NCBI GenBank assembly: GCA_036524475.1
Contig: DATDCF010000246.1
Span: 1-36,596 of the forward strand
DNA from: Acidimicrobiia bacterium
GTDB lineage: Bacteria > Actinomycetota > Acidimicrobiia > Spongiisociales > ZC4RG35
Direction: 5' to 3'
DNA: 36,596 nucleotides
A program made the position numbers and the translations under genes. The notes under the pieces are model-generated. The model saw only the letters and a list, made by a program, of their open reading frames with translations. It was not told the DNA's origin and searched no databases. This document shows positions 1-36,596 of this stretch, one piece after another (positions within the stretch are counted from its first letter, which is position 1; each line of letters begins with the position of its first letter).

Positions 1-76
1 CGACCGATTCGATGTCATCTGGGAACCCGGAGATGGTGACCCGGCGAATTCGTAGCGAGCAGGGCACCGTCCCCAT
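1..76 (-). CDS. possible 5' end of a hypothetical CDS running off the left edge
   Basis: ATG at 76-74 opens a minus-strand frame with no stop down to position 1 (MGTVPCSLRIRRVTISGFPDDIESV...). Third codon positions are mostly G/C, whereas the in-phase antisense + frame has weaker GC3 and stops at 53-55. Too short for any family call. Confidence 0.25.
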   Translation of the reverse strand, partial: MGTVPCSLRIRRVTISGFPDDIESV

Positions 77-150
77 GAGTCACATTCTTGATCGCCAAAG
101 GCCGATGAGTGCCCCCCATGTATCCCAGCGCTAAACCCGAGAGAGGTTCA

Positions 151-207
151 CGGCGGGGGTGCGGGGGTCGCCCCCCGCATAATCAAGTCGACCCCCCGCA
201 TAATCAA
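151..207 (-). repeat. GC-rich palindromic (REP/terminator-like) element, copy A, with a local tandem duplication of GTCG(A)CCCCCCGCATAATCAA
   Basis: Two G-arms (GCGGGGGT x2, 153-168) are followed by two C-arms (CCCCCCGCATAATCAA at 171-186 and 192-207). TGCGGGGG/CCCCCGCA can form a hairpin. The reverse complement of 151-186 matches 8419-8456 at 32/36 positions with one 2-nt gap. It starts at the stop codon of the exonuclease gene. Confidence 0.7.
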
Positions 208-1076
208 TCAATCCACATATCGACCCGGATCGATTCGGGATCGATACCCAGCGGGGCCAAGAAGGCGTGGAACTTCTCGCGGGGGACGCCCTTCCACTCC
301 AGGTCATACAATGTTTCGGTGATGGGAACGTCCAGTCGAAGCGTGGTCAACTCCCGATAGAGCAGGGCGTCGTCGAAGCGGTCTCGAAGGGTCCCCGCCA
401 GTTTGTCGGCGCTCCTCACTTCGAGTCCCCAGTCGGCTGGCGATGGCGGGATGAGCTCCAAACGCGAGTACTTTGCCAGGACGACCGAACTCGACTTCGC
501 GCCCCACCCGGGAAGACCGGGCACGGCATCGGCAGTGTCGCCCACCAGCGCGAGGTAGTCGGGAATCGACTCCGGGTGAATCCCGAATTTCTCGACCACA
601 GCCGCCTCGTCGAGGATCTTCTGCTCCCGCCGGTTATAGGTGACGATCCTGTCGCCGATCACGGCCTGGCAGAGATCCTTATCGGGGGAGCAAATGACAA
701 CCTGGTCGACATCGTCCACCCATCTGACAGCGGCGGCGGCCAGCGCGTCATCGGCCTCGAACTCGATATTCCGCCAGACGACAACACCGATGGCTTCGAG
801 AGCATCTTCGGCCATCGGAAACTGCGAAAGCAGGACTTCATCCATCCCGAGTGAAGACTTGTACCCCGGGAACATCTCGTTGCGAAACGACTCGATCACA
901 GTGTCGAAACTCGCAGCGAGGTGCGTGACTCCCGGCTCACGGAGAAGACCGAGTGTCGATTCGACTATTCCGATCGTCGCCCGGATGTCACGGCCATCCG
1001 ACGACACCAGGGTGTCTTTGCGCCCGAAGTGAGCCCGGAACAATTCGTAGGTAGCATCAAGGAGGTGAAGTTTCAC
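204..1076 (-). CDS. 5'-3' exonuclease / flap endonuclease (Pol I N-terminal-domain-like)
   Basis: 290-aa ORF with GTG start. FEN/5'-3' exonuclease motifs: LLDATYELFRAHF, FRNEMFPGYKS, acidic EADD cluster, SPDKDLCQ, and the H3TH motif LVGDTADAVPGLPGWGAKS. Confidence 0.9.
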   Translation of the reverse strand: MKLHLLDATYELFRAHFGRKDTLVSSDGRDIRATIGIVESTLGLLREPGVTHLAASFDTVIESFRNEMFPGYKSSLGMDEVLLSQFPMAEDALEAIGVVVWRNIEFEADDALAAAAVRWVDDVDQVVICSPDKDLCQAVIGDRIVTYNRREQKILDEAAVVEKFGIHPESIPDYLALVGDTADAVPGLPGWGAKSSSVVLAKYSRLELIPPSPADWGLEVRSADKLAGTLRDRFDDALLYRELTTLRLDVPITETLYDLEWKGVPREKFHAFLAPLGIDPESIRVDMWID

Positions 1077-1403
1077 GACACAGATCCTACGACAGATTCA
1101 CCGGATGATCCCTGGGGATCGGTCTCGACGAGTTTTAGCGAACTGGGCGAAAGTCTCAAATCGACTTACCGGAAGGTGGCCGACGACAATGGCCCCGACG
1201 AAGACGAGATCAGATCGGCTTTCGCCACATTGGTCGGTGTATGGGACCAGGTAGCGGAGTCGGTGGCTGACGCTTTGCGCGACCCGGAAACACGCCAGCA
1301 TCTCAAAAAGGCGGTGAGTTCCTTTGCCATCGCAGTGGGCTCCACTCTTTCTGATCTCGGCACCGAATTCTCCCAACAATCAGACAGCTCCGAAGAGGAG
1401 TAG
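1065..1403 (+). CDS. hypothetical small acidic protein (start uncertain)
   Basis: This is the only coding-looking frame in the 337-nt space between 1076 and 1414. The product is acidic (ends ...SQQSDSSEEE) with no recognisable family. There is no ATG downstream of 1076. Candidate starts are GTG 1065 (directly abutting AAGGAG), GTG 1176 and TTG 1230. Confidence 0.4.
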   Translation: MKFHDTDPTTDSPDDPWGSVSTSFSELGESLKSTYRKVADDNGPDEDEIRSAFATLVGVWDQVAESVADALRDPETRQHLKKAVSSFAIAVGSTLSDLGTEFSQQSDSSEEE

Positions 1404-1413
1404 ACAATCGGCC

Positions 1414-2364
1414 TCAGACGCCGAGATCTATCAGCCCATTCAGCAATGCGGCGCCCGTCGCCGCGTCATCGACAGTCATCGCGAACCGGCGACCGTTCCT
1501 GAAGGTTATCTCGAGGGCTTCACCCCTCCTCAACACGATCGCCGACGCTCCCGGAGACACCCTCCAACCCCATCCACCCCATTCCTTGGGTTCGAGCTCA
1601 ATCGAGCGGGCCGAGGAGATCTCATCCACTCCGATCATGCGGACGGGAACCCCTCCGAGCCGGACCCGCAAGCCATCGTTGGTCACATTGGCTTCGACCT
1701 GACTCATCACGATGCCGAGCCCGACCACGCCGAGAAAGACCCAGAGTGGGATTGATGGAAACGCAAAAAGAAGGAACAGGCCAATGCCGAGGAAGCTGAG
1801 AGCCATCCAACGAACCCTGACCCGCCCGACCCAGCTCACTCTTTCGCCCGGTCCGATCTCCGACGCCAGCCGGTCTTCGCCATCGGCCATCGGGAGATCT
1901 CTGATGGGATACCACTCCCGACCGAGCACAATTCCGGCCAGCAACCCGAGCAGTGAGATAACAAAAAGACCGACTATCGCCCAGATCGACAACGGTGCCG
2001 CTCCGGTCCATTCGGCAACACCCCAGTTGGCGATAACGGTCAGCAGAGTTATCGCAAGGCCAAGAGCGCCGAGCATCCCGACGATTGCGAATGCCTCCAT
2101 CGAGGGTTCCGACCCAATCCGAAATTGCAAGCTGAGCAAGAGACCGAGGGCAATGACCGCTGCTGCGACCGCCAGGACCGCCCACCTCGGGGCAGAACCG
2201 TCGGCGACGCCCGCACCATTCCAGTGAATCGCAACTTCTGATGGCAGGTTCGCCCAGGCGATGAATAGGACGCCGGCACACAGGGCGAGCCAGAGGCCGG
2301 ACCACAGTAAAAGCCGGCGGGTCCCGATAGAGGTCGGACGACTGCCATTTTCGGAAAGGGCCAT
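1414..2364 (-). CDS. integral membrane protein, DUF1648/SdpI-like N-terminus with a soluble C-terminal domain
   Basis: 316-aa ORF. An N-terminal TM helix is followed by NLPSEVAIHWNGAGVADG, the pattern typical of DUF1648. There are several further hydrophobic helices and a roughly 90-aa non-membrane C-terminus. Confidence 0.7.
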   Translation of the reverse strand: MALSENGSRPTSIGTRRLLLWSGLWLALCAGVLFIAWANLPSEVAIHWNGAGVADGSAPRWAVLAVAAAVIALGLLLSLQFRIGSEPSMEAFAIVGMLGALGLAITLLTVIANWGVAEWTGAAPLSIWAIVGLFVISLLGLLAGIVLGREWYPIRDLPMADGEDRLASEIGPGERVSWVGRVRVRWMALSFLGIGLFLLFAFPSIPLWVFLGVVGLGIVMSQVEANVTNDGLRVRLGGVPVRMIGVDEISSARSIELEPKEWGGWGWRVSPGASAIVLRRGEALEITFRNGRRFAMTVDDAATGAALLNGLIDLGV

Positions 2365-2406
2365 AATGTGAGCCGGACTCTAAATCGACCAAGGTGAAAC
2401 AGGCTT

Positions 2407-3210
2407 ATGGCATATCCGCTCGTCGGACCGGAATCTCTCGCCGCTACGTTGCCGCGGCGGGGCCTGTACGACGTCAGATGGCGCCTCGGTGATCCAGATT
2501 TTGGACGGCGCGCCTATGGCGAAGCCCACATTCCGGGCGCGGTTTTTGTCGATTTGGATACCGACCTCAGCGGGCCTCCAGGACGTGATGGGCGGCATCC
2601 GTTACCGGATCCCCGATCGTTTCTCACAACACTGCGACGTCTCGGAATCGGCGAAGAAACCGATGTGGTGGTCTACGACGACGCCACCGGGATAGTCGCA
2701 GCACGGATGTGGTGGATGCTCAGCTCGATCGGACATCAACGAGTACAACTCTTGGAGGGGGGAATTCAAGGGTGGATCGGAGCGGGCCTGCCGGTCGAAG
2801 CCGGCACCGTGGAATCCGAGCCCTCGATGTATCCGGGGCCGATTGCTTTCTCTGGCGTCGTCACAATCGATGAGTTGGCGGGACGGCAATTGGTCGACGT
2901 AAGAGCGCAAGGGCGTTATCTGGGTGAATACGAGCCGGTCGACCCGCGTCCGGGCCATATCCCCGGGGCAGTGAACGTGCCGACTACGGAGGCGTTGGTT
3001 GGAGACAAATTCGCTGAAAGAGACCACCTGACCGCCGTATATCGAGATCTCAATGACCCGGTCTTCTCTTGCGGATCGGGCGTCAATGCATGTCATTCGG
3101 CGTTGGCGATGGTTGCTGCCGGGTTCCCGATGCCGGACATCTATGTCGGGTCATATTCGGAGTGGTCGCGCTCGGACCGTCCGGTCGCCACAGGTGCGGA
3201 GCCCGATTGA
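2407..3210 (+). CDS. sseA: 3-mercaptopyruvate/thiosulfate sulfurtransferase (tandem rhodanese)
   Basis: 267-aa ORF. The first rhodanese domain contains HIPGAVFVDLDTDL. The second contains HIPGAVNVP and the active-site loop CGSGVNACH (CGSGVxA type, characteristic of SseA/MST enzymes). Confidence 0.88.
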   Translation: MAYPLVGPESLAATLPRRGLYDVRWRLGDPDFGRRAYGEAHIPGAVFVDLDTDLSGPPGRDGRHPLPDPRSFLTTLRRLGIGEETDVVVYDDATGIVAARMWWMLSSIGHQRVQLLEGGIQGWIGAGLPVEAGTVESEPSMYPGPIAFSGVVTIDELAGRQLVDVRAQGRYLGEYEPVDPRPGHIPGAVNVPTTEALVGDKFAERDHLTAVYRDLNDPVFSCGSGVNACHSALAMVAAGFPMPDIYVGSYSEWSRSDRPVATGAEPD

Positions 3211-4163
3211 TCAACCAACGAACCGTCGATGCAATCGAGGCCTCCGACACCGATGAGTTGCTCCGGATCGTTGACGGATACTGCGCCGTCAAGGATTGGG
3301 ACCTACTGCTATCGATCCGCCAGCGTTGCCAGGAGGCGCTTACCAGGGGCAAGCAACTCTGGGGCGTCGATGAGCACATACGCTACCGTCTGGCCCTCGA
3401 GGCACCGGCTAAATGGGCGGGACCAGTAGTGGCGGAGGGACGAGGGAGATTCACCCTCGGACCCCTTCCCGAGGTCGCAGCCAGCCGAAAGACTTGGGCA
3501 GAAATGGAGCCGTTCCTGGAGCACGGTCCGGATCGGATGACCTTCGCGGCAGAGCGGATCATCCGTCGGGACGGAGTCGACGACGTTTTAGAACTCCCCG
3601 ATTTACAGGAATGGGAACCGACCTATTCCGTCCCCATCTATAAGTCGGACCGTATCGAGACACCATCGCCGAAACTGCCTCCGGGGAAAAAAGTGACTCT
3701 TCCTGGTGAGTTCAGCATCGCCGACGACCCGATCTCAGAACAGGCGCTCAACGATCTCGTCGAACCATGGGTCACTCAGTCCAACGGGAGGAGCCAAACC
3801 GTCACAGTCGATGGAACGCCACTCCAGGCGATCGCCGCCCTCGGCCTCAGGGAAGCCCATATCGTACGGCTCGACCCCTCCCAGGCCCTGGCGATCATGG
3901 GATGGACGGCATCCTCGGGTGGCGCCCACGGAGATCGACGGGGGGCGGCGGCTGGCAGATACCTCGCCTGGTGGGTGGTGGCATCGTTGTCTGACATGGA
4001 CTGGCCCGCACCGGCCGATGACATCGGAACCGCGGTGAACGGGTTGGGGTGGCTGTGGTTCGACGACAACAGTCCCGATTCGGGATGGGCCCTCCGGCTC
4101 GCCGTTGGTGATCCCGATAGCGGTCTCGCCTGGGCAATATCAGCGAGCGACCTCGCCGACTAG
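3207..4163 (+). CDS. hypothetical protein, translationally coupled to the sulfurtransferase gene
   Basis: Long open frame. The only plausible start after the upstream gene is TTG 3207, which forms a TTGA overlap with the sseA stop. The part of the track ORF upstream of this (from 3069) lies inside sseA in another frame. No family recognised. Confidence 0.65.
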   Translation: MINQRTVDAIEASDTDELLRIVDGYCAVKDWDLLLSIRQRCQEALTRGKQLWGVDEHIRYRLALEAPAKWAGPVVAEGRGRFTLGPLPEVAASRKTWAEMEPFLEHGPDRMTFAAERIIRRDGVDDVLELPDLQEWEPTYSVPIYKSDRIETPSPKLPPGKKVTLPGEFSIADDPISEQALNDLVEPWVTQSNGRSQTVTVDGTPLQAIAALGLREAHIVRLDPSQALAIMGWTASSGGAHGDRRGAAAGRYLAWWVVASLSDMDWPAPADDIGTAVNGLGWLWFDDNSPDSGWALRLAVGDPDSGLAWAISASDLAD

Positions 4164-4178
4164 CCGGTTTCTGCACCC

Positions 4179-5825
4179 CTATGCGGCCGAGACATTCACA
4201 CCGATCATGTGATAGCCGGTAGCCCCATTGGGCGCTGGAGGGGCCAATTCATCGGTCTGGGTGTCGCCATTTCCATCGGTGGCCCGGACAGTGAGGAGCT
4301 GGCGGCCCGGCTCCGGGGTCCAGGGAACCTGCCATTGCACCCAGGTGTCTTCGGAAAGCGGTTCAGAAAGTTCAGCTCTCGTCCACTCGGAGTTTTGACC
4401 TAATTGGACTTCGACCATGGAAATACCGCGATGCGGGGCCCACGCCACGCCGGCAACGATGCGTTCCCCGGAATCGATGTTGGCCCCGCGTGTCGGGGTG
4501 TCGATACGGCTCTGTGTCTTGATCGGCGCTTCCTTGGACCATCCCCGCGGCACCCAGTAGGCATCGAATTCATCCCACCCGGTCAATTCGATCTCCGCGA
4601 GCCACTTTGTTGCGGAGACATATCCGTAGAGCCCGGGTACCACCAAACGCGCAGGGAAACCATGTTCAATCGGGAGTGGCTCTCCATTCATTCCGACGGC
4701 GACGAGCGCATCACGGCCGTCCATCGCCACCTCGACAGGGAAACCCACTGTGAACCCGTCGGATTCGACCGATCGACCCACCAACTGTTCAGCATCGTCT
4801 CTGACGCCAGCCCGGTTCAGAATGTCGATGAGCGGGACACCCAACCACTTCGCATTGCCGATCAGGTCTCCCCCGACCTGGTTGGAAACACAGGACAGGG
4901 TGACGTACCGTTCCACCATGTCCATACCCAGCAACTCGTCGAAGTCGATCTTGTAAGGATTGTCGACCCGCCCCCCGACTTTGAGACGCCATTCCGGGAG
5001 ATTGATCCGGGGCAACGTGAAGGCAGTGTCGATTCGATAGAAGTCCTGATTCGAGACGACCACGGGGGTGAGTTCTGGAATCCCGAACTCGGCGGCGGCA
5101 GGCACCGGCACCACCGGGTCGACGGCGGCCGGGAGCACGACCTCGGCCCGTCCCGCAGCAACCACCTTTCCCCGCTCGATCAGACTCCTACCGAAGGCAG
5201 CCGAGATTGCAGCAAGGCCCAAGACCGCTCCTGCTCCGACGAGAAAGGCCCTCCTCGAACCCGAGGTCTCCCCAGGGGCCGCCGATTCGGAGAGCGAGTA
5301 GAGCCACTGAAGCGAAGCCAACCCGGCGAGGGCGGCGACACCTGACGGAATCAGGGCCAGGCCCAGCGACACTCCCGTACTGCTCGCCCCGGCGAGAGCA
5401 CCGAGCACCGCAAAGCCGATGAACACTGCGATCGCTATCCAGAACCGCTTCCGGGCGACGACACCGACCACGAACCCAAGAATGAGCGTGACGAAAACGA
5501 TGCTGATCGCCAATACGAGCTTGTCGTTGGTACCGAAGGTCTCGATTGCGAAGTCTTTCAACGGTTTCGGCACCACGTCGATAACCCAGTTGCCGAGGCT
5601 CTCCACGATCGAAGGCAACGTCGCAACCGCTCCCGCTACGAATTCGGAGACGCCCAGCGCCAATGCTGCCGAGAGAAGACCGGAAATCCCATCCCGGAGC
5701 CAGTGAGTCGGAACCGGGACCACGACCGGTTCAGAGGCAATTGCGGTTGTCACTCCAGCAACGCTAGGTGCCTGCGTGCTAAATACAGCTAAACCGCTGC
5801 CGACAAGGTCAAACCGGTACCGCAA
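4179..5825 (-). CDS. molybdopterin-dependent oxidoreductase, sulfite-oxidase family, with N-terminal multi-TM domain
   Basis: 548-aa ORF. The hydrophobic N-terminal third contains FGTNDKLVL. The SUOX-fold catalytic part has the conserved Cys context YVTLSCVSNQVGG and HGFPARLVVPGLYGYVSATKWL, followed by an Ig-like C-terminal domain. The start may lie downstream of 5825, since the ORF overlaps tag by 17 nt. Confidence 0.85.
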   Translation of the reverse strand: MRYRFDLVGSGLAVFSTQAPSVAGVTTAIASEPVVVPVPTHWLRDGISGLLSAALALGVSEFVAGAVATLPSIVESLGNWVIDVVPKPLKDFAIETFGTNDKLVLAISIVFVTLILGFVVGVVARKRFWIAIAVFIGFAVLGALAGASSTGVSLGLALIPSGVAALAGLASLQWLYSLSESAAPGETSGSRRAFLVGAGAVLGLAAISAAFGRSLIERGKVVAAGRAEVVLPAAVDPVVPVPAAAEFGIPELTPVVVSNQDFYRIDTAFTLPRINLPEWRLKVGGRVDNPYKIDFDELLGMDMVERYVTLSCVSNQVGGDLIGNAKWLGVPLIDILNRAGVRDDAEQLVGRSVESDGFTVGFPVEVAMDGRDALVAVGMNGEPLPIEHGFPARLVVPGLYGYVSATKWLAEIELTGWDEFDAYWVPRGWSKEAPIKTQSRIDTPTRGANIDSGERIVAGVAWAPHRGISMVEVQLGQNSEWTRAELSEPLSEDTWVQWQVPWTPEPGRQLLTVRATDGNGDTQTDELAPPAPNGATGYHMIGVNVSAA

Positions 5826-6405
5826 AATCGTTGCGCGCTGCTCTCACCATGGGTGAGACGAAACAGTTCGGAACATGGTCGTTGACAAGACCCATCGCCT
5901 GCATGAACGCATAAGCAGTGGTCGGGCCAACAAACCTGAACCCTCGCCTCTTCAAATCTCGGGACATTGCCAGCGACTCCGGAGAGGTCGAGCGAGTCGG
6001 ATCTGACCTCCTTGGCTCATAGGTCCAAACGTAAGCTGCAAAGGATCCGAATTCGGCAATCACCGCCCCCAAGTTGTTCGCATTGTTGATGGTCGCCTCG
6101 ATCTTGCCGCGATGCCGAACAATGGTCGGGTCTGCAAGCAGCCTCTCGACATCCTCGCTACTCATCGAAGCAACCCGGGTGAAGTCGAAGTCATAGAAGA
6201 CCCTCCGAAAGTCATCACGCTTGCGAAGAATGGTCAACCACGACAGTCCACTTTGAAAACCCTCGAGACAGATCTTCTCGAACAGCAAGAAGTCATCGCT
6301 CACGGGAAAGCCCCATTCGGTGTCGTGATAAACCAGATAGTCCGGGGTCGAGACACCCCAACTGCAACGTGGCTTACCGTCGTCACCCGTCACAAGATCT
6401 GGCAT
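5809..6405 (-). CDS. tag: DNA-3-methyladenine glycosylase I
   Basis: 198-aa ORF with the Tag signature: CSWGVSTPDYLVYHDTEWGFPV...LFEKICLEGFQSGLSWLTILRKRDDFRRVFYDFD. Confidence 0.9.
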   Translation of the reverse strand: MPDLVTGDDGKPRCSWGVSTPDYLVYHDTEWGFPVSDDFLLFEKICLEGFQSGLSWLTILRKRDDFRRVFYDFDFTRVASMSSEDVERLLADPTIVRHRGKIEATINNANNLGAVIAEFGSFAAYVWTYEPRRSDPTRSTSPESLAMSRDLKRRGFRFVGPTTAYAFMQAMGLVNDHVPNCFVSPMVRAARNDFAVPV

Positions 6406-6470
6406 CTCCGGAGATTACCGCTCCCATCCGCAACTCAGCACGGCACGACGCGCCACTCTAAAGTCCGGTC

Positions 6471-7610
6471 ATGATCGAGCGCCCAGAGTTCACTATCGGG
6501 ATCGAAGAGGAATATCTCGTGGTAGATCGCGAGACTCGCGACTTGATCAAGCGGCCGCCCGATTCAATGTGGAAGGCCCTCGAAAACGTTCTCGGATCTC
6601 AGGTAACCCACGAATTCTTGAAGGCCCAGATCGAGGTGGGGACCAGAGTCTGCGCAACGGTTGCAGAAGCACGAGCAGATCTGGCCAGGATGCGGACCGG
6701 CCTCAATGCGGTGGTCACCGAATATGGCGCAGCCATCATCGCATCCTCGACCCACCCCTTCGCTAACTGGTCGGAACAGGAAACGACGGAGGATCCGCGG
6801 TATATGCGCCTGGCTTCGGACTACCAGCAAGTTGCCCGGCAACTGGTCATTTGCGGAATGCATGTCCACGTGGGAATCGAAGACCCCCACCTCCGGATCG
6901 ACCTCATGAACCAGGTCAAATACATGCTCCCTCACATGCTCGCATTGAGCACCTCATCGCCCTTCTGGGCTGGCGAGCCCACCGGCCTCCTCGCCTATCG
7001 ACTCGTGATTTTTCAGAATCTCCCGAGGACCGGGGTTCCCGAGGAGTTCGCCTCATGGGGGGAGTATGAGAGGACCGTTGCGATTCTGGTCGACGCCGGA
7101 CTCATCGAGGACGGGACCAAGCTCTGGTGGGACATCCGGCCGTCGAGCCGATACCCGACGCTCGAAATGCGGGTATCCGACGTCTGTACACGGCTTGACG
7201 ATGCGATGACAGTTGCCGCTCTCTACCAGACCCTCCTCGCCTATCTCTACCGTCTCCGACGGGAAAACCAACGGTGGCGCACCTACTCCCCGATGATGAT
7301 CGAAGAGAATTTGTGGCGTGCTCAGCGTTACGGAGTGGATGGTTCGTTGGTCGACTTCGGGAAGGGTCAATTGGTCGAGTACTCCGAGCTGATCGAGGAA
7401 TTCATCGAGCTCCTGGCCCATGACGCAGTCGAGTTCGGGGTGCGCGACCAGCTACGCCATGCCCGAACCATCGTCCAGGAAGGTACCAGCGCCCACCGTC
7501 AGCTCGAGACGTACAACAACGCTCTCAACAGTGGCGCCGAGCAGAAGGACGCTCTGAATGCTGTGGTCGACGAATTGATCATCGACACGATGTACGGGAT
7601 CGACGTTTAG
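6471..7610 (+). CDS. carboxylate-amine ligase, glutamate-cysteine ligase family 2 (YbdK type)
   Basis: 379-aa ORF. GCS2 motifs: N-terminal FTIGIEEEYLVVD, GMHVHVGI, and WWDIRPSSRYPTLEMRVSD. Confidence 0.9.
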   Translation: MIERPEFTIGIEEEYLVVDRETRDLIKRPPDSMWKALENVLGSQVTHEFLKAQIEVGTRVCATVAEARADLARMRTGLNAVVTEYGAAIIASSTHPFANWSEQETTEDPRYMRLASDYQQVARQLVICGMHVHVGIEDPHLRIDLMNQVKYMLPHMLALSTSSPFWAGEPTGLLAYRLVIFQNLPRTGVPEEFASWGEYERTVAILVDAGLIEDGTKLWWDIRPSSRYPTLEMRVSDVCTRLDDAMTVAALYQTLLAYLYRLRRENQRWRTYSPMMIEENLWRAQRYGVDGSLVDFGKGQLVEYSELIEEFIELLAHDAVEFGVRDQLRHARTIVQEGTSAHRQLETYNNALNSGAEQKDALNAVVDELIIDTMYGIDV

Positions 7611-7612
7611 GG

Positions 7613-8422
7613 TTGGGCAGCAGCAAACCAGGAGATCCATTGTCACACAAAGTCAAAATTGGAGTTCAACTCCAACCCCAACACGCCGACTTCGCCGATA
7701 TCCGCCGTGCGGTAATCAGGGCCGAGGAGATCGGCGTGGACGCCATCTTCAACTGGGATCACTTCTACCCGTTGTCGGGCGATCCTGACGGGAAACACTT
7801 CGAGTGCTGGACGATGCTCGGGTCGTGGGCGGAGATAACAGAGCGAGCCCAGATCGGTGCTCTGGTGGTCTGCAATTCCTACCGGAATCCCGAGCTACTC
7901 GCCGACATGGCGCGCACAGTAGACCACGCTTCCGAGGGCCGTCTCATCCTCGGGATTGGTGCAGGATGGTTCGAGAAGGACTACGACGAGTACGGCTACG
8001 AATTCGGGACCGCCGGGTACCGACTCGCCGACCTGAAACGGGCCCTCCCCAGGATCAAGGACCGACTGAGAAAGTTGAATCCGGCGCCCATTCGGGAGAT
8101 CCCGATCATGATCGGTGGTGGTGGCGAGAAGAAGACTCTCCGCTACACAGCCGAGTTTGCCGATATGTGGCACGGTTTTGGCGATGCCGAGAGGATTCGC
8201 CACAAGAACGGGGTCCTCGATGAATGGTGCAGGAAGCTGGAGCGAGACCCTGCCGAGATCGAGCGATCGTGTGGGGCCAACCCGAAACGAGTCGAGTCAG
8301 CCGACGACCTCTACCGTGCGGGCGCAACTCTTTTCACCCTCGGATTCGACGGCACCACCAACTACGACATGGCCATGGTCGCGGATTGGATCGCCTGGCG
8401 CGACGAAAAAAACGCGAGTTAA
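7613..8422 (+). CDS. LLM-class (luciferase-like) F420-dependent oxidoreductase
   Basis: 269-aa ORF. It shows the typical LLM pattern: IGVQL...AEEIGVDAIFNWDHF, CWTMLGSWA, NSYRNPELLADMARTVDHASEGRLILGIGAGW. TTG 7640 is preceded by GGAG at 7631-7634 and is an alternative, better-supported start. Confidence 0.82.
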   Translation: MGSSKPGDPLSHKVKIGVQLQPQHADFADIRRAVIRAEEIGVDAIFNWDHFYPLSGDPDGKHFECWTMLGSWAEITERAQIGALVVCNSYRNPELLADMARTVDHASEGRLILGIGAGWFEKDYDEYGYEFGTAGYRLADLKRALPRIKDRLRKLNPAPIREIPIMIGGGGEKKTLRYTAEFADMWHGFGDAERIRHKNGVLDEWCRKLERDPAEIERSCGANPKRVESADDLYRAGATLFTLGFDGTTNYDMAMVADWIAWRDEKNAS

Positions 8423-8472
8423 TTGTGCGGGGGACGACCCCCCTGCACCCCCGCTGGTTGATCCCCCGCGCA
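8419..8472 (+). repeat. GC-rich palindromic (REP/terminator-like) element, copy B
   Basis: TTAATTGTGCGGGGGACGACCCCCCTGCACCCCCGCTG matches the reverse complement of 151-186 (32/36 identical, 2-nt gap). It begins on the TAA stop of the LLM gene. A third C-arm (TTGATCCCCCGCGCA) follows at 8458-8472. Confidence 0.7.
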
Positions 8473-8616
8473 GGCACGTTTTACTGTCCCCCCGAAGGAG
8501 CGGAGCGACGCATGGGGAAGGCTCCGCCGATTGCTCAGCGGTAGGGAGGATTCCGACTCGCGTCAGATCAGCACGCGGGTCTCGGGATCCCCCTTACTTC
8601 CGGACCTGGCTGACTC

Positions 8617-9480
8617 CTAACTGGCCAGGATGCGGTCGGCTTCGGGAGTGACCAGGTCCTGGCTACGACCCATCCACCACACCAGACCCAACCCAAGCAC
8701 CCCGGCGATGAAACCGATCACCTGGTTCCAGGTGAAAGAGCCCACGACAGCGTCTCCGTTGTCGATCCGGAGGGCGTCGAGTAGGAACCGTTGGAAGCCG
8801 TACCAGGAGACCCAGATGAAGAACATCTGCCCGTAATGAACCGGGAGTCGCGTGTAGATCAAATAGAGAACGCCCAGGAGGACGATTGCCCCCAACATGT
8901 CATACGCGGCGACGTGGTGGTAGATGCCGCAGAAACCGTCGGGCCCGGCTTCGGCGGCGACACATTCGAGATTGTCATGCTGGGGTGCCACGTCGTAACC
9001 TGGCTTGATCCCATAACCCCACGCCACTGTGGTTGCGGTGCCGAGATGCTCCACAATCGCCAGGTCGCCAATACGACCGACGATTGTCCCCACGGCCAGG
9101 CCGAAAGTTGCGACGTCGAGGGTGGGCCACACCGCCAGACCGACCATCCGCATCCGGATCGCCCCGGCGATGATTCCACCAGCAAATCCCCCCATGATCG
9201 AAAAGTTGCCGGAGATCGGGTTCAAGGCTTCGGCGAGAGTCGCTCCGTCCATGAGTTGTGCCGGAGCGGTGAAGTATCGGGCACCGAGAAGGGCACCGAT
9301 CAGGCCCCACGTGAGGGCTGATTGATACTTTTCTGTGTCAAAGCCTCTCCGGCCGAGCATCCTGGTGGTGAGCCACGCCCCGGCGATGAACCCGAGGGCA
9401 GCGAACACGCCATGCAGGGAGAGTCGCAACGGGCCCACCTCAAAAATGGGAATCGGCGGGTAGGTGATGACTGCGAGCAC
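8617..9480 (-). CDS. lgt: prolipoprotein diacylglyceryl transferase
   Basis: 287-aa polytopic membrane ORF with GTG start. Lgt pattern: FEVGPLRLSLHGVF..., GARYF, GGFAGGIIAG, and GRIGDLAIVEHLG (GR-x-G-x-x-x-x-E-x-x-G). Confidence 0.88.
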   Translation of the reverse strand: MLAVITYPPIPIFEVGPLRLSLHGVFAALGFIAGAWLTTRMLGRRGFDTEKYQSALTWGLIGALLGARYFTAPAQLMDGATLAEALNPISGNFSIMGGFAGGIIAGAIRMRMVGLAVWPTLDVATFGLAVGTIVGRIGDLAIVEHLGTATTVAWGYGIKPGYDVAPQHDNLECVAAEAGPDGFCGIYHHVAAYDMLGAIVLLGVLYLIYTRLPVHYGQMFFIWVSWYGFQRFLLDALRIDNGDAVVGSFTWNQVIGFIAGVLGLGLVWWMGRSQDLVTPEADRILAS

Positions 9481-9532
9481 GGGAAGACCCTAACGACAAT
9501 CAGCAGGTTCAACATAGCTAAAGTCGACTCCC

Positions 9533-10693
9533 GTGAGTGATCTATTGACCGCAGTAGCCGAGGCCCTGGGGACCCCGGCCGACCTGATCAGTCGTTCTGC
9601 CGCCGCCCGCGCCGCAGCCAATGGAACTTCCACCGAAGATGTTCTCTCCGCATGGTCGGGCGGTGCCCCAATGACCGCCCCTCAAGCCCCTCCTCCCCAG
9701 GCGGATCCGCCGCCCGAGGCCGCAGCACCGGAAATCACCACCGAACTGCCCGCGCCGCAGCCCATCCCACTCGAGGTCGCGCAACCCGCGGCGACAGTTG
9801 TAGCGGTTGTCGAAGAATCGAAGCCGCTTGAACCCGTCGACCTATCTCATCGACTGAGAACAGCGGGCAGGGTAGGGGTTTGGACCGGAGCAGTCCTCGG
9901 GCTCTTCGCCTTTGTCGCGGCAACCTCCTGGTGGTCGCAGAACGCCACTGTGGCCGGCGAAGAGGTGTTGCGGCCGGTACTGGTGGCAGACAGTCAGTCC
10001 GTGATGATCGGCATAGCCCTGGCCAGTCTGGTCTTCGGGGCCATGGTCGCGTCGCTCGCCAGGGCTGCCGCCGGTTGGACAGACCCGGGGATGGCGTTGT
10101 CATCCTCGAAGTCTTCGACCGCTTGGATCGGGGCAGCCATCGGCCTGGCCCTTGGGTTCGGGGCAGGCGCGTTGCTCGCCAATGGCTTCGGCGTCCCCGT
10201 CGAAGGTTCGGAGGGATTGGTGCAGTTGCCCGTTCTGGTAACGCTTGCCGTCATGCTGGTCGGCGGGGCCTTCCTGGGCTGGGCCACGACTATTGCGACC
10301 CAGGTTTTTGGAATACCGGTCGCCGTCGACACTGCTGACACAGACGAGGTTGGCGTCGTCAGGGCGCGGCTCGCCAACGCAATCGGTATACCGTTAGCCT
10401 CGGTGGTTTTGCTGCTCGCCCTGGTCCTTCCCTTTGCTTGGACGTTGATTCGCTCCAACCATCTAAGTTCCGGCGGAGCAGCCATCATCGCAATCGTCGC
10501 CTCATCCGGGGTACTCGTTTTCGCCTCGCTGGCCGGTTCCAGACCCAACATGAAAATCAGCAGAGGTGAGTTCCTGGTGGCACTGGCCGGGATCGGGATC
10601 GTCTTGATCCTGGTGTTCGCCGTCCTCAACAACGTCGGTGGTGAACACACCGAGGAAGACACTGAGGCTGTCGTCCACCAGCTAGTCGTTTAG
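9533..10693 (+). CDS. hypothetical polytopic membrane protein with Pro/Ala-rich N-terminal region
   Basis: 386-aa ORF with GTG start. A soluble N-terminus (...PQAPPPQADPPPEAAAPE...) is followed by about 7 clear hydrophobic helices. No family recognised. Confidence 0.72.
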   Translation: MSDLLTAVAEALGTPADLISRSAAARAAANGTSTEDVLSAWSGGAPMTAPQAPPPQADPPPEAAAPEITTELPAPQPIPLEVAQPAATVVAVVEESKPLEPVDLSHRLRTAGRVGVWTGAVLGLFAFVAATSWWSQNATVAGEEVLRPVLVADSQSVMIGIALASLVFGAMVASLARAAAGWTDPGMALSSSKSSTAWIGAAIGLALGFGAGALLANGFGVPVEGSEGLVQLPVLVTLAVMLVGGAFLGWATTIATQVFGIPVAVDTADTDEVGVVRARLANAIGIPLASVVLLLALVLPFAWTLIRSNHLSSGGAAIIAIVASSGVLVFASLAGSRPNMKISRGEFLVALAGIGIVLILVFAVLNNVGGEHTEEDTEAVVHQLVV

Positions 10694-11649
10694 AGATCGG
10701 CCCGGTTGAGGGCCATCGACAAATCCCCATCGACCAGCACTCTGGAGACGTATTCCGCCACCTCGACCGCAACATGGTTTTGCGCCTCGTGGGTGGATGC
10801 ACCGAGATGCGGTGTCAAAGTGAGGTTCGGCGCACTCAGCAGAGAACTGGATGGTGACAGCGGTTCTTCGTCGTAGACATCCAGCCCGGCCCCGGCGAGA
10901 TGCCCGGAGGCAAGTGCCCCGGCGAGATCAGACTCGTTGACCACACCTCCACGGGAGGCGTTGACCAAAAATGTCCCTGGTTTCATACGCGAAATTGCAT
11001 CCGCATCGATCATCCCTCTTGTCTCTTCGGTGAGCGGTACGTGACACGAAATGATGTCAGCTGTCTCGATCACCTCGTCGAGATCGGTGAGACGGGATCC
11101 AATCTCCGACGCTCGCTTCGGAGCCAGATATGGGTCGTAGATGACCACCTCCATGCCAAAGGCCTGGCAACGTATTGCGACTTCGGCCCCGATTCGACCT
11201 GCCCCTATCAATCCGAGACGACGTCCGCGAAGTTCGGATCCTTTGAAGAAAGCCCGATCCCAGCGGCCGGCCCGGATCGATGCATCAGCCGCAGCGACCT
11301 GTCTCACCGTTGCGAGGATCAGAGCCATTGTCATCTCGGCGGCGGCGATGGTGTTACCTGCCGGAGCGTTGACTACGGCCACACCGCGCTCGGTTGCTGC
11401 CGCAATATCGATGTTGTCGACGCCCACACCGGCCCGTCCCACCACCCGGAGATTTGGCCCTACGTCGAGCATCACGGCATCGACCGTCGTTGCGCTCCGC
11501 ACGATGAGGGCGTTGGCGTTATTCAGAGCTTGTGAGAAAGCTTCGGAGTTGGAGTCATGTTGGTAGACAACGGAAAATCGGTCATCCTGATTCAATATCG
11601 CGAGACCGGATTCCGCCACCTTGTCGGTGACCAGGACCAAGAACGTCAC
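10690..11649 (-). CDS. D-isomer-specific 2-hydroxyacid dehydrogenase (phosphoglycerate dehydrogenase or hydroxypyruvate reductase type)
   Basis: 319-aa ORF with GTG start overlapping the upstream stop (GTGA). Motifs: NAD-binding GLIGAGRIGAEVA, ISCHVPLTEETRGMID, LVNASRGGVVNESDL, GAGLDVYDEEP, TPHLGAST. Confidence 0.9.
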   Translation of the reverse strand: MTFLVLVTDKVAESGLAILNQDDRFSVVYQHDSNSEAFSQALNNANALIVRSATTVDAVMLDVGPNLRVVGRAGVGVDNIDIAAATERGVAVVNAPAGNTIAAAEMTMALILATVRQVAAADASIRAGRWDRAFFKGSELRGRRLGLIGAGRIGAEVAIRCQAFGMEVVIYDPYLAPKRASEIGSRLTDLDEVIETADIISCHVPLTEETRGMIDADAISRMKPGTFLVNASRGGVVNESDLAGALASGHLAGAGLDVYDEEPLSPSSSLLSAPNLTLTPHLGASTHEAQNHVAVEVAEYVSRVLVDGDLSMALNRADL

Positions 11650-12743
11650 CGAAGCGCACCGCCGACCACTTCAAGCAGTCCGTCGAGCTCATCGACGGTG
11701 TGATCGCCCATGTGGCCGATGCGAATCGTCGACTCAGAAAGCTTCCCGTAGCCACCCCCGATCACCCACCCGGCACCCTGCACCCGATCAACGAGGGCGG
11801 GCGCCGCCACTCCTTCAGGCATCGACACGCATGTGACTGTCGGGGAACGATGGCCTTCCCCGGCGAAAACTCCGACCCCGATTCCGTCGCTCTTCATGCT
11901 TTCGATCCACTCAAAAGTCCGCGCCTGCATGTCGAGGTGGCGTTGCCACCGGGCCTTCATGCCTTCGGAAGACATCCGATGAAGTTGCACCTGGAGGGAA
12001 TAGAGCAGTGACACGGCCGGAGTCGCCGGGGATTGGTGCTGTCGCGCCTGGTCGACCAGATCGACCAGATCGAAATACCAACCCTTGTTAGGTGCGGCCT
12101 TGGAACGGTTGAGCAGGGCATCGGAGGCGACGCCGAATGCCAGGCCGGGAGGAAGTGCAACTGCCTTCTGGGAGCCGGTGAGGATGAAGTCGATGCCCCA
12201 TTCGTCGGTATGGGTCTCCACGCCGCCAATCCCGGTGACCGAATCAACGAGCAACAGTGTTTGAGGGAACCTGGCCACCACGGCGGCAATCGATTCGAGA
12301 TCTTGCAGTGCTCCAGTAGACGTCTCCGATTGCGAGAGGGTGACGGCGTCGTAGGCCCCGGCAGAGAGACGGGACTCTAATTCGTCGGGGGAATGAACCG
12401 ACCCCCAGGCGACCTCCCACCGGTCGACGTTGTGGCCGCATGCGGCAGCGATTTTGGCGAACCTGCCCGAGAAGGCCCCATTGACGAGGCTCAAAACATC
12501 TCCGGTGATGACCCCGTTTCGGATAGCCCCCTCCATCAGGCCGCTTGCCGACGAGGTGGATACCACGACAGTGCGCTCGGTCTGGAACAGTTCGCTCAGA
12601 CCGGGCTCGATGTCCTGCATCAAATCGACGATCGCCGGGCCACGATGCCCGATCATGGGTTTGGTCTGGGCGGCGAGGACGTCGGGGTGGACTTCCGTGG
12701 GGCCGGGCAAGAAGAAGCGCCCGAACGGCTGTGAGGTCGTCAT
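11646..12743 (-). CDS. class-V pyridoxal-phosphate aminotransferase (AGXT / serine-pyruvate or phosphoserine aminotransferase type)
   Basis: 365-aa ORF. Motifs: FLPGPTEVHPDVL, IGHRGPAIVDLM, and the PLP-lysine context TGSQKAVALPPGLAF. Confidence 0.9.
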   Translation of the reverse strand: MTTSQPFGRFFLPGPTEVHPDVLAAQTKPMIGHRGPAIVDLMQDIEPGLSELFQTERTVVVSTSSASGLMEGAIRNGVITGDVLSLVNGAFSGRFAKIAAACGHNVDRWEVAWGSVHSPDELESRLSAGAYDAVTLSQSETSTGALQDLESIAAVVARFPQTLLLVDSVTGIGGVETHTDEWGIDFILTGSQKAVALPPGLAFGVASDALLNRSKAAPNKGWYFDLVDLVDQARQHQSPATPAVSLLYSLQVQLHRMSSEGMKARWQRHLDMQARTFEWIESMKSDGIGVGVFAGEGHRSPTVTCVSMPEGVAAPALVDRVQGAGWVIGGGYGKLSESTIRIGHMGDHTVDELDGLLEVVGGALR

Positions 12744-12758
12744 TGTGGTCTTTCTTCC

Positions 12759-13064
12759 TCAACCATCAGTCAAGGAGATAGCGTATTTGGTTGTGTCTCG
12801 AAGTTCCCAGTCAACCACAAGGAGCTCGCCCGTTCGCTGATGTTCCCGGAGGTGGGCCAATGGGAATTCGTACTCCTGTCCTTCGATCGGGACAAATGTT
12901 ATCTCGGTACCGGCCGCCAACACGGTGAAGGACTCGATTTCGACCAGTGTCCCATCGACAGCGGTCACGACGCCAATGGTCGTCCCCTCAGATTGTGTGC
13001 AGGCGACCAGCAGGAGCACCATGCCGACGACCCCGAGTCGGGCCGACACAGACGACACCGTCAT
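12759..13064 (-). CDS. small hypothetical lipoprotein
   Basis: 101-aa ORF. The ATG overlaps the stop of the upstream subunit IV gene (ATGA). It has a signal peptide with lipobox LLLVAC. The mature part of about 75 aa has no recognised family. Confidence 0.6.
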   Translation of the reverse strand: MTVSSVSARLGVVGMVLLLVACTQSEGTTIGVVTAVDGTLVEIESFTVLAAGTEITFVPIEGQEYEFPLAHLREHQRTGELLVVDWELRDTTKYAISLTDG

Positions 13065-13372
13065 ACGGCCTGGACGAAGATGACTCCCAACGCGGTCAAC
13101 ACAATGGTGTAGAGACTGAGCGCCAGAACGAAACCTGCAGTAAAAAACCGGTTGAGCATCGGCTTTTCGTAGCGAAGGTGCATATACCAGCCCACCACGA
13201 TGATGAACTTCGCCACTGCCAGGGCGATGAGGATCGCGGCATTTGCAAACCCCAGACCCAGTTCCCGGTCGATGTAGTACATGGCTACCTCGATTGCGGT
13301 GAGCCCGGCAAGCACGACGGCGATCTTCCAGTACATCGCCGGTGCCGGATGGGTGGCGTGCTCGTCACTCAT
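13061..13372 (-). CDS. ctaF: cytochrome c oxidase subunit IV (caa3/Bacillus CtaF-like small subunit)
   Basis: 103-aa ORF with three hydrophobic helices. Its position directly after subunit III (ATGA overlap) and its size and pattern (YWKIAVVLAGLTAIEV...KFIIVVGWYMHL) fit the prokaryotic COX4 family. Confidence 0.78.
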   Translation of the reverse strand: MSDEHATHPAPAMYWKIAVVLAGLTAIEVAMYYIDRELGLGFANAAILIALAVAKFIIVVGWYMHLRYEKPMLNRFFTAGFVLALSLYTIVLTALGVIFVQAV

Positions 13373-14013
13373 CCTGGTGGTACCGAAAGGAGGTACACGA
13401 CTGTGAAGATCACGATCCAGATTATGTCGACAAAGTGCCAGTAGAGCCCGACCAATTCGAGGTTGAGTCCGTGCTTATCACTCAAGCCGTCCTGTCGACG
13501 CGAGATTCCCCACAAGGAGAGGAGCATCAACACACCGATGGCGACATGGGCCCCGTGAAAACCGGTGAGCAGATAAAAAGCAGACGCCGCCGGGTTGGTG
13601 GAGAGCGTCATGTCGTACTCGACTATGAACTCGGTGAATTCGAACACCTGACCGCCGATGAAGATCGCTCCCAGGGCGGCGGTGGCGAAGAGCCACGTCC
13701 GTGCCCCGTATTGGTCGTGCCGGCTCAATGCGTTGTGCGCCAGGACCATCGTCAATGAGCTCATCAGAAGGACGAAGGAGCTGACCGATGTGAAAGGGAT
13801 GTCGTAGATCTCAGCCGGATACGTGCCGGGGAAGCCTCCACGGTTGGCATAGAGGAGGTAATTGGAGATGAGGGCCCCGAAAAAGAGAAACTCCGAACTG
13901 AGGAAGATCCACATCCCGAGCTTGCGGTTGTCGATACCGGTCGACTCATGTTCGTCGTGATGACCCAGTTCACCGTCCAACGAGCCGACGTCGTGGGCGA
14001 GGTCACTCATCAT
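13369..14013 (-). CDS. ctaE: cytochrome c oxidase subunit III
   Basis: 214-aa ORF. Heme-copper oxidase subunit III pattern: GMWIFLSSEFLFFGALI, FYLLTGFHGAHVAIGV, YWHFVDIIWIVIF. Confidence 0.92.
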   Translation of the reverse strand: MMSDLAHDVGSLDGELGHHDEHESTGIDNRKLGMWIFLSSEFLFFGALISNYLLYANRGGFPGTYPAEIYDIPFTSVSSFVLLMSSLTMVLAHNALSRHDQYGARTWLFATAALGAIFIGGQVFEFTEFIVEYDMTLSTNPAASAFYLLTGFHGAHVAIGVLMLLSLWGISRRQDGLSDKHGLNLELVGLYWHFVDIIWIVIFTVVYLLSVPPG

Positions 14014-16066
14014 CTACCTCGATGCCCGGCTCCTCGACCATTTCCTGAGGCTCCTCATAGGCTTCCTCGTGCGGTTCCGGCATGGCATCTTCCAGAGGTT
14101 CGATTCCCCACCCAATCAATGCGGACAGTGAGATCAGCGCGCCAACGACCATGGCGATCTTGCCGACCATGGATTCGTGATAGATCACGCCGTAAAAGAT
14201 GATCGGTAGCCCGGCGGCCATGACAATCGGGAAGTATGACGGCGCGGGTAGATGAATCGGGACCGGCGGGTTGAGACCGACCTCTTCGTAATAAGTGATC
14301 AACGTGTCGGCCTCGGGTCTCCGAACGGCCCGGCCCTCGTCATCGTGGCCATACTTCTGATGCCAGAAGTCGTCCAACTGATTCACAACCGGTGCGACAG
14401 CGAAGTTGTACTCAGGAGTCGGATTGGGGATCGTCCACTCCAGGGTCCGTGCGTCCCAGGGATCGAGACCCGACGGCTGCCCTCGCTTCTTCGAAGCCCA
14501 CCAGTTGTACATGAAAACTGCAATCGAGAGGGCGATGATGAAGGCACCGATGGTGACCACGAGATTCCAGGGTTCGAGACCGGTTTCAGGTGCGTACTTC
14601 CAAGTCCTCCGGACCATCCCTTGCAAGCCGAGCCAATGCATCGGGGCAAATGTGAGATTGAACCCGATGAACATCAGCCAGAAGTGGAGCTTGCCCAACT
14701 TTTCGCTCATGAGACGACCACGAAGCTTGGGGTACCAATAGTAGAGGCCGCCAAAGATCCCGAAAATGGCGCCACCGAAGAGGACATAGTGGAAGTGGGC
14801 CACGATGTAGTAGGTATCGGTCTGTTGCCAGTCGGACGGGACGACTGCGTGGGTCACACCGGAGAGTCCACCGATGGTGAACATCGCCACGAAACCAATT
14901 GCGAAGAGCATCGGCGTCGCCAGACGTATCTTGCCCATCCACATCGTGCCCAGCCAGTTGAATATCTTGATACCAGTCGGGATGGCGATCGTCATGGTCG
15001 CCAATCCGAAGGCTGCCTGGGCGACAGGGGTGATTCCGGAGGCAAACATGTGGTGTGCCCAAACGCCGAAACCGAGGAAGGCGATGGCGGCGCCCGCAAA
15101 GACAACCGCCGAGTATCCGAACAGTGGTTTTCGCGAGAACACCGGGATGATCTCGGAGACCATGCCCATGGCAGGGAGAATCAGGATGTAGACCTCGGGG
15201 TGGCCGAAGAGCCAGAAGAGGTGTTGCCAGAGAATGGGGTCCCCACCCCCGGCCGCGTCGAAGAACAGTGACCCGAATTGACGGTCGAAGGTGACCATGA
15301 AAAGAGCCACAGCGATGATGGGAAGTGAGAACAACAACAAGAAGGCGGTCACGGTTGACATCCAGGCGAAGACCGGCATGCGAAGAAGACGCATCCCCTT
15401 CGCCCGCATGTTGAAAACAGTGACGATGAAGTTGACCGAGGAGATCAGCGATGCCAGGCCGAGGATCTGAAGTCCCAACGCCCAGAAATCGAGTGCGGTG
15501 CCTGTCGAAAAGATCGGTCCGGCGTTGGGTTGGTAGCCGAACCATCCTCCGTCGGGGGCGTCGGCGAGGAAATTGAAACCGCCGGGGCCCCCGCCGACCG
15601 GAAGGTTTCCGTCGATCCCACCGATTCCGTCGACACCGACCGGCGCCAACGCTGAGCCGAAGATGAAAGTGGAATAGAGAAAGATTCCCCCGAACAGGAA
15701 GATCCACCACGAGAGTGCATTGAGTCTGGGGAAGGCCACGTCGCGGGCACCGATGAGCAACGGGAGCATGTAGTTCATGAACGCCGATGACACCGGCATC
15801 ACGAAAAGGAAAATCATGGTCGTTCCGTGCATCGTGAACAGAGCGTTGTACGCCCCGGCAGTCAGGAATTCCGAGTTGGCCTGAGCAAGGTGGATCCGGA
15901 GCAGTAGTGCCTCCACTCCGCCGACGATGAAGAAGAAGAAGGCGGCATATCCATACATGATCCCGATCTTCTTGTGGTCGACTGTTGTGATCCACGACCA
16001 GAACCCGGTGTAAGACTTCGGTCTCCTGAAGACAGTTGAGGCGGGTCGCTCGGCGGTGGCGGTCAC
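14003..16066 (-). CDS. ctaD: cytochrome c oxidase subunit I (14-TM form with acidic C-terminal tail)
   Basis: 687-aa ORF with GTG start (GTGA overlap with the ctaC stop). Invariant motifs: WLFGHPEVYILILPAMG, WAHHMFASG, VAHFHYVL. A roughly 115-aa C-terminal extension carries two extra hydrophobic helices and the tail EEAYEEPQEMVEEPGIEVDDE. Confidence 0.95.
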   Translation of the reverse strand: MTATAERPASTVFRRPKSYTGFWSWITTVDHKKIGIMYGYAAFFFFIVGGVEALLLRIHLAQANSEFLTAGAYNALFTMHGTTMIFLFVMPVSSAFMNYMLPLLIGARDVAFPRLNALSWWIFLFGGIFLYSTFIFGSALAPVGVDGIGGIDGNLPVGGGPGGFNFLADAPDGGWFGYQPNAGPIFSTGTALDFWALGLQILGLASLISSVNFIVTVFNMRAKGMRLLRMPVFAWMSTVTAFLLLFSLPIIAVALFMVTFDRQFGSLFFDAAGGGDPILWQHLFWLFGHPEVYILILPAMGMVSEIIPVFSRKPLFGYSAVVFAGAAIAFLGFGVWAHHMFASGITPVAQAAFGLATMTIAIPTGIKIFNWLGTMWMGKIRLATPMLFAIGFVAMFTIGGLSGVTHAVVPSDWQQTDTYYIVAHFHYVLFGGAIFGIFGGLYYWYPKLRGRLMSEKLGKLHFWLMFIGFNLTFAPMHWLGLQGMVRRTWKYAPETGLEPWNLVVTIGAFIIALSIAVFMYNWWASKKRGQPSGLDPWDARTLEWTIPNPTPEYNFAVAPVVNQLDDFWHQKYGHDDEGRAVRRPEADTLITYYEEVGLNPPVPIHLPAPSYFPIVMAAGLPIIFYGVIYHESMVGKIAMVVGALISLSALIGWGIEPLEDAMPEPHEEAYEEPQEMVEEPGIEVDDE

Positions 16067-17181
16067 TTATTGCTCCCCAGCCAGGCGATCAACGAGTCGA
16101 TCTCTTGTTCTGTCAGGGCCAGGTTGGGCATATAACTGCCCGGCTTGATCTCCGGCGGGGCGGCCAACCACCGTTTCAGGGCCTCATCGTAAGTCTCACC
16201 CTCCTCGGGGAGGACCGCGCCGGCGAAGACATTACGCGACGCAAAATGGGTCAAATTGGGCCCCTCGAAATTGCCAGCGGCGACGATGTTGGAATCAGCG
16301 TCATTTTCGTGGATGACCGTGTGACATAGTGTACAACCCTTGGACAAGAAGATCTCCCACCCGTCTCCTTCCGGGGTGCCCTCGGCGGGGAGTACAGCCG
16401 GTTGGAGCTGGCCCTCTACCCAGGCTTCGTAGTCGGCCTCGCTGACGGCTTGCACCCTGGCGCGCATCAGGGAATGAGAGAGCCCGCAGAACTCGGCGCA
16501 GTGCCCCCAGAATTCCCCCGGCTCGTCGGCTTGAAGCCGGAGCAGAGTGGTCTGGCCCGGGATCAGATACCGCTTCCCATTGAGTGCGGGAATCCAGAAG
16601 TTGTGGATCACGTCGTCTGATGTCATCTGGGCGCACACCTCACGCCCGGCCGGGATCACCATGACATTGGCTGTCTGGATCCCCTCCTCCGGATAGCGGA
16701 ACTCGAACCACCACTGGTGACCGATGACCTCGACCTCCATGGCATCGGACCCGCACTCTGTCAGGTCGAATATCGCAGAAACGGTTGGCACCGAAATCAC
16801 CGCCAGGATGATCGCCGGGATCACGGTCCATATGACTTCCAGCTTCGGGCTCCCGTGGATCTGCTTGGCTTCCTTTTCGCCACCCTTGTCACGAAACAGG
16901 AGCACGATCAACAGGATTGCACCCTGGACAAGAACGAATACCACTACTGCGATCCAGAACACCGGCCAGAACAAGCCGTTGATTTGCTCGGCGAAAGGAC
17001 CCTTCGGATCAAACGTCGTCAGCGGCTGGTCGACCTCTTCGAAAAGTGAACAAGATGCCAGAAAGAGCGACATCCCGCCCAGTAGCAGAAGGCGTGTCCA
17101 TCGTTTCGGGGTTGGAACCATTGCGCCGGCATCATAAGGTGTCTTTCCCGGGCCAACCAACTTCATCCGCAAGCGACTCAC
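16063..17181 (-). CDS. ctaC: cytochrome c oxidase subunit II with fused C-terminal cytochrome c domain (caa3 type)
   Basis: 372-aa ORF. It has lipobox FLASC, the CuA site HCAEFCGLSHSLM, and the C-terminal heme-c motif CTLCH. ATG 17166 (MKLVG...) is an alternative start. Confidence 0.95.
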   Translation of the reverse strand: MSRLRMKLVGPGKTPYDAGAMVPTPKRWTRLLLLGGMSLFLASCSLFEEVDQPLTTFDPKGPFAEQINGLFWPVFWIAVVVFVLVQGAILLIVLLFRDKGGEKEAKQIHGSPKLEVIWTVIPAIILAVISVPTVSAIFDLTECGSDAMEVEVIGHQWWFEFRYPEEGIQTANVMVIPAGREVCAQMTSDDVIHNFWIPALNGKRYLIPGQTTLLRLQADEPGEFWGHCAEFCGLSHSLMRARVQAVSEADYEAWVEGQLQPAVLPAEGTPEGDGWEIFLSKGCTLCHTVIHENDADSNIVAAGNFEGPNLTHFASRNVFAGAVLPEEGETYDEALKRWLAAPPEIKPGSYMPNLALTEQEIDSLIAWLGSNK

Positions 17182-18014
17182 CCTGCCATCACATCCTCGA
17201 GGGCATTAGCCAAATCGGTATCGGAAACAGCTCCCTCGAAGAGGGAAGAGACGATGCCCATCTCATCAACGACATACAGCCACGGTTCGCTGGGAAGCCC
17301 CCAATCTTCAACCGCGTCCACCACAACGAGGTCGGTGGCAGACTCCACCTGGAGATCCCGGTACACCTCGACATGGATGAAGTCGACGCCCGGATAATCG
17401 GGACGGAGACTCTTAACCTGGTCGAGCATCGGGCCGCACGCCTGACTGGCACAAAACGCAGGTGTAGCAAAAACGATCAACGTCGGCCTGCCATTGGAGA
17501 TGGCCTCGTCGACCGACAACTCGTAAAGGGCCGGGTCGGGATCGGGATCTGAGGAGATCGTCGCTAGATCGGGAAACTCCCCGACCGTCCGTGTTGGTGT
17601 CGCCGGGGCCGATTCGCCGCGGAAAATGTTGACGGGGTCGTCCACCGCAGTGAACCCACTGGGACCGCTCTCGTTGAACCCCTCGGCCTCGACCGTGATC
17701 TGGTACACGCCGGCTTCCGGAATGTCGACCGTCGTGCTGTAGATCCCGCGCTCGTCGGGCACTGTCCAAACAAACTCGAGATCGTAGGTCCCCACGGGCG
17801 TGCCATTCTCGTCCCGAAGCAAGAGCGTGGCTTCCCGGTCTTCGGTGGCAAGGAACTCATTGGTGGCGACGTCGACGAGTGCGACAAGAAGTCGCTGTTC
17901 GCCGGTGCCGATCGACAGTGGACTCGAAGCCACCACCGCCAAAGGCGTAGTCGTCGAATTACAGCCGGCTGCCACGGCGCAGAGCAACCCGAATGCCAAG
18001 AACCGGACCTTCAT
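17178..18014 (-). CDS. thioredoxin-fold lipoprotein with N-terminal Ig-like domain (putative oxidase assembly factor)
   Basis: I take the start at ATG 18014-18012 (MKVRFLAFGLLCAVAAGC, lipobox AAGC), which shares one base with the ctaB stop (TGATG). The track ORF's 54 extra N-terminal residues lie inside ctaB. The C-terminal half has a strand-then-Cys-pair pattern, TLIVFATPAFCASQACGP, resembling Trx/Sco/redoxin folds. The functional call is inference. Confidence 0.75.
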   Translation of the reverse strand: MKVRFLAFGLLCAVAAGCNSTTTPLAVVASSPLSIGTGEQRLLVALVDVATNEFLATEDREATLLLRDENGTPVGTYDLEFVWTVPDERGIYSTTVDIPEAGVYQITVEAEGFNESGPSGFTAVDDPVNIFRGESAPATPTRTVGEFPDLATISSDPDPDPALYELSVDEAISNGRPTLIVFATPAFCASQACGPMLDQVKSLRPDYPGVDFIHVEVYRDLQVESATDLVVVDAVEDWGLPSEPWLYVVDEMGIVSSLFEGAVSDTDLANALEDVMAG

Positions 18015-18922
18015 CACCTGACCAGCACGTCGAGCATCACCGCAGTGAACAGAGCCGAAAGGTAAACCGTCGATGTGGTGAAAAGACGCATCGCCTTGTC
18101 CGGGTCTTTGTAGACCGCCCAGGTGTCGTACAGAAACCAACCGCCGAGGCCGAGTGCCGCAACCAGGTAGATCCACCGCATGCCAGCCGTGGGAACCAGG
18201 ATCAACGACACACCCACCATCAGTGCGGCGTAGAGCAACATCCGTCGCGCCGTCGCCTCGACACCGGCAACCACCGGAAGCATCGGCACCCCGGCACGCT
18301 CGTAATCAGATCGATACCGAACGGCCAGTGCCCAGAAATGGGGAGGCGTCCAGTAAAAGACCACGAAGAAGAGGATCCACGCCGGGAGTGCAAGTGTCCC
18401 GGTCACGGCAGCCCAACCGACGAGAACAGGTGCTGCCCCGGCGGCACCACCGATGACGATGTTCTGTGGAGTGCGCCGCTTCAACCCGATCGTGTAGACA
18501 AAAACGTAGAACAAGAGGGCCGCAGTGCTGATCACACCTGCCAGGAGGTTCGATGTGAACCAGAGGACTAAAAACCCGGCAGAACCAAGAACTATTCCGA
18601 AGATGAGGGCCTTGTCCGGCTCGACCTCGTGGCGGGCCAGAGGCCGCGATCTGGTCCGTCGCATGATCTCGTCGATATCACGGTCGTAGACACAATTGAG
18701 GACATTCGCCCCGGCGGCCGACAGCGTTCCCCCCAACAATGTCGCAACGACCAACCACCAGCCCGGCCATCTACCCGCAGCGAGGACCATGGCCGGAACC
18801 GTTGTGATCAGGAGGAGCTCGATGATTCGCGGTTTGGTCAGCGCGATATAGGCGCCAATGCGGGACCGGGCAGGCAGGTCGACTATGACCGTAGGAATGG
18901 TCTCAGCAGTCACGGCGACCAC
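18014..18922 (-). CDS. ctaB: protoheme IX farnesyltransferase (heme O synthase)
   Basis: 302-aa ORF with GTG start. UbiA-family heme O synthase motifs: LTKPRIIELLLITT, NCVYDRDIDEIMRRTRSRPLA, and nine hydrophobic segments. Confidence 0.95.
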   Translation of the reverse strand: MVAVTAETIPTVIVDLPARSRIGAYIALTKPRIIELLLITTVPAMVLAAGRWPGWWLVVATLLGGTLSAAGANVLNCVYDRDIDEIMRRTRSRPLARHEVEPDKALIFGIVLGSAGFLVLWFTSNLLAGVISTAALLFYVFVYTIGLKRRTPQNIVIGGAAGAAPVLVGWAAVTGTLALPAWILFFVVFYWTPPHFWALAVRYRSDYERAGVPMLPVVAGVEATARRMLLYAALMVGVSLILVPTAGMRWIYLVAALGLGGWFLYDTWAVYKDPDKAMRLFTTSTVYLSALFTAVMLDVLVR

Positions 18923-18947
18923 GGTACCCGTATCCAGGAATCAGGCA

Positions 18948-19091
18948 CTATTCGTCGTCCTTGCCGACCTCAGCAGATGCTCTTGCACGCGCTCGCTTCT
19001 CAGCCCACCGGATTGCCCACAGCGCCAGCAGAGCAGGCACGACAAACACCCCGACCTCATCGATACCGCCGTAGTGGGCAAGCGTTCTCAT
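18948..19091 (-). CDS. unannotated 47-aa single-TM mini-protein (below the ORF-track size cut-off)
   Basis: The ATG at 19091-19089 overlaps the TGA of the upstream membrane-protein gene (ATGA). Translation: MRTLAHYGGIDEVGVFVVPALLALWAIRWAEKRARARASAEVGKDDE. That is one hydrophobic helix followed by a positively charged stretch. TAG at 18950-18948 lies 25 nt upstream of the ctaB GTG. Confidence 0.45.
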   Translation of the reverse strand: MRTLAHYGGIDEVGVFVVPALLALWAIRWAEKRARARASAEVGKDDE

Positions 19092-20446
19092 CCGGCGAGA
19101 ATCACTAAACCAAGCGACGTCAGTGCCACCATGAGGACAAGCATTGCATATTGGGACCTGACCGCGTCCGGCCCGAAGTCGACCAGAGCGCGATCGTGGG
19201 CCAGGACGACCCCGAGCACGTGGCCGACCACGATCACGGCCAACTGGAAGTACCAGATCGGTTCGGTCGCCGTGATGAAGAAGTCGACCGAGCGATCAGC
19301 AGTCCCGAAGAGGTCCCAACCAAGAGCGAACGGATCCGAGATTGCGGAGAACAGCTGTTGGCCTTCGAAAATGATCAGGGTGAAGTAGTGAGCGACGGCA
19401 TATGCGAGGGCGATGGGAATCAGGGTATGGGCAAATCGTCGTGCCACCCTGCTCGCATCTGTCCCTTGCGATAATCGCGCCGCCAGCCAGGATGCCGACC
19501 AGTAGGCGGCAGACACTACCCCGATGCACCCGAGTAGCAGGACGGTCTGGCCCGGAGGGCTTTGAATCAGGCTTTGCGTTGCCGTCCGGAACCAGACCGT
19601 TCCACTTGCCCCGTCATAAGTGACGGTGCCAATTGCCGCCAGAACGAAGAAGGTGAGTCCGGGCCACGGGGGCAGGACAGGCAGGGCGCGGAGCCATCCG
19701 CGCCACACCAGATACCCATCGCCATCTCGCCCGAGAGGTGAAATGGCCGAAATGATGCGGTTGTAGCCCGTGAACAAGTCGGCAACAACCAAACCGGTCT
19801 CCCGGCCGAGCAGCGCCATCGAACCGAACAAGTAGCCCGAATAGATGATTGCCGCCCATCCCAGTGCAGCCGGATTCCCCGAATCGGGGCTGATCAACTC
19901 CAACCATGCAAATGCGACGAGAGCCACGCTTGCCGGCCAAATCCCGAATCGGTCGAGCAGGTCATTCTTCTCGGTTTCACCGATCCGGAGCGCCGATCCG
20001 ATGGAACCCCAGGGATTGATCGCCCGGTACCAGTTTCCAATAAATGCGGCGAGGAACGGAATGACGAGCCACAGCACCACCCATACCAGGACCGGGGCAA
20101 TCGTGGGCCGTCCACGAACCTGTTCTATTCCCAGCAGACTCGGGACGACCTGGCCCACCACCAACAGCAAGCCCACGACTCCGGCAGCCCCCAGCGAGAC
20201 ACCGAGCCAGCGAGGTATGACAACCAACCGCCGTTCGCTTATCGGACGATTGAGCCTGGGTTCGGGCCAGAGAAGCGCAAGGGCCACGAAAGACAGGACG
20301 AGGGCGCTTGCAGCCGCTACCACGAAGTAGGACAGGGGCACAGGAAGGTCGAGACGCCCCCCGATCCCGTGGGCGAGAGCAATTCCCGGTGACAGAAATA
20401 CCAGGCCCCCCGCAACCACTATTGCTGCCGGGAGGCGTCGTATCAA
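19088..20446 (-). CDS. hypothetical polytopic membrane protein with cleavable signal peptide
   Basis: 452-aa ORF with TTG start in a TTGA overlap with the upstream lipoprotein stop. The N-terminus MIRRLPAAIVVAGGLVFLSPGIALA|HGIGG looks like a Sec signal with an A-x-A site. About 10 further TM helices follow. There are His-containing C-terminal helices (FAHTLIPIALAYAVAHYF, GHVLGVVLAHDRA). No family recognised. Confidence 0.8.
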   Translation of the reverse strand: MIRRLPAAIVVAGGLVFLSPGIALAHGIGGRLDLPVPLSYFVVAAASALVLSFVALALLWPEPRLNRPISERRLVVIPRWLGVSLGAAGVVGLLLVVGQVVPSLLGIEQVRGRPTIAPVLVWVVLWLVIPFLAAFIGNWYRAINPWGSIGSALRIGETEKNDLLDRFGIWPASVALVAFAWLELISPDSGNPAALGWAAIIYSGYLFGSMALLGRETGLVVADLFTGYNRIISAISPLGRDGDGYLVWRGWLRALPVLPPWPGLTFFVLAAIGTVTYDGASGTVWFRTATQSLIQSPPGQTVLLLGCIGVVSAAYWSASWLAARLSQGTDASRVARRFAHTLIPIALAYAVAHYFTLIIFEGQQLFSAISDPFALGWDLFGTADRSVDFFITATEPIWYFQLAVIVVGHVLGVVLAHDRALVDFGPDAVRSQYAMLVLMVALTSLGLVILAG

Positions 20447-20895
20447 GGGGTTACCTCAACCTCAAATACGAGAGTGTGTGTGTCTTCGAGTTCCGCCTCG
20501 AAAACGCCCGGAATCCCGGCCGAAAACTCCACATCGGTGGTTTCGCCCGCGACCAGGTCTATGAAAATGTCGTAACCGTGAATGTGGAGTTCGCCAGGGA
20601 CCGACGATTGGACTCGAATCGACACCTCGTCGCCAAGGGCGAAGGAAAAGAGATCGGGCCCTTCGATCGAAATGGCCGGGTCGTCGGCTGTTCCGCCGGA
20701 AATAACGATGTCGGGTTCCTGAGCGGTGGAAGTTGTGGTATCCGGGGCCTTAGTCGACGTGGTTGGCTGTTTGGTTGTCGTCGACGTGACGGTACTGGCA
20801 GCCGTTGTCGCCACCGTGACAGTGGGCTCCGACACTTCACTTCCACAGGAGACGAGAACCAGGGCAAGCAAAGTCAGAATGACAGAGATTTTCAC
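20443..20895 (-). CDS. hypothetical lipoprotein: Thr-rich linker plus small beta-rich domain with HxH motif
   Basis: I take the start at GTG 20895 (VKISVILTLLALVLVSCGSE, lipobox LVSC), giving 150 aa. The track ORF's upstream 109 residues look non-coding and overlap the divergent acylase promoter region. The mature protein has a Thr/Ser/Pro linker, then ...VSIRVQSSVPGELHIHGYDIFIDLVAGETTDVEFSAGIPGVFEAELEDTHTLVFEVEVTP. Confidence 0.7.
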   Translation of the reverse strand: MKISVILTLLALVLVSCGSEVSEPTVTVATTAASTVTSTTTKQPTTSTKAPDTTTSTAQEPDIVISGGTADDPAISIEGPDLFSFALGDEVSIRVQSSVPGELHIHGYDIFIDLVAGETTDVEFSAGIPGVFEAELEDTHTLVFEVEVTP

Positions 20896-20940
20896 GGCGC
20901 AACGATATCCGCCCCGCCGACGAAAACGGAAAGTGCGGGT

Positions 20941-23469
20941 ATGGCTGGGTATTCTCCGCGAATGCGGTGGCTGAAACGTCTTTTGATTCTTCTGCTCGTT
21001 TTGGTCGTCGGTCTCGGAGTATTTGGCTTCCTCACAGTTCGTGCTTCTTTCCCCCAGCTCAATGGGGAAGTCGAAGTCACCGGGCTGGGTACAGAAGTGC
21101 AGGTGATCAGAGATGAATATGGGATTCCGCACATCTATGCCAGTACTGTCTCCGACCTGTTCAGGGCCCAGGGCTATGTCGAAGCCCAGGATCGCTTCTT
21201 CCAAATGGACTTCTGGCGTCACATCGGGTCGGCGCGCCTGTCGGAGATGTTTGGTGATTCCCAGGTTGAAACTGACAAGTTCCTTCGCGCCTTCGACTTC
21301 GCCGGCACCGCCGAAGTCGAACTCGAGATGATGTCAGAGCAGGCTCGCAACATCCTGGAGTGGTACTCCGCCGGGATCAACGCCTATCTCGTGGACCACC
21401 AGGGGGCGAGCCTCAGCCTCGAGTACGCAATCCTGCCCCTATCAGCTCCCGGATACGAGCCCGAGCCGTGGAGCCCGGTCGATACGCTCACCTGGGCGAA
21501 GGTGATGTCATGGGACCTGAGCGGCAATTTCTCAGACGAGGTATCCCGGAGCGTCCTGGCCGAAACGCTCACGGTCGAGCAAGTCGAGCAGCTCTTTCCG
21601 CCCTATCCCGACAATCACCCGGTCATCGTTCCCGACGAACTCCGAGCCGGTTTGTGGTCGCCGCCGGTCGTCGAAGTTCCGGAGGCCGCGATGATCGCCC
21701 TGCATTCGGCCGACACAGGGCGCCGGGCCGTGAATTCGCTAACCGGCGGTGGCTTCGAAGGGATCGGATCCAACAACTGGGTGATTTCCGGAGCTCATAC
21801 CGCGAGCGGAATGCCGATTCTTGCCAACGACCCCCACCTGCCAAATCAAATGCCATCCATCTGGTACGAGATCGGGCTTCACTGCACCCCGATCGGCCCC
21901 GATTGCCCCTTTGACGTTGTCGGCTTTACCTTTGCGGGAACTCCCGGAGTCGTGATCGGGCACAACTCCACGATCGCCTGGGGCGTCACCACCGAGGCCG
22001 CCGACACACAGGACCTTTTCATCGAGAAGCTCAACCCGCAAGACCCCGGCCAGTACGAGGTCGACGGTGCGTGGGTTGACATGCAGGTGCGATCGGAGAC
22101 GATCGAAATCGCAGGAGGAGACCCGGAGACCTACGACATCTATACCACCCGACACGGGCCGATAATCTCCGGTTTGCACGGCGGCGCAGATGAAATTACC
22201 GACCCGACCACCGAATATTCGGAGGGGTACGGTGTCGCCCTGGCCTGGACATCGCTCAGGCCCTCGACCCTGGTGGAGTCGATCATCGCGATCAATCTCG
22301 CCTCGAATTGGGAGGAATTCCGCACCGCTGCGTCTATGTGGGACGTCGCCGCCCAGAACCTGGTCTATGCCGATAGCAGCGGGAACATCGGATATCAGTC
22401 GACAGGGGAGATACCGGTGCGTCCCAACTCGGACGGACTCCGGCCGGTGCCGGGATGGGAAACTGCCAATGATTGGGTAGGCACGGTGCCTTTTGACCAG
22501 ATGCCGTTCATCTTCAATCCCGAACGGGGCTACATAGCCACAGCCAACCAGCCGGTCCTGGCTGCGGGCAGTTTGCCCTTCATCGGGCGTGACGGCGCCT
22601 ACGGCTACCGGGCGGCACGCATCGAGGAGTTGATCAATGAATCCCAGGGCCACGATGTCGCATCGGTGCAACGAATGCAGATGGACAACCGCGATGGGGG
22701 AGCCGCCAATATCGTCCCATCATTGATCACGGTACCAACCGATCAGCCCGAGGTCCTGGAGATCCAGGACATGCTCGAAGCATGGTCTCCCGGTAAGAGT
22801 GGTTTCCAGGCGGGAACAGACTCCCCGGGGGCGGCGGCGTATCAGGCGACATGGCGGTACCTGCTCGATCTGACATTCAGTGACGACCTACCCGAGGATG
22901 AGCGCCCCGTCGGTGGAAGTCGGTGGTTCCAGGTCGTCTCGAACCTGGTGAACACACCGGAGGACCCGTTATGGGACAACCAGAACACCCCCCAAGTCGA
23001 GTCGGCCAACGAAATCATGGAGGCGGCGATGGCATCAGCCCACTTCGAGATGACCGGACTGCTTGGTTCCGATAGTGAGAAATGGCGTTGGGGCGACCTA
23101 CACCTTGCCTCGTTTGAGAATCAGACTCTGGGCCAATCGGGGATCGCCCCGGTGGAATGGCTACTCAACCGGTCGGCCCCGAATCGAGTGGCGGGTAGCG
23201 ATTCGGTCATCAATTCTGTGGGATGGAATGCAACGATCGGGTATGAAGTCGACTGGGTCCCCTCGATGCGGATGGTGATCGACCTTGGCGACCTGGCCGG
23301 TTCGACATCGATCCATACCACCGGTCAGTCAGGCCACGCCTTCCACGGAAACTACGCGGACATGATCGACATGTGGACCGATGGTGAGCAACACCCCATG
23401 TTGTGGGATAGCACCCAGGTCGACGAAGCGGCAGTCAACATCTTGATCCTCAAGCCACTATCTGGCTAG
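20941..23469 (+). CDS. penicillin acylase family (Ntn-hydrolase S45) protein, membrane-anchored or secreted
   Basis: I take the start at ATG 20941 (MAGYSPRMRWLKRLLILLLVLVVGLGVFGF...), giving 842 aa. Motifs: IPHIYA, DRFFQMDFWRH, the beta-subunit N-terminal nucleophile context GSNNWVISG, and ANDPHL. The track ORF from 20308 is an artefactual upstream extension. Confidence 0.9.
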   Translation: MAGYSPRMRWLKRLLILLLVLVVGLGVFGFLTVRASFPQLNGEVEVTGLGTEVQVIRDEYGIPHIYASTVSDLFRAQGYVEAQDRFFQMDFWRHIGSARLSEMFGDSQVETDKFLRAFDFAGTAEVELEMMSEQARNILEWYSAGINAYLVDHQGASLSLEYAILPLSAPGYEPEPWSPVDTLTWAKVMSWDLSGNFSDEVSRSVLAETLTVEQVEQLFPPYPDNHPVIVPDELRAGLWSPPVVEVPEAAMIALHSADTGRRAVNSLTGGGFEGIGSNNWVISGAHTASGMPILANDPHLPNQMPSIWYEIGLHCTPIGPDCPFDVVGFTFAGTPGVVIGHNSTIAWGVTTEAADTQDLFIEKLNPQDPGQYEVDGAWVDMQVRSETIEIAGGDPETYDIYTTRHGPIISGLHGGADEITDPTTEYSEGYGVALAWTSLRPSTLVESIIAINLASNWEEFRTAASMWDVAAQNLVYADSSGNIGYQSTGEIPVRPNSDGLRPVPGWETANDWVGTVPFDQMPFIFNPERGYIATANQPVLAAGSLPFIGRDGAYGYRAARIEELINESQGHDVASVQRMQMDNRDGGAANIVPSLITVPTDQPEVLEIQDMLEAWSPGKSGFQAGTDSPGAAAYQATWRYLLDLTFSDDLPEDERPVGGSRWFQVVSNLVNTPEDPLWDNQNTPQVESANEIMEAAMASAHFEMTGLLGSDSEKWRWGDLHLASFENQTLGQSGIAPVEWLLNRSAPNRVAGSDSVINSVGWNATIGYEVDWVPSMRMVIDLGDLAGSTSIHTTGQSGHAFHGNYADMIDMWTDGEQHPMLWDSTQVDEAAVNILILKPLSG

Positions 23470-24360
23470 AAAATCGCCGATCTCCCCCGCCAATCGGACC
23501 GGATGGGTCCAGGGGACCTCGTGTCGGGCACCGGCGACCTCGACGACGGTGACATTTCGCAACGAAGATGCGAGCTCGTATTGCCACGAGACCGGCACCA
23601 GCTGATCCTCAGTGGGAATCACAACCAATGTGTCGGTGTCCAAACGACCGAGCCACTCACGGGAGTCGAAACGGAGCATGGCCAACGATGCCTGGGCGCC
23701 GGCATCCACGTCGCGACGATGAGTTTCCTCCCAGAACCAGCGGGCATGCTCGGCGGCGACGGCCCCGGTCGCGAGCAGATAGCCCGCCCGCACGTCCGGA
23801 GTTCCGAAGCCAAATATGCGTTCGAACCCGCGCACCAGGACACTTCCGACCGCACGCAGAGTACGGAGGGGTTGCGGGTGATACGTGAAGGTGGCGACCA
23901 GCACCATCTTCTTGACCCGGCCGGGATAGTGATGGGCCAGTTCCTGGGCAACGGCGCCGCCCAGTGAATACCCGACCACGTCGCACGTATCCACGCCGAG
24001 CTGGTCGAGCACACCGGCGATGTCGTCGGCTTCGTCGCTGATTTCGTATGGCCCCCGGGACAGCACTGAGAGTCCATGTCCACGGTGGTCGAGCAAGATC
24101 ACACGTCGATGTGCCGCCAGAAGAGGGGCAACCTCGTACCACTCCGCCAGCGAGGAACCGCCTAGACCGTGAATAACCAGCAACGGATCACCGGTCTCGG
24201 GGCCGGCCTCCCTGACCAGGAATTCGCTGTCACCGACGAATACGGTCCTACCCGCCTGTCTCCAGGGATGAACCTGCGGTTGCTTGAACTTCGGGGTCAA
24301 CACAGGGAGGAGGGCCCGGACCGCCAGGGCCGCCACGAGCAACTTCGTCAGGAAACTCAC
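23458..24360 (-). CDS. alpha/beta-fold hydrolase
   Basis: 300-aa ORF with GTG start in a GTGA overlap with the upstream stop. It has the oxyanion motif LLVIHGLGGSS, the nucleophile elbow VVGYSLGGAVA, and a C-terminal ...GARHEVPWTHP (catalytic His context). Confidence 0.85.
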   Translation of the reverse strand: MSFLTKLLVAALAVRALLPVLTPKFKQPQVHPWRQAGRTVFVGDSEFLVREAGPETGDPLLVIHGLGGSSLAEWYEVAPLLAAHRRVILLDHRGHGLSVLSRGPYEISDEADDIAGVLDQLGVDTCDVVGYSLGGAVAQELAHHYPGRVKKMVLVATFTYHPQPLRTLRAVGSVLVRGFERIFGFGTPDVRAGYLLATGAVAAEHARWFWEETHRRDVDAGAQASLAMLRFDSREWLGRLDTDTLVVIPTEDQLVPVSWQYELASSLRNVTVVEVAGARHEVPWTHPVRLAGEIGDFLAR

Positions 24361-24791
24361 GACTCGAGACTCCCGGTTGCAAATACATACTCCTCGACCG
24401 GATTCCCATCGACCAGATGCTCCTGGATGATCCGGTCCAGCTTCTCGATGGTCAGATGCGCGTACCAGGTGCCCTCGGGATAGACCACGGCGATCGGCCC
24501 CTGTTCACAGATCCGCAAGCAATCGACTTTGTTTCGCAACACCGACCCGTCGCCCGCAGGGACAGGTGTGGCCTCGACACCTGGCTTGCCATACCAGATG
24601 GGCGGAGCAGAGGTGAGGTCGAGTTCCTTCAGGCGCCTCTTGAGATGGGACCAGAGTTCGCTCGCTTCTTCCCGTGGGGCACATTTCGGAGTGGTCTGAT
24701 CAGCACACAGGAATATGTGCCTCTGAACGCGCGGTATCGACAGAGCGTTGGCAATCGATTCAAGCCGTTGTCGTGGATCCATTGGAGTCAT
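24357..24791 (-). CDS. thioredoxin-like [2Fe-2S] ferredoxin-domain protein
   Basis: 144-aa ORF. It has four Cys in the TRX-like ferredoxin arrangement (HIFLCADQTTPKC ... VDCLRIC), followed by EQGPIAVVYPEGTWY. Confidence 0.75.
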   Translation of the reverse strand: MTPMDPRQRLESIANALSIPRVQRHIFLCADQTTPKCAPREEASELWSHLKRRLKELDLTSAPPIWYGKPGVEATPVPAGDGSVLRNKVDCLRICEQGPIAVVYPEGTWYAHLTIEKLDRIIQEHLVDGNPVEEYVFATGSLES

Positions 24792-24833
24792 TTTGGCAAA
24801 TACGGGGCAGCTACCGTCAACCCGGGCAACCGG

Positions 24834-25853
24834 TTACGAAATTACCTCGATGCCGCCGCCTTTATTGAACCCACCGATCGTCACGGCGCCGGGAACCGCC
24901 ACCCGATAGTCCTCGACGTCCGATGGGTCGAGGGCGACGAGGAGTCCTCCCGAGGTCTGGGCGTCTACGAGGATACGGATGTCGACATCCCTCGAGTCCA
25001 CGAAGTCGCCGAACGACTCGAGGTTCCGCTTTGAACCACCCGCCCAGGCGCCTCGCTCGAGCAGTTCGCCAACCCCTTCGAGAACCGGGACCTCGCCGAA
25101 GTGGACGGTCGCTCCAACCCCTGATGCCTCACATATCTCACGGAGATGCCCGAGGAGGCCGAAACCGGTGACGTCAGTTGCGGCATGGGCGTTGCCGGGA
25201 ATCAGAGCAGCGCCGGAAACGGAGTTCAGGGCCGCCATCTGTTCGATTGCCGTCGCCGCCAGGTCGGGTGGACAGAAGCCCCTTTTGATCGCGGTGGTGA
25301 CGATCCCGATGCCCAGTGGCTTGGTCAGCACCATGAGGTCGCCGGGGCGGGCTCCGGAGATGGCGACCGCCTTACCCGCGTCAACCAGTCCGGTGACCGC
25401 ATAGCCGAACATCGGCTCAGGAGCATCGACGGAGTGGCCCCCGACCACCGTACAACCTGCCTGTGCCATCACATCGAGACCACCACGGAGCACATCGCCG
25501 GCGACCTGAAACGGCAATTCGTCACGGGGCCAGGCGAGAAACGTAAGTGCTGTCAACGGAATTCCACCCATGGCGTAGACGTCGCTGAGGGCGTTGGCGG
25601 CGGCGATTCGACCGAAGTCATAGGGTTCGTCGACTACGGGCGTGAAGATGTCGACCGTCTGCACCAGGGCGCGACCATCCCCCAGCGCATAGACGCCGGA
25701 ATCGTCGGCGACCGACAACCCGATCAGCAGATCAGGATGTTCGGTTGCGGGATGGCCATGGACTGGACGCAAGACCTGCGCCAACTCGGCAGCGCCGAGT
25801 TTGCAGGCTCAGCCAGCGCCGTGGCTGTACCGGGTTAGACGGGTAGCGGACAT
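24834..25853 (-). CDS. selD: selenide, water dikinase (selenophosphate synthetase), Sec-containing form with in-frame UGA at 25811-25809
   Basis: The track ORF (24834..25784) carries SelD motifs (VADDSGVY, DIFTPVVDEPYDFGRIAAANALSDVYAMGG). Reading the same frame upstream through TGA gives ATG(25853) MSATRLTRYSHGAG-U-ACKLGAAELAQVL. This reproduces the conserved SelD N-terminus (E. coli RLTQYSHGAGCGCK), with TGA at the catalytic Cys17/Sec position. The full length of 339 aa is typical of the family. Confidence 0.9.
25775..25807 (-). promoter_or_regulatory. candidate bacterial SECIS stem-loop immediately 3' of the selD UGA
   Basis: mRNA: UGA G CCUGC A AACUCGGC GCU GCCGAGUU GGC GCAGG. There is an 8-bp upper stem (AACUCGGC/GCCGAGUU) and a 5-bp lower stem (CCUGC/GCAGG), separated by a 1x3 internal loop. 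The structure starts 1 nt after the UGA. Confidence 0.55.
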
Positions 25854-25903
25854 GGCGTGAAACTTAACTAAGAACGATCGGTTGGTTACCCTTTCCACTT
25901 CCC

Positions 25904-26380
25904 ATGACCGAAGAAACCACCTTCCTCACCCCTGCCGCATTCAAAAAAATGCGGAAGGAATTAGAGCTGCTCAAGACAGACGGTCGTCACGAGATCGAGG
26001 ACCGGATCGCCGAAGCACGCTCACACGGCGACCTCCGCGAAAACGCCGATTACGACGCAGCCAAAAACGAGCAGGGACTCATGGAGGCGCGGATCCGAAA
26101 GCTCGAGCACTTGCTCCGAACCGCTGAGGTGCGCGAAGTCGAAGACTCAGGCCTCGTCGAAATCGGGTCGGTGGTGACTGTCGTCGACGATGACGGTGAA
26201 GAGATGGAGTTCTTTGTCGCACCTCAAGAAAACAAACTACCGGGGGTTCTTCTCGCCTCACCGGATAGCCCACTCGGGGGCGCGATGATCGGGGCGGCAA
26301 TAGGCGACACCGTCGAATACGACGCCCCGGCAGGAAAACTCACCGTCATGATCAAGTCAGTGCGACCATACGAGGCGTAA
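25904..26380 (+). CDS. greA: transcription elongation factor GreA
   Basis: 158-aa ORF with the canonical GreA N-terminal coiled coil: LTPAAFKKMRKELELLKTDGRHEIEDRIAEARSHGDLRENADYDAAKNEQ. Confidence 0.95.
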   Translation: MTEETTFLTPAAFKKMRKELELLKTDGRHEIEDRIAEARSHGDLRENADYDAAKNEQGLMEARIRKLEHLLRTAEVREVEDSGLVEIGSVVTVVDDDGEEMEFFVAPQENKLPGVLLASPDSPLGGAMIGAAIGDTVEYDAPAGKLTVMIKSVRPYEA

Positions 26381-26419
26381 CCCCCGTTAGCCTATCGGTC
26401 GTCGACCGGAGGCAGTCAA

Positions 26420-27823
26420 TTGAGGTTCCGACTCAGAAAACCGCGTGATCTCGCCCATGCGCTGGTGGCCGCCGCCCGTAGGGACCCCGATGAGGTCGCC
26501 GACTATCTGGAGCTCCGATCAGAAGAATGGGAGGCGCTGGTCGACGCCTCGCCGGAAGATGCGGCCGACGTCCTCGAAGAGCTACGCGAGGTGGACGCGG
26601 CCGGGCTCATTTCCACACTCGAGCCTCGCGAGGCGGCTCAGGTGCTCGAGGAGATCTCCCCCGAGTTGGCCGCGGAGATGGTCGAGCATGTTTCGCTGGA
26701 GGACCTCACAGCCGCAATCAGCGAAATGCCGGACGATGCCGCAACCGACCTTCTCGCCGAACTGGACGAAGACGTGCTCGGAGATGTGCTCAACCTCGTC
26801 GACGACGACACAGAGGCCACCTATCGGCGGCTTCTCCTCTACCCGTCCGACTCAGCTGGTGGATTGATGACAATTGACATTGCATCGCTACCACTCGGAT
26901 TGACCACCGGCGAGGCCATCGAACGGATCAGACAGCTCAACGAGCAGTTCGAGAGCCTGTCCTACATATACGTCGTCGACGAGAACACACGGCTTCATGG
27001 TGTCGTCCCCTTCCGCCACCTCGTGTTCAAACGCCCGGGAGCGACTCTGGCCGATGTGATGATCCCAAACCCGATCGCGGTCGATCCTCTCACAGACCGG
27101 GAGGAAATCGCAGAGATCTGCCAGCGTTACCACCTCCTTGGTGTGCCGGTCGTCGATGGTTCTGGTGTCCTGCTCGGGATGGTGGCCAACGATGCGGTGC
27201 TGGAGGCTATTCAGGATGAGGCCACCGAGGACTTCGCTGCTGCCTTCGGTGCCGGAGTCGAAGAGACGGTCTATTCAGATGTGGCGTCATCGTTCCGGGC
27301 CCGGGCGCCGTGGCTGCTGCTCAATCTCGCGCTGGCATTGGGAGTGGCGTTTGTCATCGAGCAACTCACGGGGGTGATCAGCCGTGAACCGGTCCTCGCA
27401 GCGCTGATGCCGCTGATCGCCCTGCTCGGGGGAAACGCCGGAAACCAGAGTCTTGCCGTGATGATCCGCTCCATGGCCTCCGACGAGGTTCCAGGCTCGC
27501 AGGTACCCGGCATCCTCGCCCGGCAGACCGGTGTCGGCGCCCTCAACGGCTTGGTCATTGCCGTGATGGGTGGCCTGGTGAGCTACCTGCTGCTCGTCTC
27601 CGGCATTTTTGGTTCGGAGTCACAACCTACCCAAGTGGCAGTGACTGTTGCTCTTGCCGCCATGATCAATCTCACCATCGGGACCCTCGCCGGGGCCGGT
27701 ATCCCCGTGCTGTTGAGACGCTTCGGTCAGGATCCGGCCCTGGCAGCATCGATCTTCCTCACACTGGTAACCGACATGGTCGGATTCGGCGGCTTCCTGC
27801 TCATCGCCTCGTTCTTGCTCTGA
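26420..27823 (+). CDS. mgtE: magnesium transporter MgtE
   Basis: 467-aa ORF with TTG start 7 nt after GGAGG. It has an acidic MgtE N-domain, a CBS pair (VVDENTRLHGVV.., VVDGSGVLLGMV..), and a TM domain with LLGGNAGNQSLAV. Confidence 0.93.
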   Translation: MRFRLRKPRDLAHALVAAARRDPDEVADYLELRSEEWEALVDASPEDAADVLEELREVDAAGLISTLEPREAAQVLEEISPELAAEMVEHVSLEDLTAAISEMPDDAATDLLAELDEDVLGDVLNLVDDDTEATYRRLLLYPSDSAGGLMTIDIASLPLGLTTGEAIERIRQLNEQFESLSYIYVVDENTRLHGVVPFRHLVFKRPGATLADVMIPNPIAVDPLTDREEIAEICQRYHLLGVPVVDGSGVLLGMVANDAVLEAIQDEATEDFAAAFGAGVEETVYSDVASSFRARAPWLLLNLALALGVAFVIEQLTGVISREPVLAALMPLIALLGGNAGNQSLAVMIRSMASDEVPGSQVPGILARQTGVGALNGLVIAVMGGLVSYLLLVSGIFGSESQPTQVAVTVALAAMINLTIGTLAGAGIPVLLRRFGQDPALAASIFLTLVTDMVGFGGFLLIASFLL

Positions 27824-27834
27824 CCGACGGCGGT

Positions 27835-28353
27835 TCAGCTTCCGATGACGATTTCGCCCATTTCTTCATAGGGGCCGCGGAAAATGATCCGATTTCGCTC
27901 AACAAGCGTCACCAGGTGGTGCTCGCTGATCAGTACCAGGTCGGCTGCTGTCTGGTCCGCCTCGTCGAGGAGAAAGGCGTCGAGTGCCGCGGCGTCGTCG
28001 AACACTTCCATACTCGACACGTCTTCGTCGTTCTCGACGAGATTTCCGACAAAGTTCTCGAGGTCGACGTCGGTGTAGTCGCCGGGGGGAATGACGACAT
28101 AGAGAATCTCACCATCATCCGTACTTTTTCTGAGGACGACCTCATGGCTGGAGACCGCCTGTCCGGCGAGGGTTGTGGTCGTGCCCTCGATGCCGTTTTC
28201 GTCGTCTGTCGCCTCCACGTCTGGCGACGTGGTCTGGGTGACGATGGACGAGGTCGTCGTTAGTTCGACGTCCGTCCCGGAGTCACAAGCGGACAGGGCG
28301 AGCCCGATGAGGCCGGCAAGAGCTATGAATCTGAGCATCCGGTTACGTTTCAT
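27835..28353 (-). CDS. hypothetical acidic lipoprotein
   Basis: 172-aa ORF. It has a signal peptide with lipobox LALSAC. The mature part is acidic, and no family was recognised. Confidence 0.68.
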   Translation of the reverse strand: MKRNRMLRFIALAGLIGLALSACDSGTDVELTTTSSIVTQTTSPDVEATDDENGIEGTTTTLAGQAVSSHEVVLRKSTDDGEILYVVIPPGDYTDVDLENFVGNLVENDEDVSSMEVFDDAAALDAFLLDEADQTAADLVLISEHHLVTLVERNRIIFRGPYEEMGEIVIGS

Positions 28354-28420
28354 ACAGTCTCAACGTACTACATACGCGATCTAGTTCCTCGTCGCCTCCA
28401 AACGTGTAGCCTATATCACA

Positions 28421-29866
28421 ATGGTGGGAAAGATCGGCGGAGCCCTGTTGGCAGCTGCCCTCATGGGTGGCTTGTTTGTCGTGTCGCCCCAACCGCCGGC
28501 AGCGGCCCAGGCAGCGGCGGAGGCGGCGTCGACGAGTGGATGCGGCCCGGTAACCCTCGATCAGCTCTTCCCGGGAATCGACCGCGATGGCAACCCGATC
28601 TCCACGCCCACGACCACAACCACGCCGACCCCCGCTTCCACCACGACCACGATTCCTTCTTCGACGTCGACCAACCCGGGACAAACCACGACCACCTCTC
28701 CCCAGACCACGACCACCTCTCCCCAGACCACGACCACCTCACCGCAGACCACGACCACCTCACCCCAGACCACGACCACTCCGCCAGAAACGACAACCAC
28801 AACCGGAGAGTCACCCGCACCCTGCCGGACATGGGTTTACGAAATGGTATTTCCCATCGCCACCGACGCCCGGGTGATCTCAGACTTCGGCGATGACCGT
28901 GACGGTGGATCCCGGAGGCACAAGGGAACCGACCTCGTCGCCGACAGGATGGCCCCCGTGGTCGCTGTCTCCGACGGTGTCGTCTCATCGGTGCACAACA
29001 CGCCGGCGGAGGATTGCTGCTATTTGACCATCCGACACGATGATGGTTGGTCCAGCCTGTACGTGCACCTGAACAACGACGACTACCCGGGCGACAATGG
29101 GCTGGGCATTGGCGTGGCGCCCGGCCTCGACGTCGGGACGAGAGTTCTGGCGGGCCAGGTGATCGGCTGGGTTGGCGACTCCGGAAATGCCGAAGGCTCA
29201 ATTCCACACCTTCACTTTGAGCTGAGGACTCCCCAGGGGTATTCGGTAGACCCCGTCCCCAGTATTCGGGCTGCCAAATCAGGTGCGGAGCTCTCGACGC
29301 AGAGAGGTGTCTACAGGGATGACGACGGGATGGGTGTGGAAGTGACTGCCACCCGCCTCGCCGCAGTCGGCGGATACTGGCCTTGCGCCGACGACCAACT
29401 CTCTCTGTGCCCCAACCGGCTTGCCCAACCTGAGGAAACCGCAGAGCTGATAGGCAGGCTAATGGGCTTGTCTCCTGTGGTTGCCGACACCGTCCAACAG
29501 ACCCTCGGCTTCCAAAGACATATCCCCCCGGGGACACTTGAACAGGTAACCGGTTGTCAGATAGTCCGCGACTGCATGCAGGACGGGATCACCACTGCGG
29601 ACGTTGCAAGGATGATCAGCTGGGTCTATGAGGCCGAACGGATGCTTGCCAACAATCCCGAGACCGACCTGATCGCCGAGCTCGCACTGCCGTCGGCGTC
29701 GGCCGCGGAGTCGAGCCTCAGATTCCGGGGCGTCATAGAGATTTGCCATCCCTCACTGGACGCCGATCGTCTGGTGACCCGCGCCGACGTCATCAATCTG
29801 GTTACCTGGTGGATCCAGCGGGAGAACCCCGTGGCCTGCAATCAGAGCGTGGGTCCCGAGAGCTAG
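28421..29866 (+). CDS. M23 (LytM-type) metallopeptidase with Thr/Pro-rich repeat linker and C-terminal domain
   Basis: 481-aa ORF. It has an N-terminal signal-like segment, a (QTTTTSP)x5 linker, and M23 motifs HKGTDL (HxxxD) and IPHLHFEL (HxH). Confidence 0.9.
   Translation: MVGKIGGALLAAALMGGLFVVSPQPPAAAQAAAEAASTSGCGPVTLDQLFPGIDRDGNPISTPTTTTTPTPASTTTTIPSSTSTNPGQTTTTSPQTTTTSPQTTTTSPQTTTTSPQTTTTPPETTTTTGESPAPCRTWVYEMVFPIATDARVISDFGDDRDGGSRRHKGTDLVADRMAPVVAVSDGVVSSVHNTPAEDCCYLTIRHDDGWSSLYVHLNNDDYPGDNGLGIGVAPGLDVGTRVLAGQVIGWVGDSGNAEGSIPHLHFELRTPQGYSVDPVPSIRAAKSGAELSTQRGVYRDDDGMGVEVTATRLAAVGGYWPCADDQLSLCPNRLAQPEETAELIGRLMGLSPVVADTVQQTLGFQRHIPPGTLEQVTGCQIVRDCMQDGITTADVARMISWVYEAERMLANNPETDLIAELALPSASAAESSLRFRGVIEICHPSLDADRLVTRADVINLVTWWIQRENPVACNQSVGPES
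28682..28786 (+). repeat. 21-nt in-frame tandem repeat, 5 copies (CAGACCACGACCACCTCNCCC)
   Basis: Direct reading: units at 28682, 28703, 28724, 28745 and 28766 differ by 1-4 nt. A degenerate sixth unit extends to 28807. The array encodes QTTTTSP repeats in the M23 peptidase. Confidence 0.9.
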
Positions 29867-31536
29867 GGGCGGTAGAGGTTGGTTATTGGCAGCCGCCGAT
29901 CTTTGCCAAACGCCTTCGTCGTTATCTTGACACCGGGTGCCGACTGGCGCCTCTTGTACTCGTTTCGATCGACCATGGCGGCTACACGCAAGACGGTCTC
30001 TGAGTCGAACCCCTCAGCGATGATCTCATGCACTCCCAGATCCATCTCTATGTAATGGTGGAGGATCGAGTCGAGGATCTCGTACGGCGGTAGCGTGTCC
30101 GAATCCTTCTGATCCGGCCTCAGCTCGGCCGACGGTGGTTTCGAGATGGTGTTGGCAGGAATCACCTCACCGTTCCGGTTGCGCCATTCCGCTAGTTGAT
30201 AAACCACCGTCTTGAACACATCCTTCAACGCCGAGTAGCCGCCCACCATGTCGCCATAGAGAGTGGCGTAACCCGCTGCCATCTCCGACTTATTACCCGT
30301 AGCCAGGACCATGGGGCCGAATTTGTTCGAGACCGCCATCAGCACTGCCCCTCGTGCTCTCGCCTGGAGATTCTCTTCCGCGGTCCCGGCCCCGGTGTCG
30401 GCGAAAAGGGCACCCAGGGTCTCCAGGTACTCTGCAAATATCGCATCGATTGACACCGTGTCGAATCTGATCCCCAAATTCCCGGCGAGTTCGCCGGCGT
30501 CGTCTCTGGAATGCCGGCTGGAGTACCTCGACGGCATCGACAGGCCCCACACATTGTCGGGTCCGAGTGCGTCGGCAGCGATCGTTGCTGTCAGGGCCGA
30601 ATCGATACCCCCGGAGAGCCCGAGCACGACGTTGCTGAACCCGTTCTTGATGACATAGTCTCTGACTCCGGTGGTGAGCGCCCGATAGATCTCTTCCGTC
30701 GGTGCGAGGAGGGGGGTCAGCTCGGAAGCCTCCGGTCCGGGCTCATCCGGGAGGGGGCAGTCGACCACGAAGAAGTCTTCCTCGAACTGGGGCGAGCGGT
30801 GGATTATCTCCCCGCCCGCGCCAACCACCAGCGATGCTCCGTCGAAAACCAGCTCATCCTGGCCGCCAACGAGATTGAGATAAACCAAAGGCACCCCCGC
30901 GGCCAGGGCCCGCGACCGCAGCATGTCTTCTCTGTCGGCGGCTTTCCCGGCATGAAATGGAGAAGCGTTGATGTTGAGCAGGATCCGGGCTCCGTTGCGG
31001 GCTTGCAGACTCGGAGGCCCATCGGCGACCCATATGTCCTCACAGATCGATATCCCGGCTGGTACTCCGCCGATCTCCCAAATCCGGTCGGCATCCTGGC
31101 CCACAGAGAAATAGCGATCCTCGTCGAAAACTCCGTAATTGGGCAGGAGCACCTTGTGGTAGACACCCTTGATCCTGCCGTCTCCGAGCAATGCAGCGGC
31201 ATTGGCCACGCGACGCTCGACCGAATCGGCCGCTCCCGCCGAAGGCCCAGGTCCATGATCGACGAATCCGACCACGACCTCAGTTGTTGTCGTTTCGCGG
31301 GCAATGCGGCGAAGAGACTCGATACCGGCATTGACGAAGTCGGATCTGAGTACCAAATCCTCCGGCGGGTATCCGTTGATCGCCAATTCGGGTAGGAGCA
31401 GAACATCCGCACCTGCGTCCGACGCCCTGGAGTGGCTCTCGAGGATCCTGGCCTCGTTGCCCGGGATATCCCCGACGACGAGATTGAGTTGGGCACCGGC
31501 AATGCGCATGGACATAGCCGCACGATATCCAAACAC
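29863..31536 (-). CDS. nadE: glutamine-dependent NAD+ synthetase
   Basis: 557-aa ORF. The N-terminal CN-hydrolase domain has LPELAINGY and ICEDIW (catalytic Cys). The C-terminal synthetase domain has LGLSGGIDSAL (SGGxDS). The start is more likely ATG 31515 or 31509 (MSMRIAGAQLN). Confidence 0.93.
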   Translation of the reverse strand: MFGYRAAMSMRIAGAQLNLVVGDIPGNEARILESHSRASDAGADVLLLPELAINGYPPEDLVLRSDFVNAGIESLRRIARETTTTEVVVGFVDHGPGPSAGAADSVERRVANAAALLGDGRIKGVYHKVLLPNYGVFDEDRYFSVGQDADRIWEIGGVPAGISICEDIWVADGPPSLQARNGARILLNINASPFHAGKAADREDMLRSRALAAGVPLVYLNLVGGQDELVFDGASLVVGAGGEIIHRSPQFEEDFFVVDCPLPDEPGPEASELTPLLAPTEEIYRALTTGVRDYVIKNGFSNVVLGLSGGIDSALTATIAADALGPDNVWGLSMPSRYSSRHSRDDAGELAGNLGIRFDTVSIDAIFAEYLETLGALFADTGAGTAEENLQARARGAVLMAVSNKFGPMVLATGNKSEMAAGYATLYGDMVGGYSALKDVFKTVVYQLAEWRNRNGEVIPANTISKPPSAELRPDQKDSDTLPPYEILDSILHHYIEMDLGVHEIIAEGFDSETVLRVAAMVDRNEYKRRQSAPGVKITTKAFGKDRRLPITNLYRP

Positions 31537-31543
31537 TTAGCCT

Positions 31544-34285
31544 GTGGGGGTGAGCACGGGCAATGAGAGCGTCGAATACACCGAAGGGGGATCGACCGCG
31601 GATGTTCGGGAACGCCTTATGAACATGGTTCCCGGTGATGCCACCGGGGTCTGGTCCAGGCTCGACCCGATAATCGAAGTGATCGGCACCGCAGCAATCA
31701 GCGACGAGCAACTGCGCCGGCTGGCCGCTATCGGTTCAACAAGTCGTGCGCTGGCCGCGGTCGCGGCCGCCCACCCCCAGATAGTGACAGAACGAATCGA
31801 CACCGGGTGGTCGGTTCCCCTGCAAAATTCAGCAGCCCTGATCGAATTCGCCTCTGGGGAAATCGATGGATCGACTTCGCTCGCAACGGCAACCGCCGGA
31901 TACTCGCGATTCATCGACGGCCTGGTAGGGCGCACACTCAACGCAACGCGTCCCGAGGTCGCAGAACGTCATCCCTCTGTCTCGGATCTGCCGTTCGCAA
32001 TCATCGCCATGGGGAAATGGGGTGCCGAGGAGCTCAACTACGCCTCCGACATCGATCTGATGTTTGTTCATGGAGACAGTGCGACGGACCCTGATGGAAG
32101 CCGGGCCGGAGCTATCGCCCTGGCCAGCCGGGTGATCTCACGGCTGTCAGCGTCGTCATTTGAAGGTACGGGCCTGGTAGTCGATGCCGACCTCCGACCC
32201 GAAGGCAGCATGGGCCCACTGTCCCGACGTCTCGACGCCTTCGCCACCTACTACGAGCGCTGGGCCGAGCCATGGGAGCTGCAGGCATTGATCAAGTCGA
32301 GACCGGCTGCCGGCGACCTCGATCTCGGGGCGCAGTTTTCTGAGCTGGCAGCCGATGTCGTCTGGGAGACCGGAATTGATTCGGACGCTCTGCGGGGATT
32401 ACGCCGGCTCAAGGCTGAGGCAGAATCACAGGCAAACGTATCCGATCTCAAGCGGGCACCAGGTGGCATAAGGGACGTCGAGTTCACGGTTCAGCTGTTA
32501 CAGCTCGTCCACGGCCGGCACGACCAAAAACTCCGGCTGAGGGGGACTCTCGAAGCGTTGGCGGCACTCGAAGATGGTCGCTATCTCAGTGCTGAAGAAG
32601 CCGAGGAACTCAGAAACGCCTATCTCCTCCTCCGACGGTTGGAACATCTCATCCAGGTCTGGGACCTCCGACAGACCCATCGCTTACCGTCGGATCCCGA
32701 AACGATGCGGCGTCTCGCCATTGGAATGGGTCTCGGGGCCGACGCCGAGGCACTGTCGGTGTTGGTTTCAGCGACACGGAGTGCCACCAGAACCCTGCAC
32801 GAGCGCATCTATTTCAGACCTGTTCTGGAATCACTCGTCCGCTCACCAAGTGCGCGCCTGGGCCCGGAGAAGGCATACCAGCGGCTCAGCGCCCTCGGAT
32901 TCGCCAATACCCGCGCCGCCACCGACGCCCTGGAGGCGATGACACGGGGACTCAGCCGCAAGTCGGGCGCCATGCAACAAATGATGCCATTGATGCTCGA
33001 TTGGCTTTCGCTGTCACCGGATCCCGATCTCGGTCTGTCACAACTCCGTGTCCTCCTTGCCAACACGACTGACCATTCGTCGCTGGTATCCCGGCTTCTC
33101 AACAACCCGGCGACTGGAGAGAGACTTGCCCTGTTGCTCGGAACCGGCCGCCTGTTCGGCGACCTGATCGACAGGATTCCCGAGTTCGTACCCCGGCTCG
33201 CAGACGACGAGGCCATCGATGATGTACGGAATAGGGCAGAGGCAATCGATCGCCTCCGGGGCCTCCTCGGCTCCCGGCCGCATCGAGACGATCAGATCGG
33301 AACTATTCGCCGATTCTCCCGCAGGATGCGCCTGCGGATCGCGGCACGCGACGTAATCCGAAACCACGACACCTTCAAGACCATGAGCTCCCTCGCCGAC
33401 GGGGCCGACACCGCCATCGTCGGGAGCCTCGACGTGGCGACCGCTGGTCTGGAACACGATATGGCAGTAGTCGCAATGGGCCGCTGGGGAGGTGGCGAGC
33501 TTTCATATGGGTCTGACCTCGATCTGATGTATGTGTTCGATCGGATGGACCGCGATGTCGCATTGTCGGTACCCGCCGTGATGCATGAGATCCTGTCGGC
33601 GCCCGGTCGTCACGGTGACGGCTACCTCCTCGACACCGGGCTTCGGCCAGAGGGTAAGAACGGGCCGAATGCGAGATCGCTCGAAAGTACTGCGAGGTAC
33701 TACGAGGAGTGGGCCGAACCCTGGGAATACCTTGCTCTCATTAGAGCGCGTCCGGTCGCCGGTGCACCAGACACCGTGGAGCGGTTTCAGACGATGACGG
33801 AATCCGTTCTCTGGCAACGGCCCTTCGGATCCGATCAGCTGGCCTCGATCCGGAAGATAAAGGCGAGGGTTGAAAGTGAACGGGTCGGACCTGATGAAGA
33901 CGCAGATTTCCATTTGAAGCTGGGACCTGGATCATTGAGCGATATCGAGTTTCTCACCCAGTTGATGCAACTCAAATATGGCCGCGAATTCCCCGCCGCT
34001 CGTGTCTCAGGAACCCTGGCCGCCCTCACTTCGCTACTCGAAGCCGAGCTGCTGACCCCTGCAGACCATCTCGCCCTCGTCGACTCTTTTGAATTCTGTA
34101 ATCAGGTGCGGCTCAGGCTCCACCTGCAACGGGGACGTCTGGTCGACTTCCTGCCCACCGATCCTGAGGAGTTGTCGCAACTCTCTGCCTCCCTCGGCTA
34201 CGACCGGAGCATCGAGGTCCGGGAGGCTTACCAACGCGTTACCAGACGGGCCCGGAGGGTCTTCATGTCCCGGTTTTTTGAGTAG
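31544..34285 (+). CDS. glnE: bifunctional glutamine synthetase adenylyltransferase / adenylyl-removing enzyme
   Basis: 913-aa ORF with two nucleotidyltransferase modules: GKWGAEELNYASDIDLMFV and GRWGGGELSYGSDLDLMYV. Each is followed by a GlnE-type helical domain (GGIRDVEFTVQLLQL / GSLSDIEFLTQLMQL). The GTG start is uncertain. Confidence 0.9.
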   Translation: MGVSTGNESVEYTEGGSTADVRERLMNMVPGDATGVWSRLDPIIEVIGTAAISDEQLRRLAAIGSTSRALAAVAAAHPQIVTERIDTGWSVPLQNSAALIEFASGEIDGSTSLATATAGYSRFIDGLVGRTLNATRPEVAERHPSVSDLPFAIIAMGKWGAEELNYASDIDLMFVHGDSATDPDGSRAGAIALASRVISRLSASSFEGTGLVVDADLRPEGSMGPLSRRLDAFATYYERWAEPWELQALIKSRPAAGDLDLGAQFSELAADVVWETGIDSDALRGLRRLKAEAESQANVSDLKRAPGGIRDVEFTVQLLQLVHGRHDQKLRLRGTLEALAALEDGRYLSAEEAEELRNAYLLLRRLEHLIQVWDLRQTHRLPSDPETMRRLAIGMGLGADAEALSVLVSATRSATRTLHERIYFRPVLESLVRSPSARLGPEKAYQRLSALGFANTRAATDALEAMTRGLSRKSGAMQQMMPLMLDWLSLSPDPDLGLSQLRVLLANTTDHSSLVSRLLNNPATGERLALLLGTGRLFGDLIDRIPEFVPRLADDEAIDDVRNRAEAIDRLRGLLGSRPHRDDQIGTIRRFSRRMRLRIAARDVIRNHDTFKTMSSLADGADTAIVGSLDVATAGLEHDMAVVAMGRWGGGELSYGSDLDLMYVFDRMDRDVALSVPAVMHEILSAPGRHGDGYLLDTGLRPEGKNGPNARSLESTARYYEEWAEPWEYLALIRARPVAGAPDTVERFQTMTESVLWQRPFGSDQLASIRKIKARVESERVGPDEDADFHLKLGPGSLSDIEFLTQLMQLKYGREFPAARVSGTLAALTSLLEAELLTPADHLALVDSFEFCNQVRLRLHLQRGRLVDFLPTDPEELSQLSASLGYDRSIEVREAYQRVTRRARRVFMSRFFE

Positions 34286-34321
34286 TAGCGACTTACGGGG
34301 GTTCGATTAGGCTCGCAGCCG

Positions 34322-35476
34322 ATGGATTCACCCAAGCCGCTTTCCGAACTCGTCGAGTTGGTCCTCCCCTCGGCACTCGAACTGCGCCGTGCGCTCCACC
34401 GCCATCCTGAGCCCTCGCATGAGGAGCACGTCACCAGTCAACTGATCGCCGACGCCCTTTCCTCGAGTGGAATATCACCACACTTACGCTCCCCTCGAAC
34501 CGGGCTCTGGGTTGACATCGGAGGGGAGCCGAAGGTGGGGTTCCGGGCCGACATCGACGCCCTTCCAATCGACGAGCCGGTGGAAAATGTTCCCGTCTCC
34601 ATAAACCATGGATGGATGCACGCATGCGGCCACGATTTCCACAGTGCTGTGGCATTTGGCATTGCCAGGGTTTTGGACCAACTGCCGCTGCCGGCAGGTG
34701 TCCGGGTTCTATTTCAACCCGCCGAGGAGGCATTTCCCGGTGGCGCCATCGAGTTGGTTGGCGAAGGATTGGTCGATGGGCTCAACTCGATCCTTGCTTT
34801 CCACGTCGATCCGACGCTTCAAACCGGCAAGGTCGGCGCCCGAATCGGACCAATTACTGCCAGTGCCGACCGATTCTCGATCTCGCTATACGGACCGGGT
34901 GGTCACACGGCCCGGCCGCACCAAACGGTGGACCTGATACCCGCCGCTGCGAGAATCATCGTTGACCTCCCCGCCACCCTCCGGGCATCGATTGATTCCC
35001 AACGACCGTTGATTGTCTCGTTCGGGGCGATTCACGGCGGAGCCACCGAGAATGTGATCCCGACCCGGGTGGAGTTGAAAGGTACGGCGCGTACGGTCGA
35101 CCCTGAAGTGTGGGCGCAACTCCCCGCTCTGGTCGACAAGACACTTTCCAATCTCACGGCGCTCAGCGGGGCCAGCTACGACCTCGAGTATCAGCAGGCG
35201 ATTCCTCCAGTGATCAACGATGAATTGGTTGTTTCCACAGCAGTAGCCGGAATCGAGAGAATGATGGGAAAGGGTACCGTGACCGACACCCCGACCAGCA
35301 TGGGTGGGGAGGACTTCGCCAACTACCTCGAGGTCATTCCGGGGGCCCTGCTCAGGCTGGGCGCCGCCAAGGGGCGGGGCGATCTCCATTCTTCGGCATT
35401 CCAGGCCGACGAAAGCTGCGTAGCCCACGGAATCTCCTGTGGAGTGTCTGCGCTACTCGCTCTCCTTGACGGGTAA
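34322..35476 (+). CDS. M20-family amidohydrolase (N-acyl-L-amino acid amidohydrolase / hippurate hydrolase type)
   Basis: 384-aa ORF. Motifs: RRALHRHPEPSHEE, ADIDALPI, MHACGHDFH, FQPAEE. Confidence 0.9.
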   Translation: MDSPKPLSELVELVLPSALELRRALHRHPEPSHEEHVTSQLIADALSSSGISPHLRSPRTGLWVDIGGEPKVGFRADIDALPIDEPVENVPVSINHGWMHACGHDFHSAVAFGIARVLDQLPLPAGVRVLFQPAEEAFPGGAIELVGEGLVDGLNSILAFHVDPTLQTGKVGARIGPITASADRFSISLYGPGGHTARPHQTVDLIPAAARIIVDLPATLRASIDSQRPLIVSFGAIHGGATENVIPTRVELKGTARTVDPEVWAQLPALVDKTLSNLTALSGASYDLEYQQAIPPVINDELVVSTAVAGIERMMGKGTVTDTPTSMGGEDFANYLEVIPGALLRLGAAKGRGDLHSSAFQADESCVAHGISCGVSALLALLDG

Positions 35477-35486
35477 GGTGACGAAG

Positions 35487-35504
35487 GTTAACCTTCTGGT
35501 TAAC
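35487..35504. promoter_or_regulatory. 7-4-7 perfect inverted repeat GTTAACC-TTCT-GGTTAAC, candidate ArsR-family operator
   Basis: Read directly from the sequence. It ends 4 nt upstream of the GTG start of the ArsR-family gene. ArsR/SmtB repressors typically autoregulate through inverted repeats overlapping their own promoter. Confidence 0.4.
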
Positions 35505-35508
35505 TGTT

Positions 35509-35874
35509 GTGAAACCCTCCGCCACTACCGATGATCTCGACGCCACATTCAATGCGCTGGCCAACGAACACCGAAGACAAATTATCCACGCACTCGCCCT
35601 GCACCCATGGTCGATCGGAGACCTTGCCGAACAACGGGGACTTTCACTCCAGGCGATCCACAAGCACGTCAAGGTGCTCGAGGAAGCAGACCTCATCAAA
35701 CGAAACAAGTACGGTCGCACCAATTTCCTCGCCATTCGCCGCGGCGCGCTCGCAGGCTTGCAGGCCTGGGCGTCGGAATTCCATACGTACTGGGGCGACG
35801 ACGATGAGTCTCTGGGCAACTATGTCGGGTTTCTGGAACGCAAAGAACGAAATGAGATGGGAGCCAACAAATGA
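35509..35874 (+). CDS. ArsR/SmtB-family winged-helix transcriptional regulator
   Basis: 121-aa ORF with the typical HTH_20 pattern: FNALANEHRRQIIHALALHPWSIGDLAEQRGLSLQAIHKHVKVLEEADLIKRNKYGR. Confidence 0.85.
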   Translation: MKPSATTDDLDATFNALANEHRRQIIHALALHPWSIGDLAEQRGLSLQAIHKHVKVLEEADLIKRNKYGRTNFLAIRRGALAGLQAWASEFHTYWGDDDESLGNYVGFLERKERNEMGANK

Positions 35875-36155
35875 AGAAATTTGTGTTCATGTACGAAGGC
35901 ACGTGGGAATACACAGACGAGGCAAAAGCAGCGTGGGGAGCCTGGTTCGCTTCAGTGGGTGAGAGCATGATCGATGGGGGAAATCCACTCGGTGCTGGGG
36001 TCAGGGTCACCCGGGACGGTCAGGAAGAACTGGTCGGATCACCCATTACCGGGTATTCCATTTTCTCGGCCGAGGACCTTGATGCGGCGCTGAAACTGCT
36101 CGAGGATTGTCCGATCATCGACGGAGTGAGGGTATACGAAGCGATGAGCATGTGA
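35871..36155 (+). CDS. YCII-related (dimeric alpha/beta-barrel) small protein
   Basis: 94-aa ORF with ATGA overlap with the ArsR gene. The pattern MKKFVFMYEG...PITGYSIFSAEDLDAALKLLEDCPIIDGVRVYEAM resembles the YCII superfamily. The family call is made from memory of that pattern. Confidence 0.65.
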   Translation: MKKFVFMYEGTWEYTDEAKAAWGAWFASVGESMIDGGNPLGAGVRVTRDGQEELVGSPITGYSIFSAEDLDAALKLLEDCPIIDGVRVYEAMSM

Positions 36156-36173
36156 ATGGAGAGCCAGTCACCG

Positions 36174-36211
36174 AAAAAACAACGGGCCCCGAAGGGCCCG
36201 TTGTTTTGTTT
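36174..36211. terminator. bidirectional intrinsic terminator
   Basis: AAAAAACAACGGGCCC-CGAA-GGGCCCGTTGTTTTGTTT. The perfect stem is up to 14 bp with a GC-rich core and a CGAA loop. It is flanked by a T-run on the + strand and by TTTTTT on the - strand, and it sits between two convergent genes. Confidence 0.88.
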
Positions 36212-36225
36212 GAGGAGGAGTGAGT

Positions 36226-36596
36226 TCAGGAAGTCTTGGCTTTGGGGGCCGCAGCTTCTGAGGCCGAAGCCTTCGAGGCCGAAGCCTTGGAGGCCGAAGC
36301 CTTCTTGGCGGCGGGCTTGGCCGACTCGGTCGCCGGGCGGAAGGATGCACGCCACGTGGCGAGCATGTCCTCCAACTGGGTGCGCAGTTTGCCCACCTGC
36401 TCCTGGACCTGGTCGAGATCTACCTTGGCGGTGATCTCTTCGACCGTCTTGTTGTCCGATACCCGGGCAACGACCTTTTCACCTTCGCTGGCCCAGGTCT
36501 CGAAAGCCTTGCCTGCGACCTTGGTGTAGTCGGCGGTCTCTTCATTGATCTTGACTTTGAGGTCACCGACTTTGCCGGTGACTTTGCGGGCGGCAA
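36226..36596 (-). CDS. coiled-coil protein with Lys/Ala/Ser-rich C-terminal tail (HbhA-like), 5' end off the window
   Basis: My own translation of the minus strand: ...KVTGKVGDLKVKINEETADYTKVAGKAFETWASEGEKVVARVSDNKTVEEITAKVDLDQVQEQVGKLRTQLEDMLATWRASFRPATESAKPAAKKASASKASASKASASEAAAPKAKTS*. The architecture resembles actinobacterial heparin-binding-hemagglutinin-type proteins. It is absent from the ORF track because it lacks a start inside the window. Confidence 0.7.
   Translation of the reverse strand, partial: AARKVTGKVGDLKVKINEETADYTKVAGKAFETWASEGEKVVARVSDNKTVEEITAKVDLDQVQEQVGKLRTQLEDMLATWRASFRPATESAKPAAKKASASKASASKASASEAAAPKAKTS
36260..36304. repeat. 15-nt tandem repeat x3 (GAGGCCGAAGCCTTC/G)
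   Basis: Read directly from the sequence. It encodes the (KASAS)x3 part of the basic tail of the HbhA-like protein on the minus strand. Confidence 0.9.

Follow-up and report, generated by a model that had tools for sequence, protein, structure and literature searches.

Is the TGA near the 5' end of selD in this DNA the scar of a broken gene, or is it a codon for selenocysteine (Sec)? The locus lies within a stretch of 36,596 nucleotides that was analysed as a whole and is called the window here. The computed open reading frame begins at an internal TTG (25784) and encodes 316 aa, and the sequence-only reading had proposed that the gene in fact continues upstream, through the TGA, to an ATG. 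Translation of the minus strand showed every one of these coordinates to be correct: the frame runs from ATG 25853-25851 past TGA 25811-25809 to TAA 24836-24834 and is otherwise open. The conceptual N-terminus is MSATRLTRYSHGAG-U-ACKLGAAELAQVL... (TGA shown as U), with the same residues on either side of the TGA as had been written before. The features of the locus are listed in Table 1.

Table 1. Coordinates of selD, its recoding elements and the neighbouring genes in the window
Feature	Position	Strand	Basis
selD, full-length CDS, 339 codons, Sec (U) at codon 15	24834..25853	minus	translation, TIGR00476, NF002098, Pfam, 3U0O
selD start codon ATG, 14 codons 5' of UGA	25851..25853	minus	starts of relatives and TIGR00476 alignment
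In-frame UGA, putative Sec codon, residue 15 = Cys17 of E. coli SelD	25809..25811	minus	translation, 3U0O alignment, relatives
Hairpin H1, 8-bp stem, GCU triloop, nt 11-29 after the U of UGA	25783..25801	minus	RNA fold
Hairpin H2, 7-bp stem, G-U-C triloop at 25775-25773 (Val27 codon), nt 30-46	25766..25782	minus	Sec/Cys pairing contrast, covariation, RNAalifold
Thioredoxin-like [2Fe-2S] ferredoxin-like protein, 144 aa	24357..24791	minus	weak match to an NCBIfam 2Fe-2S ferredoxin model (50 bits, cutoff not reached)
Alpha/beta-hydrolase gene, overlapping the stop codon of the ferredoxin-like gene	23458..24360	minus	Pfam Abhydrolase_1, 115 bits
greA, divergent from selD, 50 bp from the selD start	25904..26380	plus	HEY5891295.1

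To identify the product, the 339-aa translation was compared with family profiles, Cys serving as a placeholder at residue 15. As the sequence-only reading had expected, it aligned with the SelD family: the TIGR00476 equivalog was matched with 370.9 bits (cutoff 125), and the match covers residues 5-312 on positions 1-310 of the 311 of the profile, so that the 14 codons 5' of the TGA belong to the SelD family model. The score against NF002098 was 354.7 bits (cutoff 299), and the Pfam domains AIRS (PF00586, 84.5 bits) and AIRS_C (PF02769, 54.3 bits) were also found. The best match among solved structures was E. coli SelD (PDB 3U0O, E=5e-85, residues 3-315); in this alignment residue 15 falls on Cys17 and Lys18 on Lys20 of the E. 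coli enzyme. Together with the TIGR00476 match, this confirms that the UGA stands at the catalytic Sec/Cys position. The Gly-rich catalytic loop SHGAG-U-ACK is present and fits the pattern SHGAG-[U/C]-x-C-K. E. coli SelD has the same Gly-rich loop but encodes Cys17 by UGC, with no recoding, and the catalytic Sec or Cys and the Lys of the loop are essential, as mutagenesis in E. coli has shown. Haemophilus influenzae is an example of an organism with a Sec-containing SelD. The predicted product of the gene in the window is a selenide, water dikinase (selenophosphate synthetase).

The codon at this position was compared among relatives in two surveys. A first genome scan with the seed peptide HGAGCACK, which favours Cys forms, yielded 80 relatives and showed TGA only in L002 (MAG JTS-RE187, the GTDB species representative of the lineage, with a selD 97% identical in nucleotides), and TGC or TGT in the other 78 with a readable site. 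In the second survey, a large protein collection was searched with SelD and the DNA of the matches was read. Many relatives at 67-84% identity were found there with N-terminally shortened SelD calls of 293-319 aa, beginning (M)AQVLRPV..., MRPVHGHP... or MQVL.... It was found that at least 11 diverged relatives, at 55-96% aa identity and mostly with the gene order of the window, carry TGA at the same selD codon: L002 (96%), L171 (84%), L173 (79%), L174 (74%), L175 and L176 (71%), L172 (68%), L092-L094 (66-67%), and L095 and L096 (55%). The distant L099, L118, L125 and L126 also have TGA there. The selD gene of L172 sits on a 2.6-Mb contig that is fully syntenic with the window. A very recent switch from Cys to Sec was considered as well and is ruled out by the many Sec-type relatives found in the protein search and in the DNA.

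The gene order mgtE, greA, divergent selD, ferredoxin-like gene and alpha/beta-hydrolase gene is common to about 25 relatives, and the selD comparison is therefore between orthologs. The N-terminus of SelD is kept across all of the roughly 100 relatives read. An ATG or GTG lies 14 codons 5' of the UGA in L002, L171-L176 and L091-L095; L096 has GGC at that position, and its gene may start further upstream. The RLTxYSHGAG-U-ACK N-terminus is kept in all TGA-bearing relatives, L096 included, and the Cys-type orthologs have TGC or TGT at the UGA position. The sequence-only reading had raised the possibility that close relatives use a separate start downstream, with the upstream codons not conserved; this is excluded by the upstream start and the RLTxYSHGAG motif, which are kept in Sec- and Cys-type orthologs.

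In an NJ tree, the window falls into a Sec-type subclade together with L002, L171, L173, L175, L174 and one nested Cys form, L091, which has TGT, is 86% identical and retains both of the hairpins described below. Because it is nested in the Sec-type subclade and still bears the two hairpins, we read L091 as a reversion from Sec to Cys with a fossil SECIS. Beyond this subclade the Sec and Cys forms are intermingled. Judged from the tree, the predicted Sec form is the norm in the subclade of soil Acidimicrobiia to which the window belongs.

Next to the UGA, the mRNA can form two consecutive hairpins, H1 and H2, and the TTG at which the computed frame starts falls in the 3' arm of H1. The MFE fold of the window sequence after the UGA, at -24.4 kcal/mol, is H1 prolonged by a lower stem in which nt 5-9 pair with nt 33-37. 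In fold strength, the window ranks 7th of 81 sequences, and several Cys-type orthologs equal it. When the H1 region was recoded with synonymous codons, z was -2.4 for the window and -2.8 for L002, compared with a mean of -0.6 for the Cys orthologs, a few of which are equally extreme. H1 is paired to 86% in Sec-type and to 62% in Cys-type sequences, and L092-L094 show a compensatory change in it from G-C to A-U. H1 does not discriminate against the Cys orthologs because the sequence coding for K-L-G...E-L is self-complementary. H1 was rejected as the SECIS since several Cys-type orthologs fold similarly and it is H2 that discriminates; H1 would in part be a by-product of the K-L-G...E-L coding and may contribute to the SECIS as an accessory element. 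An extended H1 with the lower stem was also rejected: it competes with H2 and, although its pairing reaches 84% in Sec-type sequences, it is disrupted in L092-L094, which have compensatory changes in H2.

H2 is paired to 97% in 14 distinct Sec-type sequences but only to 44% in 98 Cys-type orthologs, a contrast to be read with the relatedness of the Sec-type sequences by descent, part of the pairing signal being inherited. Its triloop is G37-U38-N39, that is, the codon for Val27. Both sides have changed in four of the seven pairs; at pair 33-43, for example, nine sequences have GC, four have CG and one has UA. Taken jointly (alignment A2), H1 and H2 are paired in 91% of cells, and their covariation score is 0.327 (shuffles, 0.184); none of 500 shuffles attained the observed pairing or covariation score, and register-shift controls gave pairing of 29-44%. 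The consensus helix found independently by RNAalifold is H2, and three Sec-type sequences from other phyla retain H2 with a differing sequence. In L085, another member of the Acidimicrobiia, the SECIS after the UGA of fdhA (...QARL-U-HGPTV) has an 8-bp stem and a GUU triloop.

In predictions of bacterial SECIS elements the loop lies 16-37 nt after the UGA, and the loop of H2, at 33 nt, is at the long end of this range. We take the core of H2, GCAGGUCUUGC, to resemble the apex of the E. coli fdhF SECIS, UGCAGGUCUGCA. In both, a stem-loop closely follows the UGA and carries G-U at its apex; the fdhF loop, however, lies about 20 nt after the UGA, whereas the G-U triloop here is at 33 nt and is preceded by H1, no bulged U is evident, and SelB binding is predicted. 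The Rfam SECIS models gave no match at the gathering threshold, nor at E<=10 on 25650-25900. Rfam models have been reported to represent bacterial SECIS elements poorly (bioRxiv 10.64898/2026.04.03.716425), so this result does not weigh against function. We read H2 as the proposed SelB-binding apex of the SECIS.

The predicted course of events would be as follows. Translation would begin at ATG 25853, and with the ribosome at UGA 25811-25809 the downstream mRNA would fold into the SECIS, H2 above all, possibly together with H1. SelB carrying Sec-tRNA(Sec) would bind the SECIS and, competing with release factor 2, insert Sec; the resulting selenophosphate synthetase would have 339 residues and bear Sec in its Gly-rich catalytic loop. 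SelB binding and Sec insertion at the UGA are what we infer from the conserved codon and hairpin, and by the same reasoning selA, selB and selC would be present in this genome.

Profile searches found neither selA nor selB in the 36.6-kb window, which also contains no tRNA-Sec (and no tRNA gene at all), and none of the three was found in the syntenic DNA of the relatives up to 10 kb to either side. Other Acidimicrobiia have them: selD, tRNA-Sec, selB and selA are clustered in L023 and L026, and L082-L085 have selA-selB and tRNA-Sec, L085 in addition to its UGA-containing fdhA. In L125, which has a Sec-type selD and belongs to another phylum, tRNA-Sec lies directly downstream of selD. A search of the protein collection with an Acidimicrobiia SelA gave matches only from other MAGs (JBOGEX, JBOGEW, JABAOD, JBIOYG, DHIO). 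By its genes, the class Acidimicrobiia does possess the Sec trait.

One could suppose that the UGA is read without Sec, by near-cognate Trp or Cys insertion or with Cys-tRNA(Sec), or that it acts as a regulatory stop, and that the full-length enzyme is altered or made only occasionally. The Sec machinery was not seen in the window, and a shortage of selenium can lead to Cys insertion at Sec codons, which would fit such a reading. We nevertheless hold it to be very unlikely. Trp in place of the catalytic nucleophile would be inactive, and the covarying hairpin with its G-U loop follows the UGA only in the TGA-bearing orthologs, a signature of SelB-dependent recoding. Elsewhere in the window, TGA works efficiently as an ordinary stop: it ends 15 of the 31 genes and is the commonest stop codon, which rules out a reassignment of UGA in the genetic code. 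No other convincing TGA-interrupted gene was found in the window, the sole long read-through being two adjacent genes in the same frame. Finally, the site is the catalytic Sec/Cys position in a family with known Sec members (3U0O alignment; PMC1794560).

A nonsense mutation from TGC or TGT to TGA could instead have inactivated selD, any product then coming from an internal start and lacking the catalytic loop. Such a pseudogene would agree with the first scan, in which 78 of the 80 relatives had Cys codons and the only TGA was in a 96% identical gene, with a public annotation that appears to hold no protein accession for selD, and with the lack of Sec machinery in the window. The picture from that scan, however, was an artefact of the Cys-biased seed, and the TGA is kept in 11 or more lineages with identities as low as 55%, the frame continuing on both sides of it. 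In addition, selD is under purifying selection: between the window and L002 it has Sd 19, Nd 11 and dN/dS 0.20, similar to the neighbouring genes (0.15 pooled over 15 genes, range 0.02-0.38), and by our estimate neutrality would have given roughly 55 nonsynonymous differences instead of 11. The window and L002 do not differ in the 42 nt 5' of the TGA, and the covarying hairpin is specific to TGA-bearing genes. Given the conservation of the TGA in diverged orthologs, we regard the pseudogene as effectively refuted and its probability as minimal.

A sequencing or assembly error that turned TGC or TGT into TGA is a possibility raised by the sequence-only reading and suggested by the single base between them and by the origin of the window in a metagenome-assembled genome. 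It can be dismissed as having next to no probability, since L001, an independent assembly of SRR25158255 from Logan, matches the window at 100% identity over 2.3 kb, TGA included, and the TGA recurs in many separate assemblies from NCBI, ENA, JGI and Logan, among them L002, L171-L176 and L092-L096.

Decoding of codon 15 of selD as selenocysteine in a functional gene is thus very probable in our judgement. The sequence-only reading had concluded that the organism must decode UGA as Sec; the conservation of the UGA, the purifying selection and the covarying SECIS lead us to infer the same strongly.

Its expectation that standard gene callers mis-annotate the gene was borne out as well. The NCBI proteins flanking selD, HEY5891294.1 and HEY5891295.1 (GreA), have consecutive accessions although selD lies between them, so selD presumably has no public protein record and would have been left uncalled or marked as a pseudogene. 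Across NCBI, JGI, ENA and Logan, callers cut the Sec-type SelD orthologs down to 293-319 aa, and the catalytic loop is lost.

The surroundings of selD are conserved in their turn. The ferredoxin-like gene, whose product had no match in a Pfam search, lies directly downstream of selD in about 25 relatives and is probably co-transcribed with it; the alpha/beta-hydrolase gene is the third gene of the conserved arrangement in the same relatives. In Sec-type relatives greA is directly upstream of selD wherever the contigs reach. A scan around selD for promoters and terminators found none. In this clade of Acidimicrobiia selD never adjoins selA, selB or selC. One might see in selD, the ferredoxin-like gene and the hydrolase gene a dedicated module for handling selenium, an idea that we consider unlikely; such a module might, for instance, supply SelD with selenide or carry out its reduction, or it might serve some selenium pathway distinct from Sec-tRNA synthesis, and the Sec form might tune it. 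If true, the module could indicate an undescribed use of selenophosphate in Actinobacteria, from which the selenouridine trait has been reported to be absent (bioRxiv 10.64898/2026.04.03.716425, citing Peng et al. 2016).

SelD and FdhA are the two most widespread bacterial selenoproteins, and every Sec-using organism has at least one of them (PMC1794560, Zhang et al. 2006). The same study found that SelD accounts for 20% of the detected conversions from Sec to Cys, that some Cys forms keep remnant SECIS-like structures, and that Sec-containing SelD occurs in Actinobacteria such as Rubrobacter xylanophilus. The gene in the window resembles the Sec-containing SelD genes of R. xylanophilus, Symbiobacterium thermophilum, many Deltaproteobacteria and Clostridia in the UGA within the SHGAG-U/C-xCK loop, in the stem-loop right after it and in the presence of Cys-type orthologs in sister lineages; L091 matches the remnant SECIS described after Sec-to-Cys conversion (PMC1794560). 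It differs in belonging to uncultured soil Acidimicrobiia and in its context, with greA on one side and the ferredoxin-like and hydrolase genes on the other and not beside selA, selB or selC.

Another parallel is found in the Actinomarinales, an order of the same class in which selD is polymorphic for Sec and Cys, with Sec in about half of the genomes, and in which standard gene prediction and the Rfam SECIS models miss the Actinomarina selD (bioRxiv 10.64898/2026.04.03.716425). The Sec/Cys mosaic and the failure of gene callers and Rfam are common to both. Actinomarina, however, are marine, with genomes of 1.1 Mb and SelD N-termini of MSATRLT, whereas the clade here has larger genomes, 60% GC and MRLT-type N-termini; moreover, selA, selB and selC have been demonstrated there in complete genomes, while here a single contig of a MAG was read.

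Sec-type SelD, switching between Sec and Cys, and fossil SECIS elements have all been described before (PMC1794560; bioRxiv 10.64898/2026.04.03.716425); the finding extends a well-described pattern to another lineage and leaves current understanding unchanged. H2, with its 7-bp stem and G-U-N triloop, separates Sec-type from Cys-type selD and could seed a covariance model for automatic recovery of such genes. Because SelD appears to be absent from the public record of this MAG and is shortened in the gene calls of its Sec-type relatives, pathway reconstructions for these soil Acidimicrobiia will under-call selenium use. A Sec-type SelD would imply a complete, working Sec pathway in the organism, and other selenoproteins elsewhere in its genome are therefore probably mis-annotated too.

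The proteins encoded on either side of selD (window 24357-26380), HEY5891294.1 and the GreA protein HEY5891295.1, carry consecutive accessions in the public TPA record, which therefore appears to lack a protein entry for selD itself. In other collections, selD orthologs with TGA at the catalytic codon (Sec-type) were shortened to 293-319 aa by the gene callers. A full selenium island was found in an Acidimicrobiia MAG (L085, JBOGEW010000163.1), where fdhA has an in-frame TGA at 5323 and was split by gene calling into two genes (195 and 816 aa); the selD of this island was called at full length (347 aa) and is presumably Cys-type, that is, with TGC or TGT at the catalytic codon. On another single metagenome contig, L101, two tRNA-Sec genes lie in tandem about 100 nt apart, close to selA- and selB-like genes. 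The positions of these and other features are listed in the table.

Features in the window and on two contigs carrying selenocysteine genes
Contig	Feature	Position	Strand
Window	Rhodanese-domain protein, two matched stretches	2407-3210	+
Window	Molybdopterin-binding oxidoreductase, sulfite-oxidase type domain	4179-5825	-
Window	ORF convergent to penicillin amidase, 452 aa	19088-20446	-
Window	Penicillin-amidase ORF, 1053 aa	20308-23469	+
Window	Thioredoxin-like [2Fe-2S] ferredoxin-like gene, then alpha/beta-hydrolase gene, 3' of selD	23458-24791	-
Window	M23 peptidase gene, adjoins nadE	28421-29866	
Window	nadE	29863-31536	
L085	Selenium island: selA, selB, fdhA, other formate dehydrogenase genes, fdhE, tRNA-Sec, DsrE-like gene, selD	1597-11798	
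L085	tRNA-Sec	10287-10380	
L101	tRNA-Sec, tandem pair	11606-11702 and 11799-11895	

The closest relative beyond the window's own species (86% amino acid identity), L091 (JGI Ga0307505_10020668), carries the Cys codon TGT in place of the Sec codon (position 881). It was placed within the Sec-type subclade, and both hairpins following the codon, H1 and H2 (the proposed SECIS), are intact despite the TGT. These features suggest that Sec reverted to Cys recently here, leaving a fossil SECIS. Six MFD MAG contigs (L008, L009, L011-L014) labelled 'uncultured Acidobacteriota bacterium' have the greA/mgtE/selD/ferredoxin-like/hydrolase gene order in common with the Acidimicrobiia clade, with which their SelD proteins are 62-66% identical. 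These contigs are either mislabelled taxonomically or carry a transferred gene block.

Within the 21 kb common to the window and the sister MAG JTS-RE187 (L002), nadE was only 82% identical at the nucleotide level (dS 0.72, 12 gap positions) and the M23 peptidase gene 90%; all the remaining genes were 95-97% identical, with dS of about 0.08-0.19. This divergence suggests that nadE and the M23 peptidase gene lie in a tract that was recombined or replaced. The highest dN/dS of the region, 0.38, was that of the penicillin-amidase ORF. This ORF and the convergent one overlap by 139 nt. The Pfam match of the penicillin-amidase ORF begins only at residue 263 and its orthologs in the Sec-type relatives L171 and L172 are 832-835 aa long, so translation probably begins some 220 codons further downstream.

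The rhodanese-domain and molybdopterin-binding oxidoreductase genes, about 20 kb from selD, point to sulfur metabolism, and no selenium link was evident for either in the window; the rhodanese-domain protein is not of the SelU/YbbB type.

The order selD, ferredoxin-like gene, alpha/beta-hydrolase gene was found in about 25 lineages (corresponding genes in L002-L022, L027-L029, L032, L042, L045, L172 and L175), in which the ferredoxin-like protein is 141-167 aa long. A Pfam search with this gene gave no match, and an NCBIfam ferredoxin match was below threshold. As the arrangement is kept with Sec-type and Cys-type SelD alike, a functional tie to selenium handling is possible.
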